Origin: an uncultured Eubacteriales bacterium | GTDB taxonomy: Bacteria > Acidobacteriota > Aminicenantia > Aminicenantales > Aminicenantaceae | Length of the DNA: 64,000 bases | NCBI GenBank assembly: GCA_964645765.1 | Contig: CAZYBE010000011.1 | Coordinates: forward strand, 7,897-71,896 | Reading direction: 5' to 3' | In this document: piece after piece, positions 1-64,000 of the stretch | Layout: the number at the start of each line of letters is the position of its first letter | Position numbering within the stretch: position 1 is the stretch's first letter | The notes under the pieces: generated by a model | Seen by the model: the letters and a program-made list of their open reading frames with translations, nothing else | Databases searched by the model: none | Told to the model about the DNA's origin: nothing | Made by a program: the position numbers and the translations under genes

Positions 1-77
1 TTCTCTTTTCATCGATTCTCTCCTTCTTTAAGGTCTCAATCACGTGCAAATATAAACACAATGAATTTTTTTACATT

Positions 78-113
78 GTCATGGCGAGCGGCCAGAGGGA
101 GCGTGGACATCTC
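78..113. repeat. Degenerate half copy of the GTCATTGCGAG palindromic element
   Basis: gtcatggcgagcggccagagggagcgtggacatctc resembles the left arm of the element at 10511 (gtcattgcgagcccgaagcgccgtggcaatc). Confidence 0.45.
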
Positions 114-161
114 TTCTTATCTCGTGAAGGGATGGCAGCGCTTTCGATTCTGCTATAAAAA

Positions 162-1151
162 TCAGGCCGGACTTCCATCCGAATAATCGGGCTGCATCCA
201 GGGTATTTCTCCTCCCTCAAAAAAAGGCTGGAGGTCAACCCTGATTTTTTGCATCTCTTCTGGAGTCATGGGAATAAAGCTTTTGACCAGGTCCAGATTT
301 TTCTTCAGCACCTCAAGACTGTCGGTTCCGATGACCGCAGCATTGACATGGGGCAAGCTCAGGGCATAGCGAACGAGCTCCTCAGCAGATATGCTCTCCA
401 CCTTCTCTCTCGGCCGGATGACTTTTATCACCAGCACGCCCATCTTCTTTCCCGCTGCAGCAGGAATGGCCTCTTTCTCAAAGTCTCCGATGCGCTCAGA
501 ATAGTGATTCAAAGCAATAAGCATGGTGTCGAAATCAAAGCGGTTGGCCAAGGCTATCATCGCTTCTGCCGAACGGTGTCCTGAATAGCCGATGAAGCGC
601 GTTATCTTCTCATCCCTGGCCTTGACCAGAGCTTTCAGAATTCCATCCTTGGCGCAGATTTTATCCACATCCTCCAGGGACTGAACATTATGAACCTGCA
701 AAAGGTCAAGCCTGTCTGTCTGGAGCCGCCTCAGGCTCTCTTCCAGGTCGCGCATAGCCTCGTCATACGACCTCTTCTGTATCTTTGTCGCCAGGAAGAC
801 TTCTTTCCTTCTCTCCTTCAGGACGAGTCCGTAGCGTTCCTCGCTGACAACATTTCCAAAAACATAGTCATGGCCTGTGTCCCAGTAATAAAAGCCGTGG
901 TCAAGGCCGTAGTTCAAAATCTCAACGCTCTTTTCCGGGTCCTTGACAGCGCAAAACCGGCTGCCGCCGCCGATGACGACCAGCGGGATAGACACGCCTG
1001 TTTTTCCAAGAATGCGGGTTGGCAAGCCTTTGGCATCAAAGCCATTTTTTTCTCCCGCAAATAGCTTCTGGCTGGATAAAGCTTTGATAGAAGCTGCAGA
1101 AGCAGCGCACCTTTTCAAGAAGTCGCGGCGGTTCATGGGCTTATTTTTCAT
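162..1151 (-). CDS. Aldo/keto reductase with Tat-like N-terminal signal
   Basis: N-terminal MNRRDFLK twin-arginine motif; LPTRILGKTG, YWDTGHDY, VFLATK, SLRRLQTDRLDLLQVH and IGYSGH match the AKR fold. Confidence 0.85.
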   Translation of the reverse strand: MKNKPMNRRDFLKRCAASAASIKALSSQKLFAGEKNGFDAKGLPTRILGKTGVSIPLVVIGGGSRFCAVKDPEKSVEILNYGLDHGFYYWDTGHDYVFGNVVSEERYGLVLKERRKEVFLATKIQKRSYDEAMRDLEESLRRLQTDRLDLLQVHNVQSLEDVDKICAKDGILKALVKARDEKITRFIGYSGHRSAEAMIALANRFDFDTMLIALNHYSERIGDFEKEAIPAAAGKKMGVLVIKVIRPREKVESISAEELVRYALSLPHVNAAVIGTDSLEVLKKNLDLVKSFIPMTPEEMQKIRVDLQPFFEGGEIPWMQPDYSDGSPA

Positions 1152-1153
1152 TT

Positions 1154-3826
1154 CTATTCCCTCTCTTTCTTAATAATCTCTCCCCAAAGCTTAATATTGT
1201 CGAAACTCGCTGTATCATCAAACGAGCCTACCCCGACCAGCCCATGGTCTAAAGTCTTATCCACAGCTATTAAAATTGGAGTTGACATGTCGTCAAGGTA
1301 TGCTCTGATTCCACCGCTTCTGACATCGTAAGTCACCTTAAACTCATGGAATCTCAAATCAACCATCCTGGCTGTGGATTGACCGGCCGGCTCGTTATTG
1401 ATTTTTACCCGGTCCGTGCCGTTGACCAGAGCGATGATATTGTGGGCATCGTCGCTCGATGCCGAAAAATGGACATAATAGAAATGGGTCGGGTCCTGGA
1501 AATGAAAGATGATGCAGACATCGCGTTTATCATTGGCCGGGTCAGCTTTGCATTTTGCCTTTCCTGTTAAGACAAAACTTGCGACATCAAAATCTTTGAG
1601 GAGCGACCAGGAAGCCGGTGCCCGGACTGCGGCCATCGGCCCTGGAGCGATAAGCTGGTAGACCATTGAATTCTCTTCTTTAGCTACCTGCCAGTTTTCA
1701 GTGACATTCGGCATCCAATTCTGAGCATTTCCGCTTTGGAAGTCATCGCTGACCAAGAGAGGCAAGCCGCTCGCAGCCTCGACCAGCTTGCAAACTGCGG
1801 GGATAATCATGACCACGAGCTCATATTCAGGCTTTTGCTGACGATTGAGGAGCAAAGAGACATTATCAAACCAAGATTGGGACGGCTTCACCCGGCTCTC
1901 GAGATAATTCACAGCTTCGAGCCCGGCTTCAGCCAGCGAAGTGACGTCCTCAGAAAGAGGGAGTATCTCTTTCAAAAGAAAAGAGTCTTCAAGGACAGGC
2001 CGAAGCCTGGCCTTGTTGTCTCGCCACTCCATCAACCACCTCTTCACCATCTCCCGATTTCTCTCATAAGCAGGAGCATCGGCCAGCATTTCTTCGACCA
2101 TCTCCTGGAATTTCCTTGCTCTCCCGCTCTCGGGTCGGACGGCATCGACCAGCCGATTCAAGGGAGTGGCCTGAGTGTACTCCCGGAAGCCGGACCTCGA
2201 ATAGTACTTGACAGGCTCGACGATATCAGCAAGAACCTGGAGCGAATCGATGCTATTCTTTCCTGCCAGTCGCATGATCATCTGAGGATATTTGGAGCCA
2301 TGGATCAAGCCCAGCCATTCCAGATTCCGGTCCAGGACTTCAAGACGACGGTACATGTCTTTTATGTCCTTAACCTCTTGCGGAGACCAGAATCTTTCGG
2401 CGATGGCTGCCGCCCTCGGCCAGATGCGCGAATCGATAGTCTCTGGCGAGATGAATTCAGCCCACATGCAGGCTTCGCCTCCCAAGATGCGGGCCTTCTG
2501 CTCATCATTTAAATCAGTGGCTTCCTTATCCATAGGGTCGACTCGATAATGGTCAGCCGCAGAGAGAAAATGGTCGAGATAATATCCGTTGGAAAGAATT
2601 CCCATGTATCCTGCTCTTGAGGTCTCTGCCAGAGTCTCCTGCCCCCGCCAGCTCTGGATGACAATGCTCTTGGGAAGGTCGGGATGGAAGATTTCGTCCC
2701 AGCCCACCATTTTTTTCCCGTATTTTTGCAGGATGGATTGAATCCTTTTGTTGAAATAAACCTGCAGGTCATGGTTGTCCTTCATTCCCTGCCTGTGCTT
2801 GAAAGCGACAATGCTGGGGTTGCTTTGCCAGTGTTTTCCGCTGACCTCATCACCGCCGATGTGGAAGTATTCGTCGGGAAATAGTCTGGCCATCTCTCCT
2901 ATGAACGTATCCAGGAAAACATAGACCCTCTCCCGGGTAGGGTCCAAGCAGGGGTCGCAGACCCCCCAGTGGCGCTCAATCTCGTAGGGTCCAGGCGCGC
3001 TGGCCAGCTCCGGATAGCCGACAAGCCAGGAGGTCGAATGGCCGGGCATGTCAAACTCAGGAACGACTCGAATGCCAAGGTCCCGGGCATAGTCTATAAT
3101 CTCGCGGACCTGCTTCTGGGTATAATAGTTGCCATCAGAGCCCATCTGATGGAGCCTGGGGAAAGCTTTGCATTCGACACGGAAGCCCTGGTCTTCTGAG
3201 AGATGCCAGTGAAGAACGTTGAGCTTAACAGCAGCCATCCCATCCAGGTTGCGCTTGATGACCTCGACCGGCAGCCAGTGGCGGCAGGAATCGACCAGCA
3301 ATCCCCGCCAGGGAAAGCGGGGCTCATCCTGAATCTGGACTTCGGGCATAAAAAATCCCTCTGAATCCATTTCCAAAAGCTGCAGGAATGTCTCGATGCC
3401 GCGCATCACGCCCACAGGTGTCGCGGCCTTCAGCGCGGCACGCGACGGAGAGACTTCAAGAGTGTAAGACTCGTTTTCCTTCAGGGATTGTATTCTTTCG
3501 CCCGGACCCTGGCAGAGGATGACCAGAAGAGCCTTGGATTCATCTTTTTCAACCGCTAAAGGCAGAGGGATGCCAGTCTGGTCGCTCAGGCGCTGGATCA
3601 GGCGCTGGGCAGCTTTGAGCAATCTGGAGTCTTTGTATCCGCTCAGGCTCAGCCGAAAGTTGGAATCGATGGCCATTTTCCCCTGCCCAAAAGAAATCTC
3701 CTTTGGCGCAGGCATCAAGTTATTCTCTCTCTCCTGAGCCGAGAAACAAAAAATGGCTGAGATAAAGATTAAGACGGCGAATGTCGAGACTGACCGCCGA
3801 AACCTCAATTGGCTCGAGATAATCAT
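1154..3826 (-). CDS. GH20 beta-N-acetylhexosaminidase with an extra C-terminal ConA-like/DUF1080-like domain
   Basis: Signal peptide; DEPRFPWRGLLVDSCRH, LHWHLSEDQGFR, VVPEFDMPGH, catalytic FHIGGDE, GGEACMWAE; about 200-aa beta-rich C-terminal extension. Confidence 0.9.
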   Translation of the reverse strand: MIISSQLRFRRSVSTFAVLIFISAIFCFSAQERENNLMPAPKEISFGQGKMAIDSNFRLSLSGYKDSRLLKAAQRLIQRLSDQTGIPLPLAVEKDESKALLVILCQGPGERIQSLKENESYTLEVSPSRAALKAATPVGVMRGIETFLQLLEMDSEGFFMPEVQIQDEPRFPWRGLLVDSCRHWLPVEVIKRNLDGMAAVKLNVLHWHLSEDQGFRVECKAFPRLHQMGSDGNYYTQKQVREIIDYARDLGIRVVPEFDMPGHSTSWLVGYPELASAPGPYEIERHWGVCDPCLDPTRERVYVFLDTFIGEMARLFPDEYFHIGGDEVSGKHWQSNPSIVAFKHRQGMKDNHDLQVYFNKRIQSILQKYGKKMVGWDEIFHPDLPKSIVIQSWRGQETLAETSRAGYMGILSNGYYLDHFLSAADHYRVDPMDKEATDLNDEQKARILGGEACMWAEFISPETIDSRIWPRAAAIAERFWSPQEVKDIKDMYRRLEVLDRNLEWLGLIHGSKYPQMIMRLAGKNSIDSLQVLADIVEPVKYYSRSGFREYTQATPLNRLVDAVRPESGRARKFQEMVEEMLADAPAYERNREMVKRWLMEWRDNKARLRPVLEDSFLLKEILPLSEDVTSLAEAGLEAVNYLESRVKPSQSWFDNVSLLLNRQQKPEYELVVMIIPAVCKLVEAASGLPLLVSDDFQSGNAQNWMPNVTENWQVAKEENSMVYQLIAPGPMAAVRAPASWSLLKDFDVASFVLTGKAKCKADPANDKRDVCIIFHFQDPTHFYYVHFSASSDDAHNIIALVNGTDRVKINNEPAGQSTARMVDLRFHEFKVTYDVRSGGIRAYLDDMSTPILIAVDKTLDHGLVGVGSFDDTASFDNIKLWGEIIKKERE

Positions 3827-4220
3827 CTTTCTTTTCCTTTCTCTAAAAATTATGCACCTTCAAAACAATATTCAAAATGTTATATAAAGATAAATTTCTT
3901 CTTTCACCCTATAATGTTTTTATATTTTACCCAATTCTCGGAAGTATTTCCAAATCTATAATAATTGAATGCGATGTTCGGGGAAGAGTTTTGGGAAATA
4001 GCTACAGCGAACGGAGAATGGCGTTAAAAATCCGATTGGGAGCGAAGCTATTTCCCAAAACCTTTTGGAAATGCTTCCGGCCGCCTTTCCCCCTCCCGTT
4101 GACACCGATATTTTGCTGTGCTATAGCTCTCTCTTCAAGAAAAAAGTGAAAACAGCCAAAACATCAACGAGAAGATTATCAATTTAAAGCAGCCCCTATT
4201 CAAAACAGGAGGAGGGAGGA

Positions 4221-5882
4221 ATGCAAGCGATCGGCTTGAGCTTCTTTGACTGGGTCATCATTCTGGTTTACTTCGCATTCGTGATCTGCATGGGCTTTTA
4301 TCTAAAGCGTTACACCAGGAGTGAGGAGGATTTTTTTCTTGCCGGAAGAAGAAGCAGCTCTTGGGTGGCAGGGCTGGCTTTCCTCTCTGCAAATCTTGGC
4401 GCCCTGGAATTGCTGGGCATGTCCGGCAATACATTCAAATATGGAATGTATGTTGCCCACTTCTACTGGATCGGCGCCATTCCGGCCATGCTCTTTCTTG
4501 GCATCTTCATGATGCCCTTTTATTACAGCGGCCGGATTAAATCCGTCCCCGGATACCTGAAGCTCCGCTTTGATGAAAAAACAAGGGTGCTGAACGGCAT
4601 CGCTTTTGCCATCATGACCTTGCTTGTCTCCGGAATCAACCTTTATGCCATGGCCCTTGTCCTCCATACCTTTGTCGGCTGGAACTGGGATGTGAGCATG
4701 TGGGCCTCGGCTCTGACTGTGGCGGTTTATGTAGGTTTGAGCGGTTTGATGTCAGCCATCTTCACTGAAATCATCCAGTTCTTTCTTATCTGGTTTGGAC
4801 TCTTCCTTGTCTCTGTTTTAGGCATCGTCGAGATCGGGAGCCTCCATGAAATCTTCACCCGAATTCCTGAAGCTTATTCCAAGCTCTGGTCAACCTCTGC
4901 CGACCCCACCCAGAATGGGATGATGATCACCTGGGCTGGAATCGTCCTCGGGCTGGGCTGGGTCCTTTCTTTCGGATACTGGACAACGGACTTTCTTGTC
5001 GTCCAGCGGGCTTTCTCGGCCAAGGACTTACGCTCGGCTCGGATGACTCCCATCATCGCTTCGTTCTTTAAAATGGCTGTTCCCTTCCTGGTCATCGTCA
5101 CCGGGCTCATCGCTCTGGCTTTATCCAGAGATGCCAACACCGGATTTCATTTGATGACTGAAGGCGGAAAGATCAACTATGATTCTGCACTTCCGATGCT
5201 CATCGCCCGTTACTATCCGACCGGCCTTGTCGGCTTGGGGATCACAGCTCTCCTGGCCGGGTTCATGGCCGGCCAGGCTGGAAACATCAGCGCCTTCAAC
5301 ACTGTCTGGACATATGATATCTACCATGCCGTGGTCAACAAAAAGGCTTCCCCCACGCATCTTTTGTGGATGGGCAGGGTGGCGACAGTGGCCGGCATTT
5401 TTTTCAGCGTCTTGACCGCCTACTGGGCAAAGAGCATGCCGACCATCATGGACTACATGCAGGCCATCTTTTCCTGGGTGAATGCCCCGCTGTTTGCGAC
5501 AATGCTCCTCGGAATGTTCGTCAAATGGATCACTCCTGACGGCGCATTCTGGGGTCTGACTACAGGAATGGCTTCCTCTTTCACCATGTTCCTGGCGGTG
5601 AAATTCAACTGGATCTCCGCCAACCTCCTCACTCTTTCCGGAGTTACCAGCGATATGGCAACCAATTTCTGGCGCGCCTGGTGGGCCTGGCTCATCTGCT
5701 TTGTGGTGACCATTGCCGTCAGCCTGTTCACCAGGAAAAAGCCGGACGAAGAATTAGTCGGGCTGGTCAAAGGTTTAACAAGAGAAGTTTCTCTGGAAAA
5801 GGCGCCCTGGTATAAAAAGCCTGTGTTCTATGCTGTCCTTTCGCTCATCATTTTCATCGTCCTCAACATCTATTTCTGGTAA
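4221..5882 (+). CDS. Sodium:solute symporter (SSS), probable sugar (galactose) uptake
   Basis: Many TM helices; EEDFFLAGRR, GYWTTDFLVVQRAFSAKDL; SD ggaggaggg upstream; same operon as galK. Confidence 0.9.
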   Translation: MQAIGLSFFDWVIILVYFAFVICMGFYLKRYTRSEEDFFLAGRRSSSWVAGLAFLSANLGALELLGMSGNTFKYGMYVAHFYWIGAIPAMLFLGIFMMPFYYSGRIKSVPGYLKLRFDEKTRVLNGIAFAIMTLLVSGINLYAMALVLHTFVGWNWDVSMWASALTVAVYVGLSGLMSAIFTEIIQFFLIWFGLFLVSVLGIVEIGSLHEIFTRIPEAYSKLWSTSADPTQNGMMITWAGIVLGLGWVLSFGYWTTDFLVVQRAFSAKDLRSARMTPIIASFFKMAVPFLVIVTGLIALALSRDANTGFHLMTEGGKINYDSALPMLIARYYPTGLVGLGITALLAGFMAGQAGNISAFNTVWTYDIYHAVVNKKASPTHLLWMGRVATVAGIFFSVLTAYWAKSMPTIMDYMQAIFSWVNAPLFATMLLGMFVKWITPDGAFWGLTTGMASSFTMFLAVKFNWISANLLTLSGVTSDMATNFWRAWWAWLICFVVTIAVSLFTRKKPDEELVGLVKGLTREVSLEKAPWYKKPVFYAVLSLIIFIVLNIYFW

Positions 5883-5891
5883 GGAGGAGAC

Positions 5892-6116
5892 ATGGCCATC
5901 CCAAGCAAAAAAATGAAACCCATCTGGTATTTTGTGGGATTAATCCTGCTCATCATGGGCGCAGTCATTCTTCTGGCCGGAATATACAGCCTGTCTTTCG
6001 GGACAAAAGAAATAACTATTTTCGCCAAACTTCATCCCAACATCTGGTGGGGCGGGTTCATGGTCATCATCGGCCTGGTTTTTCTGGTCACCAACAAAAA
6101 TGCCTTTGTCGATTGA
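5892..6116 (+). CDS. Small 2-TM membrane protein between the SSS symporter and galK
   Basis: Strong SD aaggaggag; two hydrophobic helices; tight operon spacing. Confidence 0.75.
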   Translation: MAIPSKKMKPIWYFVGLILLIMGAVILLAGIYSLSFGTKEITIFAKLHPNIWWGGFMVIIGLVFLVTNKNAFVD

Positions 6117-6133
6117 ATGGAGGAGCTGAGGCG

Positions 6134-7306
6134 ATGGACGAACTCATTCTCCAGGTTCAAAAAAAATTTAAAGAGCTTTTTGGCGAGAATCCGATGCTTT
6201 TCCGCTCTCCAGGACGAGTTAACCTCATCGGCGAGCACACAGACTACAATGAAGGCTTTGTCCTGCCTGCTGCCGTGGATAAAGCCATCTATATTGCCCT
6301 TTCTCAGAGGAAAGACCGCAAGTGTTTCCTTTTTGCCAACGACCTTAACCAGAGCCACGAGTTTCATGCCAGCGACTTGGTTAAATCCGAAAAGCGCTGG
6401 CCAAACTATATCATGGGCGTTGTCGACCAAATCCAGAAAGCCGGCCATGTCATTCCAGGCTTTAACTGTGTCTTCGGAGGGGATATTCCGATAGGTGCGG
6501 GCATGTCCTCTTCAGCAGCCATCGAGGCCGGCCTGGCCTTCGCCTTAAATAAGATTTTTGGCCTAAACATCGACCGCCTCGATTTGGTCAAGCTTTCACA
6601 AAAGGCTGAAAACGAGTTTGTGGGCGTCCGCTGCGGCATCATGGACCAGTTCATCAATATCTTTGGAAAACCCAAGAAGGTTTTGAAACTCGACTGCCGC
6701 AGCCTGGAATACACCTACTTTCCTTTTGAGCGGGAGGACTTAAAGATTGTGCTCTGCGACACTCAGGTGCCGCGGGCATTGGCCTCTTCCGAATACAACA
6801 TCCGCCGCCAGCAGTGCGAGTCAGGCGTGAAGCTCCTGCAGAAATACGCCCCCTCGATCAAAAGCCTGAGAGATGTTTCTCCGGAGCTCCTTGAAGCCCA
6901 TCAGCAGGAGTTTGATCCAATCATCTATAAAAGATGCGATTATGTCATCCGCGAGAACTTGCGAGTGGAAACGGCCTGCAAGGACTTGGAGCAAGGAGAT
7001 TTTCGTTCTTTCGGCCAGCGGATGTATGACTCCCACGCCGGCCTGCGCGATGGCTACGAGGTGAGCTGCAGAGAGCTCGATATTTTAGTGGAAGCAGCCT
7101 CTGAGGTCGAAGGTGTTCTCGGAGCGAGGCTGATGGGCGCTGGCTTTGGCGGCTGCACCATAAACTTAGTTGAGGAAGAAGCTATTGAGAATTTTTCCGA
7201 GAAAGTCAGCGCCGGCTATCAAGCCAAGACTGGAAGAGAATCAAAAATCTATGTCACCAAACTTTTATCTGGAACCGAGCAAATCACTTTTTCCCGTTTC
7301 TCTTGA
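6134..7306 (+). CDS. galK: Galactokinase (start revised to ATG 6134)
   Basis: SPGRVNLIGEHTDYNEGFVLP, PIGAGMSSSAA, CGIMDQF, GARLMGAGFGG; SD ggaggag at 6119-6125. Confidence 0.95.
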   Translation: MDELILQVQKKFKELFGENPMLFRSPGRVNLIGEHTDYNEGFVLPAAVDKAIYIALSQRKDRKCFLFANDLNQSHEFHASDLVKSEKRWPNYIMGVVDQIQKAGHVIPGFNCVFGGDIPIGAGMSSSAAIEAGLAFALNKIFGLNIDRLDLVKLSQKAENEFVGVRCGIMDQFINIFGKPKKVLKLDCRSLEYTYFPFEREDLKIVLCDTQVPRALASSEYNIRRQQCESGVKLLQKYAPSIKSLRDVSPELLEAHQQEFDPIIYKRCDYVIRENLRVETACKDLEQGDFRSFGQRMYDSHAGLRDGYEVSCRELDILVEAASEVEGVLGARLMGAGFGGCTINLVEEEAIENFSEKVSAGYQAKTGRESKIYVTKLLSGTEQITFSRFS

Positions 7307-7394
7307 CTTGACTACTTTGCTTTCCTATAATTCTCGAATTGTTAAGCACAATTTAATGAATGAGGTTTAACTGTAACCTCAGAAGGCGGTGAAA

Positions 7395-9074
7395 ATGGCA
7401 AGCCAGGGAATGAACGTTTGGGGTTGGATATTTTTTATCTTCGGCTGGGGCTGTATTCTATTCTTTGTCATTTTTTGTATGAAAAAGGTTCTTTTCGGAA
7501 AAAAGAAGAAAATAGAGGCTCAAGTTGAGGGAGGCCGCGAGAGATGGGGAACAAGGATCGGGTTGATTCTGGCTATGGCCGGAAATGCCATCGGCCTCGG
7601 CAATTTCCTCCGTTTTCCAGCTAAAGCTGCTGCCAACGGCGGCGGAGCCTTCATGATTCCCTACTTCTGTGCCTTGATCTTTTTGGGCGTTCCGCTGATG
7701 TGGGTCGAATGGAGCATCGGGCGCTACGGAGGAGTCCACGGCCACGGCTCGACGCCAGGAATGTTCTCCTTGATGTGGAAGAATAAGATTGCCAAATACA
7801 TCGGAACATTGGGCATCTCCCTTCCTCTCACCATCGCCATCTACTATGTCTTTACCGAATCCTGGACTTTAGGATTTGCCTGGTTCTCAGGCACGGGCAA
7901 GTATTTCGGCAACACTTCCCGAGAGGTGATGGGCCAATTCCTGCACGGATACCAGGGTGTGGAAAAAAACCAATTCTTCACTTCTTTAATCCCTGCCCTG
8001 ATTTTCCTGGCGATTACAATCAGCCTGAACTTTCTCTTCCTCTATCGAGGCATTTCCAAAGGGATTGAGATTTTAGCCAAGTATGGGATGCCACTTCTGT
8101 TTATCTTTGCCATAATCCTGGTTATCAGGGCCTTGACCATGGGGACTCCGGACCCAGCCCATGCTGACTGGAACATCGCCAACGGTATGGCTTTCATCTG
8201 GAATCCGGACTTCAGCCGCTTGGGACAATTCACAGTCTGGCTTGTTGCTGCCGGCCAAATCTTCTTCACTCTAAGCCTCGGCCAGGGAATGATCAACACC
8301 TATGCCTCTTATGTCGGAGAAAAGGATGATATCGCACTTAACGGGCTGTCCACATCCTCCCTGAATGAATTTGCTGAGGTTGTCCTCGGAGGAACAATTG
8401 CCATTCCGATTGCTGTCGCCTTTTTCGGCTTGGTCGAAACCCAAGTCATTGCCAAGGAAGGTGCTTTCAACCTCGGCTTCGTCTCCCTTCCTGTCATCTT
8501 CCAGAAGATTCCCTTGGGCCAGCTCTTTGGCGCCATGTGGTTCTTGCTTCTGTTCATTGCCGGCATCACCTCATCCGTGGCCATGACCCAGCCATCGATT
8601 GCCTTTTTGATCGATGAGTTCAAATGGAAGAGGTCCAAAGCTGTCATCGCCGTCTTCTCTTTCCAGATCATTGCCACTCTGTTTGTTGTCATCTTCTTCA
8701 AATACGGCTTCCTGGATGAGCTCGACTTCTGGGCCGGAACATTCGGCCTTGTCTTCTTTGCCGTCCTGGAGATCGGCATATTTTCCTGGATTTTTGGAAT
8801 CAAAAAGGGGTGGGAGGAAATTCATAAAGGCGCTGATATCAGGGTGCCAAGGGTTTTCAAGTTCATCATCAAATACATAACTCCTCTTTACCTGATTGTC
8901 ATACTTGTCGGATGGACCTTACAGGATGCCATCGGCAAATTCCTGATGAAGGGAGAAGAGCAAGCCAGGCATCCCTATCTCTGGGGCGCCAGAGTATTGT
9001 TCTTAGTCATCATCGTAGCCACAATTGTCCTGGTGAGGCTGGCCTGGAAGCGGAGGCGGGAAGTCAAAACCTAA
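7395..9074 (+). CDS. Sodium-dependent transporter, NSS/SNF family, with an extra N-terminal TM helix
   Basis: RERWGTRIGLILAMAGNAIGLGNFLRFP, NGGGAFMIPY, GQIFFTLSLG; ATG at 7395 (GTG 7389 is an alternative). Confidence 0.9.
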   Translation: MASQGMNVWGWIFFIFGWGCILFFVIFCMKKVLFGKKKKIEAQVEGGRERWGTRIGLILAMAGNAIGLGNFLRFPAKAAANGGGAFMIPYFCALIFLGVPLMWVEWSIGRYGGVHGHGSTPGMFSLMWKNKIAKYIGTLGISLPLTIAIYYVFTESWTLGFAWFSGTGKYFGNTSREVMGQFLHGYQGVEKNQFFTSLIPALIFLAITISLNFLFLYRGISKGIEILAKYGMPLLFIFAIILVIRALTMGTPDPAHADWNIANGMAFIWNPDFSRLGQFTVWLVAAGQIFFTLSLGQGMINTYASYVGEKDDIALNGLSTSSLNEFAEVVLGGTIAIPIAVAFFGLVETQVIAKEGAFNLGFVSLPVIFQKIPLGQLFGAMWFLLLFIAGITSSVAMTQPSIAFLIDEFKWKRSKAVIAVFSFQIIATLFVVIFFKYGFLDELDFWAGTFGLVFFAVLEIGIFSWIFGIKKGWEEIHKGADIRVPRVFKFIIKYITPLYLIVILVGWTLQDAIGKFLMKGEEQARHPYLWGARVLFLVIIVATIVLVRLAWKRRREVKT

Positions 9075-10432
9075 GCTTTCTTAATTTTTCTTTTCCAATA
9101 AAAATAAGCGGGGACCCCTAAGAAAATAATGATCAGTCCTGCCATGGAGTTCCAGAATTCGTTGATTAAAGTGTTGAGGGAGATTAAAAAGGCTGAAAGG
9201 ACGAAGATGATGGGAAAGACAGGATATCCAAGGGTCTTATAAGGCCTGGGCAGGTCCGGCCTTTTTTTCCTCAAGATCATCACCGCTGCCCCGGCCAGAC
9301 CGAAGAAAATCCATTCTCCGAAGATGACGTAGGTGAAGAGCTGTTCGAATGTTCCGGAAAGGCTGAGGATAACAGCCCACAACCCGAGAAGGACAATGGA
9401 ATAATGAGGAGTTAGAAATCTGGGATGGACAGCAGAAATCCATTTGAAAAAAAGACCATCCTTGGCCATGGCAAAATAGACCCGGGGAGAAGTCAAAATA
9501 GTTTGATTGGCTGCTCCTGTAATTGAAAAGAGAATGATCAGGGCGATAATCGAAGCCCCAACAGGGCCAACAACAGTGTTCATAACATCAGCCGCAATCC
9601 TGTCGGAATTTGCGATGTGGCCAGCGGGAAAGACATAGAGATAGGCAAAATTAGCTATGAGGTAAATGGCAATCACGATAAGAGTCCCGATAAAAATCCC
9701 CCACGGCAAATTCCTCTCAGGACGTCTGGTCTCTCCGGCACTATATGTGGCTCCTTCCCATCCTTTATAAGCCCAGAGGGATGCGACCAAGGCTATTCCG
9801 AAACTTCCTATCAAGTTCATTGAAAAGGGCGGAGGCGAAGGCGAGTAGAAATGAGAAGCATTTCCCTTGGCAAAAACAAAGGCTATGCCACAAATGGCAA
9901 CGAGGCCACCAAATTTTATGATTGTCAAAGCATTCTGCAGATTAGCTCCACATCTGACTCCAACATAATTCACAATCACCAGAAAAGCTATAAAACATAA
10001 GGCTATAAGCTTTGTCTCAAGTTTTGAGAGATGAAAAAAATGGGGAAGATATTCGGATGAGAAGGCCACAGCCAGAGTCGCAACAGCTCCTGAATCAATG
10101 ACCAAAAAAAGCGTCCAGCCAAAAAGGAAGGCGATAAGCGAGCCGTAAGCCTCTCTCAAATAAACATAGATTCCGCCTGCCTGAGGGTAAGCGGCTCCCA
10201 TCTCAGAGAAGGAAACAGCGCCAAAAAAAGAAAGTACCCCTCCCACAATCCAAACAGCAAATATAAGGAGTGGAGAATGGACTCCAGCAGCTATGACTTT
10301 TGGAACAAGGAATATTCCAGAGCCGATGACTCCGCCGACTACAATTCCGATAATATCCCAGAGCCCAAGGACTCTTGGAAGAGAAAGCCGGGATTTATCC
10401 AAAGCGCTCTTTTCGAATGTCTCTTTTGCCAC
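9071..10432 (-). CDS. APC-family amino acid permease
   Basis: GGVIGSGIFLVP, EMGAAYPQAGGIYVYLREAYG, SPRVYFAMAKDGLFF, RPDLPRPYK; stop overlaps the convergent NSS stop. Confidence 0.9.
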   Translation of the reverse strand: MAKETFEKSALDKSRLSLPRVLGLWDIIGIVVGGVIGSGIFLVPKVIAAGVHSPLLIFAVWIVGGVLSFFGAVSFSEMGAAYPQAGGIYVYLREAYGSLIAFLFGWTLFLVIDSGAVATLAVAFSSEYLPHFFHLSKLETKLIALCFIAFLVIVNYVGVRCGANLQNALTIIKFGGLVAICGIAFVFAKGNASHFYSPSPPPFSMNLIGSFGIALVASLWAYKGWEGATYSAGETRRPERNLPWGIFIGTLIVIAIYLIANFAYLYVFPAGHIANSDRIAADVMNTVVGPVGASIIALIILFSITGAANQTILTSPRVYFAMAKDGLFFKWISAVHPRFLTPHYSIVLLGLWAVILSLSGTFEQLFTYVIFGEWIFFGLAGAAVMILRKKRPDLPRPYKTLGYPVFPIIFVLSAFLISLNTLINEFWNSMAGLIIIFLGVPAYFYWKRKIKKA

Positions 10433-10510
10433 GTGCGACAGCCTATATCAAAAAATGGAGATTATCAATCTCTTTTTCCCCTTTTCCCTCTTTTTAAATG
10501 CTTTTATATT

Positions 10511-10651
10511 GTCATTGCGAGCCCGAAGCGCCGTGGCAATCCGACGGAGTCGTCGCGAGGAGCGGAGCGACGCGGCGATCTCATAAGATTAAAGAGATTG
10601 CGCAGCCTGTTCCGAGCAAAGCGAGGAATCTTCTTCGTTCCTCGCAATGAC
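10511..10651. repeat. 141-bp palindromic REP/MITE-like element
   Basis: Terminal inverted repeat GTCATTGCGAG (10511) / CTCGCAATGAC (10641-10651); internal gcgatctc...gagattgc arms. Confidence 0.75.
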
Positions 10652-10673
10652 ATTTTATTTATTGCGTTTGTGT

Positions 10674-10834
10674 TAATAATCTAAAAAATTACAGCCTTCT
10701 CCTCAACTCTGCATTATCTTCATTATCTTGGAAAAAGCCCGGAGGTGGGGGTGGAGCGAACTGTTCTCCATCCAGAGCCCACATGCCGCGTCCGTGAGTG
10801 GCGATGACGATGATATTCTCGAGGGGATGAATGA
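10674..10834 (-). pseudogene. Duplicated 3' end of the Asp-box propeller gene (direct repeat copy A)
   Basis: High identity to 11826-11986 at constant offset 1152; encodes IHPLENIIVIATHGRGMWALDG...DNAELRRRL*. Confidence 0.9.
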
Positions 10835-10840
10835 AATCCG

Positions 10841-11485
10841 CTATGTTCTTTTCCTTCTCCTGGCAAATTCGAGAATCGCCACGATGACCGCAATACAAAG
10901 AAGGACAGCCAGTATTGTTATTAATCGATTCTTGCTGGAAATGGTTTTTTTCAGCTGTTCAGACAACGTGCTTTTTTCGCCATTCAGCGCAGAGATTTGC
11001 TGATTTTGATTCGCCACAGAATCCTTGAGCGCAGCCTGTGCTTTTTGAAGAGAGGAAATCTCAGCGTCTTTTGATGCAATTAATGTGCCCTTCTCGGCTA
11101 CTTCCTTTTTCAGGGCATTGATCTGGCTGTTGAAGCTGCTTATCCTTTTTCGGTTTTTTTCCTCAAATTCCTTGCCGGCTTTAACCGCTTTTTCAAGTTC
11201 TCCCTTTTGGCTTTCCAACGTTGCAATTTGATTTTCCAGTGTATTAATAGTAGCTGATAGCTGTTTATTTTCGCTTTGTGCATTCTCGAGGGCACTTTTT
11301 GTATCCATGAGTTCCTTGTTCAGTGCCTCGTTGTTTTTTTGAAACTCGCTGATTCTGCTGTCAGCCTGGTTGAGTTGGACTTTTTGTTCTTTGGTTGTTG
11401 CCATCTTGGATGCGCATCCCACCGTTAAAAGGATCGAAAGCGCTACGGCTGTGATCACCATGTCAAAATAAGGTTTTTTCCTCAT
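10841..11485 (-). CDS. Coiled-coil lipoprotein with a C-terminal TM helix
   Basis: SD aaggag before ATG 11485; lipobox LTVG-C; long heptad region; C-terminal hydrophobic helix followed by RRRKRT. Confidence 0.8.
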   Translation of the reverse strand: MRKKPYFDMVITAVALSILLTVGCASKMATTKEQKVQLNQADSRISEFQKNNEALNKELMDTKSALENAQSENKQLSATINTLENQIATLESQKGELEKAVKAGKEFEEKNRKRISSFNSQINALKKEVAEKGTLIASKDAEISSLQKAQAALKDSVANQNQQISALNGEKSTLSEQLKKTISSKNRLITILAVLLCIAVIVAILEFARRRKRT

Positions 11486-11726
11486 GATGGAATCTCCTTT
11501 CATAAAAAATTATTGTGAAAGTAAGTTTGAGTAATTATTTTATATAAAAGCAAGAAGCATAACAGTATTATTGAGTGCATTCATTTGTTCTGTCAAGCCG
11601 ATTTTAAGGTGCGCCATTTAAAAATTAAAAGTGGACTGAAGACGCCGGGGATGGAGAAAGGCTGAGGCGGAAGCGGTGGGAAGTAAGAAGGGGAATTTTT
11701 CGTTGACCCTTAATAGGAGGGCTTGA

Positions 11727-11751
11727 GTAGGTCGGGGCGTCGTAGCCCCGA
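11727..11751 (+). repeat. Single GTAG-type REP-like hairpin
   Basis: GTAG followed by tcggggc-loop-gccccga stem. Confidence 0.35.
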
Positions 11752-11825
11752 TTAGAGCCGGGCTTGGGAAAAAAAAGAGCCACGCGTTCCTTAATCTCCA
11801 ATTAAAATCTGCAATGAATTTTTAC

Positions 11826-11986
11826 TAACAATCTAAAAAATTACAGCCCTCATCTCAACTCTGCATTATCTCCACTGTCTTGGAAAAAGCGCTGAGGTGG
11901 AGGTGGAGCGAACTGTTTTCCATCCAGAGCCCACATGCCGCGTCCGTGAGTGGCGATGACGATGATATTCTCGCGGGGATGAATGA
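11826..11986 (-). repeat. Direct repeat copy B (3' end of the intact gene)
   Basis: Aligns with 10674-10834. Confidence 0.9.
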
Positions 11987-14276
11987 TCAGGTCATGGACA
12001 TAGGTCGAGGGAAGATTTCCACCGAGCACATTCCAGGTAGCGCCTGCATCTGTCGAGACATAGACGCCTGAATCAGTTCCGACAAAAATAATATTCTTAT
12101 TCCTCGGATGTTCTTTAATCACGTTCACCGGGCCGAGAGGAATGCCTTTGGAAATATCTACCCAGGTCTTACCGTAATCTGTCGATTTCCAGACATAAGG
12201 GGCAAAATCATCGTTCCTCTTTCCGTTCTGTGTCATGTAAACTGTGCCTAAATCAAAAGCAGAAGCGGCAATCCTCGAAACCCATTTCTGATAGGGCAGG
12301 CCAGCCATGATCTCCTGCCAGGTCTTTCCTCCATCCTTGGTGACATGGACTTTGCCGTCGTCTGTTCCAACATAGATCAGGCCGAACATGAGGGGCGATT
12401 CAGAGATGGAAAAGATGGTATGATAGGGAATATCGCCCATCTCCTCTTTTGTGTTGTAGGTCAGGTCAGGGCTGATTCTTTCCCAGGTGTCTCCCCGGTC
12501 CCTGGAACGGAAAAGGTACTGCATGCCGTGATAGATGATGTTGGGATTGTTAGGAGAAATGATGGTCGGAGCCAGCCACTGCCCTCTCAGCCCAGGCTCG
12601 TTCTCATATTGCCTGGGGAGTATCATTTTCATGCGCTGAGCCGGGGGAAGGCTGAGGTCAGACCTGGTCAGAGAGCCATAAAAAGTTGAAGAATAGATGA
12701 TGTTGGGGTTTGTCGGGTCGACGGCATGGGTGCAGCCTTCACCGCCAGGGGCTCTTTCAAATTCCACTGTTCGAATCTGGTTTCGCACTTTATCGACTTC
12801 GACCACAGCTCTGAAGCTTCCATGGTCCTGCATGGAACCGATGACATGAAATGGATTGTCCATATCGTAAGCAATGTTGAAAAACTGGCTGACAGGAAGG
12901 TTATTAGTAAATTGTCTCCAAGTCTTTCCTCTGTCATAAGAAATTACGATTCCGCCGTCGTTGACATTGATAATGTAATTGGAATTGTCAGGGTCAATCC
13001 ACATGCCGTGATGGTCAACATGCATGCCCCAAAGAGCGCGGAAAGTCTTTCCCCCATCATTGGAAACCCTTAATGGGACGCCCATGATGTAGAATGTGTT
13101 TTCATCATTGGGGTCGACGCGAATCTGTCCGAAAACCCAGCCGTAGGTGCCAGAATGGCGCTCCAATTCCTGTTTAACCTGCGGAGTTAAAGGGCTCACC
13201 AGAGTCCAGTTTTCTCCCCTGTCGTCAGAGCGGTAGACTGTCGCTCCTTTTATGATTCCGCTCGAGGGAAGGCCATAGATGCCAGTTCTCTCTGCTTCAG
13301 TCGGCTCGCGGCCAGGCTCGTAATTGTCGATATAGGCATAGAGCACATTAGACTTGGAGAGGCAAAGATCAATCCCGATTCGTCCTCTGTACTTTGGAGC
13401 TGGAAGCCCGCTGTTGATCGGCTTCCAGGTGTTACCGCCGTCTGTTGTCTTGTAGATTCCGCTCCCCGTGTAATCAGGCTCATTGCGGGGGTCGTTCCAT
13501 TTCTTGCGCATTCTCTGCCAGAAGGCCGCATAAAGGGTGTTGCTGTCCTTCGGGTCCATGACTAAGTCGATGGCTCCTGTCTTTTCATCGACATAGAGAA
13601 CCTTGCTCCAGGTCTTGCCGCCGTCTGTTGTCTTGAAGACGCCTCGCTCCTCGCTGTTTGTCCATTCATGACCGGAAGCAGCGACATAAACGATATCCGG
13701 ATTCTCGGGATGGATGACAATCCTGGGAATGGTCTGGGTTCCTGCCAGTCCCATATGCTGCCACGTCTTGCCTCCGTCGGCCGATTTATATACCCCTGCT
13801 CCTGACTGCGAGCTGCGGAAGATGTTGGCTTCGCCAGTTCCGACCCAGACAATCTGTTGGTTCGAAGGAGCGATAGCGACATCGCCGATCGATGTCGACG
13901 GTCCCTGGTCGAAAATCGGCTCCCAGGTTGTTCCTTCGTTATCTGTCTTCCACAGGCCGCCAGAAGCCGTGCCGACATAGATTGTGTAATTTTTTCCCTT
14001 GGGCCTGACAACAGCGATGTCGGTGCATCTGCCGCTGACGTTTGTCGGCCCGAGAAACTGCCACTTTAAATCTTTGTAGGGAGAGTTCGTCTTCATTTCC
14101 AGCTGCTTCTCAAACCACTGCAGCCTCAGGGCTGGGCCTGTGGAAATGATTCTTTCCGGCGTCTTGGCTTTTTTGCCCTGTTTGGCTTGAGCCGGAAAAA
14201 CAAGCAGAGTCATCGACAGAACACATAGGCAGGCAACCAATGCCTGCAGCCAGAATAATTGCCGTTTCGAAATCAT
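11850..14276 (-). CDS. Secreted BNR/Asp-box (VPS10/GH74-like) beta-propeller protein
   Basis: Signal peptide; many S/T-x-D-x-G-x-T-W Asp boxes; GPTNVSGR start; C-terminal ATHGRGMW. Confidence 0.85.
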   Translation of the reverse strand: MISKRQLFWLQALVACLCVLSMTLLVFPAQAKQGKKAKTPERIISTGPALRLQWFEKQLEMKTNSPYKDLKWQFLGPTNVSGRCTDIAVVRPKGKNYTIYVGTASGGLWKTDNEGTTWEPIFDQGPSTSIGDVAIAPSNQQIVWVGTGEANIFRSSQSGAGVYKSADGGKTWQHMGLAGTQTIPRIVIHPENPDIVYVAASGHEWTNSEERGVFKTTDGGKTWSKVLYVDEKTGAIDLVMDPKDSNTLYAAFWQRMRKKWNDPRNEPDYTGSGIYKTTDGGNTWKPINSGLPAPKYRGRIGIDLCLSKSNVLYAYIDNYEPGREPTEAERTGIYGLPSSGIIKGATVYRSDDRGENWTLVSPLTPQVKQELERHSGTYGWVFGQIRVDPNDENTFYIMGVPLRVSNDGGKTFRALWGMHVDHHGMWIDPDNSNYIINVNDGGIVISYDRGKTWRQFTNNLPVSQFFNIAYDMDNPFHVIGSMQDHGSFRAVVEVDKVRNQIRTVEFERAPGGEGCTHAVDPTNPNIIYSSTFYGSLTRSDLSLPPAQRMKMILPRQYENEPGLRGQWLAPTIISPNNPNIIYHGMQYLFRSRDRGDTWERISPDLTYNTKEEMGDIPYHTIFSISESPLMFGLIYVGTDDGKVHVTKDGGKTWQEIMAGLPYQKWVSRIAASAFDLGTVYMTQNGKRNDDFAPYVWKSTDYGKTWVDISKGIPLGPVNVIKEHPRNKNIIFVGTDSGVYVSTDAGATWNVLGGNLPSTYVHDLIIHPRENIIVIATHGRGMWALDGKQFAPPPPQRFFQDSGDNAELR

Positions 14277-14438
14277 GCTAGGGCCTCCTTTTTTTATGAT
14301 TGATAATCATGAAAAGCTGAGTCACAAAAATTATAATAACTTTGAGATTTTTTCAATAGGATCTCTGAATTTTTAAGCATCTCTCTTTCCATGACGATAT
14401 TAGCCTGCTTATGGATAAAAAAGAAAAGGGGTTTTTCT

Positions 14439-15215
14439 TTATTGTAGAGGAATCTTCGATTCTTTTATCCTCAGGGTTATGACGGCCTTGACCTCTTCCG
14501 AGGCTCCTTCTGAACTTACCCGAAAAAAGGTGGCTGTCATCTGTTTCTGTCTCGGGAGAGAGCTGACCGGTTTTTCTTCGCTTTTTTTGCTCAGCATTTT
14601 TTTTATCAAGTCATAAGCAACTCCCAAGGCATCAAATATCGATACTGAATTAAAAGGGGAGTTAGTCCTCTCGATTGGATTATGAGGCTTGTAAGTGTCA
14701 GGCCAAGGCGGAAGATTAAACTTTAACGGCACACTTTTCTGGGTTATCTTGGTGCTGGAGATAACCAATTCATCTCCGATAAACATCGACAGCTTGAATT
14801 CGCGCGCTTCTATCTCGTTATCGGCTTTTTTCTCTTTTTCCTCCATATTGAGCTTGATATCAATCTCGATTTCCTCTCTCAGCATTAAGTCACTCGCTTT
14901 CAATTCTAAAAAATAGATGTGGGAGCCAGATTTATCAAACAGGTCATCAGCCTCGATACTGATCGTGTTTATTCCCCTTTTAACCAGGCCTCCTTTAATC
15001 GTGTTTTCTCTGTCGAATAATTTGTAATATGCATCCCTCTCCATATCGATAGCGAGCACTAATCTTGCCGGGGGGAAGACGCCTTCATTTGCGCTACTTA
15101 CGAGCGAGATATCATCAAGGAGGGGGAATACTGTTTGAGCATGAAGGCCAAGGCCAGAACATCCCATAATCAGCAACAAAACAAATAATCTCTTAATCAT
15201 TGTATTGAAATTCAA
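14439..15215 (-). CDS. Hypothetical exported protein
   Basis: 258-aa ORF with a signal peptide, overlapping the upstream TonB-like gene. Confidence 0.7.
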   Translation of the reverse strand: MNFNTMIKRLFVLLLIMGCSGLGLHAQTVFPLLDDISLVSSANEGVFPPARLVLAIDMERDAYYKLFDRENTIKGGLVKRGINTISIEADDLFDKSGSHIYFLELKASDLMLREEIEIDIKLNMEEKEKKADNEIEAREFKLSMFIGDELVISSTKITQKSVPLKFNLPPWPDTYKPHNPIERTNSPFNSVSIFDALGVAYDLIKKMLSKKSEEKPVSSLPRQKQMTATFFRVSSEGASEEVKAVITLRIKESKIPLQ

Positions 15216-16107
15216 AATAGGCTTCTATGTTCTTGTTCGGAAAATCATCCGGGAACTGAGGAAAGGGAGAGCTCATTCTCAAGGCTTTCAATGCGGTTTC
15301 ATCAAGGACCTGAACCATTGATGTGCTGACAATCTGGACTGAAGAAAGCTCTCCGCCTCTTTCAATGACTGCCGAAATTCTAACCACGCCCTGAAGATTT
15401 TTTATTTGTTCAAAAGGAATAATCCAGTTCAAAAGGATTTTATTCAAAACCTTCTCTGCCCAGGGAGTTATATTATAGCCTTGGACTTTGAAAGAGGCCC
15501 TTGCCCCTCGAGTTCCGCGCCGCAGCTCATAAGGCCCGATGGAAGCCGTTCCGCTGGGACGGCCAGTGGCTGAAAAATCGGAATACGGGTATTTCAATCG
15601 ATTGATATCTTTTATGTAGCCCTCTTTCTTCTCACCAGGCATGGCTTTCATCTTCCCGAGTCTTGAGGGCAAATCCAGGCTGTAGCCTGGGGGGAGTTCT
15701 GACTTGTACTTTGAAGCCTGATCGAACTCGAATTTCGAGGTTAAGCCTGAATAAAACTCCGCTTTGCTTGCTTCTTTAGCATTCTTGGCCCCGCCGGGAG
15801 AGGGCGGCTGGCCGATTTCAGCCTCTGAACCAGGGACATTGCTTCGGCCTTCTCCTGGCTCAGCTTGAATTTTCGTTTCCTTGCCTGCATATCCAGACTC
15901 TGTTTTGGAGGTTAATCCCTGGAGATTTTCCAAGAACTTGCCGATATCCTCAGGCAGGAATACCTTTTCAGGTGAAGCGAGAATAACATTCCTTACAACC
16001 CTTTTAACAGGGTAAATCTTTATCTGAATTTTTGCATTCAAAATAAAATGAATCAGGACGGCATGAACTGCGAGCGAAAGAAGAAAAATAGCTGCTTTTC
16101 TTAACAA
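15193..16107 (-). CDS. TonB/TolA-like protein (N-terminal TM, C-terminal TonB_C domain)
   Basis: TM with SLAVHAVL (SxxxH motif); C-terminal NWIIP...ISAVIERGGEL...STS..LDETALKALRMSSPFPQFP. Confidence 0.8.
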   Translation of the reverse strand: MLRKAAIFLLSLAVHAVLIHFILNAKIQIKIYPVKRVVRNVILASPEKVFLPEDIGKFLENLQGLTSKTESGYAGKETKIQAEPGEGRSNVPGSEAEIGQPPSPGGAKNAKEASKAEFYSGLTSKFEFDQASKYKSELPPGYSLDLPSRLGKMKAMPGEKKEGYIKDINRLKYPYSDFSATGRPSGTASIGPYELRRGTRGARASFKVQGYNITPWAEKVLNKILLNWIIPFEQIKNLQGVVRISAVIERGGELSSVQIVSTSMVQVLDETALKALRMSSPFPQFPDDFPNKNIEAYFEFQYND

Positions 16108-16198
16108 TTCAGGTCCTCATTTATCAGGTAACTCAATATTTAAGATTTTACCACTCCTTACCTAATAAAATGCAAATTTTGAAAAAAAGTTGCTTAAT

Positions 16199-16342
16199 TA
16201 TGGGGACACAATACTTAATACCATCTTTAAATGAACTAGCTACGGGGACAGAGTGCTCAATTCCTACTTTGCTAAAAAATGTCCTATCTCAGGCGTGAAT
16301 TTCAATTCATAAAGCTCAATAATTAAGTATTGTGTCCCCATA
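16199..16342. mobile_element. 144-bp MITE-like element with a perfect 21-bp terminal inverted repeat
   Basis: tatggggacacaatacttaat (16199-16219) / attaagtattgtgtccccata (16322-16342); internal partial copy tacggggacagagtgctcaat. Confidence 0.7.
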
Positions 16343-16401
16343 AAAGGGCAATAAAAAAAATTAAAAAGGTGGGGGGAAATGGATTTGTTGCTCTTAAAAA
16401 G

Positions 16402-16536
16402 TTATTGCTTAGGAGATTTTCGCTCTGAAAATAAAAGCCAAACTGTTATAAAAAGAGCCAAAACCAATAATCCAACCGTAAAAAAAGCAATCATCTGGAG
16501 GCATGTTTTCAGAAGACTCAGCAGAGCTCCTTCCAT
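16402..16536 (-). CDS. 44-aa single-TM small protein, not in the ORF track
   Basis: My translation: MEGALLSLLKTCLQMIAFFTVGLLVLALFITVWLLFSERKSPKQ*; starts 31 nt after the propeller-1 stop. Confidence 0.5.
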   Translation of the reverse strand: MEGALLSLLKTCLQMIAFFTVGLLVLALFITVWLLFSERKSPKQ

Positions 16537-16567
16537 GCTCACTTGATTTATCTCGCTTAATCTTAAT

Positions 16568-18670
16568 TTATTTTTTCTTGCCTTTCTCTTTTGGCAGGAA
16601 ATTTTCCATCACCCAGATTTGTGGAAGTTCAGATTTGGGTGGACGGGAGGCAAAAGTGATGCGCCGTCCATCAGGATGAAAGCTCAGATGTTCCATCCTC
16701 TCCATGGTCACGCCAAGGCTTTGAGGTGTGCCGCCTTCTGAAGGAATCCGCCTCAGCTCCCACTTTAAATCATCCTCAGGGTCTTCTGAAAAATATATAT
16801 ATTTACCATCAGGACTCCAAGCAATATCAATAATCCAACGGCCTCCCTGCTTGAATCGATGCAGTTCTTTCAATTCTCCCCCTGCTGCAGGAACGACTTT
16901 CAAGACACGTGTATTTTCTTCAGCTCGCATAAGCACAGCCAATTTCTTGCCATCCCGAGAAAGGGCTATACTATGATTGTCCTGAGGAGCATGTTCAAGC
17001 TCTTTCTCCTCTCCAGTCTCTATGTTCCTGAGTAAAACCTGAGTTAGATTTTTAGTCTCGTGGGCTCTGACATAAATGACCCACTTACCATCGTGTGAAA
17101 TTTGTGGGGAATGAATATATTCTTTCCCCTCTGTCTTCATGAAAGAAGTCACTTGCCCAGTTTGGGCACTTATCAGAAAGATTCCACCGCCATCTCCGAC
17201 AGTCGCTTTGGCAAAAATAGAGCGGCCATCAGGAGTCCAGCGGGGATAACCAAGGTTGAGTTCATAGGGGAGTTCACGAACTTGTCCGGATTCGACAGAA
17301 TAAATGCAAATGACATTTCGACGCTCCTGAGGTCCCCGCATTGAGCGGTAAACAAGATATTTTCCATCAGGCGACCAGTCAGGCGACATGTTGTGGCCTT
17401 CATAGGGAAGGGGTTCCTTTTCAGGCGGGGAAATTATCTTCCCTGATTCTGGGTCGAGTGTTGCTGTGTAAACATCATACAACAAACCAGGTGGAGTGTA
17501 ATAAAAGGCGCCATCCTGAGTGATTCCCAGAGGCTCAATAAACCCTATATCACTCTTTAAAAGCAAGGGAGCAGCCTGAGGTTTTCCTTCATCGACTCGT
17601 ATGATCCAGGCGTCCATGGTTCCTGTTCGTTTGCTGGCAAAGAGGATATTCTTTCCATCCGGGGCCCAAGCGAGTAAGTAGTCGTGGGCTGGGTGTGGAA
17701 CCAGGGGAATTTCTCGATTCCCATCAATGTCGAGCAAAAAGATATCATGCTCATAGCTGTCTTCTTTTGGTGGACAGTCATAGGCGAGGTAGCGTCCATC
17801 AGGAGACAATAATGCTTTAACATCATAGGGGGCGCGCACCATAATCTTTTTAAGAATGCGAACCGAGCCGTCAGCCACAGATACGAGCCCGAGCTCACAC
17901 CCTTTCCCTCTAATGATTCCGACCAGAATGTATTTGCCGTCTGGGGACCAATCAACCGCAGCAACCCATTCTCCCTCTTTTCCTGGATACAGAATGCGAG
18001 GTTTTTTGTTGTCCATTCCAATGATGCGCAGCTCGGTGTAATCAGCCTTAACCCACTCGTAAACGAGTTGCTTGGAGTCTGGTGACCATCGCGAATTCAA
18101 CGCATATCCAGGGCTATCCCAAAGTTTTCTCTCGGTGAGCCTGAGTTTCTTTCCGGTGGCAATCTCTCTCACAGCGATGTCGCCTATTTCCCAGTCCACC
18201 TCTGAAAGGTACTTGCCGTCTGGAGAAACTTTTCCAAATCCACCCCACTCGGAGACTGTCCAGATCGGGTCAATTCTAAATTGCCCATAACCCTTTTCAA
18301 CAAAATTTTGCGCTTTTAAAAGAACAGAAAGTTTTTCTTTCGCCATTTTGACGGAATCGGCCTGCTCTGGATAATTGTCGATGACTTTTTGAAAAGCTTT
18401 TTGGGCATCTTTAAGACCTAACTTTTCATAGCAAATTCCAACTTGAAACTGTGCTTTTGCAGCTACTTTTCTGTTTTCGGGGAATTTGGTGATGACTTTA
18501 AGAAAGAGTTGAATCGCTCCCTGTAAATCTCCTTCTGCATCTTTCTTAAAGATTGCGGCTTCAAAGAGTTCCTCGGCTGACTCCTGAGAAAAAGCATGTT
18601 TCAGCGGGATAAAGAAAAAAATAATCCATAAAAAGACCAATAACCAAATTGAAATTTTTATTCGTCTCAT
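16568..18670 (-). CDS. Module 1: secreted TPR + TolB/PD40 beta-propeller protein
   Basis: Signal peptide; AKAQFQVGICYEKLG TPR; many WSPDG repeats; C-terminal IWVMENFLP; SD ggagg. Confidence 0.9.
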   Translation of the reverse strand: MRRIKISIWLLVFLWIIFFFIPLKHAFSQESAEELFEAAIFKKDAEGDLQGAIQLFLKVITKFPENRKVAAKAQFQVGICYEKLGLKDAQKAFQKVIDNYPEQADSVKMAKEKLSVLLKAQNFVEKGYGQFRIDPIWTVSEWGGFGKVSPDGKYLSEVDWEIGDIAVREIATGKKLRLTERKLWDSPGYALNSRWSPDSKQLVYEWVKADYTELRIIGMDNKKPRILYPGKEGEWVAAVDWSPDGKYILVGIIRGKGCELGLVSVADGSVRILKKIMVRAPYDVKALLSPDGRYLAYDCPPKEDSYEHDIFLLDIDGNREIPLVPHPAHDYLLAWAPDGKNILFASKRTGTMDAWIIRVDEGKPQAAPLLLKSDIGFIEPLGITQDGAFYYTPPGLLYDVYTATLDPESGKIISPPEKEPLPYEGHNMSPDWSPDGKYLVYRSMRGPQERRNVICIYSVESGQVRELPYELNLGYPRWTPDGRSIFAKATVGDGGGIFLISAQTGQVTSFMKTEGKEYIHSPQISHDGKWVIYVRAHETKNLTQVLLRNIETGEEKELEHAPQDNHSIALSRDGKKLAVLMRAEENTRVLKVVPAAGGELKELHRFKQGGRWIIDIAWSPDGKYIYFSEDPEDDLKWELRRIPSEGGTPQSLGVTMERMEHLSFHPDGRRITFASRPPKSELPQIWVMENFLPKEKGKKK

Positions 18671-18743
18671 CGCTTATCCTCCCTGTAAAAAATTGTTCAC
18701 AGGAGAATGTTATCAAATCTTCTGGAACGAGTGGTTAAGCTTG

Positions 18744-18765
18744 TGTTGAGATTCAAATGCGTTTT
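18744..18765. promoter_or_regulatory. Candidate module-1 box upstream of propeller 1
   Basis: tgttgagattcaaatgcgtttt versus tgttgtgatttgatttcgtttt at 21910-21931. Confidence 0.4.
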
Positions 18766-18776
18766 GATTGCAATTA

Positions 18777-19457
18777 TTATCCTTGAAATTTGTACCCAAC
18801 TCCCCTGATGCTGATGAGATGTCTTGGCTCTTCAGGATTTTTCTCTATTTTTTTTCTTAAATGGACGATATGCGGGTCTATCGTTCTGGGCGAGACAATA
18901 GCCTCTTTCCACGCTTCATCGAGTATCGCATCTCTGCTAACCACTTCTCCTCTGTGTTCGATGAAAAACTTAAGGAGCTTAAATTCGAGGGCTGTTAGAT
19001 ATAACTTTTTTCCTGCTTTGAGAATTTCATGGCTCTTAAAATCTACAGATATGTCTCCAAATTTGTAAACGTCTCCGGTCTCCTCCTTCTGCTTAATCCT
19101 TCTTAAAATAGCTTTCACTCTGGCCACGAGTTCCCTTGAGCCGACAGGCTTGGTGACATAATCATCAGCGCCCAACTCCAATCCCATCACTTTATCCATC
19201 TCATCTGTCTTTGCTGCTGTGAGCATCAGAATCGGCACGTTTTTGCCCGCCTCCCTGAGCTTCTTGCATACCTCGAAACCATTTAACTCTGGAAGCAGGA
19301 TATCAAGGATGATCAACTGAAAGTCATGCTCCATTGCTTTCTTTAAACCTTCTTTCCCATCCATGGCAACAGAGACTTTATAGCCTTCGAATTCAAGGTC
19401 ATCTTTCAATCCCATGAGAATGGCCTTGTCATCTTCGATTATTAAAATCTTTTCCAT
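18777..19457 (-). CDS. Module 1 OmpR-family response regulator
   Basis: IIEDD, LIILDILLP, GADDYVTKP, winged-helix RTIDPHIVHLRKKIE, RGVGYKF. Confidence 0.95.
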   Translation of the reverse strand: MEKILIIEDDKAILMGLKDDLEFEGYKVSVAMDGKEGLKKAMEHDFQLIILDILLPELNGFEVCKKLREAGKNVPILMLTAAKTDEMDKVMGLELGADDYVTKPVGSRELVARVKAILRRIKQKEETGDVYKFGDISVDFKSHEILKAGKKLYLTALEFKLLKFFIEHRGEVVSRDAILDEAWKEAIVSPRTIDPHIVHLRKKIEKNPEEPRHLISIRGVGYKFQG

Positions 19458-19478
19458 GTTACTCCCTTTTATACCCCT

Positions 19479-21605
19479 TTATGGCTTTACAGGAATTCTA
19501 ATCGTGACTTTTGTCCCTTCCCCCACTCCACTCTCCAAAAGCACCTCACCTCGATGGGCTTGGACGATATGGCTGACTACAGTCAGGCCAATGCCGCTTC
19601 CTTTGATATTGCTATTGTGCACACTTTGAGTCCTGTAAAATTTTTCAAAAACCTTTTCTTGCTCGTCCTTGCTGATGCCTATTCCCTCGTCCTTTACCTC
19701 AAAAAAAATGTTTTTTTCATCAGACCGGGCACGAAGAAAGACATTTCTACTCTCGCCCGAGTATTTTACAGCATTATCAAGCAGATTAAAGAGAGCCCGG
19801 GAAAGCGCTTCTCTGTCTGCATTAACTCTAAGCATCTGTTTTGATATCTCGCTATTAATGACGAATCCCTGTGAAGCCACCTGTTCCTGGAAACGAGAAG
19901 CAACATCCCTTGCCAATTCAACGACATCTACCTCCTCAAACTTGTACTCTTTCATCCCGGCTTCGATCTTCGAGAAATCGAGAATATTTTCTATGAGCCT
20001 GCTCAAGCGCTCGCTTTCCGTGGTTATCGTCTCATAGTACTGTTGTTTTTTATCCTCCCCCTGGACCCGTCCTCTCTGAAGCATCTCCGATAAATAGCGG
20101 ATCGAAGTTAAAGGCGTCCTGAATTCATGCGAAACAGTGGAGACAAAATCTGATTTTAGCCTTGCTAACTCCAGTTCTTTGGCTGTGCTCTTGATGGCCA
20201 GAAATCCTCCAAAGAACAACGCGACTATTACGACCATGACAGAAAGAATATAGATATTCCTCCGCAGGTTAAATTGCCTTTTTGCAGACCCCCGCTCGGT
20301 TTGGTAGATACTTACTTTCCAAGGAGGGAAATCATCCTCAAAGCTCCTTGAAAAAGTTAATCGTGGGAGCGGGCTTTTCAGACGAGTCAAGTCTTCACCT
20401 GCTATCTTTTTACCCTGCTCATTTTCTACCAAGATGTGCCAATCTTTTTTCAGCGGGAGCTTGGCTAAAATCGGAGGAAGTAGCTTTTCTGATAGGATGC
20501 CTGAGGCTATTTTCATGCCGAAGACTGAGCTCTCATTGACAGGAATACAGGAGATAAGATAATTCTCCTCTCCGATTGGCTCAGAAAGATGGGAGAAGCT
20601 TCCAGGACTTGGAGAAAGAGGCTTTCTCGTCTCAATAATTGGGATGAATTTCGCCATGATATTTTCTATGGTATTCATTCTTTTTAACTGCTCTTCCTCA
20701 ACCTTCTTTAAGCTTTGCCACTTTTCCTGGATAACTTTGCCCTCCTTTGTTCCGTTGATATTGATATCTGTTATGGATTTTTCAATCATGTCTTTAATTT
20801 TATTCAAATAGAAATAAAACTGGCCTCGACTCAAAGGCCATCTGGATTCCAAAAGGCTGTTGTAAAATTCAAGAAATGATTCGACCGCTTTTATCTTCCT
20901 ATCCATCTTCCAATTAATGTTTCCTATTTGATATTGAGCTATTAGCCCGATTGGAACCCCATCTGAACTAAACCCATCCGGCCATTCTTTCAAAATCTTC
21001 TGATATGATTCGGCGGCCTTTATATAATTTCCAGACTTCTCGTAACACCGTCCAATACAATTCAACAATATGGCACGGGAGACACTATCAGAAGCAATAT
21101 TTGTCAACGTTTGATAAGATTTTATTGCCTGAGGATAATCTCTTGTCTTGAATTCCAATGCCTCTGCTTCTTTGAAAAGTGGATTGGCCTCGACCTTGGT
21201 GCCATACTCTTTTAATTCCTGGATTTCCCCTGATAGCAGGAAAAGCGGCTTGCGGATTGGAAAGACGACATTTCCTTTCTCTTTGACCAAGAAAATCTCA
21301 TCGACTATTTCCTCTTCATCCGCTATTTTTTTGCATAGTTCTTCAAAATCACCCTCTTGACTGATGATGCGAGAGCCTTGGACTTTCCGGATTATTCTAT
21401 CCTCAGCCTCAAAGATAACTGCTCTAACCTGGTCAATAACAAGCCCTGCGGACCTCTGCTGTTCATCTTCTATCTCTTTCTCCCTGATTAGCTTTTCTCT
21501 CTCCGCTTCCCGGATAGCGAATATGGTCAGTATAAGGCTGAAGATAAATATTATCGCAGCGAAGAGTATTGTCGCTCTTCTCTGCCAGTTCAGTTTTATC
21601 TTCAT
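19479..21605 (-). CDS. Module 1 sensor histidine kinase with an extracytoplasmic TPR-like domain
   Basis: Two TMs; LLNCIGRCYEKSGNYIKAAESYQKI; H-box VSHEFRTP; NLLDNAVKY, DEGIGI, GSGIGL. Confidence 0.95.
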   Translation of the reverse strand: MKIKLNWQRRATILFAAIIFIFSLILTIFAIREAEREKLIREKEIEDEQQRSAGLVIDQVRAVIFEAEDRIIRKVQGSRIISQEGDFEELCKKIADEEEIVDEIFLVKEKGNVVFPIRKPLFLLSGEIQELKEYGTKVEANPLFKEAEALEFKTRDYPQAIKSYQTLTNIASDSVSRAILLNCIGRCYEKSGNYIKAAESYQKILKEWPDGFSSDGVPIGLIAQYQIGNINWKMDRKIKAVESFLEFYNSLLESRWPLSRGQFYFYLNKIKDMIEKSITDININGTKEGKVIQEKWQSLKKVEEEQLKRMNTIENIMAKFIPIIETRKPLSPSPGSFSHLSEPIGEENYLISCIPVNESSVFGMKIASGILSEKLLPPILAKLPLKKDWHILVENEQGKKIAGEDLTRLKSPLPRLTFSRSFEDDFPPWKVSIYQTERGSAKRQFNLRRNIYILSVMVVIVALFFGGFLAIKSTAKELELARLKSDFVSTVSHEFRTPLTSIRYLSEMLQRGRVQGEDKKQQYYETITTESERLSRLIENILDFSKIEAGMKEYKFEEVDVVELARDVASRFQEQVASQGFVINSEISKQMLRVNADREALSRALFNLLDNAVKYSGESRNVFLRARSDEKNIFFEVKDEGIGISKDEQEKVFEKFYRTQSVHNSNIKGSGIGLTVVSHIVQAHRGEVLLESGVGEGTKVTIRIPVKP

Positions 21606-21909
21606 TTGGAAATAATCCTCAGCTCATTATTCAATATGATTTGTTTTCTTTGACAATTTGGACATTTGAACCCCGTTTCCGCTTCAAGAGCTTAATACAG
21701 GAAAAACCAATAGTCAATTCTATAACTCAATATCTCTTTCAACCAACTTAAGCTGAATTTCCTCTATGATGATGTGATGCAAGGACTTTTTTCTATTCTC
21801 TTCTCCTTTATTTAGGTCTTGTGGACCAAACTTGCACCGTCAAGTAAAACTCACACTCAAAGCATAGAGCATTTTTCAATAAGAAAGTGTTAAGGCCCTG
21901 TTTAGATTC

Positions 21910-21931
21910 TGTTGTGATTTGATTTCGTTTT
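21910..21931. promoter_or_regulatory. Candidate module-1 box upstream of kinase 1
   Basis: Similar to 18744-18765; lies at the edge of the duplicated tail. Confidence 0.35.
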
Positions 21932-22040
21932 TTTCAGAAGACTTAACAGAGCCCCTCTGTGCTCACTTAATTTATCCCGCTTAATCTTAATTTATTTTTT
22001 CTTGCCTTTCTCTTTGGGCAGGAAGTTCTCCATGACCCAG
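21932..22040 (-). repeat. Propeller-2 3' end and downstream tail, duplicated from propeller 1 (about 16506-16615); contains a dead copy of the sORF start
   Basis: ttttcagaagact...gctcactt.attta..cgcttaatcttaatttatttttt shared; ATG replaced by ACA. Confidence 0.75.
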
Positions 22041-24091
22041 ACCTCGGACTTTTCATTCTGCGTCCTCGCAGTAAAGGCAATACGTCGACCGTCTGGGTGA
22101 GCACGCAAATGCATCAACCTTGACATCGCTAAATCAAGCTTCTCAGGCTCGCCGCCTTTCACTGGCACGCGCCACAAATCGACCATGTCCTCACTTCCCT
22201 CACGTGTTTTTCCGTAGAGTATGTACTGCCCATCCCTCGCCCACGCAATCGTGCTGATGTCTTTGACTTGTATCAACTCCAGAGGCTCGCCGCCTGCGGT
22301 TGGAAGAAGCTTCACCACATTTCCCGCAGTAAAGGCTATTTGTCTACCATCCGGTGAAAGTACTATAAGATGACGGTCTGGGCTTTGGGAAAAGCGAAGA
22401 AGCTCCTTCTCAATGCCGGTTTCAACTTCGTAGCGTATGATCCGACGGGATTCCTTGCCTGACCGCATAAAGTAAACTATTTTTCCGTCAGGAGCCCCTT
22501 CAGGCGAAAATATGGCTTCGCCCTTATCCGAATCCGACTGGGCGATGACCTCAGCATCGCCTGTCTGAGCGTTGATAGCGAACAAAAACCACCATTTTCC
22601 CTTCTCGTTCGGTCCGATGGCGAGAATCGAGCGGCCATCAGGAGACCAGCGGATGTAGTGAAAGTTCAGGCCTCCAACATGCTTGGGAACCAATTCACGG
22701 ATTTCATCTGTTCGAAAGGAGCGAATGAGCAAAACAACTCCTCCTCCTGCCACTTCCCCTCGTGACGAACGGCAGACCAGTTCCTGACCGTCGGGTGACC
22801 AACTGGGAGCGGAATTGAAGCCTTCATACTTCTGAACTGCCTTGATGGGAGAGGCCAGCACCTTGCCGGTCTCCGGGTCGATCGAGGCAACGTAGATGTC
22901 ACTCCACCCAGAATAGATACCATAATACAAGGAGCCCTCTCGAGTGATGCCGAGTGGACGGAGATTTCCCATATCTGCCCTTACAAGCTCAGCATCTCCT
23001 TTGGGTTTCCCATCAGCAACATGAATGGCCCAAATGCCTATGCTTCCAGTGCGGTCACTCTTGAAAACCAACCCTTTCCCGTCAGGTGTCCAGCCGAGGA
23101 CCAGATCATCAGCCGGATGCTCAACGAGCGGTATTTGCCGGCTTCCGTCGGCGGCGAGGAGGAAAATATCGCGGTTTCTCAAGTCTTGCTGTTGAGGAAA
23201 GCTGTAAGCAATATATTTTCCATCAGGTGAAAGGCTCATCCTCAATCGGTCACCCGAACATGGCGCCAGTGATTTTACATCCTTGACAGATCCATCTTCC
23301 GTGGATACAAACGCAATCTTTAGGGCTTGGCCCTGCATACTAAAAAAGGTCAGAATTTGCTTCCCGTCCCCAGACCAAGAGGCCGGCCATGGCCACTCTT
23401 CCTTGCTGGCGTAGAGGACTCGGGGTGCGGAGCCATCCATTCCTATGATTCGCAGTTCACCGAATCCTTCCTTATTCTGCCAGGTGTATGCGACTTGGCG
23501 ACCGTCGGGAGAGAATATGGACTGGTAGGCCATCTCTCCGGCATTATAGGAAGCATCTTTGGTGATTAGGCGGTTTTCCCCTTTTTCAAGGTCGCGGACT
23601 CCAAGATTGCCATTCTCCCACCAGTTCACATAGGTGAGGTATCTGCCGTCTGGGGAAGGTGCTCCCATAAAATAGGAATCGATGGCGTCAGCCCAGACCT
23701 GGCGGATTCGGAATTCCTTTTCGCCTTTTTCGATTATTGCCTGCGCTCTCGACAAAACATCCAGCTTTTCACGCGCCACTCTTACTGCTTCGGCTTGCTC
23801 TGGATAATTGTCGACTACCTTCTGAAAGGCTTGCTGGGCTTCTTCAAGACCTAACTTTTCATAGCAAAAGCCGATATACAGTTGAGATTTGGCTGCGTAT
23901 TCTCTTTCTCCAGGATATTTCTGGATTAGCTCACTGAAGAGCTTGATGGCTTCATTCAGGTCGCCCTTTGTTTCCATGGCGAATTTCGCTTTCTCGAAAA
24001 GCACTTTGTGCTCTGGAGAATTTTGAAGGCCAAAAGCCATCAGCGCAGCTGCTAAAACTGCGGTTGTGATAATAATTTTTTTTAAGTTCAT
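21992..24091 (-). CDS. Module 2: secreted TPR + TolB/PD40 beta-propeller protein
   Basis: Signal peptide; AAKSQLYIGFCYEKLG; PD40 repeats; VWVMENFLPKEKGKKK. Confidence 0.9.
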   Translation of the reverse strand: MNLKKIIITTAVLAAALMAFGLQNSPEHKVLFEKAKFAMETKGDLNEAIKLFSELIQKYPGEREYAAKSQLYIGFCYEKLGLEEAQQAFQKVVDNYPEQAEAVRVAREKLDVLSRAQAIIEKGEKEFRIRQVWADAIDSYFMGAPSPDGRYLTYVNWWENGNLGVRDLEKGENRLITKDASYNAGEMAYQSIFSPDGRQVAYTWQNKEGFGELRIIGMDGSAPRVLYASKEEWPWPASWSGDGKQILTFFSMQGQALKIAFVSTEDGSVKDVKSLAPCSGDRLRMSLSPDGKYIAYSFPQQQDLRNRDIFLLAADGSRQIPLVEHPADDLVLGWTPDGKGLVFKSDRTGSIGIWAIHVADGKPKGDAELVRADMGNLRPLGITREGSLYYGIYSGWSDIYVASIDPETGKVLASPIKAVQKYEGFNSAPSWSPDGQELVCRSSRGEVAGGGVVLLIRSFRTDEIRELVPKHVGGLNFHYIRWSPDGRSILAIGPNEKGKWWFLFAINAQTGDAEVIAQSDSDKGEAIFSPEGAPDGKIVYFMRSGKESRRIIRYEVETGIEKELLRFSQSPDRHLIVLSPDGRQIAFTAGNVVKLLPTAGGEPLELIQVKDISTIAWARDGQYILYGKTREGSEDMVDLWRVPVKGGEPEKLDLAMSRLMHLRAHPDGRRIAFTARTQNEKSEVWVMENFLPKEKGKKK

Positions 24092-24155
24092 GATGCTACC
24101 TCCTGGTGGTTATTTTTCCATTCACCAACAAAGTAGCTCTTTTTATCTTTAATGT

Positions 24156-24191
24156 TGTCAAACAAAAGTAAAAGAATGTAAAAGATTGTTA
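24156..24191. promoter_or_regulatory. Module-2 box upstream of propeller 2
   Basis: Four GT(A/C/T)A half-sites at 24157, 24168, 24178, 24188 (spacing 11/10/10). Confidence 0.6.
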
Positions 24192-24878
24192 TCAGCCCAT
24201 GAACCGGTATCCTGCTCCATAGACGGAAAAAATATGTTTGGGATGAGCTGGGTCTTCCTCGACCTTTTTCCTCAATTTCAGGATATGATTATCGATGGTT
24301 CGGGTTGTGGGAAACCTCTCATAGCCCCAGATTTTATCGAGCAAAGCCTCTCTGGTGACAACTTCGCCTCTATGCGCAATGAAGTACTTAAGAATCTCCA
24401 CTTCAAGCGATGTCAGGTCAACTTCCTTGCCCTTGCGCCTGACTTTGAAATGAGAAAAATCAACTTCAACATCGCCAAAAGAATAAACGTCAGGGATTCT
24501 TTTCGCTTCCCTTTTCTCGCGCCGAAGGTGAGCCTTGACCCGTGCTAAAAGCTCGCGAATGCTGAAAGGTTTGGTTATATAATCATCGGCGCCGACCTCC
24601 AACCCTACCACCTTGTCAACCTCTCCCCCTTTGGCGGTGAGCATTATGATTGGGATATCCATGTTTTTCTGGCGAAGCTCCCGGCAGACTTCAAGGCCAT
24701 CCATCTTGGGGAGCATGATGTCAAGGATGATTAAATCCGGCCGTTCTTCCAAAGCTTTGCGAAGCCCTTCCTGGCCATCATAAGCCCAGGTCACCTCATA
24801 TCCTTCGCCAGCCAGATTGAGTTTCAACCCTTTAACCAGGTCCTCTTCATCTTCGATAATCAATATCTTCTCTTTCAT
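24192..24878 (-). CDS. Module 2 OmpR-family response regulator
   Basis: LIILDIMLPKMDG, GADDYITKPF, RTIDNHILKLRKK. Confidence 0.95.
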   Translation of the reverse strand: MKEKILIIEDEEDLVKGLKLNLAGEGYEVTWAYDGQEGLRKALEERPDLIILDIMLPKMDGLEVCRELRQKNMDIPIIMLTAKGGEVDKVVGLEVGADDYITKPFSIRELLARVKAHLRREKREAKRIPDVYSFGDVEVDFSHFKVRRKGKEVDLTSLEVEILKYFIAHRGEVVTREALLDKIWGYERFPTTRTIDNHILKLRKKVEEDPAHPKHIFSVYGAGYRFMG

Positions 24879-24880
24879 TC

Positions 24881-27010
24881 TTATTCCTTAATAGGGCCAG
24901 TAAGAGGAAGAATCACTGAAAAGATACTTCCTTCTCCTGGCTGGCTCTCGACTTTAACTCTGCCGCCGTGGGCCTCTGTAATGTGCTTGACCAGCGTCAG
25001 TCCTAAGCCGCTTCCTCCTGTTTCTGCAGAGACTTTATTTTTCACCCGGTAAAATCTTTTAAAAATCTTTGATGTTTCTCTGGGCGAGATTCCTATTCCC
25101 TTATCTTCGACTTGAAGAATAGCATGATTTCTCTCTTTGAATAATCTTACTGCCACTTCCTTCCTTTCTAGAGAAAATTTCATGGCATTGCTTAAGAGGT
25201 TGATTAAAACACTGGCCATGGCTTCCCGGTCAAAATCCATCTGGGGAAGGTCGGCGGCAATTTCTGCTTGAATCTTAAATCCTTTCTTCTCCAAGTGATA
25301 GCGATAGGAATCTAAAGTATCCCGAACCACATCGGACAAATTCCCTTTTTTAAGATTGAATTCTTTTCTTCCCATCTCAATCCTGGAGAAATCAAGGACA
25401 TTATTGATGAGGTGCGACAGCCGCTCGCTCTCTTTGGTGATGATTTCATAAGCCTCTCGCTTTTCTTCCTCTTTCAAGTCGTCTTTTCGTTGGAGTGTTT
25501 CGCCATAGAGCCGAACGAGCGTCAGAGGCGTTTTTAACTCGTGGGAGACATTATGGACGAATTCGGTTCTTAGCCGGGTTGTCTCTGATTCCCGGGCAAT
25601 ATCCCGTATGATCAAAACGACACCCAAAAGCATTAAGACCACAATGACACTGAGAAGCATTCCATAGAGAATGTTCTCTCGGACCGCTGTTCTCTCCAAC
25701 TCATTGAAGGCAGGCTGAGAAGTCAGGAGTTTCCAGGGGAAAGGAAACTGGCGAAAGGATAAAGATAGAGAATCCTTTGAAGCCAATTCCTTTTTCCCGC
25801 TTAAGACATTTTGACCGCTTTCATCGATGATTTGGATTTGAAGTCTGGAATCTTCTCTTATCTCCGCAAGTATTTTCGGCAATATCTCTTTTTTAAAATA
25901 ATCAAGATCCCAGCAATGGCCACCATAAAGAGTTTTTTCTGGTTGAAAATCAGGAAGGAGGCGATAAGAGATAAGACAAAAATTTGCTTCTTGGCGAACG
26001 GCAAAGAAACGTTCTGGCTGGCTCTCTTCCCCTCTCCTGGAGAGAGCATGTTTTTCTTTTATTCGGGGAACAACCTCCCTCTTCAAAAAGTCTGTAAAAA
26101 GCAATGCTTGAAGATAAGGAGCTTCCCTCTCTCTCAAGGCACGGTAGGCTTTTTGAATTTCCGGAAACTTCTCATTCAGTTTTTTTTTAAGAATTGATTC
26201 GATATCGGCAATGAAAAAATCATAGCTGGGAGAGCCAAGAAGCCAATCTCCATTCCTTATCTTCTGATAAAGGTCGAGCAAAATTTTAAGGCTTTGCTCT
26301 TCTTTCCCTCGACGCTGTTCTATCTCAAATAACTGAAATGTAGCCCCTATTCCATAAGGATGGCCTGCTTTATTCTTTAATTGTGCATGCTTAGCAGATA
26401 GCTCGCTATAAACTTTGTAAGCTTCCTCATTTTCTTTTAAAGAAAAGAGACAGCGGCCCAGGCCTTCGAGGGCCGTTGCCCGATCTTGCTCTATAGAGGC
26501 TGACACTGAGCATTGTTTATAAAGCTCAGCGGCCCGGCGGTAGTTCTTTTGGGTGAATTCAAAAGATTCTGCTCTCTGAAGGTCTTGGGAAAATTTACTG
26601 GTCAATAGACTTTTTTCCTCTTGGAAAACCGAAACATCCTCGGCTCCAGTGCGAGGAAAAATGATTTGATAATCCGCATCGAGGAGAAAAGCCTGGCCTG
26701 TGACTTGCTTGGAGTCTAAAGGAAAATTATAAGGGCCTTGACTCGCGCTTTCTTGCTGGATCAAGGAAATAAAATTTTCCGCCTTTAAGGCCTGCTTTTC
26801 ATACTCAAGAAGTTTAGCCTCAAGAGATTTCAGTGCAGCCTCGCCTGAAATCCAGAGATTTGACTCAAGAATTTTCTGGACTGCCTCACGCCTTTTGGCA
26901 AAAGTGCTCAAACTTAAATAGCCAACGATAAGCGAAGGCAACAAAATGGCCAGCAGGAAAATGAGGATGATTTTTTTTCGGGCAAATATCCCCTGAATAA
27001 ATATTTTCAT
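24881..27010 (-). CDS. Module 2 sensor histidine kinase with a TPR-like sensor domain
   Basis: Two TMs; ALEGLGRCLFSLKENEEAYKVY; VSHELKTP; NLLSNAMKF; GSGLGL. Confidence 0.95.
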   Translation of the reverse strand: MKIFIQGIFARKKIILIFLLAILLPSLIVGYLSLSTFAKRREAVQKILESNLWISGEAALKSLEAKLLEYEKQALKAENFISLIQQESASQGPYNFPLDSKQVTGQAFLLDADYQIIFPRTGAEDVSVFQEEKSLLTSKFSQDLQRAESFEFTQKNYRRAAELYKQCSVSASIEQDRATALEGLGRCLFSLKENEEAYKVYSELSAKHAQLKNKAGHPYGIGATFQLFEIEQRRGKEEQSLKILLDLYQKIRNGDWLLGSPSYDFFIADIESILKKKLNEKFPEIQKAYRALREREAPYLQALLFTDFLKREVVPRIKEKHALSRRGEESQPERFFAVRQEANFCLISYRLLPDFQPEKTLYGGHCWDLDYFKKEILPKILAEIREDSRLQIQIIDESGQNVLSGKKELASKDSLSLSFRQFPFPWKLLTSQPAFNELERTAVRENILYGMLLSVIVVLMLLGVVLIIRDIARESETTRLRTEFVHNVSHELKTPLTLVRLYGETLQRKDDLKEEEKREAYEIITKESERLSHLINNVLDFSRIEMGRKEFNLKKGNLSDVVRDTLDSYRYHLEKKGFKIQAEIAADLPQMDFDREAMASVLINLLSNAMKFSLERKEVAVRLFKERNHAILQVEDKGIGISPRETSKIFKRFYRVKNKVSAETGGSGLGLTLVKHITEAHGGRVKVESQPGEGSIFSVILPLTGPIKE

Positions 27011-27076
27011 CGCCAGCTTTGAAATCCGACTTGCTGAATAATTTCATGTCAATTGTATCAAATTCAATCATCAAAA

Positions 27077-27113
27077 TGTCAAAAAAATGTAAAAAATTGT
27101 CATCAAATGTAAA
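27077..27113. promoter_or_regulatory. Module-2 box upstream of kinase 2
   Basis: TGT(C/A)A half-sites at 27077, 27088, 27098, 27108 (spacing 11/10/10); includes minus-strand TTGACA with TGnTACAAT downstream. Confidence 0.6.
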
Positions 27114-27258
27114 AGGGAATTTTATGAGGGGGACGAAAATTAATTGCAAAAAGTGCGAAAAGAAATATCAATAATCTTGAATTTGAATTTAAAGAACAGG
27201 TAATAAAAAGATTTGAATGTCTTCTTTGGGAATTCTTTGTTTCCGCTTTTCTGCTATC

Positions 27259-29412
27259 TCACTGAGTGCCTTTTTTTATTAAAGGCAGAAAGCCCTCCAT
27301 CAGCCAGAGCTCTTCGTTGCCGCCAAAGCCTGCCGTGAAGGCAAATTTTTTGCCATCCGGCGACCAGTCGATATGAAAATTCTGAACTTCTTCATTTAGA
27401 ATTCCTGTCCTAATTTCCCTCGGTTCTCCTCCCCCTAAAGATACAACCATAATACGCCCCTTAGATGTGTACGCAAGTTCTTTTCCATCCGGCGACCAAG
27501 AGAGTTCGCAGTGGCCGTGGACATTTTCAACGTTTACTACAATCCTTGGCTCCCCACCCTGAACAGGCTTAATATTGATTGTCTTATCCAGCGAAAAATA
27601 AGCTATATGATTTCCATCTGGTGCCCACTTTATTGCGGCATAATCTACCCTGTCTGCCTCTGATGTAAGCTGACGGACTTCGCCTCCTTCCGCTGGGACG
27701 ATATAAATATTCAAGAGAACTTCCTCTTTTGATTTTTCTGTTTCGTGTAAAAACGCAATCCACTTGCCATCAGGCGACCAACAAGGGAACCTGCCCTGAG
27801 TGGGGCTTTTGGTAATTTGTTTCGGCTCCCCTCCTTCTACAGGGATGGTCCAGATGCTCACCCGGGGCGGGAGGACTCCCTCTTTATAAGCCACAAAAAC
27901 TATCTTTTTTCCGTCTGGAGACACATCATTTCCACCACCCGGTAACACTTCCACAAGTTTAGTGTCCTTGCTGGAATGAACCGGAAAAAGGTTCCCTCCT
28001 TGAGACGGAACGGCAACGATATTTCCCTTCCCCCATCTGAAGTATATCGTCTTTCCATCAGGAGACCACCTCGGATGGCATGGATAGCCTTCGAAATCTT
28101 CACTGCCTGTAAACAGGGTTGCCGTTTCAGGGCTAACCTGTGTTGCCTTCCCGCCGCCTGCGGGGACTGTGTAGACCGCTTGATGCAGGGGATTCGTTAA
28201 GAGGAGTCTAATTTTGTTGTCGGTTGTCCATCCAGCGATCATACTAAGGCTTTCCGAAGGCAGCTTTATTTTTATTGGAGCTTCTGCGAGTTTTCGATCT
28301 ACGGACGCAGGAACGATCCAAATCTCATCGCTAAAATTGCTGTCGCCGGGCTCATAATGAAAGGCAATCATCTTACCGTCTGGAGACCACACAGGTCCTC
28401 TCGCTCTCCCGGGAAACTCGGTCACTTTAATAGGCTTAGTGCCGTCAGAATTTATAACCCAAAGGTCTTTTTGCACCTTCCCATTTTCTAAAAAATGCGG
28501 TCGGGTAAATGCGATTCGTTTCCCGTCAGGAGAAAAGGCGGGTTCTCGCGCCCATGCGTCTGTCAAGCGTCTCGCTTCTCCACCGTCTACGGGAATTGTA
28601 TATAATAGGTGTAATAAAACTGGTTCGCTTTTTTCTGGTTTTATCTCGGATGAAGTAATATCCATTGAACAAAAGGCAAGTGTTTTTCCGTCCGCTGACA
28701 GGCTCAAGCGATAATCGTAGGCGTGGCCTCCACCATACAAATTAATGGGAATCTTCTTAGGTTTGCCTCCCGAAGCGGAAACCACATATATTACATCTTT
28801 CTTGTTGTCTTCTGCATTAAACGCTATCCATTGACCATTGGCTGACCATGCCATTATATTGCCCATATTCCAGGCTCCCATGGGCTCGGTCAGCCTGACA
28901 GGTTCGCCCGCAAGATCAGCTTGCACCTTCCCATGAATAGGGACGACCCAGACGCTGCCTTGAGAAGTAAATGCGAGCAGCTTTCCATCCGCTGAAAGGA
29001 CTCCGTTGCCCGGGTTGGCCGGGATTCGGATTTTTCGAAAGCTTGGCTTGTGTGTTTCCTCTGTTAGAGCTTTGGCTATCTTGGCTAGCCGTTCTTTGGC
29101 CAAGGCCACTTCTTGTGCTTGTTCAGGATATTTATCAACGACACTCTGAAAAGCTTTCTGGGCTTCATTTAATCCTAGTTTTTCATAGCAGAGGCCTATA
29201 TGGAGCTGTGCTTTGGCAGCAATTTCTCGGTTTCCCGGAAACTGTTTTACTATCGTCTGATAAATCTCAATCGCTTTCTCTAACTCCCCCCCAACCTCTT
29301 CCTTGTAGATGCCAGACTGGTAAAGCTGCTCGGCACTCTGCTGAAGGGAAGCGGATGACGCAAAGGCCAATATTAAGATAAAAACAATGAACACAAATAA
29401 TTTTTGTTTCAT
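27259..29412 (-). CDS. Module 3: secreted TPR + TolB/PD40 beta-propeller protein
   Basis: Signal peptide; AAKAQLHIGLCYEKLG; WSPDG repeats; LWLMEGFLP. Confidence 0.9.
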   Translation of the reverse strand: MKQKLFVFIVFILILAFASSASLQQSAEQLYQSGIYKEEVGGELEKAIEIYQTIVKQFPGNREIAAKAQLHIGLCYEKLGLNEAQKAFQSVVDKYPEQAQEVALAKERLAKIAKALTEETHKPSFRKIRIPANPGNGVLSADGKLLAFTSQGSVWVVPIHGKVQADLAGEPVRLTEPMGAWNMGNIMAWSANGQWIAFNAEDNKKDVIYVVSASGGKPKKIPINLYGGGHAYDYRLSLSADGKTLAFCSMDITSSEIKPEKSEPVLLHLLYTIPVDGGEARRLTDAWAREPAFSPDGKRIAFTRPHFLENGKVQKDLWVINSDGTKPIKVTEFPGRARGPVWSPDGKMIAFHYEPGDSNFSDEIWIVPASVDRKLAEAPIKIKLPSESLSMIAGWTTDNKIRLLLTNPLHQAVYTVPAGGGKATQVSPETATLFTGSEDFEGYPCHPRWSPDGKTIYFRWGKGNIVAVPSQGGNLFPVHSSKDTKLVEVLPGGGNDVSPDGKKIVFVAYKEGVLPPRVSIWTIPVEGGEPKQITKSPTQGRFPCWSPDGKWIAFLHETEKSKEEVLLNIYIVPAEGGEVRQLTSEADRVDYAAIKWAPDGNHIAYFSLDKTINIKPVQGGEPRIVVNVENVHGHCELSWSPDGKELAYTSKGRIMVVSLGGGEPREIRTGILNEEVQNFHIDWSPDGKKFAFTAGFGGNEELWLMEGFLPLIKKGTQ

Positions 29413-29481
29413 GACTCATACCTCCTCATGTTAAAATTTTTTCTCCATGAGGAAGGATAAGCATTTCAGATGTCATGTGCT

Positions 29482-29518
29482 TGAAGCTTTCATCTCTTTT
29501 GTGTGAAAGTTATGTGAA
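29482..29518. promoter_or_regulatory. Module-3 box upstream of propeller 3
   Basis: 30/37 identity to 32601-32637 by hand alignment; TGAA units spaced 22 and 11. Confidence 0.7.
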
Positions 29519-29524
29519 CCTTGA

Positions 29525-30205
29525 TCATCCTGCAAATTTATATCCAACTCCCCTCACGCCGATGATGTATTTTGGATTTTGCGGGTCGTCCTCGATTTTT
29601 TTTCTCAGCAGGGAAATGTGCTTGTCCACGGTCCGGGGCTCGATATAGACATTCTCACCCCAGACTTCATCGAGAACCTTATTCCGATGAACAACCCGGC
29701 CTCGGTTCGCAATGAGAAAATGCAGCAGAGCAAACTCGAGCGCAGTGAGCTCAATAGGTTTCTCATTCTTTTTTGCCTCGAACCTTTTAAAATCCACCTC
29801 GACGTCGCCGAAGCGATAGAAGTCGATTTCCAGCTGCGGCTCTTTAGCCCTCCGGAGAAGGGCTTTCACCCGAGCCAGCAGCTCCCGGGGACTGAACGGC
29901 TTGGTGACATAATCATCAGCTCCCAGCTCCAGCCCGAGGACCTTGTCGACCTCCTGGCTTTTCGCGGTGAGGACCAGGATGGGTGTTGTTATCTTGGCTT
30001 GACGCAGTTGCTTGCAGACTTCAAATCCGTCCATCTTCGGCAGCATGATGTCGAGGATGAGGAGGTCATAATTCTGCTCTTTTGCCATGGCCAGACCTTT
30101 AAGCCCGTCCTTGGCGCTTGAAACCTCGTGCCCTTCGAGCCTGAGGTTGTCCTCAAGAGGAAAAAGAATACTCTCCTCGTCCTCGATGATCAGAATTTTT
30201 GCCAT
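29525..30205 (-). CDS. Module 3 OmpR-family response regulator
   Basis: LLILDIMLP, GADDYVTKPF, RTVDKHISLLRKK. Confidence 0.95.
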   Translation of the reverse strand: MAKILIIEDEESILFPLEDNLRLEGHEVSSAKDGLKGLAMAKEQNYDLLILDIMLPKMDGFEVCKQLRQAKITTPILVLTAKSQEVDKVLGLELGADDYVTKPFSPRELLARVKALLRRAKEPQLEIDFYRFGDVEVDFKRFEAKKNEKPIELTALEFALLHFLIANRGRVVHRNKVLDEVWGENVYIEPRTVDKHISLLRKKIEDDPQNPKYIIGVRGVGYKFAG

Positions 30206-30206
30206 T

Positions 30207-32348
30207 TTACTTATCCTCTCGCTGTGAAATCGGAAGTCTTATGGAAAATAGGCTGCCTTTGCCGAGCTCGCTTTCAACATCGACTTTCCCCTGGTGGGCT
30301 TCGACAATTTCCCTGACCAGAGTCAGTCCCAAGCCGCTCCCTTTCACCGTTCGGGTCAATTCATCGCCTCCTCGGTAAAATCGCTCGAACACTTTGTCGA
30401 CTTCATCTTTCTTGATTCCGATGCCGAAATCTTTCACCGCAATTGTCAAATTAGGGCCTTCTCTAAACGAGCTGACAATGACCTTCTTCGATTCACCCGA
30501 ATATTTAATGGCGTTATCAATCAAGTTGGCGACGGCCTGCGTGATGGCTGTTCGATCCGTGGTGATCACGGGAAGCGGGTCCTCAATTTCGAGCTCGATA
30601 TGAAAACCTTCGTGACGGACCCTATCCTGAATGGATGAGACGACTTCATGCAGAAGCACACCGCAGTCGGTCTTTTCAAAGGCAAATTCTTTGCGGCCTT
30701 CCTCAATCTTTGCCAGATTTAAAATATTGTCCGTGAGCAGGGAAAGCCTTTCGCTTTGCTCTAATAAGACGTCATAGTACTGCTGGCGGCGCTCTTCAGA
30801 GGGCACCCGGCCTGACTGAAGCATCTCCGCCAGTTGCCGGATTGAAGTCAGAGGGCTCTTGAATTCGTGGGAGATGGTCGAAACAAAGTCTGATTTCATC
30901 CTGGCCAATTCCAGCTCATGAGAAACAGCCCGGATGGTCAGGATCAAACCGAAAACCAGAATGCCCGCAATAAGTAAGAATATATAGAAATAGAGCCCAT
31001 GGCGTGATGCCAGAAAAGTCTTCAGAAGTTGAGGGGGCGGTTGATAGAACTCGAGAGACCAGTCCGGAAAGTTGGATGCGAAATTCGCGCGGACTGTAAC
31101 CATCCCTGAAGGCAAATTTTCCGACTTCAACAAGGACTGGCCATTTCTTCCTCTCACGACCCATGCCGTTTCTTCTTTGGAGACAGACTGTTGTAGGGCC
31201 GGATTGAGAACGTTGGCCCGGAGCCAGTCTGAGTCGAGGAGGATTCCCCAGGCTTCGCCGGGTTGGCCTTCATTCTCGGCAGCCTGGTTCTCGGTTGAAA
31301 CAAGATAGGAATACTTCCCGATATCCAAGGCAAATCTTACTGGGGAATCGCTTGGTTCAGACAGGGCGCTGGAGATTTTTGCCTCTAAATCAGATGCGGC
31401 GCTTTCCTGGAACATAAGTGCCCTCTCCGTCCTCTCTCTTTTTTCCCTCTCCTCTTTCTCTAAAAGAGAGAAAGCGCTTCGGTATGACTGTGCTTTCGGG
31501 TCTGAGGGAGACTTTGAGAGGATTTCAACGATGGAATCCCTGACGCGCTTGGCAAAAATTTCATACTGCGCCTTTTCCAGAGCCCATTCCTGATCAACCA
31601 GAGATTGGTAAAGGTCCATGAATGTCTTGATGGAGCCTGAAAAGTTGGACATTTCCAAGATAAGGGAGCCAAGTTCCAAACGGGCCGCCAATCCTAACGG
31701 GATTCCCTCTGAGATAAGCACCTGGCTATAGTCTCTGGCTATTATCTCATAAGTTGTCACAGCGTCTTTGAAAAACGCCGATTTTCTCTGAATCCTGGCA
31801 ACCGCATTCAGCAGCTCTCCTTTAAGGCGATGTTCTGTTGTCTGATCCAAGGCCTGTTGATAAGCGACCAAGGCTTTTGGGTAATTTCTCTGTTGAAACT
31901 CCAGTTGCTGCGCGGATTGTATCTTTTTTGCCAGGGAAGAAGGTCGAGACAGGGGAGAGACAGGCTTCCGGCTTCCATCGGGGAGATACAAAAGTCTTGC
32001 AGCGGGAAGGCGAATAGTCTCGAATCCCTGGAAATAGAAGACCTGTTCAATTAAAGGGTTCTCGGTTTTTAGGTTTTCCAGGGAACGTAGCAAAGCGTCC
32101 CATGACATCTCCCTGCGATTGACAATAGTACTGAAGAAGGCCTGCTCGACTCTGTATATATTTCCTTCAACGTCTTTAGCAATTCGCTCGGCAATTCTCC
32201 GCTGCTCGTCAAGCCTCTCTTTCTCGAGCAACGCCCGGTCATTCTGTATGCCCCGAAAAGCCAGATATCCCAGGAGCAGACTGGGCAATCCTATACCCAG
32301 CGCAAAGAGCAACAGTATTCTTTTTCGCTTATGTATTGATACTTTCAT
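30207..32348 (-). CDS. Module 3 sensor histidine kinase with a TPR-like sensor domain
   Basis: Two TMs; ELLNAVARIQRK; ISHEFKSP; NLIDNAIKY; GSGLGL. Confidence 0.95.
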   Translation of the reverse strand: MKVSIHKRKRILLLFALGIGLPSLLLGYLAFRGIQNDRALLEKERLDEQRRIAERIAKDVEGNIYRVEQAFFSTIVNRREMSWDALLRSLENLKTENPLIEQVFYFQGFETIRLPAARLLYLPDGSRKPVSPLSRPSSLAKKIQSAQQLEFQQRNYPKALVAYQQALDQTTEHRLKGELLNAVARIQRKSAFFKDAVTTYEIIARDYSQVLISEGIPLGLAARLELGSLILEMSNFSGSIKTFMDLYQSLVDQEWALEKAQYEIFAKRVRDSIVEILSKSPSDPKAQSYRSAFSLLEKEEREKRERTERALMFQESAASDLEAKISSALSEPSDSPVRFALDIGKYSYLVSTENQAAENEGQPGEAWGILLDSDWLRANVLNPALQQSVSKEETAWVVRGRNGQSLLKSENLPSGMVTVRANFASNFPDWSLEFYQPPPQLLKTFLASRHGLYFYIFLLIAGILVFGLILTIRAVSHELELARMKSDFVSTISHEFKSPLTSIRQLAEMLQSGRVPSEERRQQYYDVLLEQSERLSLLTDNILNLAKIEEGRKEFAFEKTDCGVLLHEVVSSIQDRVRHEGFHIELEIEDPLPVITTDRTAITQAVANLIDNAIKYSGESKKVIVSSFREGPNLTIAVKDFGIGIKKDEVDKVFERFYRGGDELTRTVKGSGLGLTLVREIVEAHQGKVDVESELGKGSLFSIRLPISQREDK

Positions 32349-32600
32349 AAAATAACCAGCAGCTTTAGAAATATTTATCTACGAGAATTATTGCCAGAGC
32401 CCTAGATATTTCTCTTTCACTTCCAAAAGCTTTTCTAATCTTAAAGAACCTTTCAGCCAAAAACAAGGTGCTCTTGAGAACGCGCAGTTTATATCACTTA
32501 TTTACACTGTTTAAAATAATTGATTAGGGCTGCATATAGAAATATGAGCTCATTTATCGCCTTCTTCCCAGAAACATACAGAATTAAAATTTTTCCTTAA

Positions 32601-32637
32601 TGAAGATTTTGTAACTTTTGTGTGAAGATTATGTGAA
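32601..32637. promoter_or_regulatory. Module-3 box upstream of kinase 3
   Basis: tgaagattttgtaacttttgtgtgaagattatgtgaa, matches 29482-29518. Confidence 0.7.
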
Positions 32638-32651
32638 GAAGAAAAGGATTT

Positions 32652-32924
32652 TTATCTCAATGAAAAATAGATTTCTTTCCTGTGGCCTATTCTTACAATA
32701 ATAATTATAAGTTGCTTCTCTTTCTTCTTGAATATAACCCCATAGTTTCCAACTCTCAATCTGTAAAAGTCTTCTTTTGTCCCACTTAGCTTCTTTATAT
32801 TATTCTTGAGAACCTCAGGATTCTTTGCAAGTATAAGCAATTTTTCTTTTATAATTTTTTGATGAGCTCTGTCTATATTTTTTAGGTCATCCAGAGCTTT
32901 TCCGAGAAATTTGAGTTTATACAT
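32652..32924 (-). CDS. RelE/ParE-family toxin
   Basis: MYKLKFLGKALDDLK...IKKLSG..YRLRVGNYGVIF...IVRIGHRKEIY; ATG 2 nt after the antitoxin stop. Confidence 0.85.
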   Translation of the reverse strand: MYKLKFLGKALDDLKNIDRAHQKIIKEKLLILAKNPEVLKNNIKKLSGTKEDFYRLRVGNYGVIFKKKEKQLIIIIVRIGHRKEIYFSLR

Positions 32925-32926
32925 CT

Positions 32927-33151
32927 CTAGATGCCCAGATCTTTCCAAACCTCCCCTGCATCAATTAACTTATCTCGACCTTCTTCCAAGTCCTTCATTC
33001 TTTTTTTTGCCAGTTTTAGATCAAGAAGATCAAAGTACACAGTAAGAGATTTTTCTATTATTTTGCTTTTTTTCTCTCCCAGTTCCTTTGCCACAGTGTC
33101 AAGTTCCTTTGAAACCTCTTCGTCCAGTGTTATGTTATGCCTTATCTGCAT
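32927..33151 (-). CDS. Ribbon-helix-helix type antitoxin
   Basis: MQIRHNITLDEEVSKELD...KSKIIEKSL; acidic C-terminus LIDAGEVWKDLGI; SD ggagg. Confidence 0.8.
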   Translation of the reverse strand: MQIRHNITLDEEVSKELDTVAKELGEKKSKIIEKSLTVYFDLLDLKLAKKRMKDLEEGRDKLIDAGEVWKDLGI

Positions 33152-33178
33152 GCCGCACCTCCCCAGATAAAATAAATT

Positions 33179-33201
33179 TGTGCACATATTATACACATAT
33201 T
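33179..33201 (-). promoter_or_regulatory. TA promoter/operator
   Basis: Minus-strand TATAAT at 33188-33193, TGTGCACA palindrome and a cacatatt repeat. Confidence 0.4.
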
Positions 33202-33402
33202 TTGTGGAAAATCAATAGGAAATTGAAACCCACATGGTAAGGTCTCGACATTCAGGATTGTAGGATTAATGGATCGTTTTAATAGATTAGCAATTTAAAC
33301 TAGACAAGAAGAGGGCTGATCCAAGCAGAAGATCAACCCCCAAGCCATTCATCCTATTTTTTTCTCTTTATCAACTACAAATAAGTTATTTCGCTAATTA
33401 TT

Positions 33403-35553
33403 TCAGTCTTTTTCTTCTCTCGAGGGCAGGAAATTTTCCATCACCCAGATTTCCGGCCCTTTGTCAGTCGGTCCATGAGAAGTAAAGGCAATCTGTCGAC
33501 CGTCGGGATGAGGGCTTATGGTGGAGGGCCCGGTCATGGATATTCCCATTTTTTGAGGCTGCCCGCCAATGAAAGGCACACGCCACAACTCCCAGAGATT
33601 CTCTCCACTCTGGATCCTGGGGTAGATGACAAATCGTCCGTCGGCGCTCCATCGCGTATTAACCATGGCGTTTCTACTATTCTCGAACCGGCACAGCTCC
33701 CGTGGCTCCCCGCCTTGGGCCGGGATGATCTTGATGACTCTCTCATATTTCTCGGTTGGAGATTTAATAGGCTGTTCGATTACGGCCAGCCATTTTTTGT
33801 CCGGAGAGATTGTGAGCATCGGATTTTTTTCCAGGTCGAGTTGGTGTATCTTTTCGGATTGGCCTGTTTCAAGGTTTTGATAGATGATAGGACAAACGGA
33901 ATTGACCAGGTCATAGTGGAGATAGAAGAGAGCCTTCCCATCATCGGACCACTCGGGAGATAAAAAGAATCCTTCCCTCGCCATCGCCGGGCCTTTGCTC
34001 TGCGTCTGCGCGATAGTCGTAACTTCTCCGGTATTCGCGTCAAGTCTGGTGAGCCCTACGCGCTTCTCTTGATCCATTCCAGACACCAGGATTGACGAAC
34101 AACCGGGCGCCCAGCGCAGATCATAAACATGCCGATTGAGCGGGAAAACCCTTTCACGGCCCTCTTCGAGCGAGCGAACACAGAGAAAGTTGGGGGCCTG
34201 GAGATAGTTTATGGAAGCTCGGGGTAATGAACTCCTGACAAACGCGACCTGTTTACCGTCGGGTGAAAATTCCGGATTGGAATTGCGACCCTCAAAAGGC
34301 AAAAACATTTTTTTGACCGGACCATTGCTAAGGCATGTCTCAGGATTTACAGCGGCGACGAAAATGCTCTGAATACCACTCGAAGAGGCGTAATAGAAGT
34401 CTCCGTTTTGCGTGACACCCATGGGATCAACATAACCGAGATTTCTTTGGACTATTTCCGGTTCACCATTGGGCCGTCCGTCGGATACGGGGAGGATCCA
34501 AGCATCAAAGGTTCCCGTGCGGTCACTCGCAAACATAAGATATTTTCCGTTCGGGGTCCAGCCGAGCAAATAATCGTTGGCAGGATGCTCGATCAAAGGG
34601 ACCTCGGTTTTCCCATCAATCGAGAGCAGATAGATATCACTATCTGGTCCCTCTTTGTATTGAAAATTGAAGGCAATGTACTTCCCGTCTGGGGAAAATC
34701 TCATTTTGCCATCGCTCCATTCCCTCTTCTTAAGAGTTTTGATGGAGCCATCGGCAACTGATACAAGTGAAACAAGACAGTCGCTCTTTGTATAGATTAC
34801 GGCTAGAATGTGTTTCCCGTCTGGAGACCAATCTGAGAGGCTAATACATGGATAAGATTCAGTCAGAATTCTGGGTTTTGAACCGTCGAGTCCGATAATT
34901 CTCAGGTCGTTCTTTCCGTCTTTGTTCCACCAGCCGTAGGCAATCTTCGTTCCGTCAGGAGACCACCGGGAATTTTCGGGCCAACTTTTGTCCTCCCAGT
35001 TCTTTTTGTCCGTGAGCGACCATTTCTTTTGAGTGGCGATTTCGTAGACGGCAAGGTTGCCCGTGTCCCAGTCTGTGTAGGAGATATAACGCCCGTCAGG
35101 GGAAGGGGCCCCCATCACTTCCACGTCCGGCCCTTCCCAAACCAACCGCAGATTTTTCCCTCTATCACCTTGTTCAACAAAAGACTGAGCTTGGACAAGG
35201 TTGGACAGCTTTTCCTGCGCCATCCTCACAATGTCCCTCTGGCCGGGATAATCGCTGATCACCTTTTGGAAAGCTTCTTGAGCTTGTTTCGCCTTTTCTT
35301 TCCCCAACTTTTCGTAGCAGGTTCCAATGCGGAACTGGGCTTTGGCCGCCAGAGATTCATCCTTTGTTTCATCAACAACCTTCTGATAGAGAGAAATCGC
35401 TTCTTCCAGATTTCCCTCCCCGCGCTCTTTGGCAAGTGCTTTTTGGAATAAGTCGTAAGCGCTTTGGGTTGATAAGCTCGCAAAGCTGAGAGGCAAGAAA
35501 AAGAGAACTGCGATCAAGATTGAAGATTTTTTCAGAATTGAATATTTCTTCAT
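33403..35553 (-). CDS. Module 4: secreted TPR + TolB/PD40 beta-propeller protein
   Basis: Signal peptide; AAKAQFRIGTCYEKLG; PD40 repeats; IWVMENFLP. Confidence 0.9.
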   Translation of the reverse strand: MKKYSILKKSSILIAVLFFLPLSFASLSTQSAYDLFQKALAKERGEGNLEEAISLYQKVVDETKDESLAAKAQFRIGTCYEKLGKEKAKQAQEAFQKVISDYPGQRDIVRMAQEKLSNLVQAQSFVEQGDRGKNLRLVWEGPDVEVMGAPSPDGRYISYTDWDTGNLAVYEIATQKKWSLTDKKNWEDKSWPENSRWSPDGTKIAYGWWNKDGKNDLRIIGLDGSKPRILTESYPCISLSDWSPDGKHILAVIYTKSDCLVSLVSVADGSIKTLKKREWSDGKMRFSPDGKYIAFNFQYKEGPDSDIYLLSIDGKTEVPLIEHPANDYLLGWTPNGKYLMFASDRTGTFDAWILPVSDGRPNGEPEIVQRNLGYVDPMGVTQNGDFYYASSSGIQSIFVAAVNPETCLSNGPVKKMFLPFEGRNSNPEFSPDGKQVAFVRSSLPRASINYLQAPNFLCVRSLEEGRERVFPLNRHVYDLRWAPGCSSILVSGMDQEKRVGLTRLDANTGEVTTIAQTQSKGPAMAREGFFLSPEWSDDGKALFYLHYDLVNSVCPIIYQNLETGQSEKIHQLDLEKNPMLTISPDKKWLAVIEQPIKSPTEKYERVIKIIPAQGGEPRELCRFENSRNAMVNTRWSADGRFVIYPRIQSGENLWELWRVPFIGGQPQKMGISMTGPSTISPHPDGRQIAFTSHGPTDKGPEIWVMENFLPSREEKD

Positions 35554-35670
35554 TCCTATCCTCCTTTGACTTTAATTAATTCAACCCTCAATTTAGCGCT
35601 CTCGGCTTAGGAATGTGTCATGATGATGTCTCAAAACTGTAATTTTTTTGTAAAAATAGCTTCAGAAAAT

Positions 35671-35698
35671 TGTCTTCTTTTTGTCATGAAAATGTCAT
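35671..35698. promoter_or_regulatory. Module-4 box upstream of propeller 4
   Basis: ttgtcatgaaaatgtcat (35681-35698) is identical to 38401-38418; TGTC at an 11-bp period; second set at 35616-35640. Confidence 0.75.
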
Positions 35699-36387
35699 TT
35701 ATCGAGGATAAGCTTGTAGCCGACGCCATGAATTGTGATCAAGTATTGCGGGTTGGCTGGGTCATCTTCAAGCTTGTTTCGAAGCAAAGCGATGTGATTG
35801 TCCACAGTCCGAGTTGTCGGATATTGGTCATAGCCCCACACTTCATCGAGAAGCTCTTCGCGTGTGACCACTTCGCCCGCGCGTGCAGCCAAGAGGCGAA
35901 GCACACCAAATTCCTTGCGCGACATGTTTATTGCCTTGCCGGCTTTCTGCGCCTCGAACTTCCTGAAATCGACGAACACCTTGCCGAAATGCAGCTCTTC
36001 CGGAAGATTCCCGGCCTTGGATTTCTGCATGCGTCTTAAAATGGCACGGATTCTTGCCATCAACTCAGGAACTGAAAAAGGCTTTGTGACATAATCATCA
36101 GCTCCAAGGTCAAGCCCGAGCACACGGTCCACTTCCTCACCCCTGGCAGTCAACATTAAGATCGGCGTGACGATGCCCTCATCACGCATCTTACGGCAAA
36201 GCTCATAGCCGCTCATTTTAGGCAGCATCAAATCCAGAATAATCAAGTCGGGCTTTTTCTCTCGAATTAAACAGTAGCCCTGCTCCCCGTCTGTAGCGGT
36301 TAAAACCTCATACTTTTCATACTCCAGGTTATCCTTGAGTCCGCGGAGTATCGCCTGATCATCCTCGATGATGAGGATCCGTTTCAT
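35695..36387 (-). CDS. Module 4 OmpR-family response regulator
   Basis: LIILDLMLP, GADDYVTKPF, RTVDNHIALLRNK. Confidence 0.95.
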   Translation of the reverse strand: MKRILIIEDDQAILRGLKDNLEYEKYEVLTATDGEQGYCLIREKKPDLIILDLMLPKMSGYELCRKMRDEGIVTPILMLTARGEEVDRVLGLDLGADDYVTKPFSVPELMARIRAILRRMQKSKAGNLPEELHFGKVFVDFRKFEAQKAGKAINMSRKEFGVLRLLAARAGEVVTREELLDEVWGYDQYPTTRTVDNHIALLRNKLEDDPANPQYLITIHGVGYKLILDK

Positions 36388-38351
36388 AACTCCTTCTCCA
36401 GGGGAAGGTAAATGGAAAATGTGCTCCCTTTTCCAGGTGTACTTTCCACCTCGATATATCCTCTGTGAGCTTTAACAATATGGGAAACAAGGGCAAGACC
36501 AAGGCCAGTTCCGGGAAGGCGCTTGTTCTCCTCAGAAGGGATTCGGTAGAACTTTTCAAAAATCCGCTCTTTTTCCCGCGGATCAATTCCCACACCCCGG
36601 TCAACAACCTGAATCAGGGCATGGCCGTCCTTTCTTTGAAGCCGCAACTCGATTTCCCGGGACTCACCCGAGTACTTCATGGCATTGTGGAGGAGGTTCA
36701 AAATTGCCTGTTCGATCGCATCTCGATCCACTCGAACTTCGGGCAAGCCTTCATCTGCCTGGACATGAAGCTTGAAGCCCTGTTTACTCAGGGGATATTC
36801 CATGGCTCGCGCAGCTCCCTGGATAATTTCGGAGAGAGAAGCTGTTTCAGGCCTGTAAATCCTTTTCCCTTGCTCGATCTTGGAGAAGTCGAGCACGTTG
36901 TTTAAAAGCCGTGTCAGGCGCTCGCTCTCGTTAACAATCGTGTCCAGGTATTCTCTCTGCGTCTTGGGATCCTTTGAGCGGCCCAAACGCAGCGTTTCAG
37001 CGAACATCCGGATGGCTGTAAGCGGTGTCTTTAGCTCATGGGAGACACTGGAAACAAATTGGGAGCGCATCTCAGCCATCTGGACTTCGCGGCGCACGTC
37101 TCTCCAGAGGAGATAGGCTCCGAACAGAGTCACGCTCAAGACTAAAAGCAGAGCGAGCAAATAAAAAGCAGGTTGAACGCTCCATTGCTTAGATAGCACT
37201 GACAATTCGCCGGCCTCGAAAGCGATTTTCAAACCCCGGAAATTCGGACCTAGGAATTTTCCTTCGGAAGCTTCATCTCGGATAAAGCGGATTTCTCCAG
37301 GGTAAGTTTTTAGAAAGCCGCTGTCTGATTTGAGTGAAGCGAGGATATCCCCAGCTTCAACAACAATGACCAAAGGATTTGTTCCAGCCGGAGGCGAAGC
37401 CAGACTGATTAGCCACGGACCTTCACCATAAGGGACCCAGATGGATTCATTTTTCTGACTTTCCTGATTCGTAAACAAGGGCAAGGTTTGGAAATCTCTT
37501 TGGAGCGCCAAAGATTGTTCCATCTTTCGGATATAATCCAGAATCTGCTGATTATATTTATGTGCAGCATCTTTAACGGACGGTTCGGGGGTGTTGATTA
37601 ATTTTTCTGCTAAATCTTTAAGCAGATAGGCTTCAGCAGGAGAAAGCCACCGCTTCGCTTCAATTTCTGCGCTGATAGCTTCTGCGATTTCCTCAAAGCC
37701 CGTACCAGCTTCAAGAAGCGGCCCTGCGGCATATAAGCAGAAGGGAATTCCATACTCATCTTTTATTCTCGAAGGGAGCTTTAAAATACTATGGAAATGC
37801 TCTAAAGCTTCTTTTTTTCTATCCGTCTTCGAGAGAGCTCGCGCCAACAAAAGATGAGCGTAGCTTTTTCGAATGGGTTCTCGAGTTGCATTAATCAGCT
37901 GGCGATAGAGCTCAGCCGCACGGGTAAAATTTTTCTTTGCAAATTCCTGTTGCTCGGCATGCTGAATCTGTATTGCAAAATTAGAATCACTCAAAATTTG
38001 TCTGAATTCCGCGCTCTGTTGATTTGATTCCCACGGCAAACGCAACTTTGCTTCTTTCACCTGACCGATAAGCGCGACCTCAGGATTTATATATTCTAGG
38101 TTGCCCGGGAGTTCAGTCCAATTTATCGACACACCTGCTTCCTGTAATTTGATCTTTTCCAGGCGCATGAGTAAGACTTGGCCAAATTCTCTCGCCGCAC
38201 GCTGTCGCTCATCCTCCATTCGCTTCTGAGCAAGCTCCTGTTCTTGCCTTATCATACGCCAAGCAAAAATTACCAGGAGTAAGCTTGGCAAAACGACAGC
38301 GATTAAAAACAGAAAAAATTGCTTGCGATGGCTGTGCGAATTTATCGGCAT
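36384..38351 (-). CDS. Module 4 sensor histidine kinase with a TPR-like sensor domain
   Basis: Two TMs; AHLLLARALSKTDRKKEALEHF; VSHELKTP; NLLHNAMKY; GTGLGL. Confidence 0.95.
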   Translation of the reverse strand: MPINSHSHRKQFFLFLIAVVLPSLLLVIFAWRMIRQEQELAQKRMEDERQRAAREFGQVLLMRLEKIKLQEAGVSINWTELPGNLEYINPEVALIGQVKEAKLRLPWESNQQSAEFRQILSDSNFAIQIQHAEQQEFAKKNFTRAAELYRQLINATREPIRKSYAHLLLARALSKTDRKKEALEHFHSILKLPSRIKDEYGIPFCLYAAGPLLEAGTGFEEIAEAISAEIEAKRWLSPAEAYLLKDLAEKLINTPEPSVKDAAHKYNQQILDYIRKMEQSLALQRDFQTLPLFTNQESQKNESIWVPYGEGPWLISLASPPAGTNPLVIVVEAGDILASLKSDSGFLKTYPGEIRFIRDEASEGKFLGPNFRGLKIAFEAGELSVLSKQWSVQPAFYLLALLLVLSVTLFGAYLLWRDVRREVQMAEMRSQFVSSVSHELKTPLTAIRMFAETLRLGRSKDPKTQREYLDTIVNESERLTRLLNNVLDFSKIEQGKRIYRPETASLSEIIQGAARAMEYPLSKQGFKLHVQADEGLPEVRVDRDAIEQAILNLLHNAMKYSGESREIELRLQRKDGHALIQVVDRGVGIDPREKERIFEKFYRIPSEENKRLPGTGLGLALVSHIVKAHRGYIEVESTPGKGSTFSIYLPLEKEL

Positions 38352-38400
38352 GGGGTTAGCCTTTATGCGGAAGTTATCTTATTAAGAGGGATATCGAAAG

Positions 38401-38418
38401 TTGTCATGAAAATGTCAT
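38401..38418. promoter_or_regulatory. Module-4 box upstream of kinase 4
   Basis: 18-bp perfect match to 35681-35698. Confidence 0.75.
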
Positions 38419-38667
38419 GAGGCAAGCACTTGTCTACCTATTACCCTTTTTTCTTATCCATTAGTTTATAACATAGGAAATAACTGTGGTCAAACAATCT
38501 GGCTTTCTGTGAATGTTCTACTAGTCCAGTAAGATTCTTAATACGAGGGCAGATGCTTTAAGAGAGAATAATCTTGAGCCTCAGTGAGTGGCTTGATTGG
38601 TCAACGCAAAAAGTTACTTGATATCTTCGATAAGCTTCTCATAATTTTCGATGTTCTGATCTAGATT

Positions 38668-40848
38668 TTACTTTTTTTGCCTATTTTCTTCAGGCAGGAA
38701 ATTCTCCATCACCCAAATATCTACACTCAGAGTGGAGCAACAAAAGGCCATACTCTGTCCATCGGGATGAAGACTTAGATATTTCAATTGTTTCATCTCC
38801 AAGCCAAGCTCCTGTGGTTTTTCTTCGTCCAAAGAAATCTGCCATAGGCTGCATTTGTTAATGTTATCCTTGTATTTGGCGAAAACCAATCCTTTTCCAT
38901 CGGTTGTCCATGCGAATGTTGAAAAAGTTTCTTTTTTCCCAAGCGTCAAAATTTTTCTGAGTTCTCCACCAGAAGAAGGCATGACATAAAGGGTATCCAA
39001 TATGGTCTCCAAGTTCTGTCTCGTAAATGCCAGCCAATCTCCATCTGGTGAGAGAGACATGTGAAAACATCCAGACTTAAGTTCCTGTTCTCGGCCAGAT
39101 TCAATATCATAAACCTTGAGAATGGAGGGGTATTTTTCAAGGGGTTCATCATATTTTTGCACCGTATAATAGAGCTTCTTTTTATCAGGCGACCAGCTGG
39201 CCCAGAAGATTCTGATAAAATCAGGGCCGAATGTTTTCAGCTTCTTCGAATCTCCAGTTTGCACATCAATTTCAAAAATCCCAAGTTGCCCTGAAGGATC
39301 TTCTCCTGCCGCTAGGATAGATTCTCCATCTGGAGACCATTTGATAGGTTGAACAGACTTCAAGTCGAGCCTGAATTCTTTTTGTTCGTCGGTACCTTCC
39401 GACTGGATACAGAGAAACCAGACATAATCGCTTCCGAATAGCCTGGAAGACATATAGGCCAGAGACTTCCCATCCGGAGACCAATCGGGAAAGAGATTTG
39501 AACCCTCATACTTTTGCATCGCTTTTTCTGGTGAGGTCTTGAGTTTGGCTTTTTGTTTATCGTAAGTGGCCGTGTAAATATCACTCGTCCAATTTTCCTT
39601 ACTGTAATAAAAAGATCCACTTTTATCAAGACCCAGGGGATTTATCTCTCCCAATTCCTTGTGAACCAGCAGAGGATTTCCCTGGAGCTGTCCTTCTTCA
39701 ATTCCTACAATCCAAGAATCTAAGGATCCTCTCCTATTGCTGGCAAAAAAGAGCTTTTTTCCATTAGGCGATAAGTCAAGGATAAAATCATCAGCTGGAT
39801 GCTCCACCAGCTTTATGTCCTTCCCGTCTTCCAAAGAGTATAGAAAGATGTCACGTTCTGGGGAATCTTTCTTCTGGGGCAAATCATAGACTATGTACTT
39901 CCCATCAGGTGAAAGCAAGGCGTTATCTAGAGGATTAAGAGGCGTTTCAAGCTGCTTCAGCATCCGGATCGAACCATCTGCAACTTTGACCAATGCCAAC
40001 TGACCTGTCATATCGCTTTTTAAGAAGGCAGTAAGGATATGATTTCCATCCGATGCCCAGTCCAGAGGAACTACAAAAGGAAATTCCTCACTGTGCAGGA
40101 GAACGCGGGGCTTCGGTTTTGTCAGAGGAATAATGCAGATATCACATCCGCCGCCGCTGGGTAAGCCTAAACTCGACCAGCCATAGGCAATCTTTTGGCC
40201 ATCGGGAGCCCATATGGAACTCGTAGCATACTTCATTTTCTTAATCAATGACATCCTTTCTTTTGCTGAAATCTTTTCCACATCACCGAATATGAAAAAA
40301 TTATCCGTCAACCGCCTTCTCTTTTTTGTGTTCAGATCGAGAACAGCAAGGTCGCCTCCATGCCTATCTGTAAAAGCTATGTATCGGCCGTCTGGGGAAA
40401 CAGAGCTCAGATTGTTCATCCGCACATCGAGGTTTTCCCAGAGCTTCCTCATTCTGAATTGTCTGTTGCCTTTATCCGACACGGCTTGGGCTTTAATAAA
40501 AATGGCAAGTTTTTCTTTGGCCACCTTGACAGCTTCAGCCTGCTCAGGATAATTTTCGACGACTTTTTTAAAAGCTTTTTCGGCTTCTTTAAAACCTAAT
40601 TTTTCATAGCAGAGGCCGATGTGAAGTTGAGCTTTAGCCGCAACCTCACGATTATCTGGATACTGTTTCAATATTTTCTGATAAAGCTCGATGGCCTTCT
40701 GCAAATCTCCCTGAGCTTCTTCCATGTAAAGTGCTTTTTCGAAGAGCTCTCCTGCAGTCTGCTGGTATGATAAGCTATTGAATACGAAGAGAAGAAGGCA
40801 AAAGGCTGAAACAAAAAGACTGAAAACGATTTTCCTAACATTTTTCAT
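38668..40848 (-). CDS. Module 5: secreted TPR + TolB/PD40 beta-propeller protein
   Basis: SD ggagg before ATG 40848; AAKAQLHIGLCYEKLG; PD40 repeats; IWVMENFLP. Confidence 0.9.
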   Translation of the reverse strand: MKNVRKIVFSLFVSAFCLLLFVFNSLSYQQTAGELFEKALYMEEAQGDLQKAIELYQKILKQYPDNREVAAKAQLHIGLCYEKLGFKEAEKAFKKVVENYPEQAEAVKVAKEKLAIFIKAQAVSDKGNRQFRMRKLWENLDVRMNNLSSVSPDGRYIAFTDRHGGDLAVLDLNTKKRRRLTDNFFIFGDVEKISAKERMSLIKKMKYATSSIWAPDGQKIAYGWSSLGLPSGGGCDICIIPLTKPKPRVLLHSEEFPFVVPLDWASDGNHILTAFLKSDMTGQLALVKVADGSIRMLKQLETPLNPLDNALLSPDGKYIVYDLPQKKDSPERDIFLYSLEDGKDIKLVEHPADDFILDLSPNGKKLFFASNRRGSLDSWIVGIEEGQLQGNPLLVHKELGEINPLGLDKSGSFYYSKENWTSDIYTATYDKQKAKLKTSPEKAMQKYEGSNLFPDWSPDGKSLAYMSSRLFGSDYVWFLCIQSEGTDEQKEFRLDLKSVQPIKWSPDGESILAAGEDPSGQLGIFEIDVQTGDSKKLKTFGPDFIRIFWASWSPDKKKLYYTVQKYDEPLEKYPSILKVYDIESGREQELKSGCFHMSLSPDGDWLAFTRQNLETILDTLYVMPSSGGELRKILTLGKKETFSTFAWTTDGKGLVFAKYKDNINKCSLWQISLDEEKPQELGLEMKQLKYLSLHPDGQSMAFCCSTLSVDIWVMENFLPEENRQKK

Positions 40849-40956
40849 TGTATCCCTCCATTTCATAGTTTCAGCCTTAATATAATGTTTTCTTCAATGG
40901 GATGTGTTCAGGAAGTATGAAAATATAATGAAATTTCATCGCAAATGGCCCCAAAG

Positions 40957-41643
40957 CTAATCAACGAATTTGTATCCCACTCCTCTGATGCTGAGGATAT
41001 GTTTTGGATTGGTGGGGTCATCTTCTATTTTCTTTCTGATATTGGCGATGTGGCTGTCAATGGTCCGAAAAGAAACGGAAACATTGTCTTCGCCCCAGAC
41101 TTTATCCAGAAAATCATCTCTTGTTACCACCTCGCCTTTTTTCTGGATAAAAAGTTTTAGCATCAGAAATTCTAAAGACGTTAACTCAAGCTTCTTTCCT
41201 TTCTTTCTGGCCTCGTATTTCTTGAAGTCCAGTTCTACCTGGCCAAATTTATATTCTGCTAAATCTTTTGCTCTTTCTTCTGTTCTGCGCAGAACCGCCC
41301 TGGCACGGGCCATAAGCTCTCGCAGGCTGAAAGGCTTGGTCACATAATCATCAGCACCCAACTCCAAGCCCAAGACTCTATCGATCTCTTTGTCTTTCAC
41401 GGTAAGCATGATGATCGGCGTTGAATCCCCTTCCATTCTCAATTTCTTGCAGACTTCGTAACCGTCCAGGAGAGGAAGCATGATATCCAGGATGACGAGG
41501 TCCGGTTTCTGCTGCTTGACCATCTTGAAACCCTTCTCGCCATCCTCTGCCGTGAAAACTGAATAACCTTCGGATTCAAATTCATCCTTAAGGCTCAACA
41601 AGATTCCGGGCTCGTCTTCAATGATTAGAACTTTTTTCGCCAT
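40957..41643 (-). CDS. Module 5 OmpR-family response regulator
   Basis: LVILDIMLP, GADDYVTKPF, RTIDSHIANIRKK. Confidence 0.95.
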   Translation of the reverse strand: MAKKVLIIEDEPGILLSLKDEFESEGYSVFTAEDGEKGFKMVKQQKPDLVILDIMLPLLDGYEVCKKLRMEGDSTPIIMLTVKDKEIDRVLGLELGADDYVTKPFSLRELMARARAVLRRTEERAKDLAEYKFGQVELDFKKYEARKKGKKLELTSLEFLMLKLFIQKKGEVVTRDDFLDKVWGEDNVSVSFRTIDSHIANIRKKIEDDPTNPKHILSIRGVGYKFVD

Positions 41644-41650
41644 GTAAACC

Positions 41651-43792
41651 TCATAACTCTTTTCTCTTTATCGGAAAAACTAAAGAAAAAGTGCTTCCCT
41701 GACCGATTTTGCTCTTGACAGATATCTTCCCTCCATGGGCTTCGACAGTATGCTTGACCAGAGTCAACCCCAAACCTGCGCCTTTCGCTGATTGCCTGAG
41801 CGCATTTCGTCCTTGATAAAATTTGTCGAATATTTTGTTGAGTTCATCCTGAGGGATGCCTATTCCTCTATCCATGACTTCCAAGATGACATTATCTTCA
41901 TCTTTTTTGAGATTGACATAAATATCTTTTATATCAGTGGAAAATTTTAGGGCGTTATCCAGAAGATTATTGAAAGCCTGCGACAGAGCATCTTGATCAA
42001 CATAGAGATGGGGAATACCCTCAGAAACTACGGCATGAATCTTTATCCCCTTTTGAATCTCATCTTTTCTGAAATTCTCTATCTGCTGGAGCACAAGCTG
42101 AGCGACATCGGTCTCGACAAACTCATATTCCTTCTTCCCTTCTTCTATCTTGGAAAAATCAAGAATGTTTTTTACAAGTCTGGTCAACTTGTCTGCATCC
42201 TGAGAGATGAGTGAAAAATACTGTTCCATTTTTACTTCATCTTTAACCTTTCCCTCTTTTAGCCTTTCAATCAGAGCCTTTATCGAGGTTAAGGGAGTCT
42301 TGAATTCGTGGGAGACAGCAGAGACAAAGTCGGATTTTATCTTTAAAACCTCCATCTCATGAGCAATGGTCCGGACTATGATAGCCGCACCAAAAATAAG
42401 GATGACGACCAGGGTGAGGATGGTCCAGAAGTAAAAGCTCTGCCTGATATCAACGATCGACGAACTCTCCGGCTGGCTGCGAAAAATTTCTATCCTCCAG
42501 GGCGGAAAATTGTCTTCGAAGAATTCAGTAACAGCGGATACTCCTGCAGATGAATCTTTCCTGCCAAAAAGAACTCTTCCAGAAAGATCGGAAATAGCTA
42601 GCCTCATATTTTCACTGGATGGAATCTCTTCGATTATTGTTTTCAGCGTTTGATCTTCTAAAGATTCATTTTTTATCTTGACTCCAATTATTCCCATTGA
42701 ATTCGTTCCTGTCTTATCCGGAATCATGGCTGCAGAAATAAGAAAACTTCTTTCATCTATTGATTTGGAATGGTGCAACGGCTGCAGCCTGTCTATCCCT
42801 GGCTCAAGGAGTTTTTTACGCAATTCGGGAATAACGTCTTTTTCCAACGCTGTTATGACTTGCCACTGCTCGATCTTTTTCTGTTGCATTTTCTTTAACA
42901 GCTCAAATTCTCTCAAATATTCATCCGATACAGTATCAGCTAATTTTTTTGACATAGCATCAGCAATGATTTCTTCCAATATGGAGGAATAAGTCCGGAA
43001 TTGGTCTTCTTTCAAGCTCCAGGAATCTTGAAGAAGGTCCCTGTATAAGGCTAAAGAGCTTCTCAGACGATTCTCATCATCACCTGAATTCTTATAGCAA
43101 TCCAAAATCTGCAATCTGGCTACGAGGCTTAAGGGCAAGCCTGACGGGGTTATGCTTTCAGGATATTCTTCACATATTCTTAAATAAATTTTAATCGCCT
43201 CTTTGGAATTTTTTAATTTCGTAAAACAACGGCCGATACTATTGAGCACCTGAGCCTGGCAATTTTTGTCTTTGGAATTGGAGAAAATTTCTTCGTAGAG
43301 AGAAATGGCTTTTCTGTAATTTCCTTGCCTGAATTCATATTCTTCTGCCTCTTTCAATTTCCGGGTTTGAGAATCGCTAAAAGACGCCGCAGATACAGGA
43401 ATTGCAGTCTTTGTAGTGTCCTGAAACAAAGGGAAAAGAGGAGCTTCATTTTTATAAACAAGAAAAATCTGTTCTACCAATGGGTTCGAAGCCAATCTCG
43501 TCTCTAAAAGTCCCCTTATGGCTGAATAATTCCTGTCAGAAAAGGATGGAAATTGAGACAGATTCTGAAGAGCTAAATCAATATCCTTCAATCGGGTATG
43601 AATTTGAGTCTTTAAATAATCAGCAGCTCTCCTCAGTTCTGCTTCTTCCTGCCTGGCGAGTCTGAATTTTTCATTCCTTATGGCCCTGATGCCAAAGATG
43701 CTGAGTGAAACAGAGGGAAGGAAAATTGTTAGGAAGAAGATTAATACAAGTTTCTTTTGCCTTTTAAGAGCTATCTTAAGATTCTCGAGCAT
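41651..43792 (-). CDS. Module 5 sensor histidine kinase with a TPR-like sensor domain
   Basis: Two TMs; QVLNSIGRCFTKLKNSKEAIKIY; VSHEFKTP; NLLDNALKF; GAGLGL. Confidence 0.95.
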   Translation of the reverse strand: MLENLKIALKRQKKLVLIFFLTIFLPSVSLSIFGIRAIRNEKFRLARQEEAELRRAADYLKTQIHTRLKDIDLALQNLSQFPSFSDRNYSAIRGLLETRLASNPLVEQIFLVYKNEAPLFPLFQDTTKTAIPVSAASFSDSQTRKLKEAEEYEFRQGNYRKAISLYEEIFSNSKDKNCQAQVLNSIGRCFTKLKNSKEAIKIYLRICEEYPESITPSGLPLSLVARLQILDCYKNSGDDENRLRSSLALYRDLLQDSWSLKEDQFRTYSSILEEIIADAMSKKLADTVSDEYLREFELLKKMQQKKIEQWQVITALEKDVIPELRKKLLEPGIDRLQPLHHSKSIDERSFLISAAMIPDKTGTNSMGIIGVKIKNESLEDQTLKTIIEEIPSSENMRLAISDLSGRVLFGRKDSSAGVSAVTEFFEDNFPPWRIEIFRSQPESSSIVDIRQSFYFWTILTLVVILIFGAAIIVRTIAHEMEVLKIKSDFVSAVSHEFKTPLTSIKALIERLKEGKVKDEVKMEQYFSLISQDADKLTRLVKNILDFSKIEEGKKEYEFVETDVAQLVLQQIENFRKDEIQKGIKIHAVVSEGIPHLYVDQDALSQAFNNLLDNALKFSTDIKDIYVNLKKDEDNVILEVMDRGIGIPQDELNKIFDKFYQGRNALRQSAKGAGLGLTLVKHTVEAHGGKISVKSKIGQGSTFSLVFPIKRKEL

Positions 43793-43848
43793 TTATAAGG
43801 AACGCCCCGATATTTTATTAGTTAGTTTATCATATTGGCTTGGCTTAA

Positions 43849-43877
43849 AAGTTAAGCAAGTGTGAAGATTCTGTCAA
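43849..43877 (-). promoter_or_regulatory. sigma70-type promoter for kinase 5
   Basis: Minus-strand TTGACA (43872-43877), 17-nt spacer, TAACTT (43849-43854); overlapped by a gtgaag/gtcaag 11-bp repeat. Confidence 0.55.
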
Positions 43878-43957
43878 GCTATTGTGGAGGCACAAAAGTC
43901 AGCTTAGAGGAGGAAATTGACAAAAACGGCTAAATTGAATAAAAATAAAAACACGGT

Positions 43958-44032
43958 GGGCGATTAACTCAGTGGCAGAGTGCTACCTTCACACGGTAGA
44001 AGTCACAGGTTCAAATCCTGTATCGCCCACCA
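43958..44032 (+). tRNA. tRNA-Val (anticodon CAC)
   Basis: GGGCGAT/ATCGCCC acceptor stem, CTACC-TTCACAC-GGTAG anticodon arm, GGTTCAAATCC T-arm, encoded CCA; 75 nt. Confidence 0.95.
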
Positions 44033-44328
44033 ACCTTATTCCGAAACGCCAACCTTTTTCGGGGCCCCTCCTAATTGGCTAGGAGGGGTAGGGATGGTTA
44101 ATATTAATAATTTAAAGTCTTAAGGGCGTTTTGGGGTGTCTTCACGTCGAGCTTATTTTTATCCCTCTTTATAGGCCAAGGGGGATTAATAATTTTTAGA
44201 TCAATTCTTGGAGGCGTTTCGGGCCATAAACAATTGCGCAATCCCCCGGCCCGGCAAAACGACAGGTGTGCCCAAAATCGGGCTGGGAAGCTGGCCGACG
44301 ACGTGATGAAGATGCCTTTCGCTCCGAC

Positions 44329-45258
44329 CTACTTTTTGCCCAACACGAACAGCAATCCAGGATGCGCGCGCAATTCCTGATTGACGCGCATGCCACGAAA
44401 TAGCAGCCTTACGTCCGGATTATCACTTTCACATGACTTCAGGAACGCCTTGTCGTCTCGGTTCAGGACAAACAGCTTCCTGTAAAACTCCTCGACCTGT
44501 TTCTTTATGTCTCCGAGCTCGACACGCGTTGCCTGTGCCTCCCTGAGAAACGGACCCAGAGACCGGACGAATGCCTTCTCGTCATACTTCTCAATGCTGC
44601 GCAACAGGCTATCGAGGCGAGGCTCTCTCTTCGCCAAGACAAGGTAGAACATCATGAGCTTTCTTAGCAGGACCTTTCTCATCTTCATCCTGGAAGCATG
44701 AAAAATGTCATGAATGTCGCGCGGGTAAAGCCGTTCCACCATCGCTTTTGTCTTCATCGCCGTGATCTCTTCAAGCGAGTAGGTCTTTACTTTGAAGACG
44801 GGGAGGTCGAAGACGTGACCGAAGCGCTTTGAAAGCGTGCCTGCGACTGGAACTCTTTCGAGAAAATTGATTTCCAGCTTCACGCTGTCCGCCGGGCCCG
44901 CGAGGCTCCGGTAGCGGAGGAGAAACCTTTCCATGATGTAGGAGCCCGGCTTCAGATCAAACCCGTAGTCCAACGATCCCGCAAGGCGCGTTATCTCTTC
45001 CCGCACATGCGGCCGGATCTCCAGCATTCTTTCCTTCTTGATTGCGCCGACGAAATTGAAGTCCAGGTCGATGGACAGCCTCGGCAGGTCGAGATAAACG
45101 AAATTCAGAGCCGTCCCGCCCTTGAGGGCCAGTGCTTTCGCAAGCACTTCATTTTCCTGGACCGCGGCCAGTAGTCTCGTGATGTGATAGGCCTTCTCAA
45201 GAAAAACGGGATTGAAACCCGTATCCCTCTGAAGCTTCTGCAACGCTTTCAGGTCCAT
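44329..45258 (-). CDS. abiEii: AbiEii-type nucleotidyltransferase toxin (type IV TA); start revised to 45258
   Basis: LEKAYH, ALKGGTALNFVYLDLPRLSIDLDF, VKLEINF, K..AMVERLYPRDIHD; ATG immediately after the AbiEi stop. Confidence 0.85.
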   Translation of the reverse strand: MDLKALQKLQRDTGFNPVFLEKAYHITRLLAAVQENEVLAKALALKGGTALNFVYLDLPRLSIDLDFNFVGAIKKERMLEIRPHVREEITRLAGSLDYGFDLKPGSYIMERFLLRYRSLAGPADSVKLEINFLERVPVAGTLSKRFGHVFDLPVFKVKTYSLEEITAMKTKAMVERLYPRDIHDIFHASRMKMRKVLLRKLMMFYLVLAKREPRLDSLLRSIEKYDEKAFVRSLGPFLREAQATRVELGDIKKQVEEFYRKLFVLNRDDKAFLKSCESDNPDVRLLFRGMRVNQELRAHPGLLFVLGKK

Positions 45259-45259
45259 T

Positions 45260-46108
45260 TCAAACGCCCTCCGTCGCCTTCTCCAGCCTCGGATCGACAA
45301 TGACCTTCCATTTGCCGACGAATTTCCCACCCTTCCCCTTTTCGAAATAGTACGTGCTTTGTGATAGTGAGGCCTGAAGCTCTTCAAGGAATGCGTCCGG
45401 CGTCTTGACCGGTTCCCTCAGCAGGTCGAAAACGTAGCCCGCGCGGTTGAGCAGGATGCGCTTTCCCGTCCTCTTGATGTAGCCGAGCAGCCTGTCCCAT
45501 TTCACTTCGCGCGCATCCATGAGGCACCTGACGATTTCCTCGTATCCGCCCGCGTACTGAGGCATACGCAGGACATCGACTATGGTCCTTTCCAGATCCG
45601 AGACCGCGACCTTCTCGTCCCTGTACTTGATTTGCTCGATGCCAAAGAATTCCTTCTCCCGGAGCCTGACGGGACGGATGACGCTTCCCTTATAGGTGAG
45701 GACTTTCGCCTGCTTCGTGGTCGTGACGTAGACTTGGGAGGCCGCCTGCTGCGCGAGGCCGTGGAGGGCCAGGGCCGTGTAATATGAGAGGAAATAAGGC
45801 CACGCAAGGTGCGCCGCCACAATGACCGGGTCCTCGGCATAGCTTCCCCTGTCGTGGACGATGTGCGCCGGGATCCGGACGTAGAGGTTTGCCTTCACTT
45901 TTCCCAGTGCGCCTTTCTGCTCCATTTTCCTCAGGACGCCGTAGGCTTGCAGCTTCGGGATTCTGAGAAGCTTCATCGCCTCCTCCGCTGTGACGATTTT
46001 CCTGTCCTCGGCTTCCAGGAGGAAGTAGAGCTTCTGTTCCAGGCCCGAAAGCTTCTTCAGGACGTACATTTTCTTAACTCTGTCTTTCATATTTATCCAT
46101 CCTGACAT
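45260..46108 (-). CDS. abiEi: AbiEi-type antitoxin / transcriptional regulator
   Basis: N-terminal wHTH, FLSYYTALALHGL, VSDLERTIVD..R.P.Y.GG.EE; upstream of AbiEii. Confidence 0.85.
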   Translation of the reverse strand: MSGWINMKDRVKKMYVLKKLSGLEQKLYFLLEAEDRKIVTAEEAMKLLRIPKLQAYGVLRKMEQKGALGKVKANLYVRIPAHIVHDRGSYAEDPVIVAAHLAWPYFLSYYTALALHGLAQQAASQVYVTTTKQAKVLTYKGSVIRPVRLREKEFFGIEQIKYRDEKVAVSDLERTIVDVLRMPQYAGGYEEIVRCLMDAREVKWDRLLGYIKRTGKRILLNRAGYVFDLLREPVKTPDAFLEELQASLSQSTYYFEKGKGGKFVGKWKVIVDPRLEKATEGV

Positions 46109-46114
46109 AATTTT

Positions 46115-46195
46115 TAAGTCAAAGTTAAATATGTTCTTAACTTCGTATTAAATATTATATCATAACAGACTAATTTATAAGTTAAAGTTAAATAT
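46115..46195. promoter_or_regulatory. 18-bp direct repeat upstream of abiEi (candidate operator)
   Basis: taagtcaaagttaaatat (46115-46132) and taagttaaagttaaatat (46178-46195). Confidence 0.5.
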
Positions 46196-46437
46196 TGTGC
46201 CTGTTTCTGATGCCGTTCCCTCCCTTTTCGATATAGGATTTTCGGCTTTTTCGTGTCCGGGGGTTTATACGATTCTGTCCACTCCACTGTGCCCAAAGTG
46301 TGCCCAAAAATATCTAGAGAAATCAAAAAATCCATCAAAATATCGAAAAATATCGCAATCCGGAAAGCCTGGAATTTCGCGTTTTTACAGGGGAAATCCC
46401 TTATTTTCTTCGCTTTCTCCCCTTTTTGCGTAACCTG

Positions 46438-46477
46438 CACACGGTAGAAGTCAGAGGTTTAAATCCTGTATCGCCCA
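46438..46477 (+). repeat. attR-like copy 1 of the tRNA-Val 3' half
   Basis: cacacggtagaagtcagaggtttaaatcctgtatcgccca versus the tRNA 43990-44029. Confidence 0.9.
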
Positions 46478-48401
46478 TTTTCTTTTTTACCAACAAGATA
46501 CCAAAAGGGACGATCTTGCATATTTTAACGCAGCGGCCATGATTGTGGCTAAACGCCCTTTCCCTGCCCTCGATAGCTTCCACAATAAAGTGATTTAAGC
46601 TCAGACAATACCTTTCAGGGACCAAACTCTTTCTAATTGCCATAAAGAAACTTGATCCCTCGGGTTGAGGAAGCCGAGCAGGAAGAAATATGAGTCTCTC
46701 CGGGAATGACTTCCATTCTGGTTTCGAGACCACCGCAGTTCCGTTTGATAAGCAGGACATGGAAATCTTTCCAGGGCTGGATAATGTTCTGTTCATCGAA
46801 CTCGTCGACCGCAGAACCAGAAATCGCGCAGGGATTCCGTCGTGGAAGAAGGAAAAAAGCATAAACAATATTGAGCTGCGATTTCAGCTTTTTATTTCGC
46901 GAGCCCGCATAACCGGGAAATCTTGCTCTTCCGCTTATTTTAAGTATAATTAAAGAAATTGCACGGAGAGGACAAAGTTTTGTCTATAATTAAAAAATAC
47001 ATCGAACGGCCGGAATACATTAAACGTATCACTCCTTTTGTTGACAAGCCCACCATCAAAATTCTCGTGGGACAACGTCGGGTCGGCAAGAGCTTCCTTC
47101 TTTACCAGATCATGGATGCGCTAAGGAAAAGGGGCATCCCCGAGAGTCGAATCGTTTACATCAACAAAGAGCTGCATGACTTTGAAGACATCAGAAACGA
47201 CCGCGATCTCATAGCCTATATAGACCGTCAGTGCAGGACAGGGAAGACGCTCCGTCATGTTTTCATCGATCAAGTCCAGGACATCGCGCATTTCGAGAGA
47301 GCTCTTAAATCGCTGATCGCTGCCGGTGGGACCGACCTCTATTGCACCGGGAGCGACGCCCGAATGCTTTCAGGAGAGCTGGCGACCGATCTCAATGGCC
47401 GCTATGTAGAAACAGTTATTCACGCCCTGTCTTATTTAGAGTTTCTTGATTTTCACCGATTAGAATCCTCTACAAAATCCCTCGAGGCCTACATACGGTT
47501 GGGCGGTCTTCCGTTCCTGATCCATCTCCCTCTTAAAGAATCGACAGCCTACGACTATCTGCGCAATATTTACGGCACAATCCTATTCAAGGATGTTATC
47601 CGCCGGCACCGCATCAGGAATCCGGCCTTTCTTGAGCGGCTCGTCCTCTTCCTTGCCGATAATACAGGCAACCTTGTCTCGGCCAAAAAAATCAGTGATT
47701 TTCTTAAGTCACAAAGGATGAAGATCTCCCCGAATCTTGTCCTGGACTATCTCGCCCACTTAGCTCAATCCTACTTTGTCCATCAAGTGCGCCGCTCCGA
47801 CGCGTATGGGAAAAAAATATTCGAGATCGGCGAAAAATACTATTTCGAGGACCTCGGGCTGCGACATGCGCTCGTAGGCTACCGCCAGGCAGACATCCAA
47901 AAAGTCATCGAGAACCTCGTTTTCATGCATATGAAAATCGCCGGATACGATGTAACCATTGGGAAGCTCAATGGGGGAGAGATCGACTTCATCTGCAGGA
48001 GACGTGATGAGAAGATCTATATTCAGACGGCATACCTCCTTACCGACCAGAAGACTAAGGACCGGGAATTTTGGCGCCTTCTGAATATAAAAGACGATTA
48101 TCCCAAATTCGTTATCTCTATGGACCCGATGGCCAGCGGTGATATCCTGGGTATCCAGCATCTCTCCCTGATCAACTTTTTACAAAAAAAATGGTGAAGG
48201 AGAAATAACTGTCCTGTGGCTAAAATTGTGGCTAAGCCCTGGATAAAAGAGGCAGAACCAGGTTAAGAGAGGATAAAACAGGAAAAAATAGGCTGATTCA
48301 AGCGTATTGATAATAAAAACAATAAGATAGAAAAGACTTTTCAAGATTTTGTGCACTCTACACACGGTAGAAGTCACAGGTCCAAGTCCTGTATCGCCCA
48401 C
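46478..48401. mobile_element. Mini genomic island 2 at tRNA-Val, no integrase
   Basis: Lies between att copies 1 and 2; single cargo gene. Confidence 0.75.
46980..48197 (+). CDS. AAA+ ATPase (AAA_14-like) with a C-terminal DUF4143/PD-(D/E)XK-like domain
   Basis: Walker A GQRRVGKS; Walker B VFIDQVQ; TGS; KYYFEDLGLR; ENLVF; EIDF...YIQ. Start uncertain (TTG 46980 after ggagag). Confidence 0.85.
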   Translation: MSIIKKYIERPEYIKRITPFVDKPTIKILVGQRRVGKSFLLYQIMDALRKRGIPESRIVYINKELHDFEDIRNDRDLIAYIDRQCRTGKTLRHVFIDQVQDIAHFERALKSLIAAGGTDLYCTGSDARMLSGELATDLNGRYVETVIHALSYLEFLDFHRLESSTKSLEAYIRLGGLPFLIHLPLKESTAYDYLRNIYGTILFKDVIRRHRIRNPAFLERLVLFLADNTGNLVSAKKISDFLKSQRMKISPNLVLDYLAHLAQSYFVHQVRRSDAYGKKIFEIGEKYYFEDLGLRHALVGYRQADIQKVIENLVFMHMKIAGYDVTIGKLNGGEIDFICRRRDEKIYIQTAYLLTDQKTKDREFWRLLNIKDDYPKFVISMDPMASGDILGIQHLSLINFLQKKW

Positions 48402-48408
48402 TAACCTT
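48361..48408 (+). repeat. attR-like copy 2 of the tRNA-Val 3' half
   Basis: cacacggtagaagtcacaggtccaagtcctgtatcgcccactaacctt matches the tRNA end plus its trailer. Confidence 0.9.
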
Positions 48409-48660
48409 TACGCAAGATACTTACCTGCTTGGTGGCTTCCCCTTATACGTCAGGGGAGGTGGAAGGGATTAAAAGCTAAGACAGACGTCTTGAAAAATGT
48501 CTCAAGAAATTAAGCCCCGAAACGTCGTCCTGCTTTAGGCCTTCTTTTATTGCTAAGGGGGATAAGGGGGCATAACAAATTTTAGTTAGATTCTTGAGGG
48601 CGTTTCGGATTTTGCGCCATTGCGCCATCCATCAAAATGACAGGTGTGCTCAAAATGACG
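48409..48660. repeat. Sequence homologous to the left end of island 1
   Basis: Shared hairpin (cccct..agggg) and blocks ttttat..aagggggat, ttcttg.ggcgtttcgg, caaaa.gacaggtgtgc.caaaat with 44065-44280. Confidence 0.6.
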
Positions 48661-48727
48661 AAATCGTCTTCATCAAATATTCACAATTTCTTCATATTTC
48701 CTTAACGCAGACGCGATACAGTGGAGT

Positions 48728-49756
48728 GTGAACAAGAAGCAAGTTTCCCTCCTGACTGAACGCCCGCAAGCCCGGAACCTCAATATCGAGGAAGCAAGAA
48801 ATTTGTTGGCAGAGGGCTGGGTAGCTGCCGACCTCCATGTTCATACACTTCATTCGTACGACGTCATCCCAACCCGGCTGGTGGATCCTTTGACGCTCTA
48901 CCGGAAAGCGCGGCGGCTCGGCATGACCTATATCACCTTTACCGATCACGACTCTATGGACGCTTATGACCAAATCGGATGGACTCGAGAAGGCCTTGTC
49001 CCAGCCGTCGAGGTCACGATCTTGGATCCCGATAAAGTGGGGCACACTGTCCATATCAATGTCTACGCTCTCGACCGCGGCCAATTTGGCGAAATCTTGA
49101 AAATCGCCCGTCTTGACCAGAACATCGAGCGGTTGGTTTCCTATTTGAAGGACGAGCATCTCCCCTACACATTCAATCATCCGTTCTGGCACGAACCACG
49201 GGAGAAGCCCAATCTTCGGGCCATCCTCGATATCGCCGACCTCTTCCCCGTTTTGGAATATAACATGGGACGGATCGCCCGAATTAATCGACAGGCGCTT
49301 AGGCTGGCCCAGGCGAGGAGGCGGGGCATCGTGGCGACGACGGATACCCACGTCGGCGAGATCGGCAGGGCTTTTACCATCGCCCGGGGCGACACATTCA
49401 TGGAATTTTTTGACCAAATTCGATTGGGGCAATCCTTCATTGTTCCAGCCGACCTGAACATCTCTCGCTTAAAGGGGGAAACGACAATCCGCATCCGCCA
49501 ACTTTTTAATAAATCCGGCTGGCTATATGCCAAAGACTGGTTCGCAATTAACACCGGGAGTGCGATCCTCGACGGAATCATCGCTCGGCTGGCACAGGCA
49601 CGCCCTGAGACACAGGGGCTCGCCAAAAAGATTCTCAAAATAATTCTAGAGGGCGCGTCCCGCTCAGGAATCCCCGGCTCTCTATATCTTCGATCCCAAC
49701 AAAACCTAGCGGACCAAATTCACGGACTCCTGGAAAGTATGGAGACCGTTACTTGA
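48728..49756 (+). CDS. PHP-domain metal-dependent phosphoesterase
   Basis: ADLHVHT..S, ITFTDHD, VPAVE, NHP, ATTDTH. Confidence 0.8.
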   Translation: MNKKQVSLLTERPQARNLNIEEARNLLAEGWVAADLHVHTLHSYDVIPTRLVDPLTLYRKARRLGMTYITFTDHDSMDAYDQIGWTREGLVPAVEVTILDPDKVGHTVHINVYALDRGQFGEILKIARLDQNIERLVSYLKDEHLPYTFNHPFWHEPREKPNLRAILDIADLFPVLEYNMGRIARINRQALRLAQARRRGIVATTDTHVGEIGRAFTIARGDTFMEFFDQIRLGQSFIVPADLNISRLKGETTIRIRQLFNKSGWLYAKDWFAINTGSAILDGIIARLAQARPETQGLAKKILKIILEGASRSGIPGSLYLRSQQNLADQIHGLLESMETVT

Positions 49757-49802
49757 CCCCATCTTTTTCTTGTCCAATGTAGTATAGTTAATAGAATAAA
49801 GC

Positions 49803-50546
49803 TTGTCATCAGCTAATAGATCGGAGGATCGAATAATTATAGCGATATTCGGCGACGTACACGGGAACATCGAAGCACTTCGAACAGCTTATCGAGCCGT
49901 GGAAATTAAGGCCGACAAGATATTTCATCTTGGCGACCTAGGGGGTTATGCTCCTTTTGTGAATGAAGTGGTAGACTTTTTGATTGAGCATAGCATAAAT
50001 GGAGTCCAGGGCAACTATGATGACGCTGTGGCCAACGATAGGGAACACTGTGGCTGTAAATATGAAGATCCCGTTCAAGAACAGATGACAGCTCTCTCGT
50101 TCGAATGGACGAAGAAGCACACAACGCAGAAGACGAAGGAGTACTTGAAGGGCCTCCCGCCGGTGCTTCATTTCTTTACTCAAGGCAAGAAGATCTTACT
50201 GTTTCATGCGGCACCGCATAAGAACAATCTTTACTGGTACGAAGGTCGCCCAGAGAAGTTTTTCACGGAGATGGCCGAGAAGACCGACTCCGATATCCTC
50301 GTCTACGGCCATACGCACAAGCCGTATCGAAAGGACTTTGGAGGGAGGGTCTTTATTAATGCCGGAAGCGTTGGGAAACCGAAGGACGGAGACCCGAGGG
50401 CATGCGTGGCTTTGATCGAGGTCACTCCCGATACGGTAAAGACAGATTTTGTAAGGATCGAGTACGAGGTCGAAAAAACCGTCGCGGCCATCTTGGAACA
50501 GGGTTTACCTGCATATTTCGCTGAAAAATTAAGACAAGGGAGATAG
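49803..50546 (+). CDS. Calcineurin-like metallophosphoesterase (YfcE-like); start uncertain
   Basis: GDVHGN, LGDLGGY, QGNYD, FH, GHTHKP, NAGSVGKPKDGDPRA. Confidence 0.85.
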   Translation: MSSANRSEDRIIIAIFGDVHGNIEALRTAYRAVEIKADKIFHLGDLGGYAPFVNEVVDFLIEHSINGVQGNYDDAVANDREHCGCKYEDPVQEQMTALSFEWTKKHTTQKTKEYLKGLPPVLHFFTQGKKILLFHAAPHKNNLYWYEGRPEKFFTEMAEKTDSDILVYGHTHKPYRKDFGGRVFINAGSVGKPKDGDPRACVALIEVTPDTVKTDFVRIEYEVEKTVAAILEQGLPAYFAEKLRQGR

Positions 50547-50602
50547 CCCTGAAAAATAAATACTGTCTTTACGTCGGGAATGATTCATGAGGGAAAGGTA
50601 CC

Positions 50603-51643
50603 ATGGCGGACGCTAAGCTGCATAAGACCGATGAGGCACTCAAAGCGGCGCAAAAGATATTGGCAGCCGAGGGAAAAGACCTGCGGGCCTCGCTTTACCG
50701 GGATATTTTTCTCAATGCGCTGAAGTGCCAACGGGATGAACTTGATATTTTGGACCTGAAGATCATCAACCGCGCCCTGGCCGAGTTCCGGCATGCCGCA
50801 TGCGTATTCAAACCGTACAGACCGCTCCGCAAGGTTTCCATCTTCGGTTCGGCTCGCGAACCCAAGGGAAGTCCCTACTACAAGCTGGCGGTAAGATTCG
50901 CTCGTCGTCTGGTCGAGAAAGGCTTTATGGTCATCACCGGAGCGGCATCAGGCATTATGAAAGCCGGGATCGAGGGAGCCGGACTTCGGAACAGCTTTGG
51001 AGTGAATATCCTCCTGCCCTTTGAGAGAGGGCTGGCTAAAATCATCCGAGACGATCCGAAAGTCGTCAGGTTTAAATACTTTTTCACGCGCAAAATATTT
51101 TTTGTGATGGAAGCCGATGCGGTCACCCTATTCCCCGGCGGCTTTGGCACGCACGATGAAGGATTTGAGGTGTTAACGTTGCTTCAAACTGGGAAAGCGC
51201 CGCCCATGCCCATTATCCTTATGGAACTTCCTGGAGAAGATTACTGGGAAACTTGGGATCGATTTATAAGACGGCAGTTACTGGCCCGGGGTTTCATATC
51301 TGCGGAGGACTTGAGTTTCTATAAAATTGCACGGTATCCTGAAGAAGCTATAGACTGGATCACCTCTTATTATTCAACGTATCACTCCCTGCGCCAGGTC
51401 AGAGACAAGCTTGTGATCAGGTTGGAAAAGGAACTCAAAGACGCTCATGTCAGAAGATTAAACGATATGTTCCAGGACCTCATTGAATCGGGGAAAATTT
51501 TCAAAACGCGGGCGCTTCCCGAAGAGAAAGACGAACCAAATCTCAGGTCAAAACCCAGGATTGCTTTCGCTTATAACCGAAAAAGCGCGGGGCGCCTTAA
51601 TAAAATGATTTTGACGATCAATAGAATGGGCCGCTTGGCATAA
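50603..51643 (+). CDS. LOG-family Rossmann-fold nucleotide-binding protein with extensions
   Basis: VSIFGSAR, ITGAASGIM, FFTRKIFF, FPGGFGTHDEGFEVLTL.QTGK. Confidence 0.85.
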   Translation: MADAKLHKTDEALKAAQKILAAEGKDLRASLYRDIFLNALKCQRDELDILDLKIINRALAEFRHAACVFKPYRPLRKVSIFGSAREPKGSPYYKLAVRFARRLVEKGFMVITGAASGIMKAGIEGAGLRNSFGVNILLPFERGLAKIIRDDPKVVRFKYFFTRKIFFVMEADAVTLFPGGFGTHDEGFEVLTLLQTGKAPPMPIILMELPGEDYWETWDRFIRRQLLARGFISAEDLSFYKIARYPEEAIDWITSYYSTYHSLRQVRDKLVIRLEKELKDAHVRRLNDMFQDLIESGKIFKTRALPEEKDEPNLRSKPRIAFAYNRKSAGRLNKMILTINRMGRLA

Positions 51644-51679
51644 TAGAGGGAGTGATCAAAGCTATAATAAGGGAATTTC

Positions 51680-53062
<1,383 letters not shown>

Positions 53063-53241
53063 TTATAGTATATTATGATTTATACGTATCCTTTCTTCAA
53101 ATATCTTAAAATTGTTATGGATTTATTTGGATTCAATTTGGATTTTAATAAAAAAATCCAACCGTTCCGTAGCCGGCGCTTGCTTGACTTTTATAAAAGC
53201 AAGGCTTATTTTTTATAAAGAAAATAAAAAGGATAAATATT

Positions 53242-54528
53242 ATGAACAAAGAATCCTTTAATCCCTTTGTCCTGGCTCAATTCCAATTCGACAGGACTGC
53301 GGATTGGCTCAGCCTGGACTTACCAACCAGAGAGCTGTTGCGTGTTCCGATGAAAGAATATCAATTCCTCATTCCCCTTCGCTTGGATGACGGGAGTGTC
53401 AAGGTCTTCCGCGGCTTCCGCGTGGTCCATAACGATGCCCGAGGAGCCGGCAAGGGAGGTATTCGTTTCCATCCTCATCAGACCATTGACACCATCCGCG
53501 CCCTGGCAATGTGGATGACCTGGAAATGCGCCCTGATGGACCTTCCCTTGGGTGGCAGCAGCGGAGGGGTAGCCTGTGATCCTCACTACTTAAGCCTTCG
53601 AGAGCAGGAGCATCTCTGCCGGGGCTGGGTTAGGCAGCTGGCCAGGGACCTTGGTCCGCAGGTCGATGTTCCCGCGCCTGAGCTCATGACCAGCGCGCAG
53701 CACATGCTCTGGATGCTGGACGAGTACGAGGCTCTCCGCGGGGAGAAAACCCCGGGATTTATTACCGGCAAGCCTGTAGGGATGGGAGGATCTCTCGGCA
53801 GAGTGGAAGCTGCGGGTTTTGGCCTCGTCTTTTCCCTGCGCGAGGCCCTGAAAGAAATGAAGATGAAGCCGGACGGCACGACTGCCAGTGTCCAGGGGTT
53901 CGGCAATGTGGCTCAGCATGCTGTCCGACTCTTCGAACAGGTTGGCGGCAAAGTGACCTGCGTTTCTTGCTGGGATCAGAAAGACGCAACGCCCTATGCT
54001 TATAAAAAAGAATCCGGCATCGAGCTCGAAGCCCTGGCTGGCATCACGGACCGCTTCGGCGGGATCGATAAAGAGAGTGCCCGGAAGATGGGGTATGAAG
54101 TCCTTCCCGGAGAGGCCTGGCTCGCTCAGGATGTGGACATCTTGATTCCGGCGGCTGTCGAGAATCAAATCACAGATAAGAATGTGCAAACAATCCGCCC
54201 GCGCGTCAGAATCATCGCCGAGGGAGCCAACGGCCCCACCACCTTCGAAGCCGACAGAGTCATCGCTGAGCGGGGTATCCTCGTCATTCCTGATATTCTC
54301 GCCAACGCCGGTGGTGTGACCTGCAGCTATTTCGAGCAGGTCCAGAGCAACATGAACTATTATTGGGAGAAAGACGAGGTTCTCGGCAAGCTGGATGTCA
54401 AAATAACCTCTGCCTTCAACGCTGTCCTCGAATTCGCCAAAAAAAAGAAGCTTTCCATGCGGGAGGCGGCTTTTTCTATCGCCGTGGCCCGGGTGGCCCA
54501 AGCCTGCAAGGACCGAGGTTGGGTTTAA
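53242..54528 (+). CDS. Glu/Leu/Phe/Val dehydrogenase homolog with altered catalytic residues
   Basis: GKGGIRFHP, MTWKCA, QGFGNVA and NAGGV present, but GGSSGG replaces GGxKGG and PAPE replaces PAPD/PAGD. Confidence 0.9.
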   Translation: MNKESFNPFVLAQFQFDRTADWLSLDLPTRELLRVPMKEYQFLIPLRLDDGSVKVFRGFRVVHNDARGAGKGGIRFHPHQTIDTIRALAMWMTWKCALMDLPLGGSSGGVACDPHYLSLREQEHLCRGWVRQLARDLGPQVDVPAPELMTSAQHMLWMLDEYEALRGEKTPGFITGKPVGMGGSLGRVEAAGFGLVFSLREALKEMKMKPDGTTASVQGFGNVAQHAVRLFEQVGGKVTCVSCWDQKDATPYAYKKESGIELEALAGITDRFGGIDKESARKMGYEVLPGEAWLAQDVDILIPAAVENQITDKNVQTIRPRVRIIAEGANGPTTFEADRVIAERGILVIPDILANAGGVTCSYFEQVQSNMNYYWEKDEVLGKLDVKITSAFNAVLEFAKKKKLSMREAAFSIAVARVAQACKDRGWV

Positions 54529-54530
54529 GT

Positions 54531-56270
54531 TTGCATTATCAACAGTCCATCTCGCCCTTCGACCGCCATTTCTTTACGGGGAAAGAAAAGTTCACGGCTA
54601 TCGGTCGCGGTTCCTTGGGGGGAAAAGCCCATGGCCTGGCCCTGATGAAGGACATTCTCGAAAGCCGCCTGGCAGCATCCTACCGGCCTGATATCGACAT
54701 CACCACACCGACCCTGACAGTCATCACCACAGAATTCTTCGACCTTTTCATGAAGCAAAACAACCTCTACGACGTGGCTTTATCCGGCCTCCGCGATGAC
54801 CTCATCGCCACTGCTTTTCAGAAGGCCGAGCTTCCTGCCCAGCTCGTTGGCGACCTGCGCGCCCTTATCGCCCAGGTTCACTCGCCGCTGGCCATCCGGT
54901 CCTCCAGCATGCTCGAGGACGCCATGTTCGAGCCGTTCGCCAGCGTCTATTCCACAAAAATGATCCCAAACAACGAGCTGGATACTGACACCCGCTTCAG
55001 GAAGCTGGTGGAGGCGGTCAAGTTTGTCTACGCTTCGACTTTCTTGAGGGACGCGAAAAACTACATTCAAGCGACAAAGCACAAGATGATAGACGAAAAG
55101 ATGGCAGTCATCATCCAAGAAATCGTCGGCGTGCGGCACGGCCAGCGCTTCTATCCTCATATCTCGGGTGTAGCCCGTTCCTATAATTTTTATCCGCTCG
55201 GCCATACCAAGCCCGCCGACGGAGTGATCGATCTTGCTCTCGGCTTGGGCAAAATGATCGTGGATGACGGCGTCGCCTGGTCTTATTCGCCGGCCTATCC
55301 CAAGGCAAATCCGCCCTATAACACGCTTGCCGAACTCTTAGGCCAGAGCCAGAACGAATTCTGGGCTGTCAACATGGGGCCTCCTCCCGAGTTCAATCCC
55401 CTCAAAGAAACCGAATATATGGCGAAGTTCAGCCTGGAGGATGCCGAGATGGATGGAATCCTCCGCTTCATCGCCTCCACCTACAGGGCTCAGGACGACA
55501 AAATCGTCTACGGAATCTCGGAGAAGGGGCCGAGGATTATCGATTTCGCGTCAATCCTGAAATTCGACCTCATTCCACTCAACAAGATGCTTAAAGAACT
55601 GCTTAAAATCTGCGAGGACACACTGGAGAGAATGGTTGAGGTTGAATTTGCCTTGACTCTCGATGAACACCGTGGCGCTCCTGCCCGTTTTGGATTTCTG
55701 CAGGTCAGACCGATGGTTGTATCAGAGACAAAAGTCGACCTCTCTTTGGCGGAGCTGAGCGGAGAGAAGGTGCTCGTGGCTTCCGATTCGGCCCTGGGAA
55801 ATGGAGTCCTCGAAAATATCCGCGACATCGTTTATGCCAAGCCGGAGAAATTCAGCATTCATCATTCGGAGGCCATCGCCTCAGAGCTCGAACACTTGAA
55901 CTGTCAGCTGGTGGCTTCAAGCAGCCCTTACCTGCTCGTCGGGTTCGGCCGCTGGGGGACATCCGACCCACAGGCCGGAATTCCTGTCAATTTCGGCCAG
56001 ATCTGCGGAGCCAAAGTCATCGTCGAGTCAGCACTTCCTGAGATGAGCTCGATGCTCAGCCAGGGTTCGCATTTTTTCCACAATATCACCAGCTTCAAAG
56101 TCTTCTATTTCTCAGTAAGCTCATGGGATAAATACAAAATCGATTGGGACTGGTTGAACAAGCAGGAAGTCGTCCAGGAAACAGAATTCGTCCGACAGGT
56201 CAGGGTTCTGTCTCCCTTGAAAATAAAAGTCGACGGGAGAACCAGTCGGGGGGTGATCTATCATGAGTAA
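54531..56270 (+). CDS. PEP-synthase-N-like ATP-grasp protein 1, no His domain; start revised to TTG 54531
   Basis: GGKAHGL, AIRSSSMLED, MAVIIQEIVG, VEFA, LQVRP; ends GSHFFHNI; no TSHAAI phospho-His motif. Confidence 0.85.
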   Translation: MHYQQSISPFDRHFFTGKEKFTAIGRGSLGGKAHGLALMKDILESRLAASYRPDIDITTPTLTVITTEFFDLFMKQNNLYDVALSGLRDDLIATAFQKAELPAQLVGDLRALIAQVHSPLAIRSSSMLEDAMFEPFASVYSTKMIPNNELDTDTRFRKLVEAVKFVYASTFLRDAKNYIQATKHKMIDEKMAVIIQEIVGVRHGQRFYPHISGVARSYNFYPLGHTKPADGVIDLALGLGKMIVDDGVAWSYSPAYPKANPPYNTLAELLGQSQNEFWAVNMGPPPEFNPLKETEYMAKFSLEDAEMDGILRFIASTYRAQDDKIVYGISEKGPRIIDFASILKFDLIPLNKMLKELLKICEDTLERMVEVEFALTLDEHRGAPARFGFLQVRPMVVSETKVDLSLAELSGEKVLVASDSALGNGVLENIRDIVYAKPEKFSIHHSEAIASELEHLNCQLVASSSPYLLVGFGRWGTSDPQAGIPVNFGQICGAKVIVESALPEMSSMLSQGSHFFHNITSFKVFYFSVSSWDKYKIDWDWLNKQEVVQETEFVRQVRVLSPLKIKVDGRTSRGVIYHE

Positions 56271-59200
56271 AGAGCAAAAAAATATAGATACTTTAGTCTG
56301 GTTCCTGTCCGAACGGGCCAAGGAACTGAATTGCCTCTACAAAATCGAAGGGCTCCTCAACAAACCTGATGCCAGCCTTACGGATATCTGCAAAGGGGTC
56401 GTCGAGGCTATTCCGCCGGGCTGGCAGTATCCAGATGTCTGCGTCGCCAAAATCACCATAGAGGGGCACACCTGCCAATCCCCAAACTTCAAAGAGACGC
56501 CCTGGGTCCAGTTTGCCGACATCAAAGTCCAGGATAAGAAAATCGGGAGGTTGAGCGTTTACTACACAAGCGAGATGCCCCATGCCGACGACGGTCCCTT
56601 TTTGAAAGAGGAAACAAAACTTCTGGGCACGATCGTCGAGCGGTTAGGGCATTACATCCTCTACTCCCGGATGAAACAAGCATTCCAAGAATACCAGACT
56701 GCCCGGGAAGAAATCTCGGCCCACCGGACAGAAGAATGGCGCGTGGCTTTGAATTTCTTGCGTCAGACCAACAAGAACCTTTTTCTGAATATCTCCCGCC
56801 AAATGCTCAATTTCCTCAGTTGGAGCGGCGTTCAGGAAGCAGAGAAAATCCTCCTAAAATCTTTAGCCGGCCAAAAAAGCCGCCCCGAGAGTTATTCTGA
56901 AGACGACAATCGTCCCTATCGAATGACCCTGCCCGCCTTCAGCGAAAAACTCAGCGATGAAACGTTCAAGCTGGCGGCCAAGCATCTCACCAACGAGCAA
57001 ATTCTCTCCAACATCCAGAAGTGGATTCAGGAGGACCGGCTGAGCTTTCTGGTCCAGGTGACAAACAGGAATCTCTCCCTTGCTCAGGTTGTTGACGCTA
57101 TCCGGCGCTATCATCATATTGCGGCGGAAGGCATCGAACTCCCTCCTGCCAGCAAGCGGGGCGTCCTGGTCTCCCTGATCCGGCGCTTCCTCTCGGACCA
57201 GCCGGAATTCATAAACACGGCTATCGAGCACACTGAGGTCGATAACTTTTACGAAATTCTGGATCATATCGTTTTTCCGGCTGCAAGCCAGGGAAAACTC
57301 GGCGGGAAAAGCAGCGGGTTATTCCTTGCCAAGCATATCCTGAAGAAATCGGCCGATTCCCTGAGCCACTTTAGCGAGATCAAGGTTCCCAAGACGTGGT
57401 ACATCACCTCGGATGGACTCTTGAGCTTTCTCTCCTACAACAACCTCAACGAGGCTGTCGAACAAAAATACAAGGACATCAACCAGGTCCGGCTGGAATA
57501 TCCCCACATCGTCCACACCTTCAAAAATTCCCGCTTCTCCACGGACATCATCCAGGGTCTGTCTATGGTCCTGGATGACTTCAAGGATCAGCCGATCATC
57601 GTCCGCAGCTCCAGCCTGCTCGAAGACCGGCCAGGCTCATCATTTTCAGGAAAATACAAGAGTCTGTTCCTGGCCAACCAAGGAAGCAAGCAGGAGCGCC
57701 TGGATGCCCTCAAGGATGCCATCGCTGAAGTCTATGCCTCGACCTACGGACCCGACCCGATCGGCTACCGCTCGGAGAGGGGCTTGCTTGACCTTAACGA
57801 GGAAATGGGCATCATGATTCAAGAAGTCGTAGGCACGCGGGTCGGAGACTATTTTCTGCCTTCGTTTGCAGGTGTCGCCTTCAGCCGGAACGACTCTCGC
57901 TGGTCCCCAAGGATCAAGCGTGAAGATGGCCTGCTGCGGCTGGTCCCAGGATTGGGAACGAGAGCTGTGGATAGGACGAGCGACGACTATCCTGTTTTGA
58001 TCGCTCCAGGACAGGTCGGCCTCCGGGTTAATGTCACGGCCGACGAGGTTGTCCGTTATGCACCTAAGAAGGTTGATGTCATCAACTTAAAAACGAATAG
58101 CTTCGAGACTATAAGAGTCACAGACTTGTTCAAGACCTCCGGCAGTGGAATTCCTGCCATAGATAAAATCGTCTCCATCTATGACGGTCAAAGTCTTCGG
58201 AAGCCTTTGGGAAATGCTATCGATTTCGAGAAGGATGACCTCGTGGTCACCTTTGAAGGGTTGATAAACAATTCGTCCTTCATTCCTCAGCTCCGCCAGG
58301 TGATGCGGCTCCTGGAAGAAAGGCTCAATTCGCCGGTGGACATCGAATTCGCATCCGATGGGAAAAATTTTTATCTCCTCCAATGCCGGCCTCAAAGCTA
58401 CATGGAGGGAGGCGGGCCTGCCTTTATCCCCAAGGACTTATCCAAGGACAAAGTCCTATTCCTGGCCAACCGTTTCATCTCCAACGGCAGCGTGCCCGAT
58501 GTCAGCTATATCGTCTATGTCGACCCTCAAAGCTACAATGACCTGCCCAGCCAGACGTCTCTTCTGGCTGTAGGACGCGCAGTGGGAAGGCTGAACAAGC
58601 TCTTGCCCAGGCGCCGCTTCATTCTCATCGGGCCAGGACGCTGGGGAAGCCGGGGAGACATCAAGCTTGGGGTGAAAGTCTCCTACTCGGACATTTCGAA
58701 CACAGCTGCACTGGTAGAAATTGCCCGGCAATTGGGAAATTATCTTCCAGATCTTTCCTTCGGCACGCACTTCTTCCAGGACCTTGTGGAAGCAGAGATC
58801 CGTTATCTGCCTCTTTATCCCGACGAAAAGGGCACTGTTTTCCAGGAGAACTTTTTCAGGGAGTCACCGAATATCCTTGCTCATGTCCTGCCTGATTTTG
58901 CCGACCTTGCGGATACGGTCAAAGTGATTGATGTTCCTGCGACGACTGGAGGATTAGTGCTCCGCATCCTGATGAATGCCGACCTCGATGAAGCCGTCGG
59001 CATCCTGGTCAACCCCCAAGCCGAACCTCCCTCTCCAGTTGTCCCGAAAGAAGCGGAGAAGAAGAAGCCAGAAAACTATTGGGCCTGGCGGCTCGAAATG
59101 GCAGAACACATCGCTTCCCAGCTTGACCCTCAGCGCTTTGGAGTCAAAGCTATGTACATTATCGGCAGCACCAAGAATGCCACAGCCGGGCCGCAGAGCG

Positions 59201-59457
59201 ACATCGACCTCTTAATTCATTTTCAAGGGACAAAAAACCAGCGCCGGGAGTTGCTGATTTGGCTGGAAGGCTGGAGTATTTGCCTGGACGAGCTGAATTT
59301 CCAGAGGATAGGGTACAAAAGCGGGGGGCTGCTCGATGTCCACATTGTCACCGACGAGGATGTCGCCAACAAGGCAGGCTATGCGATAAAAATAGGCGCC
59401 GCCACAGATGCCGCAAGGCCTCTCCGCCTCAAAGAAAAAACCGGCGACTCAAGCTGA
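56263..59457 (+). CDS. GAF-like + PEP-synthase-N-like ATP-grasp + nucleotidyltransferase fusion
   Basis: N-terminal ERAKELNCLY...GPFLKEE; GGKSSG, VRSSSLLED, DIEFA, LLQCRP; C-terminal YIIGST...SDIDLL...LDVH. Confidence 0.85.
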   Translation: MSKEQKNIDTLVWFLSERAKELNCLYKIEGLLNKPDASLTDICKGVVEAIPPGWQYPDVCVAKITIEGHTCQSPNFKETPWVQFADIKVQDKKIGRLSVYYTSEMPHADDGPFLKEETKLLGTIVERLGHYILYSRMKQAFQEYQTAREEISAHRTEEWRVALNFLRQTNKNLFLNISRQMLNFLSWSGVQEAEKILLKSLAGQKSRPESYSEDDNRPYRMTLPAFSEKLSDETFKLAAKHLTNEQILSNIQKWIQEDRLSFLVQVTNRNLSLAQVVDAIRRYHHIAAEGIELPPASKRGVLVSLIRRFLSDQPEFINTAIEHTEVDNFYEILDHIVFPAASQGKLGGKSSGLFLAKHILKKSADSLSHFSEIKVPKTWYITSDGLLSFLSYNNLNEAVEQKYKDINQVRLEYPHIVHTFKNSRFSTDIIQGLSMVLDDFKDQPIIVRSSSLLEDRPGSSFSGKYKSLFLANQGSKQERLDALKDAIAEVYASTYGPDPIGYRSERGLLDLNEEMGIMIQEVVGTRVGDYFLPSFAGVAFSRNDSRWSPRIKREDGLLRLVPGLGTRAVDRTSDDYPVLIAPGQVGLRVNVTADEVVRYAPKKVDVINLKTNSFETIRVTDLFKTSGSGIPAIDKIVSIYDGQSLRKPLGNAIDFEKDDLVVTFEGLINNSSFIPQLRQVMRLLEERLNSPVDIEFASDGKNFYLLQCRPQSYMEGGGPAFIPKDLSKDKVLFLANRFISNGSVPDVSYIVYVDPQSYNDLPSQTSLLAVGRAVGRLNKLLPRRRFILIGPGRWGSRGDIKLGVKVSYSDISNTAALVEIARQLGNYLPDLSFGTHFFQDLVEAEIRYLPLYPDEKGTVFQENFFRESPNILAHVLPDFADLADTVKVIDVPATTGGLVLRILMNADLDEAVGILVNPQAEPPSPVVPKEAEKKKPENYWAWRLEMAEHIASQLDPQRFGVKAMYIIGSTKNATAGPQSDIDLLIHFQGTKNQRRELLIWLEGWSICLDELNFQRIGYKSGGLLDVHIVTDEDVANKAGYAIKIGAATDAARPLRLKEKTGDSS

Positions 59458-59465
59458 GCGCGCTC

Positions 59466-60329
59466 TCAAATCAGCTCGCGGCTGGCCGCGTCCAAATTTT
59501 CAAGGTCAAAGCGAATCAGAGCGAGCTCCGGACCGTCGTGAGCAGCGGAAAAACATATTGTGCGGCCGATGCGGTCTCGCCAGGAATGAGACAGCCTTGC
59601 CGACTCATGGACATGCCCATGAAACGTTAAGAGCGGCTGGCGGGCTTCGATGAAGCGCCGGACAGCTATGCTGCCGAGGTGACGGTCCAAAGGGACGTAA
59701 TCAATCATTTTTCCTCCAAGAGAGGATAGGTCAAGCTTCGTCTGGTAGGGAGGTGTATGGAAGAGAAAGATCGCCTTGGCCAGGTCTTCTTTCTCCGTCA
59801 GCCGCTCGAGGTCATCCTTAATCGTCGCATATTTTTTTTCCTGCTCAGAAACGGAAACAGTTCGAAACCCCTCTTCCGGTGAGACGGCGCCGGCGTCGAG
59901 ATAGCGGGAGACATCGTAGCGCTCCCAATCTTTCAGCCGAAAAGGAGTTGGAGGGACATAGGCATACCCATAAACAATAAAGTCCTTGAATGTCACCTTA
60001 CAATTATGAATATACTCCCATACGCCCAGTGAAGCCGCATCCAGAACTGCTGCCTCTTCCATCCGGCTGTCGTCGTTGCCCAAGATTATAAAAACCCTGG
60101 GATAGGAGCTTCCAAGCTCCTGGCGCAGCTCTAGAAGATTTTTCACCAAGAAATCGTTGATAAAATCCTGGTGCAAGAAATCAAAGGATTCGTGGACGTA
60201 CCAGGTCAGGGGCAAGGCATCGCCGCCGACAAACACGGCCTCGGGCTTTTCTCGAGAGATGGCGGAAAAAAGCTTCTGGTAACGGGCGATTCTGCCGTGG
60301 AGGTCAGAGACAAAAAAAATCAAGGACAT
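59466..60329 (-). CDS. Metallophosphoesterase (Icc-like)
   Basis: VSDLHG, VGGD, ILGNDD, FHTPP, HGHVHES; ATG at 60329. Confidence 0.85.
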   Translation of the reverse strand: MSLIFFVSDLHGRIARYQKLFSAISREKPEAVFVGGDALPLTWYVHESFDFLHQDFINDFLVKNLLELRQELGSSYPRVFIILGNDDSRMEEAAVLDAASLGVWEYIHNCKVTFKDFIVYGYAYVPPTPFRLKDWERYDVSRYLDAGAVSPEEGFRTVSVSEQEKKYATIKDDLERLTEKEDLAKAIFLFHTPPYQTKLDLSSLGGKMIDYVPLDRHLGSIAVRRFIEARQPLLTFHGHVHESARLSHSWRDRIGRTICFSAAHDGPELALIRFDLENLDAASRELI

Positions 60330-60406
60330 AAGGAAATCATAGCGAAAAAAATCCAAGGAGACAACTTTGGCGGATTCATCTGAGGCGAGACCTTGGCCGG
60401 AGGAAG

Positions 60407-61138
60407 TTATGTATTTTCCTCGGCATTGAATTTATAGCCAACTCCTCTTACAGTCTGGATGTATCTCCTGGCCTTCCCGAGCTTTTTCCGGAGTCCGGTA
60501 ATATGGTAGTCGACGACGCGCTCGGTGATCGGGTAGCCGTCCTCTCGCACGTGGTCGAGGATTCGGGAGCGGGTAAAGACATAATTGGGTTTGCTCGCCA
60601 TCAAGACAAGGATATCGAATTCCGTTTTGGAGAGGCCGATCTTTCTGCCGCTGAGTAGGACCTCGTAGGCTTCCCGATTGATCACCAAATCGTCGATTTC
60701 CAGAATTGTCTTTTCTTTTTCGGCTGAATCAAATTTCCTGCGCAACTGGGCGTGGATGCGGGCCAGGAGGATTTCCGGCTCAAAGGGCTTGGTAATGTAA
60801 TCGTCGGCGTAGTCTTTAAGGCCGAGCACAATATCTTCAACCTGCTTTTTGGCTGTCACTATGATGACCAGGATGTCAGCGGTCGAGGGGTCCTTCTTGA
60901 GGATACTCGAAACCTTATAGCCGTCTATTCCCGGCAGGATCAGGTCCAACAGAATAAGGTCCGGCCTCTCTCTCCTTGCCAGTTCTAATGCCTCTTCTCC
61001 TGTCTGGGCGCAAAGAACTTGATATCCCTCTTTCCAAAGGATAAAAGAGAGGCTTTTCTGAAGGTTGATATCATCCTCAACGCACAAAATCTTGGCTTTG
61101 GGTCGAGTGTCTCCGGGTGATGATTTCATGCTGCACAC
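60407..61138 (-). CDS. Orphan OmpR/PhoB-family response regulator
   Basis: VEDD, LILLDLILPGIDG, ADDYITKPF, ERVVDYHITGLRKKLG, TVRGVGYKF. Confidence 0.9.
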   Translation of the reverse strand: MCSMKSSPGDTRPKAKILCVEDDINLQKSLSFILWKEGYQVLCAQTGEEALELARRERPDLILLDLILPGIDGYKVSSILKKDPSTADILVIIVTAKKQVEDIVLGLKDYADDYITKPFEPEILLARIHAQLRRKFDSAEKEKTILEIDDLVINREAYEVLLSGRKIGLSKTEFDILVLMASKPNYVFTRSRILDHVREDGYPITERVVDYHITGLRKKLGKARRYIQTVRGVGYKFNAEENT

Positions 61139-61224
61139 TTTTCAGAAATCCTCATTTTAATAAAAATCAAACAAAAAGCAAATAAAATCAAAATAGTTAG
61201 AAGAATCCGCGAATCCATATTATA

Positions 61225-61380
61225 AGTGGGCTCAGGCTGGGTGTCTCGAAAACCGTTTGAAGGCTGAGCGGGCATGGTTCCTCGACCAAAGGGAGAGGAG
61301 AGCGAAGCCTGAAACCGAGCCGCTTTTGACTCGCTGGGGCAAAAGCGGCGTGTTTTCGAGACACCCAGCCTGAGCCCACT
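61225..61380. mobile_element. 156-bp MITE-like element with a perfect 29-bp terminal inverted repeat
   Basis: agtgggctcaggctgggtgtctcgaaaac (61225-61253) / exact reverse complement at 61352-61380; internal hairpin cgcttttg...caaaagcg. Confidence 0.75.
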
Positions 61381-61392
61381 CACGGAAGGACC

Positions 61393-62838
61393 TCATCTCT
61401 TCGACTCTCTTTGTTCGTAAGCCTCGATCCATTTTTCGACGATTTGAGCCAGAGTCTGGCACAGCTGAGGTCCGCTGCCGTGGATAGGACGCAACTCTTC
61501 GGCAAGCTCTGGATAGCCTTTGCAGTCCAGCCAGGACGAGACGATATCATTGTCGGAGTACGGCTGAATTTTCTCGGTGCTCAGGGTCTGAAGAGTGGCG
61601 TAGAGATCATGCAGGTTGAATATTTTCTCTCCATTGATAATCAAAGGCGTCCTCTCCATTCGAGCGATTTCGACCTGAAAATGCCTCTTCAACTGAGTAA
61701 TGAGTTTCTGGCCCCGGCCCCTTTTGGGACGCAATCGATCGCCGAGCTCCGGGTAGCTGTGCATGTAGAGCCAGGTCGAGAACTTATCTTTCTCCCCATA
61801 GCTCTCCAGTATCTCCCGAAGCTTCAGTCCATGCTCGGTGTCCTTCTCGGCTTCCAAGAGGATGTTGCAAATGTCGTAGATATCTTTAGCGCGGTGCATT
61901 TCACGTCCATCCTTATCATGGATGAGAAAATCTCCCAGCCCTGTAAGGTTGAGAATATAATCCTTGAGCTTCTGCAGACTGTCTTGGTCGCCTTTGGGCA
62001 GGATGAAACCAAGGTCCTTGAGTTCAAAAGCTTCTTTTGCTTTGGAAGCAATGATCACAGGGATACGAGGATAATAAATGTTGACAAGGCGGATGAGGTC
62101 ACGGCCTGCCCTGCTCTGAAGGTCATCGCCTCTGGGAAAAAAGATATCGGCGATGAGACAGACAACATCGTCTCCGTGCCCCTGCGAGAGATAGTCCTTT
62201 TTTCTGACCTGAGACTCATCTTCAACCCCAAAGAGGAACTCGAGACTCTCCTCATAAGTGCGGGTAATCATGATGTCCGCCCGCTGACCGATGATCGTGT
62301 AGAGGACTGGGAGGAATTGAGAGAACCAGCGCGGCTCGTCATCGACCACATGGAAAATAAACCGCCGCACTCTTGAATATTTCTTGATATTGAGCAAATC
62401 TTCCGCCGCCCTGACGACCGATGGAATAATGCTCCTGGGAGCAAATTCATTCTTGTTGACCGCAAAGACAAGGTCGGCATTGGCTGTGTAGGGATACTTT
62501 TGTCTTGCAGCCTGAGGAGGCGAGCATTGAATGAAGGCTTGAGAGGAAAGAAGGACAAGGACCGCGTTACTGTTCTGCTTGCGGACTTTTCCGGCGTCAA
62601 GAATCGCCAACCCCGTGTCATCGAACAGGAATACAGAGGCCTCATCGGACGCGGCCATCATCACCGACTGAGGGTCAGAGAGAATTTCTGTCCCCAGCCA
62701 AGGCATGTTCTCTTCCAAGAGTTCTGCGGACTCCCGGAGCCGGGCGTCGGCGGCAAAAAGGACCGCCCGTTTTATCTTGACGGGGTTGATGACTCGGGGA
62801 ATGAACGGATATTCTCGAGGACGGCTTGAGCTAGTCAT
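61393..62838 (-). CDS. Stand-alone protein with tandem receiver-like domains and two helical repeats
   Basis: FHVVDDEP, RTYEES, CLIADIFFP...AG.DL, IPVIIAS; repeats FSTWLYMHSYPELGDRLRP and VSSWLDCKGYPELAEELRP. Confidence 0.7.
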   Translation of the reverse strand: MTSSSRPREYPFIPRVINPVKIKRAVLFAADARLRESAELLEENMPWLGTEILSDPQSVMMAASDEASVFLFDDTGLAILDAGKVRKQNSNAVLVLLSSQAFIQCSPPQAARQKYPYTANADLVFAVNKNEFAPRSIIPSVVRAAEDLLNIKKYSRVRRFIFHVVDDEPRWFSQFLPVLYTIIGQRADIMITRTYEESLEFLFGVEDESQVRKKDYLSQGHGDDVVCLIADIFFPRGDDLQSRAGRDLIRLVNIYYPRIPVIIASKAKEAFELKDLGFILPKGDQDSLQKLKDYILNLTGLGDFLIHDKDGREMHRAKDIYDICNILLEAEKDTEHGLKLREILESYGEKDKFSTWLYMHSYPELGDRLRPKRGRGQKLITQLKRHFQVEIARMERTPLIINGEKIFNLHDLYATLQTLSTEKIQPYSDNDIVSSWLDCKGYPELAEELRPIHGSGPQLCQTLAQIVEKWIEAYEQRESKR

Positions 62839-64000
62839 TCTCTAATACAACCTGGCAGCGCTGGTTGAGAGAATCGGCGTAAACCGTGACCGGGCTGGGA
62901 AAAGTCAAGACAGAAGGTATAGAATCAGGCTGGGGACAAGAAAAGAACCAAGGGTCAAAGGTGTCTTGCATGGGCATGACATAGCCATAAACGATGTTGT
63001 TGCATATCAGGTTGGTCAAGAAATGCGTGCCCTGGGTTCCATACATTCTCGTCTGCAGCCTTTTTTGGTCTTCATCAAAGCCTCCCTGGATCATATAGAG
63101 AAAATGGCTGCCGTAAACACCTCCTGTCAGGCTCTCTTCCTCCGCTAAAGGCTCTGACCGGCCAGCGATGTCCACCCCGTATTCGAAAATCGCCGCCGCC
63201 TGGTCAACGGACCTGTAGTCAATAGAAATGCCCCAATCCGGGTTCCTGCTGCCGAGACGACCTGGAACGACCATGATATATTTCTCTCCACGCCTCTCCA
63301 TCTCCTCGTTGACCTGGGCCATCTTTTTCCTGACCGCTGCCAACATTTCTTTTGTATAAACAAAAGGGGAGACAACGACCGCAAACTTGATGTTCTTTTT
63401 GACCCCATGACCCTGGGCATTATTGATCGAAAGGTAGGTATGCCGACAATGCTCGGGGACCTGGATGGAGTCAAACCTGAGCTCGGGAAGCTGGGTGAGT
63501 TGGACGATATGAAAGGTTCCTTCTCTTTTATCTTTCCTGGAAAAGTCAAGGTTGAAGACGAACTCGATCTGAAAATGGGAAGAGACGCGGGAGGCGATCG
63601 TCTCCATAATTTCGACAAGAGCAGTCTTGAAGTCGAAGTGGTTGTTCTGGACGAGCTCTTCTATGGTGATCAGGTCGTTCTTGACTCCCAAAAGCCTGAT
63701 TTTATGAAAATTGGCAAACTGCACGTGGAGCTTCCTCATCGTCTCCAGCTCTTCTCCCTTGAGCTCCCTATTCCTCGTCAGGTCCAGAGCGTAAAAATAC
63801 TGCTGGCCTCTTCCAATCCTCAGCAACTGAAGAGGGATAGGGTTGCGTATAGTAGCCATGGAAATGACGGGAAAATCGTCCAAGACTGTGGCATAGCCGT
63901 GCCCGAATGCGATCCGCGCAAACCCTTCCCTGGGGTCCTGGTTTTTGAGGGCATGGGGAAAAAAGGAATTGGCAACTCCAGAAATGTAGGGATAATAAAC
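62831..64000 (-). CDS. PEP-synthase-N-like ATP-grasp paralog 3, 5'-truncated by the window edge and degenerate
   Basis: Frame stays open to 64000 (VYYPYISGVANS...GFARIAFGHG); VPGRLGSR and GTHFL match the other two paralogs; LQxRP replaced by VQLTQ. Confidence 0.75.
   Translation of the reverse strand, partial: VYYPYISGVANSFFPHALKNQDPREGFARIAFGHGYATVLDDFPVISMATIRNPIPLQLLRIGRGQQYFYALDLTRNRELKGEELETMRKLHVQFANFHKIRLLGVKNDLITIEELVQNNHFDFKTALVEIMETIASRVSSHFQIEFVFNLDFSRKDKREGTFHIVQLTQLPELRFDSIQVPEHCRHTYLSINNAQGHGVKKNIKFAVVVSPFVYTKEMLAAVRKKMAQVNEEMERRGEKYIMVVPGRLGSRNPDWGISIDYRSVDQAAAIFEYGVDIAGRSEPLAEEESLTGGVYGSHFLYMIQGGFDEDQKRLQTRMYGTQGTHFLTNLICNNIVYGYVMPMQDTFDPWFFSCPQPDSIPSVLTFPSPVTVYADSLNQRCQVVLEND

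Follow-up and report, generated by a model that had tools for sequence, protein, structure and literature searches.

Pyruvate, water dikinase, or PEP synthase (PpsA, EC 2.7.9.2), and pyruvate, phosphate dikinase (PPDK, EC 2.7.9.1) combine a PPDK_N-type ATP-grasp domain with ATP/Mg-binding residues, a His-bearing swivel domain (PF00391) right after it, and a TIM barrel (PF02896). Rifampin phosphotransferase (RPH), phenylphosphate synthase and PigC are likewise composed of an ATP-grasp, a carrier and a variable specificity module. They keep the canonical swivel histidine, use small-molecule substrates and carry neither a GAF nor a nucleotidyltransferase (NTase) module. To our knowledge, all characterised PPDK_N enzymes except VadK act on small molecules. 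RPH is one described example (PMC4844700). VadK (Rv1127c) from Mycobacterium tuberculosis is a PPDK-derived histidine autokinase without the pyruvate barrel. It autophosphorylates on a catalytic histidine, interacts with metabolic enzymes and is linked to the methylcitrate cycle (bioRxiv 10.1101/2025.10.30.685616). PtsP (Enzyme I-Ntr), a His-phosphotransfer enzyme of the PEP-utilising superfamily with an N-terminal GAF domain, acts in nitrogen metabolism. It uses PEP via its EI domains and passes the phosphate to NPr and EIIA-Ntr; it contains no ATP-grasp and no NTase.

The glutamine synthetase adenylyltransferase GlnE and the PII uridylyltransferase GlnD join NTases of the Pol-beta superfamily to nitrogen sensing and have targets in ammonium assimilation. 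Smaller NTases with a GS-x10-DxD...D core are MNT/MntA of the HEPN-MNT systems and KNTase; MntA-type enzymes AMPylate a protein partner. For bacterial glutamate dehydrogenase (GDH), we know of no dedicated post-translational control system comparable to GlnE/GlnD, and none was found described. GDH connects carbon with nitrogen metabolism and is the key enzyme in the amino-acid fermentation by which Aminicenantes, many Acidobacteriota, Ignavibacteriota and related uncultured groups have been proposed to live.

The window, the whole analysed stretch of 64,000 nucleotides, contains an operon in which a GDH gene is followed by a short PPDK_N-C1 paralogue and the gene for a 1064-aa protein, here called the long protein, with overlapping stops and starts (Table 1). 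The long ORF begins with ATG, has the same boundaries as in the first-pass annotation and is a genuine gene. Its start codon overlaps the stop of the short paralogue by 8 nt, and the overlaps predict translational coupling. The domain order is GAF-like, helical, PPDK-type ATP-grasp with intact catalytic residues, C1 and minimal Pol-beta NTase. A divergent, canonical GdhA is encoded nearby (751 bits against PRK09414, cut-off 536).

Table 1. Features of the long gene and its neighbourhood in the window.
Feature	Positions	Strand	Basis or remark
Canonical NADP-type GdhA, 453 aa, divergent	51680..53041	-	NCBIfam PRK09414; GGGKGG intact
GDH paralogue, 428 aa, first gene of the operon	53242..54528	+	Pfam/NCBIfam; GGSSGG replaces GGGKGG
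Short paralogue, PPDK_N + C1, about 579-583 aa	54531..56270	+	TTG start at 54531 or 54519
Long gene, complete	56263..59457	+	ORF, homologues
GAF-like sensor module, aa 1-150	56263..56712	+	AF2 model, Foldseek, faint Pfam GAF in relatives
All-helical domain, aa 158-333	56734..57261	+	Model secondary structure; conserved in wider family
PPDK_N-type ATP-grasp, aa 345-713	57295..58401	+	Pfam, 2ols alignment, conservation
C1, alpha/beta domain, aa 725-915, position of the swivel His domain	58435..59007	+	AF2
Gly-rich loop GPGRWGS, aa 790-796, right after a beta-strand	58630..58650	+	Translation
SFGTHFFQD motif	58756..58782	+	Translation; His836 codon 58768-58770
Minimal Pol-beta-type NTase, aa 936-1064	59068..59454	+	Pfam, PDB profile search, conservation
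Metallophosphoesterase, 296 aa, convergent	59466..60356	-	Pfam Metallophos; ends 9 nt past the long gene's stop
OmpR-type response regulator	60407..61138	-	Pfam; also in the closest Aminicenantes-type loci L004, L005
481-aa protein, REC-like segment aa 161-264	61393..62838	-	hhalign
Third PPDK_N-C1 paralogue, open to window end	62831..64000	-	Similarity to the other two paralogues

Database searches with the long protein yielded 7341 matching proteins at E<=1e-3. The best 120 of these are full-length, share 68-95% identity and are mostly labelled Aminicenantes. An exhaustive search retrieved 1092 cluster representatives at E<=1e-30, with identities down to about 35%. The family occurs in at least 592 GTDB species genomes of those scanned, and in thousands of metagenomic proteins. 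No publication on it was found in a literature search.

The ATP-grasp domain matches PF01326 (PPDK_N) with an E-value of 2.7e-58 and 198 bits (cut-off 27). Alignment to the PEP synthase structure 2ols shows a complete set of catalytic residues (GGK349, R448-SS, E454-D455, E695 and Q707-x-R709), which are also conserved among relatives. Matches to RPH and PigC in NCBIfam were weak and confined to the ATP-grasp. The C-terminal domain matches NTP_transf_2 (PF01909) at aa 957-1001 with 27.7-29.5 bits (cut-off 21). Its motif set comprises G968-S969, D980-I-D982 (GS...DID at 59164-59211) and the third carboxylate D1025, and is kept even by relatives at about 35% identity. Profile searches of the PDB placed it nearest to the minimal NTases 1wot, MntA (5yep) and KNTase. 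Unlike MntA, it forms the C-terminus of a large enzyme encoded in a housekeeping GDH operon, where neither a HEPN partner nor a toxin-antitoxin setting is present.

The N-terminal module is predicted as two helices (3-32, 39-49), four strands (60-101) and a long helix (115-150). The AF2 model of aa 1-345 has a pLDDT of 88, and of about 90-97 across aa 1-150. Foldseek against the PDB returned almost exclusively GAF domains or GAF-containing sensor proteins as leading matches, including 3p01, Nlh1 (4g3k), NifA (8jrc), PDE5/6 and PtsP (3ci6). Probabilities were 0.96-1.0 and TM-scores to the target 0.5-0.6, at E-values of 0.007-0.03 and none below 0.001. The model shows a GAF fold, albeit with four strands only. 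In sequence the signal is faint: Pfam GAF found no match above threshold in the long protein and weak ones in 4 of 17 family members (best E 0.089). The adjoining helical domain marks a boundary within the family, as core proteins of about 770 aa begin there (P0145, P0146 and P0150 align from residue ~157). GAF-like, REC-like and KaiC-like modules are exchanged at the N-terminus of the PPDK_N-C1 core, as expected of a regulated effector.

The first-pass annotation had described a GAF-like sensor, an intact PPDK-type nucleotide-binding domain and a C-terminal Pol-beta-type NTase with the motif GS...DID...D. All three were recovered, the first by fold, the second by Pfam and the complete Lys/Arg/Glu/Gln/Arg set, the third by its full motif and a score above the gathering threshold. 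That a sensor-type N-terminus is joined to two catalytic heads, as proposed, is borne out, with active-site residues conserved in both heads. The three-part layout was incomplete, however, as the conserved helical domain and C1 had been missed.

C1 comprises about 190 aa and is modelled by AF2 with a pLDDT of 94 and a pTM of 0.91. On this prediction it is a real, well-folded, conserved and previously undescribed domain. Its sequence had no match in Pfam or the PDB. Foldseek of the model against the PDB gave no match at E<=0.001 (best E 0.14) and no PEPS/PPDK structure among the top 50. A comparison by hhalign with the swivel domains of PpsA, PtsI and PtsP, a thin three-sequence template, resulted in a probability of 0.3%. 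C1 is about twice the size of the swivel domain and unrelated to it by sequence profile or Foldseek. The GPGRWGS loop is near-invariant over 40 relatives at 26-55% identity. His836 is present in at least 90% of the sequences and located, in the model, at the N-terminus of helix 836-843. In the short paralogue, which has no GAF and no NTase, the C1 motifs read GFGRWGT and GSHFF. The earlier statement that a phospho-His swivel is missing applies to the canonical domain, but a conserved domain with a near-invariant histidine occupies the same position, right after the ATP-grasp as in PEP synthase and PPDK. C1, a new domain modelled with high confidence, fills the position at which every characterised PPDK-type enzyme has its phospho-histidine, and the family offers a clean test case for the rebuilding of the dikinase mechanism.

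A near-invariant histidine at a helix N-terminus in the swivel position keeps a His-mediated, dikinase-type mechanism open to the long protein. This is the preferred reading here, with autophosphorylation on His836 as the hypothesis. Loss of the C1 motifs accompanies loss of the catalytic ATP-grasp residues (odds ratio 23, Fisher p 7e-4, for 69 representatives in a statistic that ignores phylogeny), and the NTase motifs remain intact in representatives with a decayed C1 and ATP-grasp. Some members (P0148, P0155) lack His836 and have an intact ATP-grasp. C1 could be a ligand-binding domain instead of a phospho-carrier, since the structures that it weakly resembles are Rossmann-like nucleotide binders or small-ligand binders. 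VadK, also a PPDK_N enzyme, provides a precedent for a dikinase turned regulator. It differs in its metabolic connection (methylcitrate cycle versus GDH), and the long protein has another domain at the carrier position. No homology between VadK and the long protein was found beyond PPDK_N.

Gene order connects the family with GDH. Of 61 related loci with sufficient flanking sequence, 56 have a GDH gene immediately upstream on the same strand, and two more have one nearby. The short paralogue separates GDH from the long gene in 47 of the 61, and short and long proteins are naturally fused in P0123 and L082. A Metallophos gene closely follows the long gene in 34 of 63 related loci and is also found behind the distant P0165 and P0155. 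In a clustering of neighbours, GDH, PPDK_N-C1 paralogues and Metallophos were the only recurring genes. Among distant relatives, P0136, without NTase, abuts a 428-aa GDH and P0155 belongs to a cluster with two GDHs; P0144 represents a clade behind a glutamate synthase (GOGAT) cluster, not GDH. The related loci span more than 10 phyla of mostly uncultured bacteria. Records of GDH-linked loci are labelled Aminicenantes, Acidobacteriota, Ignavibacteriota, Zixibacteria, Planctomycetota, Krumholzibacteria, Eisenbacteria, Calditrichota, Fermentibacteria, Myxococcota and others.

Comparative sequence evidence argues strongly for a GDH link of the family across many phyla. The suggestion of GDH or its paralogue as partner is well backed by the gene order, the stop/start overlaps and the GDH- or GOGAT-linked distant relatives. 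The term pseudo-GDH used in the first-pass annotation fits the operon's GDH in the window (GGSSGG for GGGKGG), but the GDH of most orthologous operons has the catalytic lysine. Conserved order indicates a functional link; it agrees with regulation of GDH and with a shared metabolic pathway alike and cannot separate the two. In some GDH- or GOGAT-linked relatives, one or the other head is absent or degenerate, and the two chemistries therefore need not share one target.

With a probability of roughly 40%, the long protein is a signal-gated, ATP-dependent covalent modifier of GDH or of a partner, acting by two catalytic heads. Its probable role is the control of a central enzyme of nitrogen metabolism. 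The GAF-like module would bind a small molecule that reports the nitrogen or carbon status. The ATP-grasp would use ATP, like all characterised PPDK_N enzymes, and transfer phosphoryl groups to His836 of C1, which, at its helix N-terminus beside the GPGRWGS loop, would stand in for the missing swivel domain. From C1, the phosphoryl group would be handed to the target. The NTase head may place an NMP on a hydroxyl group of the same or a partner protein. The convergent metallophosphoesterase is the candidate eraser and would remove the mark; that it follows in no more than 34 of the 63 loci counts against this scheme. The short paralogue probably belongs to the same complex as a subunit.

A wider proposal is that C1 is a new phosphohistidine carrier or phosphate-handling domain and, at the same time, that GDH, the short and long proteins and the phosphoesterase constitute a reversible covalent-modification system for GDH. 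Taken as a whole it is tentative and rather doubtful. If true, a large branch of the PPDK superfamily has exchanged its swivel domain for C1, and a so far unknown phosphorylation and/or NMPylation system acts on GDH, in one clade on glutamate synthase, in more than 10 phyla. The module would then be for GDH what GlnE/GlnD are for glutamine synthetase. The analogy to GlnD/GlnE made in the first-pass annotation survives as shared logic, a Pol-beta-superfamily NTase combined with nitrogen sensing and an ammonium-assimilation target; it fails at the family level, as Pfam revealed no GlnE/GlnD domains in the long protein, only PPDK_N and generic NTase families. Unlike GlnE/GlnD, the NTase is minimal (~125 aa), the sensor is GAF-like instead of ACT, an ATP-grasp head is added, and the presumed target is GDH/GOGAT instead of GS/PII. 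From PtsP, the long protein differs by its ATP-grasp, C1 and NTase.

A role as a metabolic enzyme is unlikely. PPDK_N-C1 would be a small-molecule dikinase or phosphotransferase at the glutamate/2-oxoglutarate node, in the manner of RPH, phenylphosphate synthase or PigC. C1 would bind the substrate and/or act as the carrier, and the NTase would convert the product or a co-substrate into an activated NMP ester. The small-molecule chemistry of characterised PPDK_N enzymes other than VadK is in line with this, as are the nucleotide- and small-ligand-binding neighbours of C1. GDH and glutamate synthase have glutamate and 2-oxoglutarate in common, and minimal NTases include the small-molecule modifiers KNTase and ANT. 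However, no biosynthetic or catabolic genes besides GDH, paralogues and phosphoesterase are conserved nearby, and regulators typically show such swapping of N-terminal modules, here GAF-like, REC-like and KaiC-like. The operon is also kept with pseudo-GDH variants devoid of the catalytic lysine, which is more easily reconciled with a protein partner than with a pathway.

Equally improbable appears a non-covalent regulator or energy-charge sensor, which would bind GDH and tune it allosterically without group transfer; nucleotide binding or hydrolysis by ATP-grasp/C1 and the GAF-like ligand would serve as conformational switches only. Conserved adjacency and translational coupling suit a stoichiometric complex, and lineages with degenerate ATP-grasp/C1 still retain the gene beside glutamate-node enzymes. 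The pseudo-GDH of the window suggests regulatory hetero-oligomers. Hetero-oligomeric and protein-regulated GDHs are known from Thermus and mycobacteria. Both heads strictly keep their catalytic residues in the vast majority of members, which argues for catalysis instead, and the frequently co-located phosphoesterase suits a reversible covalent mark.

Still less credible is a phosphorelay kinase in which C1-His~P would phosphorylate the REC-like segment, fused homologues or the OmpR-type regulator and so act on the transcription of gdh and further genes instead of on the GDH protein. The preprint describes VadK as a PPDK-derived histidine kinase, and the cluster includes the OmpR-type regulator in the window, L004 and L005. 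A REC-like segment is present in the neighbouring 481-aa protein, which has no Pfam match; homologous segments are fused N-terminally to PPDK_N-C1 proteins adjoining GDH in L035, L046, L057, L071, L076 and L078, and also in p959 of L097. The REC assignment is weak (hhalign probability 50%, E 1.7e-4), and both the regulator and the 481-aa protein occur in a minority of loci, whereas GDH is nearly universal. The N-terminal position of the REC-like part in the fusions corresponds to a regulated-output layout, not to a phospho-acceptor downstream of C1.

That the long protein is a PEP synthase or pyruvate, water dikinase with its absent parts supplied in trans is effectively refuted by the domain and equivalog membership tests, in spite of the database names (JGI 'pyruvate,water dikinase', NCBI 'pyruvate, phosphate dikinase'), the intact PPDK_N and a protein with a canonical PEP-utilizers domain (PF00391) beside the family member of the distant locus L097. 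Pfam detected neither PF00391 (swivel His, GGxTSH), even at E<=10, nor the PF02896 barrel, the place of which is taken by the NTase. Scores against the NCBIfam PEP-synthase equivalogs were about ten times under the cut-offs (60.8 bits versus 598 for NF005057, 55.7 versus 739.75 for TIGR01418). Apart from L097, neither the window nor any related locus searched yielded a separate ORF for a swivel domain, and the neighbours are GDH genes, not gluconeogenic ones. The earlier conclusion that a protein without phospho-His swivel and pyruvate-binding barrel cannot be a PEP synthase by itself agrees with these results. The label 'pyruvate, water dikinase' is wrong for the long protein because the canonical swivel His domain and the PEP/pyruvate barrel are both absent. 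Family members are routinely mis-annotated as PEP synthase or PPDK, and metabolic reconstructions are distorted as a result, since these names point to gluconeogenesis in organisms that may lack it. The third PPDK_N-C1 paralogue at the end of the window has 555 aa in relatives, with orthologues in L001 and L004.

The target, the long ORF of the window (Table), encodes 1064 amino acids and is a genuine gene. Among 5.8 billion proteins, a word-indexed search retrieved 7341 matches. The top 120 of these span the full length (about 1060 aa) at 68-95% identity, and the named sources among them are mostly 'Candidatus Aminicenantes/Aminicenantales'. Existing labels of the best matches are generic ('PEP/pyruvate-binding domain-containing protein' or 'nucleotidyltransferase domain-containing protein'); others are mislabelled as 'pyruvate, water dikinase'. 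HMMER, run exhaustively on 1.84 billion cluster representatives, detected 1092 at E ≤ 1e-30; the full-length relatives among them extend to identities as low as about 35%. Neither this architecture nor a GDH-PPDK_N operon is described in any paper retrieved by full-text literature searches. The mention of PPDK_N in the ProFaNA paper refers to E. coli ppsA, and the other titles of the PPDK_N search concern other proteins, e.g. starch dikinases. The catalytic folds of the long protein are already known; new are a domain without detectable relative and the presumed object of the enzyme's action.

Pfam assigns residues 345-713 to the ATP-grasp domain PPDK_N (E 2.7e-58) and residues 957-1028 to NTP_transf_2/Polbeta. 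The ATP-grasp residues aligned to PEP synthase 2ols are present (VRSS...ED...SF.G and DIEF...LLQCRP). Like the nucleotidyltransferase (NTase) residues G968-S969, D980-x-D982 and D1025, they vary little or not at all in the family, and the active sites of both heads are intact. The best PDB matches of the NTase-region profile are minimal NTases (1wot, MntA 5yep, kanamycin NTase). Neither PEP-utilizers (PF00391) nor PEP-utilizers_C (PF02896) was found by the Pfam scan. The NCBIfam equivalogs of PEP synthase and PPDK match the ATP-grasp only, with scores of about one tenth of the cut-offs. These results agree with the first-pass annotation, which had seen no phospho-His swivel, no pyruvate barrel and no PEP synthase in the protein by itself.

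Residues 1-340 were recognised neither by Pfam nor by a PDB profile search; 4 of 17 relatives have faint Pfam GAF matches. An AlphaFold2 model of residues 1-345, resting on a 53-sequence alignment, reached a pLDDT of 88. It comprises two helices (3-32 and 39-49), four strands (60-101), a long helix (115-150) and an all-helical domain (158-333). In a Foldseek search against the PDB, the top matches were nearly all GAF domains or GAF-containing sensor proteins, including 3p01, A. aeolicus Nlh1, NifA, PDE5/6, phytochromes, PtsP and CodY. Their probabilities are about 1.0, the target-normalised TM-scores 0.5-0.6 and the E-values 0.007-0.03, i.e. not ≤ 0.001. 'GAF-like' is thus a fair label, and the sensor proposed in the first-pass annotation gains fold-level support. 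The relationship is visible only by fold search, since the PDB sequence-profile search gave noise.

The ATP-grasp and the NTase are separated by about 200 residues (725-915), named C1, which are as conserved as the catalytic domains and had been overlooked in the first-pass annotation. C1 is shared with the short paralogue encoded upstream (27% identity across ATP-grasp plus C1, E 1e-32) and with a third, minus-strand paralogue. Among 40 relatives of 26-55% identity, there is no or next to no variation in G790-P-G-R-W-G-S796 and S832-F-G-T-H836-F-F-x-D. AlphaFold2 modelled residues 725-925 as an alpha/beta domain (pLDDT 94, pTM 0.91), in which GPGRWGS directly follows a beta-strand and His836 starts a helix running into the next strand. 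Pfam gave no match at E ≤ 10, a C1 profile nothing significant among PDB sequences (best E 0.11, MsbA P-loop), and Foldseek nothing in the PDB at E ≤ 0.001 (best E 0.14, TM 0.33). The weak Foldseek neighbours are Rossmann-like nucleotide binders. A divergent swivel phospho-His domain was rejected, homology being undetectable by Pfam, PDB profile, Foldseek and hhalign. No PEPS, PPDK or EI occurred within the top 50 Foldseek matches, and an hhalign comparison with the E. coli swivel domains of PpsA, PtsI and PtsP, a template of three sequences only, resulted in a probability of 0.3%. In view of these empty searches, the protein lacks the canonical phospho-His domain and has in the same slot another conserved domain, with a histidine and a Gly-rich loop. 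The local pattern of C1 (strand, loop, T-H, helix, strand) is reminiscent of GGxTSH-AAIxAR, and C1 may be a functional analogue of the swivel phospho-His domain.

Among 69 representatives, loss of the C1 motifs coincides with loss of the ATP-grasp catalytic residues (odds ratio 23, p 7e-4, without phylogenetic correction), while the NTase motifs are retained in these sequences. This points to a single functional unit of ATP-grasp plus C1, and to the NTase as a second, separable head. A C1-profile search of the 5.8-billion-protein set returned mostly short fragments carrying only PF01326 and/or PF01909. Some proteins of about 200-350 aa on contigs of 100-680 kb (e.g. P0388, P0328, P0301 and P0361) comprise just C1 or C1 with NTase; they could be genuine stand-alone forms or frameshift-split genes of long-read assemblies. 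A separately encoded swivel domain was sought by regular expression and a small HMM; neither the window nor the related loci retrieved before L097 contained one. This distant locus is the exception, with a neighbouring protein of PPDK_N plus PF00391, 1376 aa long, whose PEP-utilizers swivel domain is canonical (GGITSHAAV). The long protein of L097 has Ser in place of His836, and a neighbouring 780-aa core protein retains GPGRWGS/GTHFF.

A scan with the C1 motif, using one genome per GTDB species, was positive in at least 592 genomes. The best 80 loci all stem from metagenome-assembled genomes, labelled as Aminicenantes, Acidobacteriota (Terriglobia, Thermoanaerobaculia, Holophagae), Ignavibacteriota, Zixibacteria, Planctomycetota, Krumholzibacteria, Eisenbacteria, Calditrichota, Fermentibacteria, Myxococcota and others. 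Sixty-one loci have an upstream flank of 3.4 kb or more. In 56 of them a same-strand GDH lies immediately upstream of the long gene, and in another two a GDH is nearby. The short paralogue is placed between GDH and the long gene in 47 of these 61. Where the downstream flank suffices (63 loci), a metallophosphoesterase follows just downstream in 34. When all neighbouring ORFs were clustered without supervision, no further conserved neighbour emerged. Natural fusions of the short and long proteins occur in P0123, P0126 and P0127 (about 1640 aa) and at locus L082; the N-terminus of P0123 is 42% identical to the short paralogue of the window over its full length. The association persists in distant relatives. 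P0136 (43% identity, without NTase) abuts a 428-aa GDH, P0155 (35%) is clustered with two GDHs, Metallophos and three further PPDK_N proteins, and P0165 is followed by Metallophos. By gene order, the link to GDH and the short paralogue is tight and ancient, and the earlier guess of GDH or its paralogue as partner holds as a genomic link.

Features of the window, from the GDH cluster outwards
Feature	Position	Strand	Remark
Canonical gdhA	51680-53041	-	NCBIfam 751 bits, cut-off 536; divergent from plus-strand operon
GDH paralogue	53242-54528	+	First gene of operon
Short PPDK_N-C1 paralogue	54531 or 54519 to 56270	+	Second gene of operon; TTG start 3 nt past GDH stop (54531) or overlapping it (54519)
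Long gene (target)	56263-59457	+	1064 aa; ATG overlaps short-paralogue stop by 8 nt
Metallophosphoesterase	59466-60356	-	Convergent to long gene
OmpR-type regulator	60407-61138	-	Convergent side
481-aa protein with REC-like segment	61393-62838	-	hhalign probability 50%
Third PPDK_N-C1 paralogue	62831->64000	-	Runs past window end
Metallophos_2 phosphoesterase (247 aa) and LOG/SLOG-family protein (346 aa, PF03641)	49803-51643	+	Just upstream of gdhA
AbiEi antitoxin/AbiEii nucleotidyltransferase toxin pair (type IV TA) and adjoining AAA_14/DUF4143 ATPase	44329-46108; 46959-48197	-; +	Between two-component array and GDH cluster
Five tandem triplets of paralogous genes	16568-43792	-	Two-component array
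Triplet example: histidine kinase	19479-21605	-	
Triplet example: response regulator	18777-19457	-	
Triplet example: propeller protein	16568-18670	-	

The operon GDH of the window has GGSSGG instead of the catalytic-Lys motif GGGKGG; this motif is also replaced at about a dozen loci, nearly all of which have a canonical GdhA-type gene as well. In the related loci, replacement of Lys (by S/N/Y/A/G/M) is nearly confined to those with this second GDH, and the operon copy in the lineage of the target therefore looks like a pseudo-enzyme or a regulatory subunit. That the operon GDH is always a pseudo-enzyme is ruled out by the catalytic Lys kept in most orthologues. Since most other operons contain a GDH with Lys intact, the link of the system is to GDH in general.

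The preferred reading, at a probability of roughly 0.4, is a signal-gated enzyme that modifies GDH or the GDH complex. To our knowledge, every characterised PPDK_N enzyme transfers a phosphoryl group from ATP to a histidine. His836 would be the obvious phosphoryl-accepting candidate, given its position in the domain order, the helix N-cap geometry, a Gly-rich loop next to it and the joint degeneration of C1 and ATP-grasp. The NTase head would attach NMP, and removal of the mark would fall to the phosphoesterase. The PPDK_N-C1 core carries varying N-terminal modules, GAF-like in the target, REC-like in GDH-adjacent paralogues of about 1000 aa and KaiC-like in others, which fits a regulated effector. 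Among the nearest precedents is PtsP, which combines GAF with a His-phosphotransferase in nitrogen signalling. Another is VadK, a His autokinase that derives from PPDK and acts on metabolic enzymes (bioRxiv 10.1101/2025.10.30.685616). GlnE/GlnD are precedents in logic only.

P0144 (36% identity), with degenerate ATP-grasp and C1 and an intact NTase, is encoded directly behind a glutamate synthase cluster. Judged by such neighbours, the common denominator of the contexts is the glutamate/2-oxoglutarate node. A small-molecule dikinase/NTase of this node would share the denominator and is a less likely reading. The GDH linkage would likewise suit a purely allosteric or energy-sensing partner, which is less likely in view of the conserved catalytic residues of both heads. 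A phosphorelay to REC domains, the REC-like modules of some paralogues notwithstanding, is improbable. A modifier of GDH is preferred to these three.

The P0144 cluster (L090 1498-11168, and also L091) contains NuoE-like, NuoF/GltD-like, Fer4 and Glu_synthase proteins and no GDH. The distant lineage of L097 harbors a 'GDH super-cluster' (822-18697) with two GDHs, four PPDK_N proteins, Metallophos and GAPDH. The NTase-less core members P0146 and P0190 (about 770 aa) are located on short contigs with no informative context. In P0190, P0200, P0262 and P0269 (about 850 aa), the N-terminal segment is KaiC/RecA-like by eye, with 'GDNVVWQV' at the Walker A position; it would be another sensor-type module on the PPDK_N-C1 core.

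Promoter and terminator scans gave no excess over shuffled expectation. The third paralogue has lost the Arg of LQxRP, which reads VQLTQ. The REC-like segment of the 481-aa protein keeps DD...D...S...K, and in other genomes a homologous segment is N-terminal in a PPDK_N-C1 fusion of about 1000 aa adjoining a GdhA-type gene. The Metallophos_2 and LOG/SLOG genes were not found in related loci and thus probably lie outside the conserved module. Each triplet of the two-component array consists of a TPR + HisKA + HATPase_c histidine kinase (about 710 aa), an OmpR-type response regulator (about 228 aa) and a TPR + PD40/WD40-like beta-propeller protein (about 700-730 aa). The triplet regulators match the OmpR-type regulator on the convergent side of the long gene with E-values of about 1e-35 to 1e-41.
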